Source: Myxococcales bacterium (lineage in GTDB: Bacteria; Myxococcota_A; Polyangia; Palsa-1104; JAEUJZ01). From it: DNA of 64,000 bases. The notes under the pieces are model-generated. The model made no database searches. It was given only the letters and a program-made list of their open reading frames with translations, and was not told the origin of the DNA. The stretch lies in NCBI GenBank assembly GCA_016794505.1, contig JAEUJZ010000076.1, positions 1-64,000 of the forward strand, given 5' to 3'. The position numbers and the translations under genes are program-made. Positions 1 to 64,000 of this stretch are shown here, piece by piece. Numbering within the stretch: position 1 is the stretch's first letter; the number at the start of each line of letters is the position of its first letter.

Positions 1-9
1 TACATCCAG

Positions 10-918
10 GTGATGTGCGATCACTTGCGATCGATTGTTCGCAGTCGCATGCGGACGATTGCCTTGTCGGCGCTGTGGCCGCAGGTCTCGCAGGTCGTGC
101 GCGATACCATCCTGGGGCCGCGCGGGACAGAGCCAGGCAGCGAAGGGCGCAAGGGTCGCTTCTTTGCCGAAAACGGCATGCTGGTGACCGAGGTCGAGAT
201 CTTGGAAGCCGAGATCCAAGACAGCGTCATCGCCGAGCTGATGAAGAACGTGCAGCGCGAGTCGGTGATGCTGGCCATCGGCGATCGTCAGGCACAGGAA
301 AAAGTGACCTCGGCGAAGCTGCGGTCCGAGCTGGAAAAGCAGCAGACGGAGCTGCAGATGACGGGCAAGCAGCGCGAAGCCCAGCTCGGCGAGCTGGTGC
401 GCAAGCTCAAGCACGAAGCCGAGCTGTCGAATCTGCGCGAGCGCGAGCTGGTGCAGGGCGAACAGGCGCGCTTGACCGGCGAGCGCGAGCTTCTTGAGAT
501 CCGCAGCAAGCTCGAACGCGAAGCCCTCGCGCAAAAAGCGCAGCTCGATGCACTGACCCGCGAAGCCAGCACCAAGGCCGGCGCGCAAGCCACGCTGCAC
601 AGCGAAGAGATCGATCACTTGAGCCGCGTGCGTGCGCTTGAGATTCAGTTGCTCGATGCACAGGCCCGCGCCGTCGTGGCCGAGCGGACATCGGTGCAGC
701 CACAGCTGGTCGAAGCGCTCACTGCGCTCGGCGACAAGGCCCTGCTCTCAGAGGTCGCGCACAACATGAACTTGGTCTCGCTGTTCCGCGGCAAAGAAGC
801 AGGCGAGATCCTCAAGGACATCGTGGGCGGCACGCGCTTCGCTCCTGCCCTCGCCGAAGCGCTGAGCAGCAAGTCATCGCCGATCAAGTCCGAGCCCCCT
901 GCGCCGATGAAGAAATAG
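10..918 (+). CDS. Coiled-coil protein, SPFH/flotillin-like (or vault-like) C-terminal region. It is probably 5'-truncated by the window edge.
   Basis: Long E/A/Q/R/L-rich heptad region, then a ...LVSLFRGKEAGEILKDIVGG... tail similar to flotillin/YqiK C-termini. The ORF begins with GTG at position 10 and could continue upstream of the window. Confidence 0.35.
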   Translation: MMCDHLRSIVRSRMRTIALSALWPQVSQVVRDTILGPRGTEPGSEGRKGRFFAENGMLVTEVEILEAEIQDSVIAELMKNVQRESVMLAIGDRQAQEKVTSAKLRSELEKQQTELQMTGKQREAQLGELVRKLKHEAELSNLRERELVQGEQARLTGERELLEIRSKLEREALAQKAQLDALTREASTKAGAQATLHSEEIDHLSRVRALEIQLLDAQARAVVAERTSVQPQLVEALTALGDKALLSEVAHNMNLVSLFRGKEAGEILKDIVGGTRFAPALAEALSSKSSPIKSEPPAPMKK

Positions 919-923
919 CGCGC

Positions 924-1784
924 TTACTTCCCCTGCACAGACGCAGCGCTCTGCTCAACGAAGATCGAGTCACTGGTGACTCGATCAGAAGAGGCCGCAG
1001 CGCGCAGCTGGTCATACACCGAGCGAAAGCGCGGGCAGTCCTTGGCCACTCGGCCTGGATGGATGCGCTTCAGCATCGCGGCGCCGTCGATCCGCTTGCT
1101 GTAGGCGAGGCGTGCTCCATCGCTTCGCTGCGTCACACGATCCAGAAACGGCGGCCGGCACGCGCATCCAGTCGGATCGACAAATGACTGCTGGATGCGA
1201 GCGCTGAGCTTGTGCGCGCAGCTTCCCGCTTTCAGACCACCGCCAAATTGCTCGACCTCTTGCCATGTATGCGGGGGCAGAACACACGCGGCGATGTGCT
1301 GCCGCAGGGATGGCGCGACCTGTCGATATTGCATGGCAAAGCCGTTGTCCCAGTCGGCAAGCAGCCACGCTTCGATCTCTGGCCAGGCCAGCAGAGCATA
1401 GAATTCCAGATCCGGTTTCCCGGCTGCATCGCGCACGCGCTGTGCTAGCTCGTTCGCCCAGGTCACCTGCTCTGCAGACGGATCGTTGGCGTCGGCAAAA
1501 CGGCAATCGGCATCGTCGATGAGCAGCACAAAATCCACGTTGCAGGCTGCGCCGTGAACGTGTTCTCTGAGCTGCGCCAGCATCGCATCGATCAGGCGCC
1601 GACCCGTGGCGCCGGCATGACGCTCGTGTGGTTCTGCATGCGGGCGTCCAATCTTTGGCGCGGGCTTGCTGACCGCGGGAAAACAGCGCTGCCACTCGAC
1701 ATCCGGCGCGATCTTTTGCAGGAAGGCATGCATTCCGCCCGTCTCGGTATAGCCAGCCGTGCAGAAGTAGCCGCCCCTTACCAC
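924..1784 (-). CDS. TOPRIM-like small protein resembling DUF4276 (AbiLii-like). It is the partner of the upstream AAA ATPase.
   Basis: Read 5'->3', the sequence begins GTG GTA AGG GGC GGC TAC TTC, matching the track protein MVRGGYF, and the stop TAA is the reverse complement of TTA at 924-926. The gene is therefore on the minus strand, although the track labels it '+'. The protein has a DxD-type motif (FVLLIDDADC) and a conserved EAW motif (EIEAWLLAD). The start GTG (1784-1782) overlaps the ATPase stop (1780-1778) by 7 nt, suggesting an operon with translational coupling. Confidence 0.55.
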   Translation of the reverse strand: MVRGGYFCTAGYTETGGMHAFLQKIAPDVEWQRCFPAVSKPAPKIGRPHAEPHERHAGATGRRLIDAMLAQLREHVHGAACNVDFVLLIDDADCRFADANDPSAEQVTWANELAQRVRDAAGKPDLEFYALLAWPEIEAWLLADWDNGFAMQYRQVAPSLRQHIAACVLPPHTWQEVEQFGGGLKAGSCAHKLSARIQQSFVDPTGCACRPPFLDRVTQRSDGARLAYSKRIDGAAMLKRIHPGRVAKDCPRFRSVYDQLRAAASSDRVTSDSIFVEQSAASVQGK

Positions 1785-3148
1785 GGCCAGCCTCCAAGCT
1801 GTGGTACGCCGCCGCGGTATACGTCGCCTAGCTCCCAGCCGTCGCGAAAGAAGCTCTCTAGCTCGGCCGGATCGACGCGTCGCATCGCCTTTTCACCCAG
1901 GCCAAAGACAAACAGCGCCACATCCCCGCTCTTGAAGCCATCGGTGAAGGTGTCGAGCAAGTCCGGCGAGTGCGTGCTGACGAAGAGCTGCTCGGCCGAT
2001 GTGAAGCGCTGCAGCCAGCCACCCACCACCTTGAGCCAGGCTGGATGCAGGTTCAGCTCGGGCTCATCGATCGACAGCACCGAGCCCTTCTCGGGCGAGA
2101 ACAATAGCAGCGCCAACCACAGCGCCTTGAGCGTTCCATCGGACATCTCGCGCGGCTTGTACTTCTGGCCGCCGATGTGCAGCTCAAGCTGTTTGTATAC
2201 GTCGCTGGCATCGATGATCTTGATGCGCTTCAGATCGGGGATTAGCTCCCTGAGCCGCTGCGGATATTCCTCGCTGAGGAAGTCATGCTGCTGGTCCAGG
2301 TGGCGCAGGACGTTCACGAACTCTGCGCCTTCCGCATCGAGCGTCCGCACGCCCAAATCGATCTTCGCCCCGTCGACCAGCTTGCGCAGGTTCAGGTCCG
2401 TGCTGCTGTAATTGCGGAAGCCGCGCGCGAAGCCGATCAGCTCTTCCGAGATGCGGTCGAAGTCGGGAAAGATCTTCTCGTAGAAGGCTTTGTCTTTCAG
2501 AAGCGCTTTCGTCTGATGCAGCACCGTGTCATTGGCTTCGACGGCGAGCTCGGCCTTGGTCATGGGAACCGCAGCCTGGCCCGGCGCATTGGACCGCGCC
2601 GTCTTTACGAACGTAGCTCTTCTGCTCCCTGCGCCATCGCTATTGCAGCTCACGCTGAACGTCGGTTGCTCACTGGGTGCCCCTGGAGCCCACCAGTCTC
2701 GGGGAGAAAAGCGAGCGAGCGCTTCGTTGCGAATGTAATACCCGCTTGGGAAGGAGTCTGGCTCACCGACAGTACAACTGAGCGCGTACAGGATATCCGA
2801 GGGAGGATGCGGCTCCGCGAAGAGGTCCCTGGTATCCGGGGAAGGTTGGCTGTCGAAGATCCACTGGAGATAGAAATCCGCATCGGACTTCGGGCGACCT
2901 TTGACTTTCTTCGCCCGCTCGGTGCGGTTCAGCACATCCGCTCGCCCGTGCGCCTCGATGGCATTCAGAAAATGCGTCGGCCCACCTTCGGTCAGAAGCA
3001 TGTCGGGCAAAAAGCCCATGGCTTTGATGAAGTTGCTCTTGCCCGAGTTGTTGGGACCGACGAGCAGATTGATCCGGCCAAGCTTTGGAAGCGTATTCCT
3101 CTCCACGTGAAGGTTCCGGTAGTGGACCGGCAAGAACGAGCGAAGCAT
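1778..3148 (-). CDS. AAA_21/ABC-type ATPase of the OLD/PARIS AriA/AbiLi class (predicted abortive-infection ATPase).
   Basis: Direct translation from the ATG at 3148 gives MLRSFLPVHYRNLHVERNTLPKLGRINLLVGPNNSGKSNFIKAMGF, a Walker A motif. Further on are VLSIDEPELNLHPAWLKVV (Walker B/D-loop) and FVSTHSPDLL (H-loop). The track ORF extends to 3271, but the upstream 41 codons are Arg/Gly-rich and likely non-coding. Confidence 0.8.
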   Translation of the reverse strand: MLRSFLPVHYRNLHVERNTLPKLGRINLLVGPNNSGKSNFIKAMGFLPDMLLTEGGPTHFLNAIEAHGRADVLNRTERAKKVKGRPKSDADFYLQWIFDSQPSPDTRDLFAEPHPPSDILYALSCTVGEPDSFPSGYYIRNEALARFSPRDWWAPGAPSEQPTFSVSCNSDGAGSRRATFVKTARSNAPGQAAVPMTKAELAVEANDTVLHQTKALLKDKAFYEKIFPDFDRISEELIGFARGFRNYSSTDLNLRKLVDGAKIDLGVRTLDAEGAEFVNVLRHLDQQHDFLSEEYPQRLRELIPDLKRIKIIDASDVYKQLELHIGGQKYKPREMSDGTLKALWLALLLFSPEKGSVLSIDEPELNLHPAWLKVVGGWLQRFTSAEQLFVSTHSPDLLDTFTDGFKSGDVALFVFGLGEKAMRRVDPAELESFFRDGWELGDVYRGGVPQLGGWPW

Positions 3149-3370
3149 GCCGTACCCTATCACGCGTCCCGACTGGATCAGCCCCCGCAAGCGCGGGGCT
3201 GCACCGCCGTTCATACCGCCGCGGCGCGGTCTTGCCCTGACCCCCAGGTTGCCCGGTCGAGCGGCTTCCATCGTCCGAGGAATTGCGGCATGGTGCCCTC
3301 GCTTGCTTGCCGTGGCTGGATCGCCTGCGTGTACGGGGTGAACGCCACACGCTCAACGCCTGGAGAAGCC
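3149..3370. promoter_or_regulatory. Divergent intergenic region between the ATPase operon (minus) and the GH31 gene (plus).
   Basis: About 220 bp without a credible ORF, flanked by divergently oriented start codons. Confidence 0.3.
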
Positions 3371-5923
3371 ATGTCTGCTGTCTGTGTCTCGGTTCGCACG
3401 CGCGTCGGCACCACCTTTCACCGACGCCTGGGGTTCTGGCTGGTGGCATCGCTTGGCTGGCTGCACTGCCAGCCGCAGCCGGGCCCCAAGGTCACGCTGG
3501 CTCAGGGCGACACGTCGCTGATCTTTGATCCAGCGGATCTCAGCCTGCGTCTGGTTCGCGGTGAAAAGCCGCTGCTGGTCTTTCCGCGCGACGCTCTTGC
3601 GCTTGGCGTGGTGGATCAAGTCAAGGGCTCGCTGAACTACGACCCGTGGCCGCTTGTCGGCGAAGAAGGCGCCTTCCCGGCGTCCACCCCCGATGGCCTG
3701 TCGTGGGAATCGCCGACCGCTGCGACGGTGGACGAGGCCACAGAAAAGAGCCTGCGCCTGCACCTCACATTCCCCCGCGGAACGGCGCAGCTTGCCATCG
3801 ATCAGACCGACAGCGGGCGCTATCGGCTGCAGCTTGTGCCAAAAGCCGAGGCCGCCCGCGTGGCCTACGTTCGCTTGATGCCGCAGATCGATGCGCAGGA
3901 AGGACTGTACGGCCTGGGCGCCGTCGAAGATCAGGTCAACCACCGCGGCAAGCGACGCGCCATGCAGATCGAGCTAATGGCCGAGGTCGAGAGCGGATAC
4001 AACGACATGCACGTGCCGATTCCGTTCGCCATCGGCACCACCGGCTGGGGACTTTTTGTCGAGAGTCGCCATCCCGCCGCCTGGGACATGGCCGCGACGC
4101 AGCCCGACCGCATCGCGGCACTGGTGGGCACCGGCCCCGACTCGCCAAAGGGGCTCTTGTTTCACCTGTTTTCAGCGGCGCACCCGCTGGATGTGACGAA
4201 GAAGTACTACGACGTCACCGGCACACCCGGACTGCCCGCCCGCTTTGCCTTGGGGCCGTGGCTGTGGCGCGACGATCACGTGACGCAGGCGCAGATCCTC
4301 GCGGACTGTAACTCCATGCGCGATCTCGATCTGGCGGACAACGGCATCTGGGCCGATCGGCCGTACTCGACGGGAATCAGCACCTTTGATTACGACAAAA
4401 AGACGTTCCCCGATCCCGATGCGATGCTGCGCACTGTGCGCGATCTGGGCTTTGCCTTTGCGCTGTGGCACTCGCCGTACATGGACGACAGCGACCCAGC
4501 GACGGCGATGCTGGCGCAAGAAGCCACGCAGGGCGGCTTTTATCCACCACAGGCGGGGATCCTGTTTACCAAGTGGGGACAGCCGATCGACTTCAGCAAT
4601 CCGGCGGCGGCGGCCTGGTGGCAGCGCAACCTGCGGCGCTATTCCGACGCAGGCGTCGTCGGCTACAAGCTCGACTATGGCGAAGACGTGCAGATCGGCC
4701 TGCCCGGTGGACGCAACGTCTGGAAGTTCTTCGACGGCAGCGACGAGCGCACCGGGCAAGCGACGTACAAGCTGGGCTATCACCGCGCGTTCGCCGAGAC
4801 GCTACCCAAAGACGGCGGCTTCCTTCTGTGTCGCGTCGGCACCTATGGCGGCCAACGATACGGCTGCGTGATCTGGCCCGGCGACATGGACGCCAACATG
4901 GCGCGCTATGGCGAGCGGCGAAAAGATCGCGGCGGCAAGGAATACGTCGCCATCGGCGGCCTGCCAGCGACGGTAATCTATGGATTATCACTGGGTCCTT
5001 CGGGGTATCCGTTTTACGGCGCCGATACCGGCGGCTATCGCCACTCGCCCCCCGATAAAGAGACGTTTGTGCGCTGGTTCGAACAGACGTCGCTGTCGTC
5101 GGTGATGCAGGTCGGCACCAGCAGCGACAACGTCCCGTGGGAGACGCCGCCCGATACCGATTTCGATGCGGAAGTGTTGGCGCTGTACCGGATCTATGCG
5201 CGCTTGCACCTGCGCCTGTGGCCGTACGAGTGGACCTTGGCGACGCGCATCGCGACGGATGGCCGCCCGATCCAGCGCCCGCTGGGCTTGGCCTATCCCG
5301 AGCTTGGCCAGCACCCCGACGATGTGTACCTGTTTGGCGACGATCTTTTGGTGGCGCCTGTCGTCGATCACGGCGCCCGAAAGAAGCGCGTCATTTTTCC
5401 GCCGGGTCGCTGGATCGACTGGTGGCAAGGCACGAGCCTGAACGGACCGCAGACCGTGACCGTCGCCGCGCCGCTGGGTGTGCTGCCGCTATACATCCGC
5501 GAAGGCGCCATCGTGCCGCTTCTGCGCCCGACCATCGATACGCTGCTGCCAACGACGCAGCCCGCTCGCGTTGACTCGTACGCGACGACGCCCGGCCTGC
5601 TGTATCCGCGCGTGGTGCCAGGGCCGGCCTCGCAGTTCGTGCTGTTCGACGAAAGCGTGCTCGCGCAAGAAGACAGCGAACGACAGCTTGTTCTGCGCAG
5701 CACATCGGGGCGCGAGTTTACGTCCGGCGCGCTGTTTGAAGTGCTGGCCTGGGGAGCGCGTTCGCCAAGCGCCGTGCAGCGGGCCGGTGCTCTCATGGCC
5801 GAGCAGCCGTCGCTGAGCGAGCTCGAAAAGGCCGAGTCAGGCTGGCTGTATGACGCAGCGCGCGGTGGCACGCTGTACATCAAAGTACCCCGTGGCGATC
5901 AGCGCGTCGTGGTGCAGAAATGA
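3371..5923 (+). CDS. Glycoside hydrolase family 31 (alpha-glucosidase/alpha-xylosidase-like), secreted.
   Basis: ATG at 3371 followed by a signal-like N-terminus. The protein has the GH31 motifs WGLFVES, GIWADRPYSTGISTFDYD, GVVGYKLDYGED and VIWPGDMDAN. The track ORF 2285-5923 extends upstream antisense to the ATPase, and that part was rejected. Confidence 0.85.
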   Translation: MSAVCVSVRTRVGTTFHRRLGFWLVASLGWLHCQPQPGPKVTLAQGDTSLIFDPADLSLRLVRGEKPLLVFPRDALALGVVDQVKGSLNYDPWPLVGEEGAFPASTPDGLSWESPTAATVDEATEKSLRLHLTFPRGTAQLAIDQTDSGRYRLQLVPKAEAARVAYVRLMPQIDAQEGLYGLGAVEDQVNHRGKRRAMQIELMAEVESGYNDMHVPIPFAIGTTGWGLFVESRHPAAWDMAATQPDRIAALVGTGPDSPKGLLFHLFSAAHPLDVTKKYYDVTGTPGLPARFALGPWLWRDDHVTQAQILADCNSMRDLDLADNGIWADRPYSTGISTFDYDKKTFPDPDAMLRTVRDLGFAFALWHSPYMDDSDPATAMLAQEATQGGFYPPQAGILFTKWGQPIDFSNPAAAAWWQRNLRRYSDAGVVGYKLDYGEDVQIGLPGGRNVWKFFDGSDERTGQATYKLGYHRAFAETLPKDGGFLLCRVGTYGGQRYGCVIWPGDMDANMARYGERRKDRGGKEYVAIGGLPATVIYGLSLGPSGYPFYGADTGGYRHSPPDKETFVRWFEQTSLSSVMQVGTSSDNVPWETPPDTDFDAEVLALYRIYARLHLRLWPYEWTLATRIATDGRPIQRPLGLAYPELGQHPDDVYLFGDDLLVAPVVDHGARKKRVIFPPGRWIDWWQGTSLNGPQTVTVAAPLGVLPLYIREGAIVPLLRPTIDTLLPTTQPARVDSYATTPGLLYPRVVPGPASQFVLFDESVLAQEDSERQLVLRSTSGREFTSGALFEVLAWGARSPSAVQRAGALMAEQPSLSELEKAESGWLYDAARGGTLYIKVPRGDQRVVVQK

Positions 5924-7206
5924 GCGCCGACCTTCCCCATCTTGCGCTGCGTATCGACGGCGCGCGGCTCTTGGATCGCCTGCAGGCTCTGGCCCAGATC
6001 GGCGCCTACCAAGGCCCAAACGGCGAGCCAGGCTGCAGCCGCTTGGCGCTGACCGATGCCGATCGAGCAGGTCGCGATCTCGTCGTGTCGTTCATGCGCG
6101 AGCAGGGCTTGCAGATCCGCATCGACGCCATCGGCAACGTGCTGGCGATTCGCCCCGACCACCGTGGTCGCGTCGAGCAGCCGGTGCTGGCCGGCAGCCA
6201 CATCGACACCGTGCGCACGGGTGGTCGCTACGACGGAAACCTGGGTGTGCTGGCCGGCCTGTCCGCGATCGAAGCCGTTGCGCGAGCCGGGATCGCCACG
6301 CGTCGGCCGCTGGCCGTGGCGTTTTTTACCAACGAAGAAGGGGCGCGCTTTAGCCCCGACATGCTGGGCAGCTTGGTCTATGCCGGCGGCCTGCCGCTCG
6401 ACGAGGCCTATGGCATCCGCGGCATCGATGGCGCGACGGTTGGTGACGAGCTTCGACGCATTGGCTACGCGGGCTCGGCGGCGTGTCCAGGGCCCGTGCC
6501 GGCTGCGTATGTGGAGCTGCACATCGAGCAAGGCCCCGTGCTGGAAGCAGCGGGCTTGCGCATCGGTGCCGTCACGGGTGTGCAGGGCATAAGCTGGCAA
6601 GAGATCACCATCACCGGCCAGTCCAACCACGCCGGCACAACGCCGATGGCGCTGCGTCACGATGCCGGCTATGCCGCGGCGCGGGTGGCAACGTTTGTGC
6701 GCGAGCTGGCCTGCGAGCTAGGCCCACCGCAGGTCGGCACGGTGGGACAGATCACGCTGTTTCCAGGTCTGGTGAACGTCATACCGGCCACGGCCAAGCT
6801 GACCGTGGATCTGCGCCACACCGACGAACAATCCCTGCAGCAGGCCGAAGCTCGCCTGCGCGAATTCGCGGCGCGCTTGGCACAGCAGGAAGGCGTGCAG
6901 ATCACGTCGCGCTCGCTCGCTCGCTTTGCGCCTGTGGCGTTTGATCCACAGATGATCGCGCTGATCGAGTCGACGGCGCAGCGCCTGGGGGCCAGCACGC
7001 AGCGCATGCCGAGCGGGGCTGGACATGACGCGCAGATGATGGCGCGGCTGTGTCCAGCGGGGATGATCTTCACGCCCAGCCAGCGCGGCATCAGCCACAA
7101 CCCCGCCGAATGCACCGCACCCGACGATCTGATCCTGGGCGCCAACATCCTTCTGCAGGTGATGTTGACGCTGGCGCAGAGCGAAGCGCTGCTGCCATCG
7201 CCGTGA
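5920..7206 (+). CDS. M20 family Zn-dependent amidohydrolase (N-carbamoyl-L-amino-acid hydrolase / allantoate amidohydrolase-like).
   Basis: Full-length similarity to the AmaB/AllC/HyuC class (…LAGSHIDTV…GNLGVLAGL…). The ATGA start/stop overlap with GH31 (ATG at 5920, TGA at 5921-5923) was verified in the sequence. Confidence 0.8.
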   Translation: MSADLPHLALRIDGARLLDRLQALAQIGAYQGPNGEPGCSRLALTDADRAGRDLVVSFMREQGLQIRIDAIGNVLAIRPDHRGRVEQPVLAGSHIDTVRTGGRYDGNLGVLAGLSAIEAVARAGIATRRPLAVAFFTNEEGARFSPDMLGSLVYAGGLPLDEAYGIRGIDGATVGDELRRIGYAGSAACPGPVPAAYVELHIEQGPVLEAAGLRIGAVTGVQGISWQEITITGQSNHAGTTPMALRHDAGYAAARVATFVRELACELGPPQVGTVGQITLFPGLVNVIPATAKLTVDLRHTDEQSLQQAEARLREFAARLAQQEGVQITSRSLARFAPVAFDPQMIALIESTAQRLGASTQRMPSGAGHDAQMMARLCPAGMIFTPSQRGISHNPAECTAPDDLILGANILLQVMLTLAQSEALLPSP

Positions 7207-7207
7207 T

Positions 7208-8239
7208 CTATGCGTCGCTGCCTGGATGCGACGATCCGGCATAGGTCTCGGGACGCTGATCGCGCCGCAGATCCCAGCCAGCGGGGTCCGGGGCGTGCAG
7301 GGCGCGCAGGTCCAGGTCGCTTACGATCAGCTCAGGATGGTGGCTCAGGTTGGCCAGATCCCCGTCGGGGCCACAGAAATAGCTGTCGCCGAAGTACTCG
7401 ATGTTCCATGGTGGCTCGCAGCCTTTGCGGTTGCTGCCGCCGATGTACACGCGGTGGCGCATGGCATCGGTGGGGAACTCGTGTCGCCACATGCGCCGCG
7501 ATTTTTCACCGAAGGTGATTGCCGGGCACAAGACGATCTCGGCCCCCGCGGCGGCCAGGCTGGCGACGCTGCCAGAAAAGTGACGGTCGTAACAGATGGC
7601 GACACCGATGTGGCCCACCGACGTGGCAAAGACTGGAAAGAACGGCGATGCGCTCTGCACGGCTGCGCTGCGCGGCAGGTTCCCGTCGCTGGCGTCGTAA
7701 TAAAAGGTCTCGAAGAACGCGCCTTGTTCGTTGTGGCCGCGCGGAATGTGGACCTTGCGAAAGCTGCCCAAGAGTGCGCCATCGGCATCGATCACGACGG
7801 CGGTGTTGAAGCGGCGACCGCTGCGGCAGCGCTCAAAAATGGGGGCGACGACGACGATGCGGCAGGCTGCGGCCACCTGTCGAAACGCCTGCACCGATGG
7901 ACCTTCGACGGCGTCTTCGGCCAGATCGCGCCACAGCGGCTCTTCCGACAGGGCGAAGTATGGCGCCGTACACAGCTCGCCCAAGCAGACGAGCGTCGCG
8001 CCGGCTTCTTTTGCGGCGCGGATCAGCTGCACGTTGTGCGCGACGTTGGCTTGGCGAATCGCATCCAGCGCTGTAGCCAAGCCCTGCACATCGGAAGGCT
8101 GACTGGGCATGGCCAGATACGCATTCTTGGTCTGCGTCAGCGCCGCGCGGACCATGCACAAAGGCGGCCTGCGATCCGCGCCAGCGGCCTGCGCTGATGG
8201 GCCCTCATATACCTCACGATCTGCGCGAATCTTGCTCAT
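7208..8239 (-). CDS. Carbon-nitrogen hydrolase (nitrilase superfamily; beta-ureidopropionase / N-carbamoyl-amidase-like).
   Basis: E-K-C triad context: MVRAALTQ…, FRKVHIP (Lys), GVAICYD (catalytic Cys). The start ATG overlaps the upstream gene's stop (ATGA at 8236-8239). Confidence 0.8.
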   Translation of the reverse strand: MSKIRADREVYEGPSAQAAGADRRPPLCMVRAALTQTKNAYLAMPSQPSDVQGLATALDAIRQANVAHNVQLIRAAKEAGATLVCLGELCTAPYFALSEEPLWRDLAEDAVEGPSVQAFRQVAAACRIVVVAPIFERCRSGRRFNTAVVIDADGALLGSFRKVHIPRGHNEQGAFFETFYYDASDGNLPRSAAVQSASPFFPVFATSVGHIGVAICYDRHFSGSVASLAAAGAEIVLCPAITFGEKSRRMWRHEFPTDAMRHRVYIGGSNRKGCEPPWNIEYFGDSYFCGPDGDLANLSHHPELIVSDLDLRALHAPDPAGWDLRRDQRPETYAGSSHPGSDA

Positions 8240-9747
8240 CGTTCGGCTCCGGTCAATAACACGGCTACGTCTTCTCCGTCGGAAATTTCAGATGAAAACG
8301 CGTCTTCTTGCATTCGGGTCAATAAGCCAGCCAGGCCCGCAGAGCCGGTTGCACACACGCGAAGGAAGCCGGCCTGCTTTGCCGCAGTGTGCGCCTGGGC
8401 CAGCGCTGCTTCCGATGCCAACACCGGATAGCCGCCAGAAGACAGCATGCCTTGCAGCGCACAGGCCCAGTCGTACGTCTCGTCATCCAAGATGCCGCGC
8501 GCCAGGCTGTGCGGTTCACCGACCATCGTCCACGGCCACATGAATGCGTGCCGATGCTGCCGCGCGAAGTGCAGCGCCTGCCGCACGGCGGACTGCTGCG
8601 CGGGCTGCGTCAGGATCTCGGCCCAGCGCGGAAAGAGCGACGGCGCGATCGCTGGATACTCGGTGGCCGGCAGCGCCTTGCTGATCTCGGCCAGGATCCG
8701 CTGATACGCGCGAACAAGCGGCGCCACAGCCGATGTCTGCACGGCATACACACGCGGCAGCGTCGACAACAGGCCACTCTGTACCGCTTCGGCAAGCGCT
8801 GCCACCACCGCGCTGAGCAGCGCTCCGCCGCCCACCTGCACGAACAGGTGTCGCAGCCGCTGACGACGCGGCCCCAGCGCATCGAGCAGCTCATACACAA
8901 TCGTGTGAGCCCCTTGAATCGTCAGTCCGTTTTCAGGTCCCTGGCAGCAAAACGGCAGCGCGCCGGCTGCCACCGCCGCCTGAAACGCGCGGTATGTCGG
9001 ATCCCCCGCAGCCGAGTGCCGCGCTGGATCACGATGCGGGGCCGCGCGCGTGCAGATCGTGACGTCGGCCCCCAGCGCTCGCAGGTGCGCCTGCGTCGAG
9101 GCCTCGGCGGTGGGCGGAATAAAGACCAGCAAGCGCCGCCCGCAGGCTCGCGCCAGGACCGCTGCGGCCCGTGCTGCGTTGCCACAGCTTGCGATGGCCA
9201 GGGGTCGGCCCCGATCTGCGCGCTCGGCCAGCACCGCGCTCAGCGTCTGGCCGGACGCCAGCGCTTCATCGACGAGGATCTCAAGCAGCAGGCCGAACAG
9301 GTGGCGGCCTTTGTGCGATCCGCTGACGTTTTCGCTTTCGTCTTTGCACCACAGCGTGCTGCCAGATGGGAGTCCAAGTTGCTTAGCCAGCGACGGAGAC
9401 GCCCGAAGCGGTGTCGAGCGAAAACCCGTGCCTGCGATGGCTGCGACCTGCGCATCGAGCGTCCGCACCAGCGCGATGAAGTCGGCATCGTCCACGCCCA
9501 TGGCGCGGGCGCGGTGATACGCAAACAAGCGCTGGCGAAAGCGCACAAACGGCAGCGGCTCGTCTGCGTCGCTGGCAGCGTGGGAATCGCCTGGCAGCGC
9601 AAGCGGCGTGTCAATGCGACGCTGCAGCAGGTGATCCGTGTCGTCGTGATCGTGCGACACACGGACGCGCGGACAGCGCCAAGGCTCAGCGGCCTGCCAC
9701 GGGTGGAGCGCGCCACAGCCGGCGCAGATCAAAGACGCGCCGATCAC
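8236..9747 (-). CDS. PLP-dependent fold-type II enzyme, threonine-synthase-like, with an N-terminal Cys-rich (zinc-ribbon-like) segment.
   Basis: PALP motif LWCKDESENVSGSHKGRH (cf. KxExxNPTGSFKDR). The likely start is the GTG at 9747, forming GTGA with the stop of the upstream gene at 9744-9746. The track gives a TTG start at 9828. Confidence 0.7.
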   Translation of the reverse strand: MIGASLICAGCGALHPWQAAEPWRCPRVRVSHDHDDTDHLLQRRIDTPLALPGDSHAASDADEPLPFVRFRQRLFAYHRARAMGVDDADFIALVRTLDAQVAAIAGTGFRSTPLRASPSLAKQLGLPSGSTLWCKDESENVSGSHKGRHLFGLLLEILVDEALASGQTLSAVLAERADRGRPLAIASCGNAARAAAVLARACGRRLLVFIPPTAEASTQAHLRALGADVTICTRAAPHRDPARHSAAGDPTYRAFQAAVAAGALPFCCQGPENGLTIQGAHTIVYELLDALGPRRQRLRHLFVQVGGGALLSAVVAALAEAVQSGLLSTLPRVYAVQTSAVAPLVRAYQRILAEISKALPATEYPAIAPSLFPRWAEILTQPAQQSAVRQALHFARQHRHAFMWPWTMVGEPHSLARGILDDETYDWACALQGMLSSGGYPVLASEAALAQAHTAAKQAGFLRVCATGSAGLAGLLTRMQEDAFSSEISDGEDVAVLLTGAER

Positions 9748-11237
9748 GATGGGCTGGCTCCGGTGCGATGGTTGAAGTCGTCGATCAAAGCATCCAAGCT
9801 GGCCACGCAAGATCGCAGTCGACGCCAAAAGGCTTGCGTGCGGCGCGCCACAAAGTCCTCGCAGCAGATGCCTTGCTGTTCCACCCAGGTGAAGTAACCG
9901 AGATTGAAGATGCGACGACGCTCGCTCGCGGTCAGCTCTAGGGTTGCATCGCTGTTGGCGCCTGCGATGTGTCGCCCAAAGACCTCGGCGGCATCCGAAG
10001 CATCGAAGCGACCAGCAAAGTCGCGCGCTCGCACCTTTTTGATCTCGGATTGGTATAGCTCGGCGCTATCGGTGGCCACGGTGATCACGGCATCGTCTTC
10101 GGACAGACGCAGCGTGTGGGCCAGCTTGATGGCTCCCACGATGTTGGCCAGACCCGACAGCCCAAGCTGCGAAAGCTCGGTCACAAGCGACCGCGCGATC
10201 GCGCGCCGACTGGCCAGCGCGTCACGTCCCGCTGGGGACTGCAGAAGACAAAACAGCTGGTCGCTGGCGCGATCAGAAACGCCGACGACAAAGTCCGTGT
10301 TCATGACGTTGTGGATCAGCGGCACATGCTTGTCACCAATGCCTTGGATGTTGTGCTCGCCAAAGCCGTTCTCAAGCAGCGTCGGACACTCCAGCGCTTC
10401 CAGTGCCGCGATGCGTACGGCATAGCGATCCTTCAGCCAATCGCCAGCTGCCAAGGTCCCGGCCGATCCCGTACCCGCGATGAAGGCGGCCAAGCGCAGC
10501 GGGGGATGATTGACTCGCGCAGCCTCGAAGATCTCGGCGAGCGCCGGCCCCGTGCAGGTGTAGTGCGAAAGATAATTCGAGAGCTCTTGGAACTGATTGA
10601 GGATCACGCTGCGTGGATCGGCGGCCAAGCGGTGGCAAGCGTCGTAGATCTCTTTGACGTTGCTCTCGCTGCCTGGTGTGGCGATGACATCGCTGGGATC
10701 TGCGACCCACTGTTTAAGCCAGGCAAAGCGCTCTGCCGACATGCCCGCAGGCAGCACAGCGACGCCCCGACAGCCCAGCAGCTTGGACACCGCAACCCCG
10801 CCGCGGCAGTAATTTCCCGTCGAGGGCCACACCGCGCGCTGCTGCGTCGGATCAAACTGCCCCGTCACCAAGCGGGACACCAGCGCCGCGTATGCGGGCA
10901 ACACTTTGTGCGCGCCGATCAGCGGAAAGTGTCGCGCCACCGCGACCAGGATCGCTGCCTTCACACCGGTCACCGATTCGGGCAAGTGCAGATACGCTGG
11001 AACCGTGCGCTGACCGCCCTGCTCGTCGTTGTACCAGTGGATGCGCAGCAAGTGACGTGAGTCGCTGGCAGAGCCTGCCGCAGCCTGCTTCAGGCTCGCG
11101 CGCAGAGCCGGTGACTGCCAGCCGGGATCGGCCAACTGAGCAAACGTCGGCAGATATACACCGCGGGCAGCTACATGCTGCACAGCGCGGGCATGCACGG
11201 CGGCATCTATGATCTCGGTCTTGGGAAGCAGCGTCAT
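9744..11237 (-). CDS. PLP-dependent fold-type II enzyme, cysteine-synthase/CBS-like, with N- and C-terminal extensions.
   Basis: PSTGNYCRGGVAVSKLLGCRGVAVLP is a cysteine-synthase-type glycine-rich loop. I take the start at MTLLPK (codon 54 of the track ORF). The upstream 53 codons are P/R/S-rich and overlap the amidohydrolase gene. Confidence 0.7.
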   Translation of the reverse strand: MTLLPKTEIIDAAVHARAVQHVAARGVYLPTFAQLADPGWQSPALRASLKQAAAGSASDSRHLLRIHWYNDEQGGQRTVPAYLHLPESVTGVKAAILVAVARHFPLIGAHKVLPAYAALVSRLVTGQFDPTQQRAVWPSTGNYCRGGVAVSKLLGCRGVAVLPAGMSAERFAWLKQWVADPSDVIATPGSESNVKEIYDACHRLAADPRSVILNQFQELSNYLSHYTCTGPALAEIFEAARVNHPPLRLAAFIAGTGSAGTLAAGDWLKDRYAVRIAALEALECPTLLENGFGEHNIQGIGDKHVPLIHNVMNTDFVVGVSDRASDQLFCLLQSPAGRDALASRRAIARSLVTELSQLGLSGLANIVGAIKLAHTLRLSEDDAVITVATDSAELYQSEIKKVRARDFAGRFDASDAAEVFGRHIAGANSDATLELTASERRRIFNLGYFTWVEQQGICCEDFVARRTQAFWRRLRSCVASLDALIDDFNHRTGASPS

Positions 11238-11298
11238 CAGTCTGGATCCTTGGCTGTGCCTGCGTTCTGGGTATGCCGGCTGCGAAAGCTGCCTGGGC

Positions 11299-12375
11299 TT
11301 ACTCGCGCGTCGCGGGCAGGTCCCGCATGCGCTGCCACAGCCGCTCGGCTTGCTGGGCGGCGTGGGTGCGGATCGCATCGATATCGTCGCCGACAAGCCG
11401 TCCGTTTTCGACGACCAAGCGACCGCCGATGCACACGCGGATCACGCGCCCATCCCGATCGCGAATCACGTCATCGGTCGCCAGATCGTCCGGCGAAAAG
11501 TGCTGCTGCAAGATCGCATGCCCCGCCGCAAGACGCGCCTGCGCCGTGGCGTCATCGTCGCCGTACGCGGCGCCGTGCTGACACAGGGCCTGCTGTTCTT
11601 GCGTCATGTCGGAAGGAAAGCCATCGCTGCCCAGCGCCACCCGCTTGCTGTGTCGCAGCGCCTGCGCATAGCCGACGCGATTTTTGTGATTCGAACGCGG
11701 GTTGTGAACCAGCCACAGGCCAAGCGCCTCGGCAGATCGCACCTGCTCGACATCCAAGTGGACCCCGTGCGCGAGGATCGAGCCAGCCGGCAAGGCGCCC
11801 AGACGAACGAGCCGCTCAAGCGGTCCGGGCTCGCCGCGGCGCTGCGCATCCAGCACATCGCAGCGATCTTCGGCGACGTGTACGTGCAAGGGAACGCGGT
11901 GCTCGTGACACAGTCGGCTCGCCAGCTCGATCGTCGCATCCGAGACGGTAAACGATGCATGCAGGCCCACCATGCCCCGCACCAAGCGGCGATGATTTTT
12001 CCGCAGGAAGCGCTGGCACTCAGCCAGGCCAGCGTGCCCTTCGTCGATTCCGCGGTTGCGCTCGCTGGCGCCGTAACAGAGCAGCGCACGCATCCCAAGC
12101 TGCTCGCAGACATCGGCCAGCACATCCAGCGAGCCGGCGATGCACTGCGGCGACTCATGGTGATCGATGATCGCGGTGGTGCCCCAAAGCAGCGCTTCAG
12201 CGACGTACAGGCGAGCCGCGGCGTACAAGCTGCTTTCGTCCAGCGCGCGGTCGAGTCGCCACCAAATGCGCTGCAAGATCTGCAAGAAATTCTGCGGTGG
12301 TACCGACGGTGCCGGCAGCCCCAGTGCAGCCAGGCCGCTGTACACGTGTGTGTGTGCGTTGACGTGGCCTTGCAT
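11299..12375 (-). CDS. Metal-dependent aminohydrolase of the TRZ/ATZ family (SsnA-like / MTA-SAH-deaminase-like).
   Basis: HxH metal motif NAHTHVY at the N-terminus, later VHNPRSNHKNRVG (NPxSNxK signature), and a C-terminal HxxD region. Confidence 0.75.
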   Translation of the reverse strand: MQGHVNAHTHVYSGLAALGLPAPSVPPQNFLQILQRIWWRLDRALDESSLYAAARLYVAEALLWGTTAIIDHHESPQCIAGSLDVLADVCEQLGMRALLCYGASERNRGIDEGHAGLAECQRFLRKNHRRLVRGMVGLHASFTVSDATIELASRLCHEHRVPLHVHVAEDRCDVLDAQRRGEPGPLERLVRLGALPAGSILAHGVHLDVEQVRSAEALGLWLVHNPRSNHKNRVGYAQALRHSKRVALGSDGFPSDMTQEQQALCQHGAAYGDDDATAQARLAAGHAILQQHFSPDDLATDDVIRDRDGRVIRVCIGGRLVVENGRLVGDDIDAIRTHAAQQAERLWQRMRDLPATRE

Positions 12376-12418
12376 GGGCTCAGCCTCTTTTGTCCTGCGT
12401 CATGTCGTGTTTGATACC
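12376..12418. promoter_or_regulatory. Short divergent promoter region between the SsnA-like operon and the YgfK/PreA-like gene.
   Basis: About 43 bp between divergent start codons. Confidence 0.3.
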
Positions 12419-14359
12419 ATGCGCCTGCCGCTTGGAGGTCGCATGGAGCTTTTGCCGCAGCCTTGGTCCTCGCTGTTGCGTCGCCTGCTATATGAGCTTG
12501 CGCGCGGTGAAGCGATCTACGATCTGCCGCCGCACCGCATGTGGCGTGGCGCCCAGCGTGATCTGTCGCTGTCGCTTTCGGGTCGCCGCGTCTCGACGCC
12601 TATCGGGCCGGCCGCGGGGCCGCATACGCAGCTTTCGCAGAACCTGGTGCTCGGCTATCTGGCCGGGGCGCGCATCTTTGAGCTCAAGACGATTCAGCGC
12701 AACGACACGCTGCGCATTGCCCGACCCTGCATCAGCGCGCGGGACCTCTGTTACAACGTCGAGTGGTCGCAAGAGCTTCGGCTGCCGCAGTCGCTGCAGG
12801 AATACGTCAAGGGCTGGCTGCTGATCCACACGCTGCGTCGGCGTCTGCTGCTGCGGCCCGCCGATGTTGACTTCGTCTTTGATGCCTCGGTGGGCTATGA
12901 CCTGGCAGGCATAACGTCCGATGCGGTGGCGCGCTTCATCGATGGCCTGCGCGATGCTCGGCCGACGATCCGCGCGCTGTGCGAGGATCTCGATCCCGCG
13001 CTGCGCCGCGCATTGCCCGACGACATTCCGCACGAAGTGAGCAACTGCGTCACGCTGTCGACGTTTCATGGCTGCCCGCCCGAAGAGATCGAGCGCATCG
13101 TCGAGCACTTGTTTACTCGGCACGCCGTCGATGTCGTGCTGAAGCTCAATCCGACGCTGTTGGGGCACGACGAGATCGCCGAGATCTTGATCGCGCAGCA
13201 CGGCTATCACGACCTTGTGCTGCACAAGCCGGCGTTCGCAAACGATCTCAACTGGAGCGATGCGCTGTCGCTGGTCGAGCGCTTGCGAGCCGCGGCCAAG
13301 CGCACCGGACGCGCGCTATCGGTCAAGTTCAGCAACACGCTGGTGGTTGAGAACCATCGCCAGATCCTGCCGGCCAGCGAGCCGCTTCTGTATCTGTCGG
13401 GTCAGCCGCTGCACCTGTTGGCCATCACGCTGGCCCAGCGCTTTGCGCAGGCGACGGCAGGAGCGGTGCCGATCTCGCTGTCGGGTGGCGTCGATCAGCA
13501 GAACTGCGCCGATGTCGTAGCCTGCGGAATCGCGCCGGTTACCGTGTGTACCGATCTTCTGCGCGCAGGTGGCTATGGCCGCTTGCCCAAGTACCTCGAC
13601 GGGATCGAGGCGGCTCTGGCCCGGCAGGGCGTCGAATCCGTCTCTGCGCTGGTGCAGAAAAACGGCGGCTTGCTCGCAGCGCTTTCGGCGTATGCGCCGA
13701 AGGTGCTGGCCGATGCTCGCTATGGCGCGGCCAAGAACGCCAAGGGCCCGCGCCGCGTCGACAGCGAGCTGCGCTTGTTCGACTGCTTAAGCTGCGATAA
13801 GTGCGTCGCCGTCTGTCCCAACGACGCCAACTTCCCCTTTACCACCGACCCTGTTCGGCCGCTTTCGACGATCGATCTGGTGATCGGCGACGATGGAACG
13901 CTGCGCAACGAGCCGGGGCCCAGCTTTGCCCTGACGGAAGCACACCAGATCGCGCACTTCGCCGACGCCTGCAACGCCTGCGGCAACTGCGATGTGTTCT
14001 GCCCCGAGTCGGGCGGACCCCACCAGGTCAAGCCGCGCTTCTTTTCCCAGACAAGCTACGACGCAAGCGCACCACACGACGGCTTTTTGCTGACCGAGGA
14101 CGGCCTGCGCGGGCGCTTTTCGGGCGTTGAGTATCGCTTGACACTACACAGCGATCGCCACGTGCTTTCCGACGGACAGATCGAGGTCGCGCTGGATCCC
14201 AGGCAGGGATCAGTGCTGCAGGCCCAGGCCCTGCCAAACGCCCAGCGAGGCCATCGCCTGCCCCTTTGGCGATACCACGCCATGCGGGCTCTGCATCATG
14301 GAGTGCGGTCGGGATCCAACCCGGTGTCGGCGCCGTTTCTGCCCCTTGGAAGCGGCTAG
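12419..14359 (+). CDS. Dihydroorotate/dihydropyrimidine-dehydrogenase-like TIM-barrel flavoenzyme with C-terminal 2x[4Fe-4S] ferredoxin domains (PreA / YgfK C-terminal-like).
   Basis: VSTPIGPAAGPHTQLSQNLVLGYLAGARIFELKTIQRND (DHOD-family N-terminus). Two CxxCxxCxxxCP motifs (CLSCDKCVAVCPND, CNACGNCDVFCPES). Start chosen at the ATG at 12419 (MRLPLGG…). Confidence 0.7.
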   Translation: MRLPLGGRMELLPQPWSSLLRRLLYELARGEAIYDLPPHRMWRGAQRDLSLSLSGRRVSTPIGPAAGPHTQLSQNLVLGYLAGARIFELKTIQRNDTLRIARPCISARDLCYNVEWSQELRLPQSLQEYVKGWLLIHTLRRRLLLRPADVDFVFDASVGYDLAGITSDAVARFIDGLRDARPTIRALCEDLDPALRRALPDDIPHEVSNCVTLSTFHGCPPEEIERIVEHLFTRHAVDVVLKLNPTLLGHDEIAEILIAQHGYHDLVLHKPAFANDLNWSDALSLVERLRAAAKRTGRALSVKFSNTLVVENHRQILPASEPLLYLSGQPLHLLAITLAQRFAQATAGAVPISLSGGVDQQNCADVVACGIAPVTVCTDLLRAGGYGRLPKYLDGIEAALARQGVESVSALVQKNGGLLAALSAYAPKVLADARYGAAKNAKGPRRVDSELRLFDCLSCDKCVAVCPNDANFPFTTDPVRPLSTIDLVIGDDGTLRNEPGPSFALTEAHQIAHFADACNACGNCDVFCPESGGPHQVKPRFFSQTSYDASAPHDGFLLTEDGLRGRFSGVEYRLTLHSDRHVLSDGQIEVALDPRQGSVLQAQALPNAQRGHRLPLWRYHAMRALHHGVRSGSNPVSAPFLPLGSG

Positions 14360-14371
14360 CGGCACGCCGTG

Positions 14372-15436
14372 CTACTTGGTCAGCGTGCGCGTGTATTCGA
14401 CTTTGCCGGTCTTGTCGATGAACTCAGCGGTCAGCGTGCGACCGACGATGGTCACGTACAGAAAGCCCAGCTCTTTCGACTGAAAGCGGAAGGCGTTGCG
14501 GCCGGGCAGATCGGTCGCGCTCGCTCCAGCGCCCGACACCGCAAGCTCGGTGCCTTTGCAGGTGCCGGTCAGCCACTGCCGGCTGTGATCGTGCCCTGAT
14601 AGGTACAGGTCGACCTTGCCGCAGACGTTGTCGTCGAAGAACTTCTTGACGTTCTGACCGCCCGCGATCGGCACGTACCATAGGCCGTCGTAGTTACCCG
14701 CGTTGCCGTGCTTGCCATTGGACAGATAGGGGTGATGGCCGAGCGCGATCTTCCACGTGGTCGTCGACGAGGCCAGCCAGCCAGCCAGCGCCATCTTTTG
14801 CTTGTCGATGTCGCGGTTGAACATCATCAGGTTGGTGTCCAGGCCAAAGAAGTCGACGTTTCCGACGGTGCGGCGGTAGTGCGCGGCCGGCAGCTTCCAC
14901 TTCATCGACTTGGCGGTATAGGCGACCTCGTGCGCGCCTTTGCCGAACTCCCACCCGGCGCCGTCCCCGCCGTAGTCATGGTTGCCAAGGACGACATAAA
15001 ACGGCAGCGCGATGGCCTTGTAGGGCTCTTCAAACTTGGTCTGCCACTGCGGATCGTCGACGCCTTTGACGCCGCTGTCATAGATGTTGTCGCCGAGAAG
15101 CTGCACAAAGTCGCAGCCGCGGCTGGCGCAGTGCTTTTCAATGGCAGCGGCCACATCTTTTTGGCCTTGGTTGCCCTTGCCGGTGTCGCCCATGGCCACG
15201 AAGCGCAGCGTCGGATCGACGGTCAGCGAGGGACGCTGTTCAGAGCTGCGCAGCTCATCGCCATCGCTTGCGACCTCGTCATCGCCCGCCTCTTCCACCC
15301 CATCTTCGACGTCGACTTCCTCTTCCCCGCCGCAGGCTGGCAAAAGAGAAAGGGGCAGCACCAGCAGCGATGCCGCCAAGGTTCTGCGAAGCGTGGATGA
15401 ACGACGAACCGACGATGGCAGATGGTTTGTACGCAT
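14372..15436 (-). CDS. Calcineurin-like metallophosphoesterase lipoprotein (purple-acid-phosphatase-like).
   Basis: Signal peptide with LLPACGG lipobox. Motifs GDTG, GDNIYD, GNHDY and GHHPY/GHDH. Confidence 0.75.
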   Translation of the reverse strand: MRTNHLPSSVRRSSTLRRTLAASLLVLPLSLLPACGGEEEVDVEDGVEEAGDDEVASDGDELRSSEQRPSLTVDPTLRFVAMGDTGKGNQGQKDVAAAIEKHCASRGCDFVQLLGDNIYDSGVKGVDDPQWQTKFEEPYKAIALPFYVVLGNHDYGGDGAGWEFGKGAHEVAYTAKSMKWKLPAAHYRRTVGNVDFFGLDTNLMMFNRDIDKQKMALAGWLASSTTTWKIALGHHPYLSNGKHGNAGNYDGLWYVPIAGGQNVKKFFDDNVCGKVDLYLSGHDHSRQWLTGTCKGTELAVSGAGASATDLPGRNAFRFQSKELGFLYVTIVGRTLTAEFIDKTGKVEYTRTLTK

Positions 15437-15603
15437 GCGCGCACTGTGCAAAAAGGCGCCCAATTTGTAAAGAGAGTGCCCTTGCCGTGCGCTGCAATGA
15501 ACGATGGACCGCGATCCGTACGCTGGCCCCGGATGAACGCATCCGAGTCGGTTCGCCAGGACTGCTTCGCGCTGCGGACGACGGTGTGCTCGAAAGCGCG
15601 TGG

Positions 15604-17550
15604 CTACAGTCGCTTGCAGGCCGCGACCTCGTCCAGGCCCGAGCGCGACGAGTCTTTGAGAATCGCGGTCGTCGGATCGTTGGGGTCGGGGGTGGCTGGC
15701 GAGCGACGAATCGGGTTATAGACCGTGGCATCGTCGCTGGCTTCGGTACCGCTGGCCGATAGGCGCACCAGGCCCCCGGTCACCAGGATGGTTCCATCGG
15801 CGGTCAAGACCTGCTGGTGCCCCAAGCGTCCTATCTGCAGCGCCGGAACCGCCGTCAGCGCCTGCGTCCCGACATCGAACAGCGACGCCTGCTTAAGAAC
15901 GCACAGCAGCTTGTTGACGGCCGGATCGTCGCTGTCGCACTCGTTGCAGCCGGTCAGGGGAACGCTGGGCGTACCGCCGGTAATCAGCACCTGCTTGCCC
16001 GACAACGTGGCGGTCGCCGCTTCAAAACCCGCGGCGCGGTAGTGTCCGTCCGCCACACCGCAGGTTCCGTTCGGCTTGTACGGCGTGATGGCGCGATAGC
16101 TGGGCGCACCGCTTGGCTGCGCTGGATTGCTCACGGTGTACAGACGCACGGCATCGCTCGACGGAGGCTGACGCGTGGTGTAGGGCGGTACGCTGTCCTG
16201 CACGAAGCCGCCGGTTACAAGGACCAGCCCCGGCTCGCTGCTGCTGCCGGCGCTGCCCAGCGGTGTCCCGACACGCGTGGCCGTGTGAAAGACGGTCGAA
16301 GGGCCCATGGCCGGAACGGCGGCGGGGTACTGAACTGCCGACGGCAAGCCGGCCGCGAACTGCACCTGCGGCTGCGCGCCGGCATCCGGGGGAAGCTTGG
16401 CGCCCAAGATCATGACGGTCGTCGCGCTGAGCGGCGTAACCGAGGGCGCAAGCAGCCAAGGCGCTGTGCCGCCACCGCTTGCAAACGTAGAGCTAGCTGA
16501 GCTGGCTGGGTTGCTGGCCGACGGATACAGGATCGCGATCTCGGCGAGGCTGCTGAGCATCGCGGGGCTGGATCGCGAAAACGGCAGCTGTGGGTTGAAC
16601 TGCGCACCGCCCGCGACGACCAGTCCACCGCCGGGCAGCGCGGCTCCTCCGGCAAGGCCGGTTTGATGCGTGCCGACATCCAGCTTGCTGACAGACAGAC
16701 TGCGGTCGGCCGAGTCATAGACCAAGAGCTCTGCGCCACCCGGCTTGGCCACTCCACCGGGCATCAGCCGAAGCTGCGTCGGGGCATCGGGGACGAACAG
16801 AGCCGGCTGGCTCGCGACCCCGGTCAAGCCGCCATACACGACCAGCAACGTCTTGGTTCCGCTGGTGGACACGACGGCCGCTTGGTGCATGGCGCGGGCG
16901 CTTACCGTGCCGGTCTGTGACGCCATGGGCAAGAAGCTGCCGACCCGTGGGTCGAACACCTCGACATCGCCAATCAGACCAAAGACATCAGGTCCCTGAG
17001 CCTTCAGAGCCTCGACACCGCCAACCAAGATCACTTCGCCGGTCGAAAGCGCCGTAGCCGAGTGAAAGCCGCGAGCCCGGCGCAGCTTGCTTGGCGGACA
17101 GCTCCAGCCCTCGGTTTCGTACATGTGCAGCGTCGGAGGCATGCCCCCACTGCTGCTCGGCAAAGAGAGCAAAGCGCCGCTCGCGACACGCTGGCCGCTG
17201 TCGTCAAAATACTCGCCATAGAACTCAAGCCCACTGCGTTCGCCGGGCCCCAGATCCAAGCTGAGTGCGTCGGTGGGAACCCGGCCTACGGCATCGCAGA
17301 TGAGCTCTCGACTGCCATCGCTCGCGCGGCGTGCCACCGTCAGGCGGACGCTGCCTCCGGCGCGCAGGGTCTCGGCATCGAGGGGCTGACCGCTGCTGGT
17401 CTGGACGCAGCCCCGCTGCTGTGGCTTCTGCGCCACGCGCATCCGCAGCAACGGATCGATCGTGCTGCGCCCGCAGCCACTTGCCGTCGCCACAAGCAGT
17501 GCAGAGCCAAGCCATACGGTGCCGCATCGAAGCAAAGAAGAGAGAGGCAT
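15604..17550 (-). CDS. Kelch / galactose-oxidase-type beta-propeller lipoprotein.
   Basis: Lipobox ASGC. Repeated LVVYGG / VVAGG / LVTGG / LITGG Kelch-blade motifs. Confidence 0.65.
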   Translation of the reverse strand: MPLSSLLRCGTVWLGSALLVATASGCGRSTIDPLLRMRVAQKPQQRGCVQTSSGQPLDAETLRAGGSVRLTVARRASDGSRELICDAVGRVPTDALSLDLGPGERSGLEFYGEYFDDSGQRVASGALLSLPSSSGGMPPTLHMYETEGWSCPPSKLRRARGFHSATALSTGEVILVGGVEALKAQGPDVFGLIGDVEVFDPRVGSFLPMASQTGTVSARAMHQAAVVSTSGTKTLLVVYGGLTGVASQPALFVPDAPTQLRLMPGGVAKPGGAELLVYDSADRSLSVSKLDVGTHQTGLAGGAALPGGGLVVAGGAQFNPQLPFSRSSPAMLSSLAEIAILYPSASNPASSASSTFASGGGTAPWLLAPSVTPLSATTVMILGAKLPPDAGAQPQVQFAAGLPSAVQYPAAVPAMGPSTVFHTATRVGTPLGSAGSSSEPGLVLVTGGFVQDSVPPYTTRQPPSSDAVRLYTVSNPAQPSGAPSYRAITPYKPNGTCGVADGHYRAAGFEAATATLSGKQVLITGGTPSVPLTGCNECDSDDPAVNKLLCVLKQASLFDVGTQALTAVPALQIGRLGHQQVLTADGTILVTGGLVRLSASGTEASDDATVYNPIRRSPATPDPNDPTTAILKDSSRSGLDEVAACKRL

Positions 17551-17694
17551 ACCCCACGGTATCGTGAGCGACGCGGCCAGGTCAACGAACCCGACGGCTC
17601 TGCAGCCGGCACAAGCGGGGGCGGACCAGGCCGGCTCAGACGGGCCGTGGTTTTGTGTGTCCGCTGATCGCGAACTTTGTTACTTTTTTTTGTT

Positions 17695-18198
17695 ATGAGC
17701 CTAGACATTTCCTACCAGGGACTTCCCATCACGCGACAGGCTAGCGGGCGCTTTGAGGACGGCGGCTTGTTCGTCGCCAGCGAAGCCCCCATGCCCGTCG
17801 CCACGGGGCTGCTTTTGGCGCTGGGTGAGCAGACGTTTTCCGGCAAGGTGCGGCGCGTCCGCGAAGGCAGCGGGGCCGGCATGCTGATCGTTTCAGCCGA
17901 CGGCAAGAAGTTCCCGCGCTGGCTGATGAGCCTGCACCCCGAGACCGCCGCTGCCTCGTCCGAGATCTTTGAGGCAGAGCCGCCCCCACCGCCGCCGGTT
18001 GTCGAGGCCCCCCCTGCCCCCGCTTCCGTCGAACCTGCTGTGGACGCGGCCCCGTCGGCTCATACTCCTGATGGCGACGGCGATGCAGCAGCCGGTGGCG
18101 CCGACGATGAGGACGACGCCAAGACCGCCAGCAAACCGAGCGATGGCAAAAAGCCCGGTGGCGGCAAGAAAAGCGGCAAGAAGCCGCGCAAGCGCTAG
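17695..18198 (+). CDS. Hypothetical protein with a Pro/Ala-rich linker and a Lys-rich C-terminal tail.
   Basis: Uninterrupted ORF with an ATG at 17695 and low-complexity PPPPPP…KKPGGGKKSGKKPRKR at the C-terminus. Confidence 0.4.
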   Translation: MSLDISYQGLPITRQASGRFEDGGLFVASEAPMPVATGLLLALGEQTFSGKVRRVREGSGAGMLIVSADGKKFPRWLMSLHPETAAASSEIFEAEPPPPPPVVEAPPAPASVEPAVDAAPSAHTPDGDGDAAAGGADDEDDAKTASKPSDGKKPGGGKKSGKKPRKR

Positions 18199-18277
18199 TT
18201 CGTATGCAGCGATCGGCGCACGGCCGCAGCGCTTTAGGGGACGTTGCGCGCCGTTGAGCGGAGCCAGCCCGTCGAGA

Positions 18278-20386
18278 TCAGGGCTTGGCGCGATAGGTGG
18301 CGAGGAGCGGGATCAGCGCAGCCCGACGCGCGTCGTAGCCGGACAAGATGGTGGCAGCGCGCGAGGCGATGATGCTGCGCGCGATGGCGCAGTCGGCGTA
18401 GCCAGCATTGAAGTTGCGAAGCTCAACCATCGCGGCGCAGATGGCCGGCGTGCTGAGCAGCGCCTGCAGCGCCGTCCGGGTCTGGTCCAGCGCCGCAGCC
18501 ATGCGCCCCCGATCCAAGCGCCCGTACAAGCCCGCTTCAAGCTGGTCGACGAACATGCGATACACCTTGGCATCGGGCAGGATCTTGAAGTCCATGCGGG
18601 CCTCGGCGCAGTACGCCATACCATTGGGGTCCATATAGGCATTGGCCCCGCCTGAGTGACAATTTGTATATCCCTCAGGATCCCAAGCCATAAAACGATA
18701 CGTTTCTCCGACCCCACCCTTGCCATCGGCCTGCTCGCTGGCATGCACGTACAGCTCATCAATGTAATCGCCCGAACGGAAGATTGATTGATTGGCGAGA
18801 TAGCGCATGTATTGATCGAGATCCATGTTTTCGCGCAGCGCCGCGACCAAGGCATCGCCAGTTAGCGGAGCAATCTTAGTCATGAATGCGCGATAGCGAT
18901 TGACCGGCGCGACCAGGTCGCCATTGTCCGAATACAGCACTTCAAACGTGTCATTTCCGCCCGATGGGTATAGGCGGCGCATTACGGTTCTTACACGAGA
19001 ATGGTCGCGTTGCAGCTCTTCTCGCGTTTTTTCTACCAACATATAGATGCCGCGAGTGCGGCCATCAATAATCAGCTCAACGAAGCGATAGGTCGATGTG
19101 AACAGATCCCCGGACAGCAGGGAATAGACGGTTGGCGAATAAACATACGCCGGGTCGTCGCACATCGATATCAGGGTGTATTCATCGGATGCCGAGTTAG
19201 GCAATAGATATCGATCAGGGCCTTCAAGCTGAACCGTATAGCCCTTTCGTTCGCAGCGCAGCGAGCTTTGACCGCGCAGGTGCGCGGTGGCCAGGACCGT
19301 CGGCTGCCCCGGCGCCAGCCGCATCTGTAGCTGAAAGTCGCTCTTCGCCAGCGCTTCGTTGTACGTCGCCGACTGCGTGGCGCGGATGCGCTCGTCATGA
19401 GCGGCGCGCTGGGCAGCGTCGAAGACAAACTCGATCACGGGCGTATAGCTGCGCTTCGCACTGTCGATGGTGTCGACGCTGCAGGCCATGCCGATCTCTT
19501 CCGGCAGCGTCGCGGGCAGGTCGGTGTCGAGCTCGCCCTGCAGGTTTTGCACGCGCAGCTTGGCGTCTACTTTGGTCTCGATGCCGCAGACGGACAGCTT
19601 GTAAAAGGCCCCTTGCCGCACCGCATCGATGGCGTAAGACGCCGACGAAAGGCCCGCGGCATCGGGCGTTACCGCCATGACATAGGCTTGCGGATAGTCG
19701 ACAAAGACCTGCTTTGGATCGGCCGTCAGCACCACCACGCTGCGCATGACATCCGGGCCTTTGCCGCCGATCTCTTCGGTGTCGCTGACTACCGGGCCGA
19801 TTGCCTGCAGCAGGGCGGGCGGATCGGCATCGCCATCGACACCATTTTGATATCGCAGCAGGGCTTCATTGAGCATCGTGCGATCAGCTAAGAAATTAGA
19901 AAAGATTTGTATTGATGAACCATAGCGATACAGCGCAATTCGCTCATTGGCTGGGCGGCTGGTGACAAACTGCGAAATCGCCAGGGCCAAAAGCGCCCGC
20001 TCGCTGGCTGGCTGCCTGGGGGGCAGCAAGATCGACGTGTACCCCGGAGCCAGAGCCACCTTTTGCAGCTTGCTGGTGAGCGGACTTTCGTCGATCGGAC
20101 GAAGCGAGAAGCGAGCCGAAAGATCCTCGGCAAATGGCGCGGCGGTGGCCCGGTTCAAGACGCCCACGGTGAGCTCGCGACCCCCGCCCGGCCAGCGCGC
20201 CGACCGCAGCAGAAGGAAGCGCGCCGCTTCTTCAGGCGGGGGGGGCGGCTCGGGGATAGGCATCATCTGGATGCCTTCGCTTGAGCACGCCGACAGCCCC
20301 ACCGTGGCCAGCGCAGTCATACACACGATCGCGAAGGCTGCTTTTCCGCGATAGCGAAGTACTGTATTTGTAGATATTCTATTCAT
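18278..20386 (-). CDS. CotH-like (atypical kinase fold) lipoprotein.
   Basis: Lipobox LSAC. The C-terminal region (FVELIIDGRTRGIYMLVEKTREELQRD) is CotH-like. The 5' end is encoded by unusually AT-rich DNA. Confidence 0.55.
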   Translation of the reverse strand: MNRISTNTVLRYRGKAAFAIVCMTALATVGLSACSSEGIQMMPIPEPPPPPEEAARFLLLRSARWPGGGRELTVGVLNRATAAPFAEDLSARFSLRPIDESPLTSKLQKVALAPGYTSILLPPRQPASERALLALAISQFVTSRPANERIALYRYGSSIQIFSNFLADRTMLNEALLRYQNGVDGDADPPALLQAIGPVVSDTEEIGGKGPDVMRSVVVLTADPKQVFVDYPQAYVMAVTPDAAGLSSASYAIDAVRQGAFYKLSVCGIETKVDAKLRVQNLQGELDTDLPATLPEEIGMACSVDTIDSAKRSYTPVIEFVFDAAQRAAHDERIRATQSATYNEALAKSDFQLQMRLAPGQPTVLATAHLRGQSSLRCERKGYTVQLEGPDRYLLPNSASDEYTLISMCDDPAYVYSPTVYSLLSGDLFTSTYRFVELIIDGRTRGIYMLVEKTREELQRDHSRVRTVMRRLYPSGGNDTFEVLYSDNGDLVAPVNRYRAFMTKIAPLTGDALVAALRENMDLDQYMRYLANQSIFRSGDYIDELYVHASEQADGKGGVGETYRFMAWDPEGYTNCHSGGANAYMDPNGMAYCAEARMDFKILPDAKVYRMFVDQLEAGLYGRLDRGRMAAALDQTRTALQALLSTPAICAAMVELRNFNAGYADCAIARSIIASRAATILSGYDARRAALIPLLATYRAKP

Positions 20387-20582
20387 TTGTTTTACCTTTT
20401 ACGACCTTATATTTAATAACCGTTCCTTGACCTTCGGCCAGATCGTTCAACTGGAAATCCTCGCAGCCAAAGCCCCGAGCCACATGATTGTGATGTATTC
20501 CCTCAATAAGCCACCCACTCGGCGTCACACTTGCAGCCGCGGGCCCGTCGCAGGCACGGAGCATGGCACATGCCAAGATCAA
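20379..20582 (-). CDS. Small ORF (67 aa) immediately upstream of the CotH-like gene, overlapping its start by 8 nt.
   Basis: An ATG-initiated ORF lying in the AT-rich island. No recognisable family. It could be a leader or partner peptide. Confidence 0.2.
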   Translation of the reverse strand: MILACAMLRACDGPAAASVTPSGWLIEGIHHNHVARGFGCEDFQLNDLAEGQGTVIKYKVVKGKTNE

Positions 20583-20586
20583 TTAT

Positions 20587-20803
20587 GAAAAATCAACAAG
20601 AATAAACAACTGTTTCTTGCGGCGTTATGGAATGGGCAGTAGGAAGCCAAATCCGTAACAACCGTCGATCGCAAAATTACGTGCTTTTTTGCGCACATAA
20701 CGCAGGAGGGCCGCAGCCGTATGCCATGGGCCGTTGCTCTCATACCCGGACATCATCGATGATGAAGCTACCCACGTCTGTTTGACGTGTAGAGGAGAGC
20801 CCT
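20587..20803. promoter_or_regulatory. AT-rich divergent promoter island between the CotH-like operon and the EGF/beta-helix lipoprotein gene.
   Basis: Locally low GC (tttatatttaataacc…, aatcaattatgaaaaatcaacaagaataaacaactg), which contrasts with the ~70% GC background. A good SD (gaggagag) sits 5 nt before the ATG at 20804. Confidence 0.4.
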
Positions 20804-22642
20804 ATGAGTCGAGACTATGCTTACCGCCACGGCCGCGTCGCGCTGTGGTTCACAGCCCTGAGCCTGAGTGCGGCATGCACTGGGGGTAATCCCGACTTTT
20901 CCGAGGCACTGCCGCCCGACGTGATGACCCCAAGTGATCCCTGTCAGGTGCAAGCCTGTGCAAACGGCGGCATCTGTCGCTTCGACGGCAGCGTCGCGCT
21001 GTGCGACTGCCCGGCCGGGTTTACCGGCGCTCTGTGCGAGGTCAACATCAACGACTGCCCCGCCGATGCCTGCGAAAACGGCGGCACCTGTGTCGATGGG
21101 GTCGGCAGCTACACCTGCGCGTGCCCACCGGGCATCGCCGGAGATCGCTGCGAGATCGACCTGGACCTGCGCCTGACGGTGCCGCGCCGCATGATCAACG
21201 ACAAGTCGCTATCGCTGCGCGCTGAGATGCTGGATCCAGACACCGGCAACATCGTCACCGATGGCTGCTACGACACGCTGGGCAACGTGACCGTCACGAG
21301 CGCTAGCGATGGCACGGTGATTCCCAGCACGGTGGTGATCTTCGATGATCACGTCCCGGTGCCCGACGACTCGATCCGCTTCTATCACGGCGTCGGCAGC
21401 GTCTCTTTGACCTTGGATGGCGGCGCCGCCGTGCCTGCCGGCGAGTACTGGGTGACCGTGACGGTTGGCCAGCGCACCGCCAAGCGCCGCCTGACCGTCG
21501 AGTCGAGCCCAACCTGGCGCGTCATGCCTCCCGCTCTGAGCGGTGCCGACTTGGTCTGGGGCCCGAACGAGAACATCCGGCTCTCTTCGCATCAGACGAT
21601 CGTGCCGGCCGGCGAGACGCTGACCATCCACCCTGGCACCCTGATCATGGTCGACACGACGGGCGGCTATGAAGACGGCACGCTGCTCGTGGTCAACGGC
21701 AAGATGGCGGCCGCTGGCACCATCGAGCAGCCGATTCACTTCTTCTCGACGCGCGGCGCCGCGGCGATGACGCATACGCTCAGTGGTCGCTCGCTATCGA
21801 ACCCCAACTCGTGGCGCGGCATCTTTTTCTATGGCGACCAGACCTCGAACATGGATTGGGTCGTGCTAAGTGGCGCCGGCAACGGGCCGCTCGCCGGACA
21901 CCCGCGGCCGCCGATCTTGAACCTGGCCAACAAGCACAACCTGACCGTTCACGACAGCGTGCTGGTCGACGCTACCGGCATGATGTTCCAGAGCCCCGGC
22001 ACCGGCACAACGACGATTCGCCGCACGCTGGTGTCGCGCGTCGGCATCGGCGCCGAGTTCTTGTCGAGCGGCAACACCGTGCTGATCGAAGACTCGTGGT
22101 GGACCTCGATCGGCCGCGGCCCGGATACGCCGCTGCGCTATGACGGCGATGGCATCCACGTCGACGGTGCGGCATCGAAGCAGACCATCCGTCGCTCGTT
22201 CGTGGTCGACATCGGTGACGACGCCATCGATCACTCGAACTCGACGTTCACCATCGAGGACACGGTCATCCACGATGCTGCCGACAAAGCGATCAGCATG
22301 ACCAACGGCCTGGCGACGATCCGCAACTCGCTGATCTTCAACGCGGGCTCGGGCGTGCGTGGCACGGCTCGCGTGTACAACAGCACCATCGCGTCGCCAT
22401 CCCCGATCGCCAACCCACAGGTGCTGAAGGACAGCATCATCTGGCCGTACAGCCTCTCAAGCTGTGCGGGCGATGTGAGCTATTCGCTGCTCGCCACGGG
22501 CTCGGATCTTAGCTGCGGCATGGGCAACTTCTCGATGAACCCGATGTTCCAAGACCCCGCAAGCTGCAACTACCGCCTCGCTGTGGGCTCGCCTGCGCTG
22601 ACTGCGTCGTCGACCGGTGGTCCCATCGGCTACAGCCGCTAA
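20804..22642 (+). CDS. Lipoprotein with two calcium-binding EGF-like domains followed by a right-handed parallel beta-helix (pectate-lyase-fold) region.
   Basis: Lipobox LSAAC. EGF-like CANGGICRFDGSVALCDCPAGFTGALCE and DINDCPADACENGGTCVDGVGSYTCACPPGIAGDRCE. Then beta-helix-like repeats rich in N/T/S/G/I/V. Confidence 0.65.
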   Translation: MSRDYAYRHGRVALWFTALSLSAACTGGNPDFSEALPPDVMTPSDPCQVQACANGGICRFDGSVALCDCPAGFTGALCEVNINDCPADACENGGTCVDGVGSYTCACPPGIAGDRCEIDLDLRLTVPRRMINDKSLSLRAEMLDPDTGNIVTDGCYDTLGNVTVTSASDGTVIPSTVVIFDDHVPVPDDSIRFYHGVGSVSLTLDGGAAVPAGEYWVTVTVGQRTAKRRLTVESSPTWRVMPPALSGADLVWGPNENIRLSSHQTIVPAGETLTIHPGTLIMVDTTGGYEDGTLLVVNGKMAAAGTIEQPIHFFSTRGAAAMTHTLSGRSLSNPNSWRGIFFYGDQTSNMDWVVLSGAGNGPLAGHPRPPILNLANKHNLTVHDSVLVDATGMMFQSPGTGTTTIRRTLVSRVGIGAEFLSSGNTVLIEDSWWTSIGRGPDTPLRYDGDGIHVDGAASKQTIRRSFVVDIGDDAIDHSNSTFTIEDTVIHDAADKAISMTNGLATIRNSLIFNAGSGVRGTARVYNSTIASPSPIANPQVLKDSIIWPYSLSSCAGDVSYSLLATGSDLSCGMGNFSMNPMFQDPASCNYRLAVGSPALTASSTGGPIGYSR

Positions 22643-22787
22643 GAACGGACCCGAGCGCCGACGGTCGCACAAGACAGCGGCCGTCGGCGGCGTCCGCTCG
22701 CTCCGCTCTGTCTTCCCATCACCACGTGAAAGCCACTCGCTCTGCTCGCGTTCCGCGACGCGGCTGGGCTGCCGGCATTCGTGGTGG

Positions 22788-23435
22788 CTATGGCGACGGA
22801 GAAACGCTCGCTGACGTCTTCGGCAAAAGCTCGGCAGGAAGCGCATCGGCAGTCAGACGGCGCGGCCGATTGCGACGAAACGCCGTGAGAAGAATCAGCA
22901 GCAGACCGCCCAACAAGCACAGGCGCAGGGGCAGCAGCGGACTGCGCTGGACCACATCCCAGGCCAGCACCAGAAACACGACGAAGCCCAAAAGAAACAG
23001 GCTCAGCGCGGCCAAGCCGATGTAGTACGCGATCGGCGAGTAACCGCCGACGATCGCAAGCTGCGGGTTTTTCGCGGCGGCCCGCTGACACAGCGCCCGC
23101 ACGAACGGCGCATAGGCATCGGCTTGGTCGACGAAGTCCGCCAGACCCCGGAAGTGCAGACTGACCAGCATGCGCCGCACCGCCGGACCAGGGGCCGCCG
23201 CCCAGACCTGGCACTCAAAGCGGTTCGACTGATAGCGCCCTGGTGCGTACGCCAATCGGATTTGGTGGATGCTGGAAAGCGGGATGCGCCACGGTCCTTT
23301 TTGCGCCTGCGCTGCGTTCGTATCGTCGCTGGCTCGCTCGTCGATCTCTAGCGTGTCCTCATCGAGCGCATAGCGCTGCAGACGGCTAAACAGCGTGGGC
23401 CGTACCTCGTAGTGCAGTCGATCCATCTTGGCCAT
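22788..23435 (-). CDS. Membrane protein with an N-terminal PH-like soluble domain and two C-terminal TM helices.
   Basis: Hydrophobic stretches IAYYIGLAALSLFLLGFVVFLVLAW and LLPLRLCLLGGLLLILL. Protein-like composition, unlike the overlapping 22639-23214 frame. Confidence 0.45.
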   Translation of the reverse strand: MAKMDRLHYEVRPTLFSRLQRYALDEDTLEIDERASDDTNAAQAQKGPWRIPLSSIHQIRLAYAPGRYQSNRFECQVWAAAPGPAVRRMLVSLHFRGLADFVDQADAYAPFVRALCQRAAAKNPQLAIVGGYSPIAYYIGLAALSLFLLGFVVFLVLAWDVVQRSPLLPLRLCLLGGLLLILLTAFRRNRPRRLTADALPAELLPKTSASVSPSP

Positions 23436-23688
23436 CCCCCACAGCCACCGGTCGATGCGCGTACCAGCGCTGCCGCATCAGCGTATCAGCGTCGCGGCCT
23501 TCGCAGGGAGCGATCGTTGCCGTGAGCAAGCCCCCCCCCCAGAACACGTACCAGCCCCTCGCGATACCTCTCGTGGCAGACGGGCTTCGCAATGACCAAG
23601 GCAGCCCCGACCGTGCAGCCAGAGCGACTGCCGCGTGGTCTGCAGACCCGCGACAAGCCGCGCATCGCGACGGGATCCGCAGAGCGGC

Positions 23689-26445
23689 CTACGGGGCTTT
23701 CTTGCCGTTATCGAGCTCGCTCTCGATGTCAGCCCACGCCGAGGCTGAGTCTTCAGCCCAGGTCGGCGAGACCTCGCTCGCGGATCCGTCTTGGGCCGGC
23801 TCTGCCATCGCTGCGGCAGCCGACTGCGCCTTGGCCAGCGCTTCGGCCAGAGGCAGCTTGTTGCTGAACTTCTCGCCACCTTCCGTGACCGGCATGGTGT
23901 AGCTGCGGCCGCGCTCAAAGACCTGATCCGCAGCGGCGCGGAAGCGCTTCCACAGCGCTTCGTTCTCGGCCTTGGGCGCTGGGCCAATGCGCTTCCACTC
24001 GCCCATCAGGCGCTTGATTTCTGATTCGGCAGCGTCCTGATCCAGGTCGTCTTTGCCGGCCAGCGCCTCGGCCTGCTGGCACAGCGCGTCTTTCTTCTTG
24101 GCGTTGCCGCTGCGCTCTTGATCCTGCTCGGCAAACGCGGCCTGGCGACGCTCAAAGAAGGCATCGCAGGCGGCCCGGAAGCGCTGCCACAGCGCCTCGT
24201 TCTGATCCTTGGGCGCTGGACCCAGCGCTTTCCAATCGGCCTGCAGGCCCTTTATGGCCTCGCCCGTTGTCTTCCAGTCCGTCGAGTATCGCAGCGACTC
24301 GGCGCGAATGCACAGCGCCTCTTTCTTCTTGGCGTTCTCGGCGCGCTCGCTGTCTAGCTCGGCGTAGTGCTGCTTTTGTTCGCCATGGATCTTGTCGGCC
24401 GCCGCCTTGAAGCGCTGCCACAGCGCCTCGCCCTGCTCGCGCGAGGGCACTAGGCCCACGGTCTTCCATTCCGCCTGCAGCGCTTTGAGCTGTTCGCTGG
24501 TCGCCTTCCAGTCAACACGCGCTTGCTTTTCTGCCGCTATGTCCGTCGGTAAAGTCGCATCTGGCGTCGACGCCGGCTCGCTCGGGGCCGCTCCGGCCAG
24601 CGTGGCAAGCAGCGCTTCGATGCGCTGACACAGCGCTTCTTTCTTTGCCAGGTTGGCGCTGCGCTCAGCCTCGCTGCCCGCCTTCAGACGATCGTAAATA
24701 CGGTCGCCCTGATCTTTGAAGCGCTGCCACAGCGCTTCCGACTTTTCCTTCGGCGCTGGGCCGACTTTCTTCCACTCGCCCTGCAGCGCCTTCAGCACGT
24801 CCAGGACCACATCGGGCTCTAGCTCGGCGCCACGCTTTTCGACCTCGGCCCATAGCGCCTCCATCTGCAGGCAGAGCTCTTCCAGCTTCGGCACGTTGGC
24901 AAAACGCTGCCACTCTTCCTTGTCGCGCAGATCGTTCAGCTTGATGACCACCGCCGCTCGCGCCGCATCGTACCGCTTGCGCGCTGCTGCTCCCGACTCT
25001 CGCGGCAGCGGGTTGGCGCTGACCACCACCTCGTGCGCGGCCTTCAGCACTTGCTCGGCCTGCTTCACCTTCAGGTTCTCTGCCGCTGCCAGCTTCTCTA
25101 GCTTCTCGCACTCGGCCTCGATGCGGGCCAGGTTGCGCGACTGCTCCTCTTGGCGGCGCTTCTCGTCGGCAGAGCGGCGCTCGGCTTCCTTCTGCATGCG
25201 CTCGGCCTGCTCGGCTTCGCGCTGCTTGCGCTCGGCTTCTCGCTTCTCGCGCAGCGCAGCACGGGCGGCGCGCTCGGCTTTTTCCTCTTCGGAAAGCTCA
25301 GGTGGCGCCGCCGGCTTTTCAGGCTCTTCAGCAGTGCCGCGGCCGGGATCAGCGGGCTCTTCTTTCTTGCGTGGACGCGCAGCGTGTACCTCGTCTGCTG
25401 TCGGTCGCGCCGGCTTGTCTGCCGCCTCTTTTGCTGTCGCTGGAGGCACGGCCGGAACGACGACCGGCGCCTCTTTGGCCTGCGCTCGCTTGACGAAGGC
25501 ATCGCGTCGCTGCTGCAGGCGACTCACCGCACGCTCAAAGCGCTTGCTCAGCGCAGCCGGCGCCTCGCCCAAAGCGCCCCGCCACTCCGCGCGCGTCGCA
25601 GCGATCACATCGTCGACATCGGCATAGTCGCTGGGATCGTCGCTCTTGGCGGCGATCTCAAGGCGCTGGCACAGAGCCTCGCGACGATCGGCGGTCGCTG
25701 CCGCGGGCTTGGCTTTGGCGCTGGCAGCGGTCGGCGCTGCTTTGCCGCGCGCCACGGTGACTTTTTCGTCGGAAACAACGCTGAGCCCAAGCTTCTCGCG
25801 GGCCAGCGCCCGCAGGCCTTTGCTGCGCCCTTTCTGCGCGATCTCAGACAGCAGATCGCGGGTCTGGATCTTCTGCAATGCGCGCAGCGACAGCTCTTTG
25901 GGCAGCTCTTTGGCGAGGTTCGCCATCAACAGATCGGCGAGCAGCTCTTCATCGCGCAGCTTGTCGATGGCCGATCCGCGCAGGTCGACATCGCTGCCTC
26001 GGCGAATGACCTCGGCGAACGACCGCGCCTCGCGCAGGCGATCAAAGGCCAGATGGCGCGCTTCGCTCAGGCGAGCACGCACGACGACATCGGTCAGCGT
26101 GCGCTCGTCGCGAGCCGCATCGCCGGTCTGGATGCGCGCGATGATCTCGGACGCTTCAGCGGCCGCATCGGCTTGCAGCGCGGCGGCCAGCATGCGCTCG
26201 GACGCTTTGTCGAGAGCATCGCGGCGCAAGTCCTCATCGGGCTCGGCCTGCGCCACTTCCAGAAGCAGCTCTGGATCGTCGATCTTTTTGATGGCGATGC
26301 GTCGCACCCGCACGTCGCGGTCATGCCGAGCGACCTGTACTAAGCGCGGCAGATCTTCATCCGCGGACAGATCTTTGATGGCTTCCAGGCGAACGTTGGG
26401 GTCGCTGTGTTTCCACTTGGGGCGAAAAAGGTCAAGAAATCCCAT
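23689..26445 (-). CDS. DUF349-repeat protein with N-terminal HEAT/PBS-lyase-like repeats.
   Basis: At least 7 repeats of W(K/Q)..GP(A/V)PKE..EALWQRF(K/R)AA.D.(F/I). The N-terminus has DPNVRLEAIKDL / DRDVRVRRIAIKKI. Confidence 0.7.
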   Translation of the reverse strand: MGFLDLFRPKWKHSDPNVRLEAIKDLSADEDLPRLVQVARHDRDVRVRRIAIKKIDDPELLLEVAQAEPDEDLRRDALDKASERMLAAALQADAAAEASEIIARIQTGDAARDERTLTDVVVRARLSEARHLAFDRLREARSFAEVIRRGSDVDLRGSAIDKLRDEELLADLLMANLAKELPKELSLRALQKIQTRDLLSEIAQKGRSKGLRALAREKLGLSVVSDEKVTVARGKAAPTAASAKAKPAAATADRREALCQRLEIAAKSDDPSDYADVDDVIAATRAEWRGALGEAPAALSKRFERAVSRLQQRRDAFVKRAQAKEAPVVVPAVPPATAKEAADKPARPTADEVHAARPRKKEEPADPGRGTAEEPEKPAAPPELSEEEKAERAARAALREKREAERKQREAEQAERMQKEAERRSADEKRRQEEQSRNLARIEAECEKLEKLAAAENLKVKQAEQVLKAAHEVVVSANPLPRESGAAARKRYDAARAAVVIKLNDLRDKEEWQRFANVPKLEELCLQMEALWAEVEKRGAELEPDVVLDVLKALQGEWKKVGPAPKEKSEALWQRFKDQGDRIYDRLKAGSEAERSANLAKKEALCQRIEALLATLAGAAPSEPASTPDATLPTDIAAEKQARVDWKATSEQLKALQAEWKTVGLVPSREQGEALWQRFKAAADKIHGEQKQHYAELDSERAENAKKKEALCIRAESLRYSTDWKTTGEAIKGLQADWKALGPAPKDQNEALWQRFRAACDAFFERRQAAFAEQDQERSGNAKKKDALCQQAEALAGKDDLDQDAAESEIKRLMGEWKRIGPAPKAENEALWKRFRAAADQVFERGRSYTMPVTEGGEKFSNKLPLAEALAKAQSAAAAMAEPAQDGSASEVSPTWAEDSASAWADIESELDNGKKAP

Positions 26446-26560
26446 GCGTTAGGGCTCCAGCGGTCCCACTGTAACGCCGTTATCGTTTTGAAATGAAGCG
26501 AGAAAAACGCAGCGGGCCGCCATGCATCGACATCGGCTGCGCCCCAACGGCCGTCGCTGC

Positions 26561-27517
26561 TTAGCCGACGCGGCGCGCGTGTACGTCGGTGGCCTGCGAG
26601 CCGGTGCGGGCAGCCAGGCAGCGCTGCAGCACATCGCCGTCGAGGTTGCCGCCGGAAATCACCAGAACCGTGCTCTCGCTGACGCTCAAGCGACCGCTGC
26701 ATACCGCGGCCAAGACCACGGCTGCAGACGGCTCGACGATCAAGCCCAGGCGATGAAAGGCGAAAGCGACTGCGTCCATGATCTCGCTCTCGGACACCAA
26801 GACCAGCTGCCGCAGGTACTGCTTTACGGCGCGAAAGCTGCGCCACCCGACGCCACCTTCGAGCTCTTCGCACAGCGTACGCGGGCCGAGAAACTCGGTC
26901 AGCGCCCGATCGCAGGCCAGCGAGGCCGACATCGCCGAGTGAACTTCAGGCTGCACGCCGATGACCTCGATCCCCTCTTCACAGACGGCGCTGGCCAAGC
27001 CGGCGGCCAGGCCACCATGTCCCATCGGCACGACGATCTGCGACAGACCAGCGCCCTGCGTAAGCAGCTCATGCCCCAGCCACGCGCCATCGCCTTCCAT
27101 GACGTCAAGGTCTTCGCAGGGCGACACAAACAAGGCATCGCGCAGCGCTGCTACGCGCCGACCGGCCTTTTCGGCCTCGACCATCGAGGTCCCTTGGCGA
27201 ATCAGCTCAGCCCCGAAGCTTGAGATGCCTTCGCGCTTGCAGCGCGGCGCGCTCTCGGGCACGACGACCCGCACGGGAATGCCCAGCTTGCGCCCGACGC
27301 AGGCCAGAGCCAGGCCCTGATTTCCCGCCGACGCGGCGACCACGCCGGCTGTGCGATCGACGGCAGCCAGTCGCGACAGCTTCAGCGCCGCGCCGCGCAG
27401 CTGAACCGATCCCGTGCGCTGCAGCGACTCTAGCTTCAGGCGGCAGCCCAAGACCGGCATGCGCAGAAGGGGAGTAACTCGGCACAACGCACGCGCAGCC
27501 TCGGGGATATCTCGCAT
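26561..27517 (-). CDS. Threonine/serine-dehydratase-fold (PLP fold-type II) protein that lacks the Schiff-base lysine.
   Basis: Aligns to the IlvA/TdcB core, but the SFKxRGA motif reads GSVQLRGA (Lys->Gln) and SAGNHAQG reads SAGNQGLA. Gly-rich PLP loops are retained (VPMGHGGLAAG). Confidence 0.65.
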   Translation of the reverse strand: MRDIPEAARALCRVTPLLRMPVLGCRLKLESLQRTGSVQLRGAALKLSRLAAVDRTAGVVAASAGNQGLALACVGRKLGIPVRVVVPESAPRCKREGISSFGAELIRQGTSMVEAEKAGRRVAALRDALFVSPCEDLDVMEGDGAWLGHELLTQGAGLSQIVVPMGHGGLAAGLASAVCEEGIEVIGVQPEVHSAMSASLACDRALTEFLGPRTLCEELEGGVGWRSFRAVKQYLRQLVLVSESEIMDAVAFAFHRLGLIVEPSAAVVLAAVCSGRLSVSESTVLVISGGNLDGDVLQRCLAARTGSQATDVHARRVG

Positions 27518-27772
27518 GCGCGGATGGTAACAAAGCCGCATGCGAAACCGCGCATGCAAACCCGCGCGATCGCGGCAAAATTCGCTGCGCCGGGCCCCAG
27601 TGTCCCTTCCCGGAAGATCGTCTCAGCCCCGAGGACTTGGCTGTCGTCTAGCTGAAACGCGCGAGGAGGGCGCAGGCCGGGTGCCATAGAACCGACATGC
27701 AATGCCACCGACGGACGACAGACGAGACCACATGGCGACGAACTTCAGGGGCGCGACGCTAGCCAGCCTTGA

Positions 27773-37395: not shown

Positions 37396-37992
37396 TTAGC
37401 CGGGTCCCGTCTTTTTCGCGGGGGCCGCGGCCTTCACAAACGGGATAAAGCGCAGCGCCACGCCGTTGTTGCAGTAACGCAGCCCCGTCGGAGCCGGGCC
37501 GTCCTCAAAGACGTGGCCATGGTGCCCGCCACAGCGAGCGCAGTGATGTTCGGTTCGCACCATGCCCAGCGTCGAGTCGCGGGACAGGGAAAAGGCGCCA
37601 GGAATGGTCGTAAAAAAGCTGGGCCAGCCCGTGCCGCTGTCGAACTTCATCGCCGACGAAAAAAGCGGCAGACCACAGCCAGCGCAGACGAAAATCCCCG
37701 GCCGGTGCTCGTCGTTAAGAGGGCTCGATCCTGCGTACTCTGTGCCCTTCTGCCGCAGCACGCGATAGGCCTGGGGCGACAGTCGCTTCTTCCACTCGTC
37801 GTCTGAAAGCTGAAGCGGCGCGGCGCTTGTCGCGATGTCCGCGCCCTCGGTCAAAAGCGAGCGCCAGCCCTGTTGCAGCTCTTGCACCGTCACCGCAGCA
37901 CCTCCTTTTTCTGCGAACGCCGACCGGCGATCACAGGCCAGGCTCAAAAGTGGAAGCGAGATCAGACTCTGCAGCCAACTCCGTCGGTTCAT
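37396..37992 (-). CDS. msrB: Peptide-methionine (R)-S-oxide reductase MsrB, with a signal/Tat-like leader.
   Basis: GIFVCAGCGLPLF…GWPSF…RTEHHCARCGGHHGHVFEDGP…GLRYCNN. Confidence 0.9.
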   Translation of the reverse strand: MNRRSWLQSLISLPLLSLACDRRSAFAEKGGAAVTVQELQQGWRSLLTEGADIATSAAPLQLSDDEWKKRLSPQAYRVLRQKGTEYAGSSPLNDEHRPGIFVCAGCGLPLFSSAMKFDSGTGWPSFFTTIPGAFSLSRDSTLGMVRTEHHCARCGGHHGHVFEDGPAPTGLRYCNNGVALRFIPFVKAAAPAKKTGPG

Positions 37993-38098
37993 GGGGTCAT
38001 CCTTGTCCGAAGCTGAGCGCAGCTTCTTGTCTATGGAGTATGGATGCGATCCCGGCCCGCGGCGTTACATGAAACCCGATCTGCGTGATCTCCGTCGG

Positions 38099-39199
38099 CT
38101 ATCGAACGGCGGCGGCGTGCGCAGCAAACACGATATCCAAGCGCATGCTGCCCAGCAGACGATCGCGCAGCGCCGCGCCGCTTGATTCCCACAGCAGCGA
38201 ATACACCTGGGCACGGCGGACCTTGACTGGTCGCGACAGCGACAGAAGCGGGCTCTGCACGGCACGCAGCGCCGACAGCGTGTCCAGCGCCAGCAGCAGC
38301 GGCCAGCAGCAGGCCAAGCGCAGGCGCACCTGGGAAGGTGGAAGCGCTTGCACATACGGCCAGGCTTCCTGGCAGCGCGCCATGGCTCGATCGCACAGCG
38401 CCGTACTAACCGCGATCAGAGCCGAGCGCTCGTCGCTGGATGGCGCCTGCCCCTGCGCTAGCTCCGCCAGGCGGCGCGGCGAAAGACCGTGTGGCGCGAG
38501 CAGCTCCGTCGGCCAATAGCAGCGACCGATGCGCAGATCGGCCGCGACATCGCGCACGACATTCACAAGCTGAAGCGCGTTGCCCAGCGCCACTCCGCGC
38601 TGTCGCAAAACAGGCTCGCGCAGCGCAGCCAAGCTGGGCAGCCGTGCCGTCGTCAGATCCGTCCAAAACTCGCCGACGCAGCCCGCTGCGAAATAACAGT
38701 ACTCGTCGAGCTCAGCCAGCGTGGCCAGCGCCACCACCTGTTTGGCAGGCACGACACCATCGACGCAGGGAAAGCGCTCCAGATCCCGCGCCATTCCCTG
38801 CGCCAGCCGATCGAGGACCCAGCGAACCAAGCGCTGATCTTCGCTGGGCAGCGCAGCCAAAAGATCCAGGCACTCGGGCAAGCAAGACAGCAAGCGAGCC
38901 TCGGCCTGCGCGGTGGGGTTTTCGCCCGTCCCTTCGTCGGACACGCGCGCGTCCGCAAGCTGCTGAAACAAGGGCTCCCTGGCTGCGTCATCCCCCGCGG
39001 CGGCCTGCGACAGAAGTCGCAGCAGCGATAGCCGCTCGACCGCGGGCCCTATTTTTGTGTCAGCGATCGAGTCCGCCGCTCGCGCCAGCAGATACGCCAA
39101 ACCAATCGGATACTGAACGGAAGACGGCAACACGCGCACACTCAGATAGAACGAGCGCGAGACCTGCTTAAGCAGCGTACGCAGCGCGGAAGGCAGCAC
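38099..39199 (-). CDS. Squalene/phytoene-synthase-family enzyme (HpnC/HpnD-like).
   Basis: YCYFAAGCVGEFW and NALQLVNVVRDVAADLRIGRCYWP (trans-isoprenyl diphosphate synthase head-to-head family signatures). Confidence 0.75.
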   Translation of the reverse strand: MLPSALRTLLKQVSRSFYLSVRVLPSSVQYPIGLAYLLARAADSIADTKIGPAVERLSLLRLLSQAAAGDDAAREPLFQQLADARVSDEGTGENPTAQAEARLLSCLPECLDLLAALPSEDQRLVRWVLDRLAQGMARDLERFPCVDGVVPAKQVVALATLAELDEYCYFAAGCVGEFWTDLTTARLPSLAALREPVLRQRGVALGNALQLVNVVRDVAADLRIGRCYWPTELLAPHGLSPRRLAELAQGQAPSSDERSALIAVSTALCDRAMARCQEAWPYVQALPPSQVRLRLACCWPLLLALDTLSALRAVQSPLLSLSRPVKVRRAQVYSLLWESSGAALRDRLLGSMRLDIVFAAHAAAVR

Positions 39200-39262
39200 G
39201 GGGATTCAGAAAGGGAACGGGAAAGAAAGCCGGCAGGAGAGCGCGCGAACGAGACGCAGCGC

Positions 39263-40021
39263 TTACTTTGGCGCTGGGGCCGGCGGCGTGATTGCGCCCT
39301 TGGCCTTGGCCGCGGCCTCAAACTTCAGCGCCTCCAGCTCGGCCACTTGCGCTGGGCCGACGTACGGCTTGTTGGTGTCGTCGACCATCGTATAGAACAC
39401 GACCAGACCGTCGCTGGCCGAAAAGCCCTTGGGACTCGACTGCTGGAACATGCCCTCGAACGTGTACTGCTTGCCAAGGGTCAGCTTGGGATCTTTGACC
39501 TTGAACACGCGGTGCTCGACGACCAGCATCGCCTTGTCCTTGGCGGCGTTGGCCTCGTCGGCGACGAACATGTGCGGCTCTGAGCAGGGCTTGCAGGTCT
39601 GGTTCTTCGGGCAGACCGGGCACTGATAGATCTCAAGCAGATAGGCCTTCAGCTTGACCTTCTGCCCCAGGTACTTGTTCTTCTGCTCGCTGTAGCGGTG
39701 GAACTCTTTGCGCAGGCCGTATACCGACACCGTGCCGTCGGGGTACTCGCGCGGAATGTTCGGCTCGGCGAACGAAGGCGGCGGCGGCAGGTTCACCTTC
39801 AGCGACGGCAGCGCCGTGGCTCCGGGATCGTCGAGCAGCGAGCCGCCCGAGTTGTTGCAGCCCGCGCCCACAAGCCCCACCAGACCCACGGCACCCAGCA
39901 CGCCCACCAGGCTGCGGACCGCGCGATGCAAAAGCCGACCCCTTGCCTGGGACGATCTGCGGTAGCGTAGGCACCCCTCGCGATCCATCATTTCGACCCC
40001 GGCGACTGACGATGTGCTCAT
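39263..40021 (-). CDS. Hypothetical lipoprotein.
   Basis: Start at MSTSSV… Signal and lipobox LVGAGCNNSGG. The upstream part of the track ORF is R-rich and likely not coding. Confidence 0.45.
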   Translation of the reverse strand: MSTSSVAGVEMMDREGCLRYRRSSQARGRLLHRAVRSLVGVLGAVGLVGLVGAGCNNSGGSLLDDPGATALPSLKVNLPPPPSFAEPNIPREYPDGTVSVYGLRKEFHRYSEQKNKYLGQKVKLKAYLLEIYQCPVCPKNQTCKPCSEPHMFVADEANAAKDKAMLVVEHRVFKVKDPKLTLGKQYTFEGMFQQSSPKGFSASDGLVVFYTMVDDTNKPYVGPAQVAELEALKFEAAAKAKGAITPPAPAPK

Positions 40022-40116
40022 CTGCGAAAATCCTCTCGAAACAGGTATCACGGCACGCTCCCCCAACGCAACGAGAACTATCGAAGGGAACGCAACTTCG
40101 GCGAGGGAGCTGGCGC

Positions 40117-41847
40117 GTGTTCCGTGTGCTGAGCTGGCTCGTTTCATTCGTCGCTGTCTCGCCGCTTTGGGCCGCGACCGGCAGCGACAACACCCTGCGC
40201 GTGGCCATCGATGCCGAGCCGAGCCACCTAAACCCCATCCTGGACCCCGATCTGTGGGCTTACCGCATCGCACATGACCTTCTGTGCGAGCCGCTCGTGC
40301 GGCGGCGTTCGCCGCTTGTCGACGAAAACAGCGCTGCACGCCCGTCGACAAACCAGGTCTTAGCCCGCGAGTTCGAAGGCGTCCTTGCCGAGCGCTTCCG
40401 CGTCGATTCCGACGGACATGGGGTCGAATTCTGGCTGCGCGAGGCCCGCTTCCACGACGGCCGCACGCTGTCTGCGCACGATGTCCGCGCCACGCTCGAC
40501 ATGCTGCGCGCCTCGGCCGGACCGGCGCCGCGCACGCAGGCTCTGGTTGCTGACATCACCCGCATCACGGTCGAAGGACCCAGCCACTTGCGCATCGACG
40601 TGCGCCACAGCCCCGCCTTCGGCAGCGGGGGGCCAGCCGGTCCTCGCCGCCTGCTGTCTGCGCTTGCCGAGATCGACATCCTGCCGGCGGCTCACTTCCC
40701 CGGCGGTCGCTTGATTCACCAGCCGTTCAACCGCCGCCCCGTCTGCACCGGGCCCTTCAAGCTGTCCGAGTGGCGCCGCGGCAGCCAGATCGTGCTGCGC
40801 CGCCATGCAGGGTACTGGGGTCAAGCCGCGGCCTACGACGAGCTACGCTTCCGCATCGCACCCGACGGAGCCATGGGTCTTTCCTGGCTGCGACAAGGCG
40901 ATGTCGATCTGCTCGGCCGCGTCCCGCCGCGCTATCTGCAAGATCAGGTCGAGCCAGCCGTGCAGCGCGGTCGCTTTCACCGCTTGGATCTCGACGCCAA
41001 TCAGGTGGTGGTGCTCTTGCCGAATGCCCGTACGCCGCTGTTGTCGATGCCGCCGCTGCGACGAGCCATCGCGCAGATCGTCGACCGCGAGCGCGAGCGC
41101 TGGCTGCGCGAAGTGCGCAAAGGCCTGGGCGTGCCCCAACGTCTGCCCGTGCTGGACGCAGGAAGCGACGGCAGCAGTCCCACTCGCGAGGCCGGCAAAG
41201 ACCCAGGCAGCGCCACCGCCGTCGGCACCGCTGGCATCAGTCGCTTCCTTTCGACCGTCGGTCAGGCCGTCAGCATTGGCTCGCCCGAGGCACTTCTCGA
41301 CGCGGCGGGTCTGCTTCCCGCCCCCAGCCCAGCCGGCACTGCAGCGCCCAGCGGGCCGCGGGTCCGTCTGTATCAGGGCCGCCCGGTGCGCCTGCGCCTG
41401 CTGCTTCCGACGGGAACCAGCGAGCTTGCCGACATCGCGCGCCGCCTGGCCGACGCCATCGCCAAGGTCGGGCTGAAGCTAGACGTCGAGACCGCAGCCA
41501 TGCCGGACTTCCTGCTGCGGCTGCGACGCGGCGCCTTCGATCTGGCCCTGCTCGCGTGGTCCTGGACGGGCGAGCGCACAGCGCTTGATGTCGAGCCACT
41601 GCTCGCATACGCCCTGCCGGCCGGCCATCCCGCGCTGAACGAGCTAAGCAGCCTGCTCGCCAGCCTTCGTCACAACCCCGAGGGACGCGCCCTGACCCGC
41701 CTGGCCAGCCTGTGGCAGAGCGAGGCCCCCCTGCTGCTTCTGTATCGGCCGCGGCAGGTCCTTCTGCTCAGCCCGCAGCTTGCCCACGCCTCGCCGCAGC
41801 TTGCCTTGCAGAGCGACTTCCCCCACCTGCGTTTTCTGCGCAAATAA
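40117..41847 (+). CDS. ABC transporter substrate-binding protein, family 5 (oligopeptide/nickel-type SBP).
   Basis: GTG start followed by a signal peptide (FRVLSWLVSFVAVSPLWAA). SBP_bac_5-like N-terminal region (LRVAIDAEPSHLNPILD…). Confidence 0.65.
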   Translation: MFRVLSWLVSFVAVSPLWAATGSDNTLRVAIDAEPSHLNPILDPDLWAYRIAHDLLCEPLVRRRSPLVDENSAARPSTNQVLAREFEGVLAERFRVDSDGHGVEFWLREARFHDGRTLSAHDVRATLDMLRASAGPAPRTQALVADITRITVEGPSHLRIDVRHSPAFGSGGPAGPRRLLSALAEIDILPAAHFPGGRLIHQPFNRRPVCTGPFKLSEWRRGSQIVLRRHAGYWGQAAAYDELRFRIAPDGAMGLSWLRQGDVDLLGRVPPRYLQDQVEPAVQRGRFHRLDLDANQVVVLLPNARTPLLSMPPLRRAIAQIVDRERERWLREVRKGLGVPQRLPVLDAGSDGSSPTREAGKDPGSATAVGTAGISRFLSTVGQAVSIGSPEALLDAAGLLPAPSPAGTAAPSGPRVRLYQGRPVRLRLLLPTGTSELADIARRLADAIAKVGLKLDVETAAMPDFLLRLRRGAFDLALLAWSWTGERTALDVEPLLAYALPAGHPALNELSSLLASLRHNPEGRALTRLASLWQSEAPLLLLYRPRQVLLLSPQLAHASPQLALQSDFPHLRFLRK

Positions 41848-41975
41848 TATCCAATACGGCAAAGGCGTTTTAGATTGATCAAAAATATCAATATAAAATC
41901 ACATCGACAATTTATGTTTATTATTATAATTATCTAATACACAGCACCCTTTTTGCCTGTGTGAGCGACGGAGTG
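41848..41975. other. AT-rich pocket between convergent genes. It is a putative bidirectional terminator or a small repeat/MITE-like element.
   Basis: A tract of about 130 bp with very low GC (…gatcaaaaatatcaatataaaatcac…ttattattataattatctaatacacagcaccctttttgcc…). It shares the motif ta(a/t)tacacagcac and the string atcaaaaa(a)ta with the 45.45-45.53 kb pocket. Confidence 0.35.
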
Positions 41976-42572
41976 TTAGTTATGTTTGTTCCATAGGTTG
42001 TATACGTCATCGCGCATCGCCTGCGGCGCGACCCAAAACGTATAGCGGGTATGGCTGGCCAGGCCGTTCAGTCCAGCGCGGTAGTCTTTGACCTGCCCAT
42101 CTAGCTCGGGCTTCATGGCGCAGCCGGCATAGACCGCGTGGATATGGGGCGCCTCGCTGCTGGGCCAGCCGTCGAAGCCGGGCTTGCGATACCAGGCGGC
42201 GAAGCCCTGCTTGCCCAAGTCGGAAAGCAGCGTGCGGATCTGGCTTTCGCTGCGCCCGACGGTGCGGATGTCGACGGCAGCGGTGTACGGTTGGCCGTTT
42301 GCCGTCCCATCCTTGGCGTGATAGCCGGCCGACGCAGGGGCGCTGCCGATGGTCTGCGAGATCTGCGACGCGCTGACGCCGATGCAGCGCAGTCGATCCG
42401 ACGCGTCGGGATGCAGCCCCGACTTGAGCAGCGGCTTGCGCGGACAGGCCGCGCTGATCTCTAGGCTGCTGTCGTCAACGGGCTCGCCGGCAGAATCGGC
42501 AAGCTCAGCTCCGCCACAGCCGGCAGCCCCCCAAAAAAGACACAGACCCATCCACGAACGCAGGTTCTTCAT
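41976..42572 (-). CDS. Hypothetical secreted lipoprotein.
   Basis: MKNLRSWMGLCLFWGAAGCGG signal/lipobox. No recognised catalytic motif. Confidence 0.45.
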   Translation of the reverse strand: MKNLRSWMGLCLFWGAAGCGGAELADSAGEPVDDSSLEISAACPRKPLLKSGLHPDASDRLRCIGVSASQISQTIGSAPASAGYHAKDGTANGQPYTAAVDIRTVGRSESQIRTLLSDLGKQGFAAWYRKPGFDGWPSSEAPHIHAVYAGCAMKPELDGQVKDYRAGLNGLASHTRYTFWVAPQAMRDDVYNLWNKHN

Positions 42573-42750
42573 GCTCGCCATCGTTCGCAGGGAACGTGCC
42601 AGCGTGCGGCTCGCGCGATGCCGTCGGAACCCCGCGTCGTCCGGGCCGCCAGCCTGGGAGGCCATGCCCCAGGCGCGGGCTTAAGCCAGCAGCATGTCTG
42701 CCCCGCCCACACGCGATCGCAGCCGCACCGTGGCAGCCATATCCAAGCCG

Positions 42751-43683
42751 CTACAGCGACGGAGCGCTCGCGGATCCGGCCGCCGGCAGACCGACCGCCC
42801 CGCCCGACGTCGCCGTGGCAGCCTGCCCCATGATCTGCCGCGCCTCGGGAGAGCCAAGGATCTCGGCCTCAAGCGCTGGATACTCACGGAACTTCACCTG
42901 CCGTCGCAGGCCAATCAGCGTCTGCTGCGGCAACTTTTTCGACGCCAAGTTGGCGATCCAGTCCGGCAAGCTGCCGCCGGGGTTGGCGTGGACTTGATAC
43001 TCGACCTCGGTCGCCTGGCCGCCACGCACCGCGGTCAGAATCCAGTGCCCGCGAATGAACGGCATGCGCACCACCCCTTTGACCGGCGGGCCTTTGGGAT
43101 GCGCAATGCCCTCGAACGGCAGCACGACGCGACGGTTCTCGACGTCCAGGTGAATCTCGGCGCGGTTGATCGAGTCACGATCGGCCACCGGCCACGGAGC
43201 CTTGGTGCGGTGATACGCGATCTGCGTGCGCTTCTCGTGATTCTCTTCGATGACGTACGAGCTAGAGCAGTCCGACATCCACTCGGTGCGGTGCGGCGCG
43301 TCTTGCAGCACGGCGAGCACGCGCGGCAGCGCAGCATCGACGACTCCGCGGCCGCGAAATTCTTTCAAGTTGGACCCTGGAACCGTCCGTCGTTCGACCA
43401 AAATCCCGTCGCTGTTGCTGACTTTTTCCCACGGCCCAGCGACCTTGCCAGGCGGCGTGTCCGCCGACGTGCCCGGTGCTTTGTCCGCGACCTTGTCGCC
43501 GACCTTGGGTTCGCTTTTTTCCCGGCCGTCGGCGCTGACTGCCGCGGTCCCTCCGCTCTCGATCGCTGCACGGCTCGGGACGCTGCTGGCCTCTTCGCCG
43601 CGGGCATCGACCGCCAGCACCAACACGATCACGGCCACAGCCCAGCCGCACGCCCACGTCCCAACCAGCCTCCGTCCTGTCAT
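42751..43683 (-). CDS. Secreted START/Bet-v1-fold lipid-binding-domain protein.
   Basis: Signal peptide (MTGRRLVGTWACGWAVAVIVLVLA). The region ILVERRTVPGSNLKEFRGRGVVDAALPRVLAVL…WIANLASKKLPQQTLIGLRRQV is START-like. The ATGA overlap with the downstream methyltransferase gene suggests an operon. Confidence 0.55.
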   Translation of the reverse strand: MTGRRLVGTWACGWAVAVIVLVLAVDARGEEASSVPSRAAIESGGTAAVSADGREKSEPKVGDKVADKAPGTSADTPPGKVAGPWEKVSNSDGILVERRTVPGSNLKEFRGRGVVDAALPRVLAVLQDAPHRTEWMSDCSSSYVIEENHEKRTQIAYHRTKAPWPVADRDSINRAEIHLDVENRRVVLPFEGIAHPKGPPVKGVVRMPFIRGHWILTAVRGGQATEVEYQVHANPGGSLPDWIANLASKKLPQQTLIGLRRQVKFREYPALEAEILGSPEARQIMGQAATATSGGAVGLPAAGSASAPSL

Positions 43684-44318
43684 GACGTCTTCTCTCCGAT
43701 AAACAACACGTGTGGATGCAGATAGCCGGCATCCAGCGGCACCGCGTGCGGGCGCAGGCCCAGCGACGACAGCAGCGACAGCCACTCGGCTTCGCGGCGG
43801 AAATAAAACGAGTGCCCCTGGCTCAGGTGCAGGACGCGCACTGCGATAAGCTCTTGCGCTCGCGTCCACGCCGCTTTCCACGCCGGCCGCTCGCTGACTT
43901 CTTTGATGAGCAAGCGCCCACCCCGTCGCAGACGCGACACCGCGCGCTCAAGCAAGCGCCGCTGATCGTCGTAGGGCACCAGGTACAGCATGTCGACCAA
44001 GCTCAGCCAGTCACATTCGGGAATCTCGGTGTCTTGCGCCGAGCGACATGAAAACGCCACGTTGTGGATGTGGCTCTGCCGCGCGATGTCTTGCGCCAGC
44101 GCGATCTTTTTCTCGTCGGGATCGCTGCCGAACACCCGCAGCGCCGGCCGCTCGGTGGCCAAAAGAAACGGCAAGAGGCCATGCCCGCAGCCCAGATCGA
44201 CCGCCACCCCCGTCGTCGGGGCGTACGGCAAAAGAGCGGGAAAGGGAAACAAGCGCCAGCGTCCGTACACGTGAAAGCGCGTCCAGGCCGGCGCGCGGTC
44301 AAACAGGGCAGTGACCAT
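43680..44318 (-). CDS. Class I SAM-dependent methyltransferase.
   Basis: Motif I VDLGCGHGLL, and motif post-I/II context (RVFGSDPDEKKI…DWLSLVDMLYLV). Confidence 0.75.
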   Translation of the reverse strand: MVTALFDRAPAWTRFHVYGRWRLFPFPALLPYAPTTGVAVDLGCGHGLLPFLLATERPALRVFGSDPDEKKIALAQDIARQSHIHNVAFSCRSAQDTEIPECDWLSLVDMLYLVPYDDQRRLLERAVSRLRRGGRLLIKEVSERPAWKAAWTRAQELIAVRVLHLSQGHSFYFRREAEWLSLLSSLGLRPHAVPLDAGYLHPHVLFIGEKTS

Positions 44319-44528
44319 GGCCCTTTCCTAGCACAACGAGCCGCTCGCCAAAGCGGGCATCTGCGGTGTAGCGTGCCGCCGTGCTGCGCTGGCTGAAAAT
44401 CGCAGGCGACTATGCCCTGGTGGTGCTGACCTTGATCGCCAATGGTCTTTTACGCCCACCCCCGCAGCGACGATCCAAGCCGGCGAGCCAGCCCGGCCCG
44501 CAAGCGTGAGACCGAGGCAAGACCGACG

Positions 44529-45452
44529 ATGTGGACCCGCCTTCTGCCCGCGCTGCGCATCGTGCCGCGCCACGTGAAGTGGCGAGTGGCGCGCATCGTC
44601 GCGACGCTGATCGTCCTTGCCAGCGCCGCGCTCGCTGCGCTGTGGCATGGGCTGCCGCCGTCGCTGGCATCGCTGCGTCTGCCGCTTGCGATCTGCGGGC
44701 TGCTTTGGGCCGCGTACGCGCTGTGGTGTCTGTGGCCGCGACTGCGTCTGGGCATCGCACCCGAGCTTTTGGCCGATCTGCCCTGCCCCACCGGCCAGCG
44801 CGTGCGGCTGAGCTTCGACGACGGGCCAACCCCCGCGTTGACCGATCGCGTGCTGGACCTGCTTTTCGAACACGGCGTGCAAGCGGCGTTCTTTGTGCTG
44901 ACACACAAGGCTCGCCGCTGTCCCGATTTGGTGCGCCGCATCGTCGCAGAAGGCCACATCCTGGGGCTGCACGGCGAAGACCACCGCACCGCGCTCTTCC
45001 GTTCGCAAAGGGAACTTCGGGCCAGCCTGGCGCGAGCGCGCGACGAGCTCTCGGCGCTCAGTGGCCAGCCGATCTCGCTGTACCGCCCCAGCCACGGCTG
45101 GAAGAACCGCGCGCTGCTGTCGGCGCTGCGTCGCTGCGGCCTGCGCCTGGTGTTCTGGGATCACGGCGTCTGGGATACCGATGCGCCCCCCGTCGATGTC
45201 TTGCTAAAGCGCCTGCAGCTTGCGACGCCAGCCCCCGGCGAGGCGGGCCCGGCACCTGTGATCCTGCTTCACGATGGCCGCGATGATCGGACGACGCTGC
45301 CCAGCCATTCCCCGGCGCTGCTGGCCGCGCTTTCTGCATGGCTGCCCAGCCTGAACGCCCAGCCACCACGCAAGCCGCCGCAGCCCCAAACCAGCGACGA
45401 GGTTCGCGTAATGGCCAAAGAAGGATTCAATCAAAAAATAATTAATCCATGA
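44529..45452 (+). CDS. Polysaccharide deacetylase (NodB-homology, CE4) with an N-terminal membrane anchor.
   Basis: RVRLSFDDGP (Asp-Asp motif), HG..H (HILGLHGEDH), LLHDG. Confidence 0.75.
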   Translation: MWTRLLPALRIVPRHVKWRVARIVATLIVLASAALAALWHGLPPSLASLRLPLAICGLLWAAYALWCLWPRLRLGIAPELLADLPCPTGQRVRLSFDDGPTPALTDRVLDLLFEHGVQAAFFVLTHKARRCPDLVRRIVAEGHILGLHGEDHRTALFRSQRELRASLARARDELSALSGQPISLYRPSHGWKNRALLSALRRCGLRLVFWDHGVWDTDAPPVDVLLKRLQLATPAPGEAGPAPVILLHDGRDDRTTLPSHSPALLAALSAWLPSLNAQPPRKPPQPQTSDEVRVMAKEGFNQKIINP

Positions 45453-45529
45453 TAATATACACAGCACAGCAATGCGCGATAAATACTTTATTTATCATTA
45501 ATTTATTGGCAAATTACTCTGACCAGCAG
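45453..45529. other. AT-rich pocket between convergent genes, sharing a motif with the 41.85-41.98 kb pocket.
   Basis: …aatcaaaaaataattaatccatgataatatacacagcacagcaatgcgcgataaatactttatttatcattaatttattggc… It contains tatacacagcac. Confidence 0.35.
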
Positions 45530-48500
45530 CTAGCGCAGGGCGCGGGCGGCGGCCAATAGTGGCTGAAGCTCTTTGGCAATCAGTCCCTGGCTGTTCAGGG
45601 CCAGCGCGTGTTCCAAGGCAGCGACGGCACGCTCGGCAAGAGCGCGCTGCTCTTTGGGCTTCTTGGTGGTCCGCGCCTGCAGCAAAAGAAGCGCCCCTTT
45701 GGTGCCGATAAGCGGCGCCCGCTGCGGGCTCAACGACAGGCCCGCCTGGCAGGCCGCGAGCCCGCGCTCGATCTGCGCGGCAACCCGCTTCTTGCTGGCG
45801 GCGTTTTGCGGGCCCGCGATCTCCCAGGCAGAGGCGTGCCGCAGAACCTCGGCCAGCGCCTCATGCGACTCGACGGCCGACGGGGCAAGCTCGATCGCCT
45901 TTTCGGCGGCCACGCGCGCTGCAGAAAACGCCTGCGCCGCCCCCGCCGCCATCCCTTGCGCCTGCCCGCTTAAGGAAAGCAGCAGCGCCTGCGCTGCATG
46001 GATGCGCCCATCCTGCGGCTGCACGGCCAGCGCTTTGTCGACGGTCTTTAGGCCCGCCTCCAGCGTCAGCGCGGCGGGTTTGCCGGTCAGTAATTCATGC
46101 ATTGATTGCCACATTAATAACTGAACAGTCAATAGGATAGAGGTCGCTGAATTGATAGTATGGGCCGATGAATCCATCAGGTCTTTTTTGGCCTGCAATA
46201 AAGCATGGGTGACCACAGAAGGCTCGACATCGACCAGCAGCAGGTTGATGTACTGGGCCACCAGAGCCTCGCGCAGAAGCTCGGCTGGATCGCGCCCCTT
46301 TTTCCCCCCCATGGCGCCGCCGTCCAGCCCGCCATGCACCGGATGAGCCACGGCATTTCGTGCCGCCATCACCACCTGCGACGCTTCTTCGGCGCTGCAG
46401 GGCGTCGCCAGCAAGCGCCGCCGACAGATCTGACCCAAGGCTGCCGCCCAGATCTGATAGCCCGCGCCGTCCTTTGGCAGAAGCTCGACCGCTTTTTTCG
46501 CCACCGGAATCGCCTGCGACAGGATATCCGAATAGTGAATTGGCATATTTGCCTGATCTTTACCGAATAAAGCCCAGGCATAGAATTGATAATAAATATG
46601 CAGTTGGGCTTGCCGCAGCGGCAGCGAAGTCGGGCTGGCCGTTGTGGCGCGGGCAATCGCCCCCAGGGCTCGCTGCGTGCTTGCATCGAGCGCCTTGCCT
46701 TCGGCTGCGTCGAGCGCCATGGTCCGCAGAAAGTCGTGCGCTTCGGCCGCGTGCAGCGATGCATCGCTGCCGGCAATCGCCACCGCTGCCGCATGGCGCA
46801 GCGCCGCCAGATCCAGGTGCTGCCGCGCTTCGGCCCGTCGGCCGGCCGCCATCTCGGACACCGCTTGCGCGTGATAGATGTCGCCTTCCAGACGCAGCGG
46901 CTCAGGCAGCCACGGGGTCAGCGCCTGCGCCTGCTTGGCCAGCGAAAGCGCCAGGGCAAAGTCGCGCTGATAAAACGCGATCAGCCCCTGCACATACGTC
47001 GGTGATTCCGTCGCTGCTAAGCCATTTTCCAGGTGCGCAAGGCCTGGCGTCAGGCAGCACTCTGCAAGCTCGGCTTCTTGCTTGGCCTGCAGCGCCGGAT
47101 CGCTGAGCAGCGACAGTTGTTCTAGGCCGCGACGGTACTTTTCCAAGAGCACCTGGCCCAGCGCCAGACGCACTTCGGGGATCTGATAGCCGCCCAGCCA
47201 CGCGGACTCCAGCTTGCTCTGCGCTTCATCGAGCTCGCGTAAGACCCAGTGACCACGACCGATGGCGAACGAATAAAGCGGGCCGTTCGCCTCGTGTGGC
47301 GCCTGTCGCTTTCGCGCTTGCAGCTTGGCGATGCGCTCGCGCACGACCACCTGCTCGCGGCCGATGTCATGCAGCGGCAGCGAGTAGGCGTAGCGCATAA
47401 ACAGCTCCATCTCTTTGATGTCCTGGCCTAGCTGCTGGGCAAGCTCGGCCTGGCGTGTGGCGGTGAAGCGAGCGCGCAGTGCCACCGCCGCGAACACCAC
47501 GCTGCACAGCAGCACCACGGCCGAGAGCGCCACGGCCAAGCGGTGCTTGCCGATCCAGCGCCGCAGCTGATGTCTCGCCGTCGCCGGCTGCACGCTGATC
47601 GGGTCGCCGTCGAGATAATGCGAAAGATCGCCGGCCAGCGCCAGCGCCGATGGATAGCGATCCGCTGGCTCCTTCTGCATGCACTTGCGCACCACCAGAT
47701 CCAGATCCACGGGCACCAGCGGATCGATCGAGCGCAGCTCGGGCGGGTCGTTCAGCAGCACATCGAGCAAGACTTCCGTCGAGCTGCCAACAAACGGCGG
47801 CCGCCCCGCCAAGAGCGCATACAGCGTCGCGCCCAAGCCATAGACATCGGTGCGCGCATCCAGGCGATTGATCTCGCCGCGCGCTTGCTCGGGCGACATA
47901 AAGGCTGGCGTTCCCTCGATGGTGCCCGTGCTGCCCTTGGCATCGACCTCGCGAGCCAAGCCAAAGTCCATGACATACGGCCAGAAGCTACCATCCGCCC
48001 GCTGCTCAACCATGATGTTGCCGGGCTTGATGTCGCGGTGGATGATCCCCAGGCGGTGCGCGGCGTGGATGGCGTCGGCGACTTGCTGCATGAGCCGCAC
48101 TTTCTGCTCGCGGCTCATCACCGTGTAAAACGTCGCCAGAGGCTGCCCCTCGATCAGCTGCATCGCGATATACGGCTGCCCCTCGACCTCGTCGACTTCG
48201 TAGATCTTGCAGATATGTGGATGCTCGATGCGGGCTTGGGCTTGGGCTTCGCGGATGAAGCGTTGGCGTTGGCGCTCGGCGAGGTCGCTCTGCTCAGGCA
48301 GGTACAAGAGCTTGATGGCGACGGCGCGGTTCAAACGACGATCGGTGGCGCGATAGACCGTCCCCATGCCACCCGCGCCGAGGAAACCGGTGATGCGATA
48401 GAGATCCCAGTCGCGCAGCGGCAACAGCTCGCTGCCGCGCACCGAGACCACGCTATCGTCGGACGTATCGACCTGATCGGCGTCAATCGTGCGTTCCAGG

Positions 48501-48757
48501 CTGTCCTGCGAGCGGGCCGCCAGCACGACTGCTTCGGCCACATCGGCAAACTCAGGGTAGCCGACGGCCACGGCTTTCTCGTCGCTGGTCGACAGGGGAT
48601 TCAGCGACTCTTCCGATGAGATGGTCGGCGCCGACAGGTTGCTTGCCGCCGAAGCCGAGCGCTTGCTTTCTGCGCTGCGCTGCAGCGGTAGCTGCCCTGA
48701 AGTGCGCGCTTTTGGCATCTGATCTTTCGCCATGCGCCGTCGCTGCGAACCCCGCAA
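45530..48757 (-). CDS. Membrane-anchored Ser/Thr protein kinase with a large C-terminal TPR-like/helical sensor domain.
   Basis: FLGAGGMGTVYRA, AIKLL, HRDIKPGNIM, DFGLA, GTPAFMSPEQ. A TM helix follows the kinase domain. Two locally AT-rich patches (about 46.08-46.2 kb and 46.5-46.6 kb) lie inside the C-terminal domain. Confidence 0.9.
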   Translation of the reverse strand: MRGSQRRRMAKDQMPKARTSGQLPLQRSAESKRSASAASNLSAPTISSEESLNPLSTSDEKAVAVGYPEFADVAEAVVLAARSQDSLERTIDADQVDTSDDSVVSVRGSELLPLRDWDLYRITGFLGAGGMGTVYRATDRRLNRAVAIKLLYLPEQSDLAERQRQRFIREAQAQARIEHPHICKIYEVDEVEGQPYIAMQLIEGQPLATFYTVMSREQKVRLMQQVADAIHAAHRLGIIHRDIKPGNIMVEQRADGSFWPYVMDFGLAREVDAKGSTGTIEGTPAFMSPEQARGEINRLDARTDVYGLGATLYALLAGRPPFVGSSTEVLLDVLLNDPPELRSIDPLVPVDLDLVVRKCMQKEPADRYPSALALAGDLSHYLDGDPISVQPATARHQLRRWIGKHRLAVALSAVVLLCSVVFAAVALRARFTATRQAELAQQLGQDIKEMELFMRYAYSLPLHDIGREQVVVRERIAKLQARKRQAPHEANGPLYSFAIGRGHWVLRELDEAQSKLESAWLGGYQIPEVRLALGQVLLEKYRRGLEQLSLLSDPALQAKQEAELAECCLTPGLAHLENGLAATESPTYVQGLIAFYQRDFALALSLAKQAQALTPWLPEPLRLEGDIYHAQAVSEMAAGRRAEARQHLDLAALRHAAAVAIAGSDASLHAAEAHDFLRTMALDAAEGKALDASTQRALGAIARATTASPTSLPLRQAQLHIYYQFYAWALFGKDQANMPIHYSDILSQAIPVAKKAVELLPKDGAGYQIWAAALGQICRRRLLATPCSAEEASQVVMAARNAVAHPVHGGLDGGAMGGKKGRDPAELLREALVAQYINLLLVDVEPSVVTHALLQAKKDLMDSSAHTINSATSILLTVQLLMWQSMHELLTGKPAALTLEAGLKTVDKALAVQPQDGRIHAAQALLLSLSGQAQGMAAGAAQAFSAARVAAEKAIELAPSAVESHEALAEVLRHASAWEIAGPQNAASKKRVAAQIERGLAACQAGLSLSPQRAPLIGTKGALLLLQARTTKKPKEQRALAERAVAALEHALALNSQGLIAKELQPLLAAARALR

Positions 48758-48840
48758 TCAGTATACGGCGAGGCAAGGGGACGCATGCGAGCGAATTTGC
48801 TGGTTCTACGACCTAGTCCGGCGTCGATGCAACAGACCCG

Positions 48841-50697
48841 TCAGTGCTGCGGCCGCAGATCTTCCAAGTCCGCCAGGTAGTGCCGCATGTAGTCACGCAC
48901 TACCGCCTCGATGTCTTCGGCGCTGGGAAGCTCTAAGAGCGTCTGCACGAGGCGCTTGGCTTCTTCGGCGTGGGCCTGCCGCAGCACACGCTTGACCAGC
49001 GGCAGCGCCGACGCACTCATCGACAGATCGTCGAGCTCAAGCCCGAGCAGCACGATGGAGTACAGCGGATCGCTGGCCATCTCGCCACACATCGCCACAC
49101 GCTTGCCGGCCGCGTGACCCGCCTCGACCGTGCGCTTGACCATGCGCAGCACAGCAGGATGCAGCGGCTGGTACAGATAGCCGACGTGCTCGTTTAGGCG
49201 ATCAAGCGCCAGCGCGTACTGGATGAGATCGTTCGTGCCGATCGACATGAAGTCGCACTCGCGCGCCAGGTGATCGGCCACCATGACGGCCGATGGCATC
49301 TCGACCATGATTCCGACGGGAATGTCCTCGGCAAACGGCAGCCCTTCGCGGCGCATCTCGGCCTTGCACTCTTCCAAGATGGCCTTGGCCGCGCGCAGCT
49401 CTTGCACGCCCGAGATCATGGGAAACATGATGCGCATTCGACCATGCGTCGAGGCACGCAGAAGGCCCCGCAGCTGCGCTTTGAACATCGCTGTCTCGCG
49501 CAAGCACAGCCGCAGCGAGCGCAGACCCAAGGCGGGATTCGGCTCTTTGTCTGTCGGGATTCCCAGCGATGCGCCGACCATCTTGTGCAGAAAGGGTGCG
49601 ACCTTGTCGACGCCCAGATCAAACGTGCGGAACGTCGCTGGGAATGGCGCGACGCGTCGCACAACGCCGCGTGCATGCATGAAGTGTTCTTCTTCACGCG
49701 GCAGATCCGAGCGCTCTAGAAACAGAAATTCGGTGCGGTAAAGCCCGATGCCCTCGGCGCCATAGTCCAGAGCGTAGGGCACTTCATCGGGCATCTCGAT
49801 GTTCGCAAGCAGGCCGACCCGCGCGTGGTCTTTGGTCTCGGCCGGCGCGTCGCGATCGCTAAGCAGCGCCTCGATGCGCTGGTGCTGACTGCGCGCTTTG
49901 AAGCGGTACTCATCGACCAGCTCATGCGTCGGGCACAGGATGACTTCACCGCGATTGCCATCGACGATCAGCAGGTCGCCGCTGCCGATGGCTTCCGTGA
50001 TGGTGTCCAGACCCACGACGGCGGGAATGCCAAAGGCCTGCGCCAAGATCGAGCTGTGTGAGGTGCGCCCGCCTGCGTCAGTGACAATGGCAGCGACCAG
50101 GCTTTTGTGCAGATGAACGGTGTCCGCTGGCGACAGATCGTGCGCCACGACGACTGAGCCCTGCGGCGGTGGTACCTGCGGCGCGTCGCTCGCGCCCGAA
50201 CCGTCGAGGTTGCGCAGCACCTGCTCGCCGACGAACTCAACATCGCTGCGCCGCTCGCGAAAGTACTCTTGGTCGATGGCATCGAAGCGCTGCTTGATCT
50301 CTTCAACGGTCTTGTGCAGCGCCCACTCGGCATTGATCTTTTCGTCGCGGATGCGTCGGCGCGTCGGATTGATCAGGTGCTCATCGTGCAGGATCAGCTG
50401 ATACGCTTCGAGGATGACGCCGGTCTGTTCTTCGTCGGTCTCGCGCAGCTTGCGCTTCAGCCGTTCCAGCTGCAGATCGGCGCGCGACACCGCTTCATCC
50501 AAGCGCACAAGCTCGGACGCGACTTCTTCAGCGGGAATGTGTCGCTTGGGGACTTTGATGCGGCGGCGGTCGATGACGAAGGCGCGCCCAACGGCGATAC
50601 CTGGCGATGCGGCGATGCCATGGCGCACTTCGGTGGACAACGGGCGCGAGACTGGCTTCACCGCAAAATAGGGCCCGCTCTCGTCCGACGAAGGCAT
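48841..50697 (-). CDS. ptsI: Phosphoenolpyruvate-protein phosphotransferase (PTS Enzyme I).
   Basis: GGRTSHSSILAQAFGIPAVVG (His-domain), a PEP-utilizing TIM barrel, and ~600 aa. Confidence 0.9.
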   Translation of the reverse strand: MPSSDESGPYFAVKPVSRPLSTEVRHGIAASPGIAVGRAFVIDRRRIKVPKRHIPAEEVASELVRLDEAVSRADLQLERLKRKLRETDEEQTGVILEAYQLILHDEHLINPTRRRIRDEKINAEWALHKTVEEIKQRFDAIDQEYFRERRSDVEFVGEQVLRNLDGSGASDAPQVPPPQGSVVVAHDLSPADTVHLHKSLVAAIVTDAGGRTSHSSILAQAFGIPAVVGLDTITEAIGSGDLLIVDGNRGEVILCPTHELVDEYRFKARSQHQRIEALLSDRDAPAETKDHARVGLLANIEMPDEVPYALDYGAEGIGLYRTEFLFLERSDLPREEEHFMHARGVVRRVAPFPATFRTFDLGVDKVAPFLHKMVGASLGIPTDKEPNPALGLRSLRLCLRETAMFKAQLRGLLRASTHGRMRIMFPMISGVQELRAAKAILEECKAEMRREGLPFAEDIPVGIMVEMPSAVMVADHLARECDFMSIGTNDLIQYALALDRLNEHVGYLYQPLHPAVLRMVKRTVEAGHAAGKRVAMCGEMASDPLYSIVLLGLELDDLSMSASALPLVKRVLRQAHAEEAKRLVQTLLELPSAEDIEAVVRDYMRHYLADLEDLRPQH

Positions 50698-50700
50698 GAG

Positions 50701-50970
50701 CTATTCCTCCCCAAAGCCGGCTTTCACCAAGTCGGTCAGCGCAGCCAGGCATTCTTTTGCGTCGTCGCCATCGCATGAGATGATGATCTGACTGCCCTTC
50801 CCAGCGACGAGCAAGAGCACGCCCATGATGCTCTTGCCGTTTACGTCTTGGCCGTCTTTGCGGACCATCACGTTGCAGCGGAACTTGTTCGCCGTCTGAA
50901 CAAAGCGCGTCGAAGCGCGGGCATGGAGGCCCGCCTTGTTGACAATTTGAACCGTGCTCTGCGCCATCAT
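50701..50970 (-). CDS. ptsH: Phosphocarrier protein HPr.
   Basis: …AGLHARAS… active-site His context and an 89-aa HPr fold. Confidence 0.9.
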   Translation of the reverse strand: MMAQSTVQIVNKAGLHARASTRFVQTANKFRCNVMVRKDGQDVNGKSIMGVLLLVAGKGSQIIISCDGDDAKECLAALTDLVKAGFGEE

Positions 50971-51064
50971 TCGGTCACTTGGATCGGGTTGACTGTGTCG
51001 CGTCGAGGTTTTTGAGCTTCGCTGATTCCGGGGCAGAGTCCAAGCACGAACACTGCCGCGGCGC

Positions 51065-51463
51065 TCACTCGCAGTGGATGCTCTTGGTGCCGGTGGCCAC
51101 TAGCTCACCGCTGAGCTGTTCCGGGCCGAGCTTCCGGTCGGCAGTGCCCAGCTTGACCAGCATCGGCAGGTTGACCCCTGTCACCACGTGCCCGCTCCGC
51201 CCGTCACAGCGGCTGCAGCACAGCTGGGCCGGCGTTGAGCCAACGAGATCCACCAGGAACAACACCTCTTCACAGGTCTGCAATCCCAAGCGGGCGACGG
51301 CTTCGCTGATCTTGCTATCGACGGCGCGTCGATCATCTTCGGGCTCGACGCCGACTGGGACTACATCTGGCAGATCCATGCCCAAAAAACGCCGCGCGGC
51401 ATCGAGCATGTCTGCGCCAGCCTGACCATGTGTGACGATCACCACAGGAGTGAGCTGACTCAT
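51065..51463 (-). CDS. PTS EIIA component, mannose/fructose family.
   Basis: VIVTHGQAGADMLDAA (phosphorylatable His in the THG motif). About 130 aa. Confidence 0.8.
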   Translation of the reverse strand: MSQLTPVVIVTHGQAGADMLDAARRFLGMDLPDVVPVGVEPEDDRRAVDSKISEAVARLGLQTCEEVLFLVDLVGSTPAQLCCSRCDGRSGHVVTGVNLPMLVKLGTADRKLGPEQLSGELVATGTKSIHCE

Positions 51464-51465
51464 CG

Positions 51466-52377
51466 CTATTTCCTCTCGAGACCGCGACCCAGCTCGCGAT
51501 GTCTAACCGTAATCTGATAGCGAGCCTGGAGTCGATTGAAAAGTTCTGTCGTGACTGCGACGGAGCGATGGCGTCCCCCGGTGCAGCCAATGGCAATGGT
51601 GAAGTAAGCCTTGCCTTCACGTTGCGCCCGCGGCAGGTAAAACGCCAGCAGATCTTCGATGCGCCGCAATAGCTCTTGCGCGTCGGCATGTTCCAAGACG
51701 AAGCGCGCCACCTTTTCGTCCAGCCCAGAAAGCGGTGACAGATCGGCGATGAAGTAGGGGTTTGGCAGAAAGCGCACATCGAGAACTACGTCGGCTTCGG
51801 CGGGCAGGCCATGCTTGAAGCCGAAGCTGACCAAGGTCAGCGAAAAGTTGCTGTCGGGACGACCGTAGCGTTCTTGGATGACGCGCTTGAGCTGATGCAC
51901 CGTCAAGTCGCCCGTGTCGACGACCGCATGGGCCTCATCGCGCAGCGGCATCAGCTGACGACGCTCGTGCTGAATGCCAGCGCGCAGATCCTCGGGCCCC
52001 AGCCCGCCTTTGCTTGCCGTTCCCGACGAGGATGCAGACGACGATGCAGACGAGCCATGCAGGGGGTGGCGTCGCCGCGTCTCGGAAAAGCGCCGCAGCA
52101 AGACCTCATCTGCGGCATCCAAGAACAACACCTCAAGCGAGTGCCCGGCCCGCCGCAGATCGGCCATGGCGCCGCGAAAACCGCCGAGAAATTCTCCCTC
52201 GCGCGCATCGATGCCGAGAGCGGCCATTCGCTGGCTGGTCTGGGACAGCAAGCTGACAAACTGTCCGACGAGCGGCAGCGGCAAGTTATCGACGCAGTAA
52301 TAGCCCAGGTCTTCCAAGGCGCGCAGTGCCGTCGACTTGCCCGCGCCCGAGATGCCTGTCACAACCAGCACACGCAT
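51466..52377 (-). CDS. rapZ: RNase adapter / P-loop nucleotide-binding protein RapZ (YhbJ/YvcJ family).
   Basis: MRVLVVTGISGAGKSTALRALEDLGYYCVDNLP. The track ORF extends to 52683, and the upstream low-complexity region is probably non-coding. Confidence 0.8.
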   Translation of the reverse strand: MRVLVVTGISGAGKSTALRALEDLGYYCVDNLPLPLVGQFVSLLSQTSQRMAALGIDAREGEFLGGFRGAMADLRRAGHSLEVLFLDAADEVLLRRFSETRRRHPLHGSSASSSASSSGTASKGGLGPEDLRAGIQHERRQLMPLRDEAHAVVDTGDLTVHQLKRVIQERYGRPDSNFSLTLVSFGFKHGLPAEADVVLDVRFLPNPYFIADLSPLSGLDEKVARFVLEHADAQELLRRIEDLLAFYLPRAQREGKAYFTIAIGCTGGRHRSVAVTTELFNRLQARYQITVRHRELGRGLERK

Positions 52378-52728
52378 CGGCCCCGGTGCCACGCTGATCC
52401 CGGCCTCTTTTGCGCCCGCGCTTGCGGTCCCTCCCTCGGCGCTGCCTGCAGCAGTGCCATTGCTTGCGGATGCGGACTCCACCGATGTGTTCTTTCCCGA
52501 CGGAGACGACGGGTCCTTTGGCGACTGCAGAGAATCGACCGGCATGCCGGCAACAGAGTGCATGAGACCCCGCAGCCAATCAACAGTTGGCGCACGACCT
52601 GGCCCCTCGCGTCTGGGCAGCGCCCACCACCCCACTGAGGGGACGGACCGTCGCATTCCTCGCCCGCGGGCTGGCCGAGCCAAGGTTCAAATTGACCGGT
52701 CTTATGCTCCTCACCTATGGTGCGCGCC

Positions 52729-53799
52729 ATGGCGAAGCCGCCGATCACGGCGAACCAAGTCACCTTCCTGCGGCTGATTCTTTTGCCGATTGGAGCGGCG
52801 CTTTTTTATCTCGGTCTGACTGCCCAGTGGATCAACCTGGTCTTTATGACCCTGCTTGGCTGTACCGACTTTGTCGACGGCTGGCTGGCGCGCAAGTACG
52901 GCTCGACCGAGCTTGGACGGCTGATGGATCCCATCGCCGACAAGGTCTTTGTCGTCGTCATCTTTATGCCGTTTATCGATCTCGGCTGGCTGGCGCCCTG
53001 GCAGGTGTTGCTGTTGCTGTCGCGTGAGTTTGTCGTCACAGCGCTGCGCTCGACGTACGAGCGCCTGAAGATCTCACCGAAGACCGCCTTTCTGGCCAAG
53101 GTCAAAGCCTGGGCGCAGATGGGCGGCTGCGGCGTGCTGTTCATGATGCGCGTCGTGCCAGAAAAGTGGATGCTCTATGTCCTCATCGCAGGCACGGCGC
53201 TGCCGATCCTGGCGACGGGAATTCGCTTCCTAATCACCGGATACCTGTGGCGCGTGTCGTTCATCATGGCCGGGTGGTTTGGCGTGCTTCTGGCGGGTCA
53301 GCTTGTGTTCAACAACGAGTGGAACTTTCAGCTGCTGACCTGGACCATCCTCGGCATTACCTGGCTTTCGGCGTGGACGTACCTCTTGCCCGCGCTGCGC
53401 TTGATCGTGACGGGCAAGTTCGGGCTGCCTGACTGGGTACGGCTCGTGGCATCGATCGCGCTGCCCATCTTGTTCGTCGACGCACAGGCGCGACCCGACC
53501 TGGCCCCGTGGGTCATCATGCTGACCATGTGTCTTGAAATGGCCGTCGGTGGACTCGACAACCTGCTGTGTGCTCATGGCGCGCAGAGCAACACGCTTCG
53601 TTGGGCCTTGCGCGTCGGTCCGGTCGGGCTGTCTACGGCCCTGGCTCTGCGCTTGCCGGTCGGCGATACGCGCGCCATGTGGCTGCTTTATGGCGGGCTG
53701 TTCGTGTCGCTATGGGGAACTGCGGTGACGTTCTATCGCGGTCGGCATTATTACCTAGAAGAACCACAGACCAAGGTCTCGTCGCTGTCTGACGACTAG
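52729..53799 (+). CDS. CDP-alcohol phosphatidyltransferase family protein with additional C-terminal TM helices.
   Basis: DFVDGWLARKYGSTELGRLMDPIADK (DG..AR..G…D…D motif). Polytopic. Confidence 0.8.
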   Translation: MAKPPITANQVTFLRLILLPIGAALFYLGLTAQWINLVFMTLLGCTDFVDGWLARKYGSTELGRLMDPIADKVFVVVIFMPFIDLGWLAPWQVLLLLSREFVVTALRSTYERLKISPKTAFLAKVKAWAQMGGCGVLFMMRVVPEKWMLYVLIAGTALPILATGIRFLITGYLWRVSFIMAGWFGVLLAGQLVFNNEWNFQLLTWTILGITWLSAWTYLLPALRLIVTGKFGLPDWVRLVASIALPILFVDAQARPDLAPWVIMLTMCLEMAVGGLDNLLCAHGAQSNTLRWALRVGPVGLSTALALRLPVGDTRAMWLLYGGLFVSLWGTAVTFYRGRHYYLEEPQTKVSSLSDD

Positions 53800-53818
53800 A
53801 ACCACACAAGCCGAGGCC

Positions 53819-54925
53819 ATGCCGATGACTGTTCGCAGCCGCGACCGCAACGTGGGCGTCACGATCATCTCGGGTTTCTTGGGGGCCGGAAAGACGACGC
53901 TCTTGCGCCGCCTGGTCTGCGACGAGCGCTTCGGTCCGCGCCTGGCCATCTTGGTCAATGACGTGGGCGAGCTTGGCCTGGATCCTGAGCTGATCCGCAG
54001 CGCCGGCAGCGCTCCGACGCTGCGCATCACTGAGCTGGTATCAGGCTGCATCTGCTGCACGCTGCAGGGCGAGTTTGTCACCGCCTTGCGCACGCTGATC
54101 CGAGGCGAGGGGCTGCCGCGCAAACCCGAGCACATCTTGATCGAGCCTTCGGGCATCGCGCGAGCGAGTGAGCTGAGCTTCGCCATCAACGCCATCGGCA
54201 GCGAAGAGCCCGTCGAGACGGACGCGGTGATCACGCTGGTCGATGCTCACAACGCCGCCCGCGCTTTTTCAGAACAGCCCGATTTGTTCGTCGACCAGGT
54301 CCGCAGCGCCGACCTGATCCTGATCAACAAGGCCGACTTGATGCCCGATCCCGCCGAGCGCGAGCGGCTGCTTGAGTGGCTGCGACCGCTGGCCCCGCGC
54401 GCCAACCTGCTGTGGACGGCGCAGGCGCAGATCGATCCAGCGCTGCTCTTTGGTCAGATCGATCTATTGGCGCAAGCGGTCGCACCGGCTGCGCAGCCGT
54501 CGACGAAGCCAGCCATCGCGTTGCATCACCGTCACGAGTCCAGCCAGCCCCGTCACGAGTCCGACCACGCGATGCACGCCGCGCCGCAAGAGGGCATGGC
54601 CGCCCTGACCCTGCCCGTGCCCTTCGTCGTCGATCGCGATCGCCTAGAGGACTTCCTGGACGCCCAGGCCGACCGCATCTTTCGCATCAAAGGCATCGTC
54701 AGCGCACGCTGGGCCCGTCCTGCCGACGAAGCCGCCACGGAAGCGCCGGTTCCGACGCTGGTTCAGGCCGTGGGCGACCGCGTTGACATCGATCGCCTAC
54801 ACCAAGACTCGCCGCTGTGCTCGGCCCCGCGCCGGCTGATCTTTATCGGCAGCCCAAGCGCCCTGGATCGCGCTCGCCTTACGCAAGAACTGTGGGATAC
54901 GGCGGAAGCTGCTGGAAGCTGTTGA
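53819..54925 (+). CDS. COG0523 (CobW/ZigA/YjiA-like) GTPase metallochaperone.
   Basis: GFLGAGKTTLL P-loop, CICC metal-binding motif, and a His-rich linker. Confidence 0.8.
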   Translation: MPMTVRSRDRNVGVTIISGFLGAGKTTLLRRLVCDERFGPRLAILVNDVGELGLDPELIRSAGSAPTLRITELVSGCICCTLQGEFVTALRTLIRGEGLPRKPEHILIEPSGIARASELSFAINAIGSEEPVETDAVITLVDAHNAARAFSEQPDLFVDQVRSADLILINKADLMPDPAERERLLEWLRPLAPRANLLWTAQAQIDPALLFGQIDLLAQAVAPAAQPSTKPAIALHHRHESSQPRHESDHAMHAAPQEGMAALTLPVPFVVDRDRLEDFLDAQADRIFRIKGIVSARWARPADEAATEAPVPTLVQAVGDRVDIDRLHQDSPLCSAPRRLIFIGSPSALDRARLTQELWDTAEAAGSC

Positions 54926-54957
54926 TTTCCGTCTCGGGAATCGGTTAATCAAAGACC

Positions 54958-55545
54958 ATGCAGTCGGCCGAGCCGGAGAAGGGCAAGCTCTTCCTAAGCA
55001 AGGTGGGAGAGTATCTCGTTTCCCTTCCTTTCGACTTGAAGATCTTGCAGGAGGCCGTCGCCGAAACCGAGCTACCCCGTGCGACACGCGAGCTAGCCGC
55101 GGCGGTGCTGATCAACGCACTGAGCCCGCAAGACGGCCCCAGCCCCGACCGATACCTCGACGATCTGTTTTGGCTGCGAATGACGCTGTCCGAGATCGCG
55201 CGCAGCGCCGCTGCCGTCGAGTGCAGTTTCAGCGCCCGCTTCGACGATGTGTTCCGCACGCTGCCCGACGACTTGGCCCTGTTTGAACAGGTGCTGGGAC
55301 GCGAGCTTTGGTCGTGGCTGCAGGCGCGCCTGCCGACGATGGCCCGGCTCAGCCTCAAGGGCAAGCGGCCCGCCCAGTACGTCGATGACGAGAGCTCCTG
55401 GGATGCGCTGTACGAAGACGGCTTGGACTTCCAAACACACTACGACGTGACGGAAGAGCGCGTGCAGAATCGGCTGCGTAGCCCGAAGCAGATCCTTGAG
55501 TATCTGCAGCGACGATACAGCGACGACAGCAAGAGGAAAGCCTAG
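54958..55545 (+). CDS. Hypothetical cytoplasmic protein.
   Basis: Clean ORF with protein-like composition and no recognised motif. Confidence 0.4.
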   Translation: MQSAEPEKGKLFLSKVGEYLVSLPFDLKILQEAVAETELPRATRELAAAVLINALSPQDGPSPDRYLDDLFWLRMTLSEIARSAAAVECSFSARFDDVFRTLPDDLALFEQVLGRELWSWLQARLPTMARLSLKGKRPAQYVDDESSWDALYEDGLDFQTHYDVTEERVQNRLRSPKQILEYLQRRYSDDSKRKA

Positions 55546-55772
55546 GCGCGTGTGGAACAAAGAGCCACGGACGCCACGCAGCAAGCGGGCCTTTTGCACC
55601 TACAGCGGATCCGCAGGGGACAGGATGCGATGGGACGCGAGCACGATACGCGCAGAAGACGGGGCCATGGGCCCTTTGGCCACGCGGCTCTCGCCCTGCA
55701 GGTTCTGATTCGGTGCGCGCTTACACGCCGCTAGGCCAGACCTTGCAGCAAATGCCGCAGCAGACGCATCCA

Positions 55773-64000: not shown

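Follow-up and report, generated by a model that had tools for sequence, protein, structure and literature searches.

A mobile two-gene cassette coding for an ABC-type ATPase and a DUF4276 protein in a Myxococcales bacterium, related to the candidate system HEC-01

The 64,000-nucleotide stretch of DNA that was analysed (hereafter the window) includes a real, tightly coupled two-gene cassette coding for an ABC-type ATPase (gene A) followed by a DUF4276 protein that is a putative nuclease of the Toprim family (gene B). The pair is horizontally mobile, moving as one unit among unrelated genomic contexts. Of the catalogued systems, it is closest to the PADLOC candidate HEC-01, which consists of an AAA_21 ATPase and a DUF4276 protein, and the locus is an ordinary addition to this known candidate class. 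We consider it probable that the locus is a mobile OLD-like module that combines the ABC ATPase with a Toprim-type effector, with HEC-01 as the nearest described system. A role in defence is one that we infer by analogy with related systems.

The gene pair and its products

Both genes are located on the minus strand. Gene A (1778..3148) codes for a 456-amino acid ABC-type ATPase of the AAA_21/AAA_15 kind that begins MLRSFLPVHYRNL, and it is enclosed by a longer ORF, found in the ORF listing and by reading the minus strand, that spans 1778..3271. The ATG at 3148 was taken as the start codon, since this methionine is the first residue in all 26 aligned homologues. The 497-amino acid version that starts at 3271, which is the choice of automatic gene callers, was rejected since the extension is absent from every homologue. 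Gene B (924..1784) codes for a 286-amino acid protein; on the minus strand it opens with GTG GTA AGG GGC GGC TAC TTC, translated as MVRGGYF, and it ends with a TAA stop codon at 926-924. The two genes overlap by 7 nucleotides (1778..1784), with the TAA stop codon of A at 1780-1778 and the GTG start codon of B at 1784-1782, inside the conserved junction TGGCCGTGGTAA. The location and strand of A, the length and GTG start of B, the 7-nucleotide overlap and the common direction of the two genes had all been proposed in a preliminary description of this DNA, and reading the sequence confirmed them. A spurious 285-amino acid antisense ORF is present on the plus strand at 1554..2411, and it may explain the "+" label of B in the ORF track that accompanied that description.

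A Shine-Dalgarno-like GGAGG (1791..1795, minus strand) is found 6 nucleotides upstream of the GTG of B, within the Gly-Gly codons of the LGGWPW tail of A, and G-rich counterparts are present at the A/B junctions of other loci. The junction, which consists of WPW, the stop codon and an overlapping GTG or ATG, is kept in 12 loci from three phyla, and an overlap was found in every homologue examined, in support of the translational coupling that had been suggested for the pair. The two genes are not chance ORFs because their products match Pfam AAA_21 (E 4.7e-28) and DUF4276 (E 2.9e-11), respectively, and because dN/dS, calculated against a 92%-identical locus from a Myxococcales MAG (L009), is approximately 0.29 for A and 0.16 for B. 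Purifying selection acts on both.

A gene coding for an MVP_shoulder/SPFH-like protein (plus strand, ending at 918) converges on the pair, its stop codon separated by 5 bp from that of B, and a GH31 gene (3371-5923, plus strand) diverges from it; these are the flanks that the preliminary description had named. The promoter of the pair presumably lies in the intergenic stretch 3149..3370, which separates gene A from the divergent GH31 gene; it is presumed only, since a promoter scan gave no match to the sigma-70 consensus. Terminator-like signals were at background level.

The AAA_21 identification of A made at the outset is supported by Pfam matches above the gathering thresholds to AAA_21 (99.6 bits, threshold 27) and AAA_15 (E 2.1e-14, 54.4 bits, threshold 32.1); a match to SMC_N was also obtained (E 1.6e-8). 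The motifs quoted at that time for both proteins are all present. On the minus strand, they include in A the Walker A motif or P-loop LLVGPNNSGKSN (3032..3067, residues 28-39), in which G31, P32, N33, G36 and K37 are invariant, the Walker B motif with the residues that follow it, VLSIDEPELNLHP (2042..2080, residues 357-369), in which D361, E362, P363, E364, H368 and P369 are invariant, and the H-loop STHSP (1964..1978, residues 391-395), with H393 and S394 invariant. Across 36 ATPase sequences GPNNSGKS, the signature-like MSDGT, IDEPE and THS are invariant, as is the C-terminal tail GWELGD(L/V)YRxGxPxLGGWPW in the homologue alignment. The AF2 model of A (pLDDT 89.9) has the ABC head fold, and its best neighbours in a Foldseek search of the PDB were PtuA and the SMC and Rad50 heads (E 4.5e-13 and weaker). 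Residues ~91-205 of the model form a variable beta-rich insert, which is the least conserved region of the protein (majority fraction 0.32 vs 0.72 for the catalytic core). The nucleotide-binding motifs of this ABC-fold ATPase are intact, and its beta-rich insert is poorly conserved. The insert has a parallel in AriA, where the pore residues proposed to recognise the trigger are poorly conserved (PMC11464382).

Protein B was correctly assigned to DUF4276 in the preliminary description: its match to the Pfam model (PF14103) scores 44.4 bits vs a gathering score of 30.2 and covers positions 33-191 of the 192-position profile, leaving the first 32 unmatched, and all 31 aligned relatives of B match the model as well. 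NCBIfam has no model for B. DUF4276 has been described as a member of the Toprim group and as the homologue of Mad4 (PMC12065111). Direct sequence searches of the B clade against Toprim families gave nothing beyond one weak match to RloB, so the link to Toprim was made through a sister clade of canonical DUF4276/OLD-like_TOPRIM proteins, to which the B clade aligns in hhalign with 94.8% probability (E 5e-8); the OLD-like_TOPRIM model is also matched by 10 of 27 members of this sister clade. In the AF2 model of B (pLDDT 88.7) a Toprim-like alpha/beta core with four strands is followed by a helical C-terminal domain, the core elements being b1 (residues 3-8), a1 (12-25), b2 (30-35), a2 (61-74), b3 (85-91), a3 (102-121) and b4 (127-133). 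At 50% identity, the 1.84 billion representatives searched include ~350 clusters of the B clade.

Active site of the DUF4276 protein

Residue conservation in B was counted in a clade alignment of 200 sequences, in which the counts vary by column (183-200). The segment A10-G11-Y12-T13-E14 (1743..1757, minus strand) holds the position of the canonical Toprim glutamate, occupied by A10, and an invariant acid four residues further on, E14. Position 10 is G in 91 sequences, A in 59, C in 14, S in 10, D in 3 and E in none; E14 is found in 183 of 183. A joint MAFFT alignment places A10 opposite the invariant glutamate (E10) of the VEG motif of the sister clade. The canonical glutamate at the end of beta1 ("vEG") is absent clade-wide, and of the Toprim hallmarks the B clade has the glycine after beta2 and the DxD after beta3: G58 and G61 are near-invariant and align with the GGK of the sister clade, and the DxD is made up of D91 and D93 within D90-D91-A92-D93 (1506..1517, minus strand), a part of LLIDDAD. 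The TOPRIM-like site of the preliminary description thus stands as to its DxD and falls short in the glutamate. D90 is an extra clade-invariant aspartate that turns the motif into DDxD. Each of D90, D91 and D93 is kept in 200 of 200 sequences; D91 and D93 align with D62 and D64 of the sister-clade DLD motif and D90 with a leucine.

Directly after beta4, E136-I-E138-A-W140 (1365..1379, minus strand) forms a putative second-metal site at the start of EIEAWLLAD (residues 136-144). E136 is conserved in 200 of 200 sequences, E138 in 198 of 199 and W140 in 198 of 198, and E138 aligns with the glutamate of the IEAW motif of canonical DUF4276. K192 and K230, in the helical domain, are invariant. Across ~200 B sequences seven charged residues are therefore invariant (E14, D90, D91, D93, E136, K192 and K230) and an eighth, E138, differs in a single sequence, a pattern from which we argue that the active site is live.

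The two-metal site of OLD, which includes E400, E404, the DxD, T506/E508 and K562 (PMC6755086), was used as the template for that of B. E14 would be the counterpart of E404, and D91/D93, E136/E138 and a lysine of the helical domain would complete the site. Unlike in OLD, the equivalent of E400 is Gly or Ala in the B clade. The mutation E400A alone had no discernible effect on in vitro cleavage by Bp OLD (PMC6755086), and thus a Toprim nuclease can work without this glutamate. The carboxylate missing from the canonical position may be supplied by D90, with which the neighbouring strand beta3 ends, by E14 or by both. A further-reaching proposal is that the clade is a functionally distinct Toprim nuclease whose catalytic carboxylate has been relocated, the beta1 glutamate being replaced by Gly/Ala and D90 being gained on beta3. 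We put this forward tentatively, as possible rather than likely. The DDxD is accompanied by other clade-specific residues, namely C94-R95, CxxK192 and YSK230, and the partner ATPase has the clade-specific invariant LGGWPW tail. If the carboxylate has indeed been relocated, metal geometry, chemistry or substrate could differ from those of OLD and AriB, and the clade could represent an ABC-ATPase/Toprim immune system of a type of its own that so far escapes detection, beyond another HEC-01.

Distribution and genomic context

Members of the clade are found in Myxococcota, Alphaproteobacteria and Bacillales. Copies of the pair at 92-100% identity are syntenic with the window locus, and those at 54-72% identity are located in unrelated neighbourhoods, several of them with integrases, an excisionase, an S24 repressor or a WYL regulator close by. 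This distribution agrees with the accessory status that had been suspected for the pair. At three loci (L002, L015 and L018) the pair lies inside an integrase-bearing element, and at L015 it is adjoined by a gene of the UPF0175 antitoxin family. At the window locus and two others (L004 and L019) it is chromosomal, with no mobile-element genes nearby. One scan of a genome collection found only the syntenic 92% copy and one 54% copy. Metagenome contigs scanned with the GH31 neighbour as an empty-site test gave only relatives at 44-50% identity, too distant to inform. The pair had no match in IMG/VR (pattern scan), INPHARED (tblastn) or PLSDB (tblastn), which were searched for carriage by phages and plasmids.

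The neighbours of the pair in the window code for the GH31 protein, an M20 peptidase, a CN hydrolase, PALP enzymes and the MVP_shoulder protein. No other defence gene, integrase or tRNA is visible in the window, there is no helicase in the neighbourhood, and a search for flanking direct or inverted repeats gave no convincing insertion scars. Across ~12 loci no conserved third gene, whether for a methyltransferase, a ParB-like protein or another product, is present beside the pair.

Relationship to known systems and possible function

Pairs of an ABC ATPase and a DUF4276/Toprim protein have been described before as HEC-01, as Mad3-Mad4 of MADS and in the NsnC variants of Menshen, and systems of the ABC ATPase and Toprim type have been discussed as a defence family with an OLD-like grouping (PMC11464382; bioRxiv 10.1101/2024.01.29.577857). 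HEC-01, or "Hma-embedded candidate 01", consists of the ABC ATPase HEC-01A and the Toprim-like HEC-01B; the single representative assayed in E. coli gave no protection from any of the phages used (bioRxiv 10.1101/2024.01.29.577857). The best match of A among the PADLOC models was HEC-01A (1.3e-30). Protein B matched the HEC-01B models of PADLOC v2.0.0 weakly and partially (2e-4 over 37 residues, with 8e-8 as the best value in the clade), and these were the only effector models matched by the B clade. PADLOC would probably not call the pair because of these weak and partial matches. Both HEC-01 and the present pair consist of two adjacent genes, an AAA_21/AAA_15 ABC ATPase gene followed by that of a small Toprim-like partner, and the beta-sheet-type Insert 1 of HEC-01A resembles the beta-rich insert in the model of A (bioRxiv 10.1101/2024.01.29.577857). 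On the other hand, HEC-01B has been reported to have the OLD metal-binding site (bioRxiv 10.1101/2024.01.29.577857), whereas the B clade is without the canonical glutamate, and no Hma system surrounds the present pair.

The preliminary description had placed the pair in an OLD/PARIS/AbiL class. The class placement holds, in view of the literature and of HEC-01A/B as the best PADLOC matches; membership in PARIS or AbiL does not. PARIS was rejected since B has no match to DUF4435 or AriB (E up to 1, Pfam and PADLOC) and neither do 31 relatives (E up to 10). AriB is a DUF4435 protein that has and needs the canonical glutamate E26, and the B clade has neither; a further difference from PARIS is that no phage or satellite carriage was found for the present pair. 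The model behind the strongest PADLOC match of A under the name AriA (9e-29) has 304 positions, as many as Pfam AAA_21. AbiL resembles the pair in having an ATPase and a small partner encoded by two genes, and it is grouped with the ABC ATPase and Toprim systems (PMC11464382). Its AbiLi model matches A (4.9e-20), but no AbiLii model matches B or its relatives; AbiL membership was rejected, and the earlier equation of DUF4276 with AbiLii-like proteins was not borne out. [quoted passage not shown] There, however, a single polypeptide carries both, and class 2 systems have an adjacent UvrD-like helicase. Class 1 OLD and Gabija (class 2) were rejected for the present pair because its two proteins are encoded separately, by genes whose stop and start codons overlap, and no helicase is nearby; the match of A to the Old model is confined to the C-lobe of the ATPase.

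In MADS, Mad3 is an AAA_15/21 ATPase and Mad4 a DUF4276 protein, and MADS is counted among the ABC ATPase and Toprim systems (PMC12065111, PMC11464382). MAD3 is the best NCBIfam match of A (1.6e-19), and the PADLOC mad3 model is matched as well (1.2e-15). Membership was rejected because the MAD3 score, 70.4 bits, is far below the equivalog cut-off of 420 and because the neighbourhood includes neither a methyltransferase gene nor other mad genes; unlike Mad3-Mad4, the present pair stands alone in all loci examined. Menshen resembles the pair in its NsnB-type ABC ATPase, the PADLOC model of which matches A (5.8e-17), and DUF4276 occurs as the C-terminal effector domain of NsnC in Menshen variants (PMC12065111). 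It was rejected since B is a stand-alone protein and no NsnA or NsnC-N (ParB-like) components are present. Septu and the PtuAB of retron I-A were rejected in spite of PtuA being the best structural neighbour of A, as the partner is a DUF4276 protein and not the HNH protein PtuB, and the NCBIfam PtuA score is 27.6 bits vs a cut-off of 500.

With PARIS, OLD and Gabija as models, the two proteins would be produced jointly and assemble into a complex, the ATPase keeping the B nuclease in an inactive state. A phage or mobile-element cue could be sensed by the variable insert of A, upon which ATP binding or hydrolysis would license or release B. The released protein would then cleave nucleic acid, either DNA or tRNA, by metal-dependent catalysis and stop the infected cell or the invader. 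Counted against a defence module are the failure of the tested HEC-01 representative to protect E. coli, the location of the pair among metabolic genes in the window, with no other defence gene in sight, the weak HEC-01B matches of B and the absence of the canonical Toprim glutamate.

Several other explanations were considered. The pair could be an addiction or stabilisation module of mobile elements, similar to a toxin-antitoxin system, in which B is a toxic nuclease checked by A and loss of the element kills the cell. Its presence inside integrase-bearing elements, next to an antitoxin-family gene in one of them, the tight coupling of the two genes and the Pfam label of AAA_21, which mentions a type IV toxin-antitoxin system, are in line with such a role, but three pairs, that of the window included, are chromosomal and free of nearby mobile-element genes. 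Moreover, HEC-01 was chosen as a defence candidate and not as a toxin-antitoxin module (bioRxiv 10.1101/2024.01.29.577857), and a defensive role is ascribed to the related PARIS, OLD, Gabija and MADS (bioRxiv 10.1101/2024.01.29.577857; PMC11464382). We regard this explanation as unlikely; toxin-antitoxin and abortive-infection roles are nevertheless compatible with each other. A housekeeping function in DNA repair or maintenance, like that of RecF (an ABC/SMC-like ATPase) with RecR (Toprim) or of an SbcCD-type ATPase-nuclease, appears quite improbable. The head of A resembles those of SMC, Rad50 and RecF, as the SMC_N match and the Foldseek neighbours indicate, and the genes around the pair in the window are ordinary metabolic ones. 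Against these stand the sporadic distribution across phyla in unrelated contexts, the linkage to integrases, the mere ~350 clusters of the B clade, the RecF NCBIfam score of 15.5 bits vs a cut-off of 172 and the lack of a coiled coil in A.

The matches of A to mad3, NsnB and MAD3, together with the occurrence of DUF4276 as the Mad4 family and as the NsnC C-terminal domain (PMC12065111), could also mean that the pair is an orphaned, non-autonomous fragment of a larger system, such as MADS, Menshen or a type I restriction-modification system with RloA/RloB-like partners. We think this very improbable, given the distance of the MAD3 score from its cut-off, the ~12 loci without a conserved third gene and the purifying selection on both genes. 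It is highly unlikely, finally, that B, having lost its general-base glutamate, is a catalytically dead Toprim scaffold acting as an adaptor or sensor, with toxicity residing in the ATPase or in another effector. None of ~183 clade members has the canonical glutamate, non-catalytic Toprim folds such as the CWB2 modules exist (PMC6755086), and the AriB E26A mutant, altered at this very residue, is inactive. The invariance of seven charged residues and near-invariance of E138 would however be unexpected in a dead site, and the Bp OLD E400A result points the same way.

[quoted passage not shown] The branch with DUF4276 partners is the least understood of them, being catalogued as HEC-01, for which the sole test was negative. 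The locus alone changes no concept, and its one unusual feature is the rewired active site of the putative nuclease B. It adds to the DUF4276 branch a well-defined clade that crosses phyla and has diagnostic motifs and a conserved translational coupling. The clade is useful for building better detection models, as a run of PADLOC v2.0.0 may well miss the pair, and the clade-wide loss of an "invariant" Toprim glutamate together with the gain of a neighbouring aspartate raises a testable question on the plasticity of the Toprim active site.

Gene structure and conservation of the A/B junction

The ORF listing shows two long minus-strand ORFs within nucleotides 924-3271 of the window. The reading frame of the upstream gene, gene A, is open from nucleotide 3271, but the Met encoded at 3148 (MLRSF...) is the start in all 26 aligned homologues, none of which has a counterpart of the 41-residue N-terminal extension. 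Gene A was therefore delimited as nucleotides 3148-1778, encoding a 456-amino acid protein, in agreement with the limits proposed in the preliminary description. Gene B (minus strand, nucleotides 1784-924) encodes a 286-amino acid protein; as previously described, it starts with a GTG at 1784, its 5' codons GTG GTA AGG GGC GGC TAC TTC specify MVRGGYF, and it ends with a TAA at 926-924. The TAA stop codon of gene A was read at 1780-1778, and thus the two coupled genes overlap by 7 nt, which confirms the overlap noted earlier. A GGAGG sequence is located 6 nt upstream of the GTG (1795-1791, minus strand), and all motifs quoted in the preliminary description were found at the expected positions. 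A spurious 285-amino acid antisense ORF inside gene A (1554-2411, plus strand), close to gene B in length, is a possible source of the "+" label attached to gene B. Another plus-strand ORF, of 1,212 amino acids (2285-5923), is an over-extended version of the GH31 gene, for which the start was called at 3371.

The junction is preserved in all 12 loci examined: after LGGWPW comes a stop codon overlapped by a GTG or ATG start, from which the gene B protein continues with (V)V(R/T/S/K)xGYFC.... These loci are drawn from Myxococcota-like metagenome contigs, an alphaproteobacterial MAG, Brevibacillus brevis and Paenibacillus amylolyticus. Conservation at the protein level persists where the codons differ, indicating that the tail does not merely reflect a ribosome binding site constraint. 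Automated gene calling fails systematically in this region. In the window's own lineage gene A is called 41 residues too long (497 amino acids; nucleotides 8514-10007 in L001, a locus with a homologous pair), and in three other such loci (L002, L015 and L016) gene B is called from an internal downstream ATG, with loss of strand β1 and the invariant TE motif. As a consequence, database entries of the clade are often wrong at the N-terminus.

The closest genome copy of the pair is found in an uncultured Myxococcales MAG (L009), where it is syntenic with the window and gene B is 92% identical. The dN/dS values with respect to this copy are about 0.29 for gene A, a value that a one-codon indel close to the N-terminus raises slightly, and about 0.16 for gene B; both genes are under purifying selection.

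Family assignment and features of the ATPase

Pfam searches identified gene A as AAA_21 (4.7e-28) and AAA_15 (2.1e-14), and gene B as DUF4276 (44.4 bits, gathering score 30.2), a family matched by all 31 aligned gene B relatives. The best PADLOC matches of gene A were the HEC-01A models (1.3e-30), with weaker matches to the AriA, AbiLi, NsnB, mad3, Old and PtuA models; the AriA model has 304 positions, the same length as Pfam AAA_21. Gene B matched only HEC-01B models, weakly (2e-4), and so did the rest of its clade (best 8e-8), with the sole exception of a HEC-01A-named model (1.4e-3). NCBIfam has no model for gene B. HEC-01, the nearest catalogued relative of the locus, is an ABC ATPase with a Toprim-like partner embedded in Hma systems; HEC-01B shares the OLD metal-binding site, and E. 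coli carrying HEC-01 was protected against none of the tested phages (Payne et al., bioRxiv 10.1101/2024.01.29.577857). In addition, DUF4276 has been assigned to the Toprim superfamily and has Mad4 of MADS among its homologues (Menshen analysis, PMC12065111). Since the literature contains both the HEC-01 pairs and the Toprim placement of DUF4276, the earlier proposal of an ABC ATPase plus Toprim-type module is correct at the level of class, and it is an idea already published as a candidate class.

Membership in several named systems was ruled out. The locus lacks the DUF4435/AriB component of PARIS, gene B has no AbiLii match as in AbiL, and there is no HNH partner as in Septu. Unlike OLD and Gabija, the domains are unfused and a helicase is absent. 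With respect to MADS, gene A reaches 70 bits against the NCBIfam MAD3 equivalog, far below its cut-off of 420, and the methyltransferase is absent.

An alignment of 36 gene A sequences showed invariance of the Walker A motif GPNxxGK, the signature-like S336-x-G338 (MSDGT), the Walker B and following motif (D361 E362 P363 E364 ... H368 P369 A370 W371) and the H-loop H393 S394. The C-terminal tail, with the consensus GWELGD(L/V)YRxGxPxLGGWPW, is strikingly invariant at W438, G441, D442, Y444, R445, G447, G452, W454 and P455, and W456 is found in at least 90% of the sequences. AF2 predicted the fold with confidence (pLDDT 89.9, pTM 0.90). In Foldseek the closest solved structures are PtuA, as found in the effector complexes of Septu and retron I-A, and the heads of SMC and Rad50 (E 4.5e-13 and weaker), with a TM of just about 0.4 because the match is confined to the head. 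Residues 91-205, approximately, are modeled as six β strands at the site of the coiled coil of SMC-type heads, which fits the sheet-extending Insert 1 of HEC-01A (Payne et al., bioRxiv 10.1101/2024.01.29.577857). Conservation is lowest in the insert and the helices before it (majority-residue fraction 0.32-0.36, about 20% gaps), compared to 0.72 for the catalytic C-lobe. By analogy with AriA, the insert is the best candidate for a specificity or sensor surface.

The atypical Toprim-like site of gene B

The AF2 model of gene B is also confident (pLDDT 88.7), with a core ordered β1(3-8)-α1(12-25)-β2(30-35)-α2(61-74)-β3(85-91)-α3(102-121)-β4(127-133) that leads into a helical C-terminal domain. 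The link of gene B to the Toprim families is indirect, through a DUF4276 sister clade seeded with a second DUF4276 gene met by chance in L007, another locus carrying the pair. Sister clade sequences (n = 27) matched DUF4276 (25/27), DUF3226 (17/27) and OLD-like_TOPRIM (PF20469, 10/27). Comparison of both clades by hhalign gave a probability of 94.8% and E of 5e-8 over window residues 59-147, aligning the Gly after β2, the DxD (D91/D93 to D62/D64) and the IEAW motif (E138 to E94 of the sister clade). In L007 (4665-6106, minus strand) the seed gene has the canonical VEG Toprim Glu and lies 1.7 kb from the pair; downstream is a gene for a 214-amino acid protein of no Pfam family, and an adjacent ATPase is absent.

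The active site was surveyed in a 200-sequence clade alignment of 90%-cluster hits and 50%-cluster representatives. E14 (183/183), D90, D91 and D93 (200/200 each), E136 (200/200), E138 (198/199), K192 (193/194) and K230 (193/195) are invariant or nearly so, as are W140, S194 and Y228. The position preceding the conserved G11 corresponds to the invariant Glu of the "vEG" motif in canonical Toprim proteins, but in this clade it holds Gly (91), Ala (59), Cys (14), Ser (10) or Asp (3), and never Glu. In a joint MAFFT alignment A10 of the window protein pairs with E10, which is invariant in the sister clade, E14 with the "+4" acid, and D90 with a Leu. The β1 Glu is the one feature of strict Toprim membership that gene B lacks among those examined.

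In the Bp OLD site, E400 serves metal A, E404 the metal-B waters, and T506/E508, directly following β4, metal B; the DxD is D455/D457 and the helical-domain Lys is K562. The single substitution E400A caused no discernible change in vitro (PMC6755086); the E26A mutant of AriB is inactive. By this template, the clade keeps E14 as the equivalent of E404, the DxD, and E136/E138 as those of T506/E508, with K192 or K230 as candidate catalytic lysines. It has lost the E400 equivalent and acquired D90 where the neighboring strand ends. Because the active-site residues are strictly conserved, the pattern argues for a site that is rewired but working rather than dead. This clade-wide Glu-to-Gly/Ala, DDxD variant, together with the invariant LGGWPW tail of the ATPase, is the only feature that we did not find described in the cited literature.

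Distribution, mobility and proposed mechanism

The pair is mobile: copies that are 92-100% identical are syntenic with the window, while pairs at 54-72% identity are found in unrelated neighborhoods. The L015 pair adjoins genes for a phage-type integrase, an HTH protein and a UPF0175 antitoxin-family protein. In L002 (GCA_964460115.1, contig CAYWPR010000069.1, 5438-21690) the pair is within a perfectly tandemly duplicated unit of about 8.1 kb, with 100% identity over the 7.3 kb compared, that includes genes for a phage-type integrase, a GGDEF protein, an Xre-like HTH protein and a 223-amino acid unknown protein; either an integrative element has truly been duplicated here, or the assembly is at fault. 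In B. brevis (L018, 1694-5469) the neighbors of the pair are an integrase gene, an HTH_17 gene resembling an excisionase and a gene for an S24 LexA-like repressor, surroundings that look like a prophage remnant or integrative element. In Paenibacillus (L019) a WYL-domain regulator (HTH_11 + WYL, 8571-9533) is located about 450 bp downstream of the pair. Two further loci, L006 (4826-6602) and L008 (2476-4198), include a second, different AAA_15/21 ATPase with a small downstream gene, 2-4 kb upstream of the pair, and Uma2-family endonuclease genes a few genes further upstream; the small partner in L008 has Toprim-like AED...HDLD...EEVGAW motifs. From this layout, OLD-like modules seem to occur in small clusters. 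Across the loci examined, the pair is not accompanied by any conserved third gene. The gene B clade comprises just 350 clusters at 50% identity (E up to 1e-3) among 1.84 billion representatives, and searches of IMG/VR, INPHARED and PLSDB gave no match to it.

In the window the flanks are metabolic or structural, with GH31, M20 peptidase, CN hydrolase and PALP enzymes on one side and a coiled-coil-rich MVP_shoulder gene (major vault protein shoulder, SPFH-related; 1-918, plus strand; domain 8.4e-8), which runs off the window start, on the other. The convergent stop codons of the latter and gene B are 5 bp apart (919-923), leaving no room for a terminator, and L001 and L009 have the same layout. 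Around the pair in the window, where the left context ends at the window start, no integrase, tRNA or flanking repeat was found. The G+C content of the pair (0.60-0.63) is slightly lower than that of the GH31/M20 region (0.64-0.68; window, 64%), a difference that is not striking.

We propose that A and B are translated together and assemble into a complex in which the ATPase would hold B inactive and sense an infection cue via its variable insert. ATP binding or hydrolysis would then license or release B, which may cleave DNA or RNA in a metal-dependent manner, aborting the infection or destroying the invader. The pair could instead be an addiction module of mobile elements, as the integrases beside some copies might lead one to think, a housekeeping RecF/RecR-like pair, or a remnant of MADS or Menshen left on its own, and gene B could be a dead Toprim scaffold that has lost its β1 Glu. 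The distribution and the conservation pattern fit all four less well than they fit the proposed mechanism. The locus would work like the OLD-like ABC ATPase plus Toprim systems. The observations and the class-level interpretation of the preliminary description are borne out, and the locus is a further member of a described candidate defence class that is itself still unvalidated.

Follow-up and report, generated by a model that had tools for sequence, protein, structure and literature searches.

A candidate hydrolytic variant of the reductive purine pathway, with two fold-type II PLP enzymes in place of YgeX, in a probable myxobacterium

Six intact, adjacent genes occupy positions 5920-14359 of the window, that is, of the whole stretch of 64 kb analyzed here, the probable host of which is a soil or aquatic myxobacterium (table 1). 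Searches with Pfam and NCBIfam placed all six in the families to which a preliminary description of this DNA had assigned them. The four genes on the minus strand are linked, as read from the sequence, through 4-bp overlaps or a 61-nt gap; GTGA at 9744-9747 combines the stop of PLP1 with the start of PLP2, and ATGA at 8236-8239 combines the stop of PLP2 with the start of the CN-hydrolase gene, confirming both overlaps noted previously. The M20 gene converges on this operon as described, its stop codon being separated from that of the CN-hydrolase gene by 1 bp.

Table 1. Position, strand and size of the features at the locus (coordinates are those of the window)
Feature	Position	Strand	Size and remarks
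M20 hydrolase	5920-7206	+	428 aa
CN-hydrolase	7208-8239	-	343 aa; last gene of the minus-strand operon
PLP2 (ThrC-like PLP enzyme)	8236-9747	-	503 aa; GTG start
PLP1 (CysK-like PLP enzyme)	9744-11237	-	497 aa
SsnA-like aminohydrolase	11299-12375	-	358 aa; first gene of the minus-strand operon
YgfK-N (YgfK/PreA-like Fe-S flavoenzyme)	12443 (or 12419)-14359	+	638 (or 646) aa
Divergent intergenic region, SsnA-like operon/YgfK-N gene	12376-12442		67 bp

The flavoenzyme gene most likely starts at the ATG at 12443, because GGAGG lies 5 nt upstream and the public gene call is of the same length (638 aa); the divergent gap is therefore probably 67 bp and not the 43 bp reported earlier, which would require a start at 12419, whereas the divergent arrangement itself stands. 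The intergenic region, presumably a control region common to both units, gave no match in Rfam and no informative consensus in a promoter search, and the same divergent layout of YgfK-N and SsnA-PLP1-PLP2 is kept in a relative at 82% identity (locus L091). On the other side of the cluster, the M20 start lies in an ATGA (5920-5923) that overlaps the stop of a co-directional upstream GH31 gene, so that the two may be transcribed together; possible membership of the M20 gene in a GH31 unit counts against the purine-pathway reading set out below.

The family closest to the aminohydrolase is SsnA (NCBIfam, E 5e-79 vs. 8.5e-25 for the runner-up). The two SsnA models (E 5e-79 and 2e-75) are matched over model positions 58-325, yet with scores under their cut-offs (266 vs. 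444 and 254 vs. 455). In BLASTP the protein is 34% identical to residues 55-441 of E. coli SsnA, with which it shares the HxH, His, His, Asp and HxxE residues, and it carries the NPRSNHK signature pointed out before; it thus appears to be an N-terminally short form devoid of the first ~55 residues of SsnA. A family at ~60% identity to it is abundant in metagenome-assembled genomes (MAGs) of Acidobacteriota and Myxococcota. Guanine deaminase was rejected as an assignment, its equivalog cut-off being widely missed.

For the flavoenzyme, YgfK is even more clearly the nearest family (NCBIfam, E 1e-123 vs. 3e-4 for the runner-up), but the match to TIGR03315 spans only model positions 6-458 of 1012 and scores 414 bits where 835 are required. 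BLASTP aligned the protein to E. coli YgfK residues 5-410 (39% identity) and 897-998 (29%), with nothing aligned to residues 411-896. YgfK-N is accordingly predicted to consist of a DHOD/DPD-like FMN domain and a C-terminal 2x[4Fe-4S] domain, the latter containing the two expected CxxCxxCxxxCP motifs (CLSCDKCVAVCP and CNACGNCDVFCP), and to lack the central GltD-like FAD/NAD(P)H module, a layout like that of PreA. Among the best 150 cluster representatives matched, 65 are of 580-800 aa and 52 exceed 1000 aa. A search of the PDB returned no sequence relative and Pfam gave no match to PF01180. That both YgfK-N and the SsnA-like enzyme score under the curated cut-offs of their families is a further point against the purine reading.

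Both hydrolases have characterised family members that act on ureido groups by cleaving them. The M20 protein (Pfam Peptidase_M20 and M20_dimer) passes the hydantoinase/carbamoylase amidase model TIGR01879 in NCBIfam (396 bits vs. a cut-off of 204) and reaches only 262 of the 598 required by the AllC equivalog model; among solved chains it comes nearest to amidohydrolases of N-carbamoyl-L-amino acids and N-carbamoyl-beta-alanine (E 1e-91 to 1e-103). It is thus predicted to be a metallo-amidase of the N-carbamoyl-amino-acid/beta-ureidopropionase/allantoate amidohydrolase family. The CN-hydrolase (Pfam CN_hydrolase, E 6e-38) has beta-ureidopropionases as its top solved relatives (2vhh, E 1.6e-27), together with N-carbamoylputrescine amidohydrolase and N-carbamoyl-D-amino-acid hydrolases, and its translation displays the motifs of the Glu, Lys, Cys triad (LGELC, RKVHIP and AICYD). 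A pair of such enzymes fits 2,3-diureidopropionate, which carries two ureido groups.

PLP1 and PLP2 are both Pfam PALP proteins that miss every equivalog cut-off and are 15-27% identical to solved structures. PLP1 obtains 78 bits with the CysK model (cut-off 351) and 31 bits with the SbnA family (cut-off 350). Its AF2 model (pLDDT 90.8) has CysK, beta-cyanoalanine synthase and CBS as best Foldseek matches (TM ~0.78 on the target), and H2S-producing CysK homologues are among its structural neighbours. With O-acetylserine sulfhydrylase, cystathionine beta-synthase and beta-cyanoalanine synthase it has in common the fold, the Schiff-base lysine, the phosphate-binding Gly loop and the carboxylate-binding Asn loop; 35 PLP1 sequences agree without exception in the PLP lysine (AHK), the Asn loop (STGNY), the Gly loop (GSAGT) and the Gln of NQF. 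PLP1 also has a conserved GIGDKH where its relatives have GIGAGF, and ~200 extra residues in helical extensions (~100 at each end). We infer that it would act on a 3-N-substituted alanine, by beta-replacement or beta-elimination. The PLP1 gene is present in at least 599 species representatives, and sequence sources label its product only 'cysteine synthase' or 'PLP-dependent enzyme'.

PLP2 reaches 61 bits with the ThrC model (cut-off 303) and 37 with that of diaminopropionate (DAP) ammonia-lyase (cut-off 276). Its AF2 model (pLDDT 86.7) scores alike in Foldseek against threonine synthase, threonine deaminase, serine racemase, D-serine dehydratase and DAP ammonia-lyase; it is predicted to be a fold-type II PLP enzyme with a distant resemblance to threonine synthase and dehydratases. 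It shares the fold and PLP-binding residues of threonine synthase, threonine deaminase, serine racemase and DAP ammonia-lyase, from which it differs by an ILDDETYDW motif, itself invariant, and by its N-terminus. The Cys-rich character formerly ascribed to this N-terminus holds, since none of C8, C11, C25, D38 and H39 varies among 35 homologues, nor does the lysine of SGSHK; the motif is Cys3-His, zinc-ribbon-like.

One alternative is that these are functionally unrelated neighbours, namely an ordinary cysteine synthase, an ordinary threonine synthase, an enzyme of the guanine deaminase type and miscellaneous hydrolases. Public labels go in this direction ('cysteine synthase' for PLP1, 'threonine synthase' or 'threonine dehydratase' for PLP2), and the M20 gene may share its transcript with the glycosidase gene. 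However, the equivalog cut-offs of CysK, CysM, ThrC and guanine deaminase are all widely missed, four of the genes are chained and their combination recurs in distant phyla. Such evidence already contradicts the alternative, to which we give hardly any credence; nor did the best matches fall on ordinary cysteine biosynthesis or guanine deaminase, the outcome that the preliminary description had named as speaking against a joint pathway.

To place PLP1 in its genomic context, we analyzed its neighbourhood in 80 species-representative loci of Acidobacteriota, Actinomycetota, Chloroflexota, Myxococcota, Gemmatimonadota and Proteobacteria. PLP2 adjoins PLP1 in 52 of these loci, and the two genes overlap by 1-4 bp in all six loci with gene calls; the PLP1-PLP2 module is 52-60% identical across at least six phyla and often lies beside carbamate kinase. 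Thirty of the 80 loci, hereafter called purine-type, contain an XdhD-like or SsnA-like gene. PLP2 is present in 27 of them, an SsnA-like gene in 29, an XdhD-like gene in 23 and a reductase (YgfK, YgfK-N or an F420-dependent luciferase-like protein) in 19, and YgeW-like genes are present in 20, YqeA-like in 12, YgeY-like in 8 and HyuA-like in 5. A YgeX-like gene occurs in only one, and over the neighbourhood set PLP2 and YgeX-like genes come near to mutual exclusion (1/51/6/22, Fisher p=0.0065). Seven purine-type loci contain no decarbamoylase within 10 kb, which counts against the purine reading.

A Rubrivivax MAG (L011) combines PLP1-PLP2 with relatives of all E. coli steps but YgeX (its SsnA-like gene was found by tblastn), a locus of Vicinamibacteria (L059) has the six window genes (SsnA, PLP1, PLP2, CN-hydrolase, M20, YgfK-N) plus an XdhD-like one, and a Myxococcota MAG (L092) has XdhD-SsnA-PLP1-PLP2 with YgfK-N convergent. 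Homologues of the CN-hydrolase (55-59% identity) immediately follow PLP2 in L059 and L049, and those of M20 (59-60%) are present in L059 and L065. PLP1 is the constant member of a conserved module, and the gene set is more than a chance grouping, because the same set recurs in distant phyla.

In F420/CoA-transferase clusters, PLP1 is found together with a true YgeX-like lyase and with neither PLP2 nor SsnA, and in Ilumatobacteraceae it lies among housekeeping genes; its role is thus not simply that of YgeX, a further point against the purine reading. It could be non-catabolic, with or without PLP2, and serve a molybdenum hydroxylase, for instance by providing sulfide, persulfide or selenium for the labile ligand of the cofactor. 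Both main contexts of PLP1 include molybdenum hydroxylases (XdhD-like purine-type and CoxL-like F420-type), and its structural relation to H2S-producing CysK homologues points the same way. According to the published accounts, XdhD of E. coli and Clostridium requires a labile selenium cofactor and has dedicated maturation genes, none of which was seen in PLP1 loci; both points favour such a service. Cofactor sulfuration, on the other hand, is known to proceed via fold-I NifS-type desulfurases and XdhC. Moreover, PLP1-PLP2 stands without a molybdenum enzyme within at least 10 kb in the window, in L091 and in Ilumatobacteraceae loci, the loop by which beta-replacement enzymes typically bind the amino-acid carboxylate is complete in PLP1, and the PLP1 gene is placed between those of catabolic enzymes in the operon. 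A service role is consequently improbable.

Equally improbable is a biosynthetic cluster whose CysK-like and ThrC-like enzymes would yield a non-proteinogenic amino acid (for instance one derived from diaminopropionate, or a heterocyclyl-alanine) for the hydrolases to tailor. CysK-fold enzymes do make diaminopropionate precursors and heterocyclic beta-substituted alanines, myxobacteria have a rich secondary metabolism, and PLP1 matches the SbnA family, if weakly. But the cluster is not flanked by any gene for an NRPS, a PKS, an ATP-grasp enzyme, export or resistance, and the frequent vicinity of carbamate kinase to the conserved module is typical of energy-yielding catabolism.

We compared the locus with the reductive uric acid/2,8-dioxopurine pathway of gut bacteria reported in 2025 (10.1101/2025.05.19.654654; 10.1101/2025.04.24.650524; PMC12507026) and reconstituted that year from E. 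coli and Clostridium. In E. coli, YgfK and SsnA jointly turn 2,8-dioxopurine into ureidomethyl-hydantoin (Li et al. 2025, PMC12507026), and HyuA, YgeW, YgeY and YgeX follow in this order (Liu et al. 2025, 10.1101/2025.04.24.650524). Like the E. coli cluster (ygeW-ygeX-ygeY-hyuA-yqeA ... ygfK-ssnA-ygfM-xdhD), the window combines a YgfK-type FMN/Fe-S reductase with an SsnA-type amidohydrolase, has two enzymes for two ureido groups and ends with fold-II PLP chemistry, and in related loci of many phyla relatives of XdhD, SsnA, YgfK, YgeW, YqeA, YgeY and HyuA flank PLP1-PLP2. It differs in that YgfK lacks the FAD/NAD(P)H module and SsnA its first ~55 residues, decarbamoylation would fall to the CN-hydrolase and an AmaB-type M20 instead of YgeW/YqeA and YgeY, two unrelated fold-II families would stand in for YgeX, and the bacterium carrying it is probably aerobic and environmental. 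No XdhD-, HyuA-, YgeW-, YqeA-, YgeY- or YgeX-like gene is present in the whole 64 kb, nor is YgfM, which leaves the entry step and hydantoin opening unaccounted for. The parallel with an SsnA/YgfK/YgeX/YgeY-type system drawn earlier thus stands for SsnA and YgfK as nearest families and fails for the PLP enzymes, which are not orthologues of YgeX/DpaL.

[quoted passage not shown] 2025, PMC12507026). UacX is, however, of the PydA/DHO_dh type (PF01180) and not, like the window protein, a truncated YgfK; where the window has a CN-hydrolase, C. difficile has UacY, a D-aminoacylase homologue of the Amidohydro_3 family, and it retains HyuA, YgeY and YgeX. Chloroflexota clusters joining SsnA to an F420-dependent luciferase-like reductase, a bioinformatic observation of the same study (Li et al. 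2025, PMC12507026), possess the PLP1-PLP2 pair of the window with a different reductase family: six of our loci (L015, L019, L024, L044, L048 and L056) combine a luciferase-like oxidoreductase gene with XdhD-like and SsnA-like genes, PLP1-PLP2 and a YgeW-like gene, to which L019, L044, L048 and L056 add carbamate kinase. In that study 'YgeX' was scored by Pfam PF00291 alone (PMC12507026), so PLP1 and PLP2 were not told apart from YgeX.

Judging by the genes present, their families, the preservation of their catalytic motifs and their conserved clustering, all of it computational evidence, we consider it somewhat probable that the cluster specifies a hydrolytic form of the reductive purine (uric acid/2,8-dioxopurine) pathway in which PLP1-PLP2 replace YgeX. 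YgfK-N would reduce the pyrimidine ring of an oxopurine, presumably 2,8-dioxopurine from an XdhD-like molybdenum enzyme encoded elsewhere, with electrons that must come via a separate donor because its NAD(P)H/FAD module is missing. The short SsnA-like amidohydrolase would hydrolytically open the reduced ring and, after a second ring opening for which the window has no hydantoinase gene, the CN-hydrolase and M20 would hydrolyse one ureido group each. Most related clusters have YgeW-type carbamoyltransferases and carbamate kinase at this step, and the window version would thus forgo the ATP gain. Finally, PLP1-PLP2 would turn 2,3-diaminopropionate, or a mono-ureido derivative, into pyruvate and ammonia. 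PLP2, which we propose as the functional replacement of DAP ammonia-lyase, is more likely than PLP1 to be the YgeX analogue, and PLP1 would add a beta-replacement or beta-elimination step absent from E. coli. The published pathway is one of anaerobes and the inferred Myxococcota host belongs to a usually aerobic group, which counts against the purine reading.

The same chemical logic might instead act on another N-heterocycle or ureido compound, such as a hydantoin, a pyrimidine with a 5-amino or other 5-substituent, or a different oxopurine that is taken up directly, a reading that we regard as rather unlikely. It accords with the absence of an XdhD-like gene from the window and from beside the L091 cluster, with the PreA/DPD layout of YgfK-N, with the sub-threshold scores of the SsnA-like and YgfK-like proteins, and with a second context in which PLP1 serves a heterocycle-type cluster (CoxSML-type molybdenum hydroxylase, F420 reductase, PxpABC-like lactamase). 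Furthermore, XdhD-like proteins of related loci are no nearer to E. coli XdhD than to XdhA and lack the XdhD-specific insertion bearing E606, so that even their substrate is deduced from context. The PreT/PreA pyrimidine route has the same FMN barrel with C-terminal 2x[4Fe-4S] and the same logic of reduction, amidohydrolase opening and decarbamoylation, and beta-ureidopropionases are the nearest solved relatives of the CN-hydrolase. Yet the PreA model gives YgfK-N only 19 bits against a cut-off of 335, a PreT partner is missing, the amidohydrolase is of the TRZ/ATZ-SsnA type and not a dihydropyrimidinase, and the pyrimidine route needs one decarbamoylase with a fold-I transaminase, having no use for two decarbamoylases and two fold-II PLP enzymes. 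The families proposed earlier for decarbamoylation are upheld; the reductive pyrimidine reading finds no specific support. Relatives of YgeW, YqeA, YgeY and HyuA and XdhD-like genes recur, besides, around PLP1-PLP2, and an XdhD-like gene adjoins in 23 of the 30 purine-type loci, the Myxococcota locus L092 included.

If the purine reading is right, the cluster would represent an environmental version of the gut route for uric acid, in which two widespread and unstudied vitamin B6 enzymes take the place of the known final enzyme.

The region between 5920 and 14359 carries six ORFs, all intact, in a window with a G+C content of 63-66%; their positions are listed in the table below. Four of the genes form a minus-strand operon, in which that of the N-terminally short SsnA-like amidohydrolase is followed after 61 nt by those of PLP1, a CysK-like fold-II PLP enzyme, PLP2, a ThrC-like fold-II PLP enzyme, and a CN-hydrolase. 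The junctions read from the sequence are GTGA, joining the PLP1 stop to the PLP2 start, and ATGA, joining the PLP2 stop to the CN-hydrolase start, which bears out the tightly overlapping operon proposed in the preliminary description. The M20 gene converges on this operon as had been described, with 1 bp separating its stop codon from that of the CN-hydrolase, and the motifs NPRSNHK, two CxxCxxCxxxCP and the Cys-rich N-terminus of PLP2 were each found. The divergent gap next to the flavoenzyme gene, previously put at 43 bp, is more likely 67 bp, since GGAGG lies 5 nt before the ATG at 12443 and an independent public gene call gives a protein of 638 aa; the flavoenzyme thus probably starts at 12443.

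Genes of the cluster, with coordinates in the window
Gene product	Position	Strand	Length	Remarks
M20 hydrolase	5920-7206	+	428 aa	
CN-hydrolase	7208-8239	-	343 aa	ATG start
PLP2	8236-9747	-	503 aa	PALP domain; GTG start
PLP1	9744-11237	-	497 aa	PALP domain
Short SsnA-like amidohydrolase	11299-12375	-	358 aa	
YgfK-N Fe-S flavoenzyme	12443-14359	+	638 aa	Divergent from amidohydrolase gene

Upstream of the M20 gene lies a GH31 glycosidase gene (3371-5923, plus strand, 850 aa by public gene call), the stop codon of which overlaps the M20 start (ATGA, 5920-5923), so that M20 may be co-transcribed with GH31 and not with the rest of the cluster. No riboswitch or other RNA was detected with Rfam at the gathering threshold, and a promoter and terminator consensus scan gave nothing usefully above shuffled expectation. 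Pfam assigns unrelated functions (FtsA, DnaB, PtsI, kinase and lectin-domain proteins) to ten further large ORFs in the window. According to Pfam labels in the contig's public gene table, an AAA_21/AAA_15 ATPase gene (1778-3271, minus strand) and then a DUF4276 gene (about 924-1784, minus strand) adjoin further upstream, a pairing characteristic of defence modules of the OLD-like or abortive-infection type. Downstream, the stretch 14372-22642 encodes a secreted metallophosphoesterase, a 648-aa lipoprotein without Pfam match, a CotH-domain protein and an EGF-repeat protein, beyond which there are Ser/Thr kinase, FG-GAP and ricin-lectin proteins, a gene content typical of Myxococcota, to which the nearest named relatives (L049, L092, P0074) also point.

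Two studies published in 2025 have established that the related genes of E. coli and Clostridium form a reductive uric-acid pathway (PMC12507026; 10.1101/2025.04.24.650524). In this pathway, XdhD reduces urate to 2,8-dioxopurine, the ring of which is reduced by YgfK and opened by SsnA to give ureidomethyl-hydantoin; HyuA then opens the hydantoin to 2,3-diureidopropionate, from which YgeW, acting with the carbamate kinase YqeA, and YgeY take off the two ureido groups, and YgeX finally converts 2,3-diaminopropionate to pyruvate and ammonia (PMC12507026; 10.1101/2025.04.24.650524). The opening of the YgfK-reduced dioxopurine by SsnA has been demonstrated for the E. coli and Clostridium enzymes only (PMC12507026; 10.1101/2025.04.24.650524).

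The flavoenzyme of the window, YgfK-N, is by far closest to YgfK, with an E value of 1e-123 for TIGR03315 against 3e-4 for the next family. Its N-terminal DHOD/DPD-like FMN domain is 39% identical to residues 5-410 of E. coli YgfK (BLASTP), and its C-terminal 2x[4Fe-4S] ferredoxin domain, which contains the two CxxCxxCxxxCP motifs and matches Fer4_17 in Pfam, is 29% identical to residues 897-998. Nothing in YgfK-N aligns to residues 411-896, the central GltD-like Fe-S/FAD/NAD(P)H module, and there is no Pfam match to Pyr_redox_2 or Fer4_20; YgfK-N therefore corresponds to YgfK minus this module. The remainder, an FMN barrel with a two-cluster ferredoxin domain, has the layout of PreA, the subunit of NAD-dependent dihydropyrimidine dehydrogenase, but the likeness is limited to domain layout, the score against the PreA equivalog (NF006183) being 18.8 bits for a cut-off of 335. 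A reductive pyrimidine pathway as the primary reading of the cluster found no specific support and was rejected. Among the best 150 representatives of the family (50% identity clusters), 65 have 580-800 aa and 52 exceed 1000 aa, and the nearest relatives of YgfK-N are of the short form in almost every case; the short architecture represents a sizeable clade rather than a one-off. A PDB sequence search with YgfK-N returned no relative.

The amidohydrolase encoded divergently next to YgfK-N has SsnA as its nearest NCBIfam family (E value 5e-79, compared with 8.5e-25 for the next TRZ/ATZ family). Among 14 proteins from the yge/ygf purine-gene region of E. coli K-12, GuaD included, SsnA was its sole BLASTP match, with 34% identity over residues 55-441. 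Every metal or catalytic residue of E. coli SsnA (HxH, His, His, Asp, HxxE) is kept, H8, H10, H164, H166, E169, H203 and D251 being invariant in the alignment. The ORF begins around SsnA residue 55 and thus lacks the N-terminal part of the beta-sandwich domain, and the next gene is only 43-67 bp away; some family members (P0048, P0104) retain this N-terminus. Relatives at about 60% identity number in the thousands in Acidobacteriota, Myxococcota and other environmental MAGs. The amidohydrolase scores 266 and 254 bits against the SsnA models NF005540 and TIGR03314 (cut-offs 444 and 455), matching only model positions 58-325 or 57-336, and YgfK-N scores 414 bits for a cut-off of 835; it is their truncation with respect to the models that keeps both proteins under the curated cut-offs.

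PLP1 has the fold of cysteine synthase, with every PLP-binding and carboxylate-binding element present and about 200 extra residues. It shares fold and PLP residues with CysK and CysM, and scores 77.6 bits against CysK (TIGR01139, cut-off 351) and 29 against CysM (TIGR01138, cut-off 394). PLP2 reaches 60.6 bits with threonine synthase (NF006050 and related models, cut-off 303) and 37 bits with the YgeX/DpaL diaminopropionate ammonia-lyase models (NF006058 and TIGR03528, cut-off 276), to which PLP1 has no match; true YgeX-like proteins of other PLP1 loci score 513 bits. Neither protein matched E. coli YgeX in BLASTP at 1e-3. Neither PLP1 nor PLP2 is a YgeX orthologue or a member of any named family, PLP2 being equidistant from threonine synthase, dehydratases, serine racemase and diaminopropionate ammonia-lyase. 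The reading as an ordinary cysteine synthase accompanied by a threonine synthase was rejected on the curated cut-offs and on synteny. In the PDB, PLP2 has two weak sequence matches only (E values 9e-7 and 2.7e-5), and Foldseek searches with the AF2 models (pLDDT 90.8 for PLP1 and 86.7 for PLP2) place PLP1 in the general CysK/CBS group and PLP2 in the ThrC/dehydratase/racemase group, giving no specific functional match for either. PLP1 is 52-60% identical between phyla and present in at least 599 species-representative genomes; thousands of PLP1 proteins in databases have generic 'cysteine synthase' as their sole label. Two 665-aa PLP1 homologues, P0126 and P0125, the latter of which looked like a possible domain fusion, contain instead an internal tandem duplication of about 170 residues, most likely an assembly artefact.

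Both hydrolases of the cluster are placed by their sequences in ureido-cleaving families. M20 exceeds the cut-off of the hydantoinase/carbamoylase amidase family (TIGR01879, 396 bits against 204) and narrowly that of the allantoate amidohydrolase subfamily (NF006769, 453.4 against 452), and it stays below that of the AllC equivalog (262 against 598); its nearest solved proteins are N-carbamoyl-L-amino-acid and N-carbamoyl-beta-alanine amidohydrolases. The CN-hydrolase matches PF00795 with 131 bits (cut-off 23), shows the Glu-Lys-Cys triad motifs in its translation and has beta-ureidopropionase, N-carbamoylputrescine amidase and D-carbamoylase as best PDB matches, with a score below the cut-off for the AguB equivalog (143 against 410). 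Alongside its two fold-II PLP enzymes, the cluster encodes two hydrolases of decarbamoylase families, and none of the four is orthologous to YgeW, YgeY or YgeX.

To place this gene set, the gene neighbourhoods of the 80 top-ranking PLP1 loci, each taken with at most 10 kb of flanking sequence, were analyzed by tblastn and de novo clustering of neighbours. PLP2 directly follows PLP1 in 52 of the 80 loci, and the two genes overlap by 1-4 bp in all six loci that have public gene calls. Thirty loci were considered of purine type, as they contain an XdhD-like gene (at least 45% identity to the protein of locus L006) or an SsnA-like gene; their content is compared with E. coli in the following table.

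Genes found in the 30 purine-type PLP1 loci and their identity to E. coli proteins
Gene	Loci	Identity to E. coli protein
PLP2	27/30	n/a
XdhD-like	23/30	27% (representative)
SsnA-like	29/30	34% (window protein)
YgfK, YgfK-N or F420-type luciferase-like reductase	19/30	35-41% (YgfK types)
YgeW-like carbamoyltransferase, two copies at times	20/30	35% (representative)
YqeA-like carbamate kinase	12/30	48% (representative)
YgeY-like M20	8/30	34% (representative)
HyuA-like	5/30	38% (representative)
YgeX-like	1/30	39% (representative)

PLP2 hardly ever shares a locus with a YgeX-like gene (1/51/6/22, Fisher p=0.0065), and its association with XdhD-like genes is positive (p=0.0002). Individual loci agree with this picture: a Rubrivivax MAG (L011) combines PLP1-PLP2 with relatives of all E. 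coli steps but YgeX, its SsnA-like gene being detected by tblastn; a Vicinamibacteria locus (L059) has an XdhD-like gene together with all six window genes; a Polyangia locus (L049) has SsnA-PLP1-PLP2-CN-hydrolase; and a Myxococcota MAG (L092) has XdhD-SsnA-PLP1-PLP2 with YgfK-N convergent. The XdhD-like genes of L006, L008, L010, L015, L027, L059 and L092 lie beside SsnA-PLP1-PLP2 and encode enzymes of about 875 aa with the fused 2Fe-2S and Mo layout of E. coli XdhD. These XdhD-like proteins of related loci score equally well against E. coli XdhA and XdhD, and the neighbours checked lack the XdhD-specific insertion with E606, whose proposed role in the E. coli enzyme is to orient urate; their orthology to XdhD is thus unproven.

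The window itself contains fewer of these genes. Tblastn with the 14 E. coli cluster proteins gave matches to YgfK and SsnA only, with none for a HyuA-type hydantoinase, and searches with the L006 XdhD-like protein, carbamate kinase, permease, hydantoinase-like and other neighbour proteins revealed no further pathway genes. The 64 kb encode neither an XdhD-type molybdenum enzyme nor any relative of YgeW or YqeA, and a PreT/GltD-like partner is missing as well. The related locus L091 (82% identity to the window) keeps the divergent YgfK-N / SsnA-PLP1-PLP2 arrangement and has no adjacent XdhD either.

Profile searches and neighbourhood conservation support the earlier suggestion of a cluster for the catabolism of N-heterocyclic and ureido compounds. 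The cluster belongs with those of the purine-type PLP1 loci, and its best interpretation is a reductive purine pathway in a hydrolytic version. In all the steps as we infer them, YgfK-N would reduce the ring and the short SsnA-like protein would open it; the two decarbamoylases would be the CN-hydrolase and the AmaB-type M20, in place of the YgeW-type transferases and carbamate kinase of most relatives, and the window version would therefore forgo substrate-level ATP. PLP1-PLP2 would stand in YgeX's place. The anti-correlation with YgeX suggests that PLP2 may be a functional analogue of diaminopropionate ammonia-lyase, and PLP1 would then catalyze an extra step. The intact alpha-carboxylate loop and beta-replacement fold of PLP1 point to a 3-N-substituted alanine, for example diaminopropionate or ureido-alanine, as its putative substrate. 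Li et al. noticed SsnA clusters with an F420-type reductase in Chloroflexota and Actinomycetota, made no mention of Acidobacteriota or Myxococcota, and scored 'YgeX' by Pfam PF00291 alone (PMC12507026). Since any PF00291 protein counted as YgeX in this neighbourhood analysis, the replacement by PLP1/PLP2 was probably overlooked; in the literature on SsnA/YgfK, the pathway intermediates, and F420 with uric acid, we found no paper describing PLP1, PLP2 or a truncated YgfK.

PLP1 also occurs outside purine-type clusters. In eight alpha- and beta-proteobacterial loci (L060, from Xanthobacter sp. VNH20, L071, L072, L074, L055, L018, L043 and L063), PLP1 lies at about 10001-11470 of the locus, after the complete F420 biosynthesis set cofE-cofD-cofC-fbiC and before the alpha and beta subunits of a CoA-transferase, an F420-dependent luciferase-like oxidoreductase and a branched-chain-type ABC transporter. 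PxpABC-like lactamase genes, Fno, a CoxSML-type Mo hydroxylase, GntR and an ArgE/DapE deacylase are found near it, as is a true diaminopropionate ammonia-lyase, and these loci have neither PLP2 nor SsnA. This F420/CoA-transferase gene set appears to be uncharacterised; gene families much like it are listed among the accessory genes tied to nodule competitiveness in S. meliloti GR4, KH35c and KH46 (PMC8407117). In Ilumatobacteraceae and related Acidimicrobiia / Actinomycetota MAGs (L022, L035, L045, L066, L079 and L084), PLP1-PLP2 are found amid housekeeping genes (ClpP, RNase PH, Ham1, glutamate racemase), beside a divergent gene for a fold-III D-serine-dehydratase-like PLP enzyme (Ala_racemase_N and D-ser_dehydrat domains), which hints at a link with D-amino-acid metabolism. 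In view of these two contexts, the cluster may alternatively have another heterocycle as its target, or PLP1 may have a more general function.

It is possible, if on balance rather doubtful, that PLP1 and PLP2 constitute a new translationally coupled two-enzyme module with a chemistry absent from E. coli, at the heart of a five-gene core and with PLP1 as a hub. Such a module could, for instance, perform direct beta-elimination or beta-replacement of the ureido or amino group on 3-N-substituted alanines, followed by deamination and perhaps D/L stereo-inversion. If this were true, the core of XdhD-like protein, YgfK-N, short SsnA, PLP1 and PLP2 would amount to a largely self-contained purine degradation in environmental, mostly aerobic phyla, and PLP1 alone would be a shared hub, feeding also a second, uncharacterised heterocycle pathway in Proteobacteria that depends on F420 and a CoA-transferase.

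The reductive uric-acid pathway was solved only in 2025 and has been portrayed as characteristic of anaerobes, those of the gut among them. Our results suggest that its front end, formed by XdhD-like, YgfK-type and SsnA-type proteins, is widespread in soil and water phyla, among them Acidobacteriota, Actinomycetota, Chloroflexota, Myxococcota, Gemmatimonadota and Proteobacteria. They also suggest that the back end has been swapped repeatedly, with decarbamoylation being either phosphorolytic or hydrolytic, the reductase NAD(P)H-linked, F420-linked or donor-less, and two unstudied PLP enzyme families occupying the expected place of YgeX. The cluster of this Myxococcales bacterium holds both of these widespread, uncharacterised PLP families and the donor-less form of YgfK. 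Once assigned, the reaction of PLP1 would correct a large block of annotation, and the enzyme could enlarge the toolbox for engineered urate-degrading strains. The cluster does not represent a new category of system; it extends the ecological range of the pathway and exposes a testable enzymological gap.
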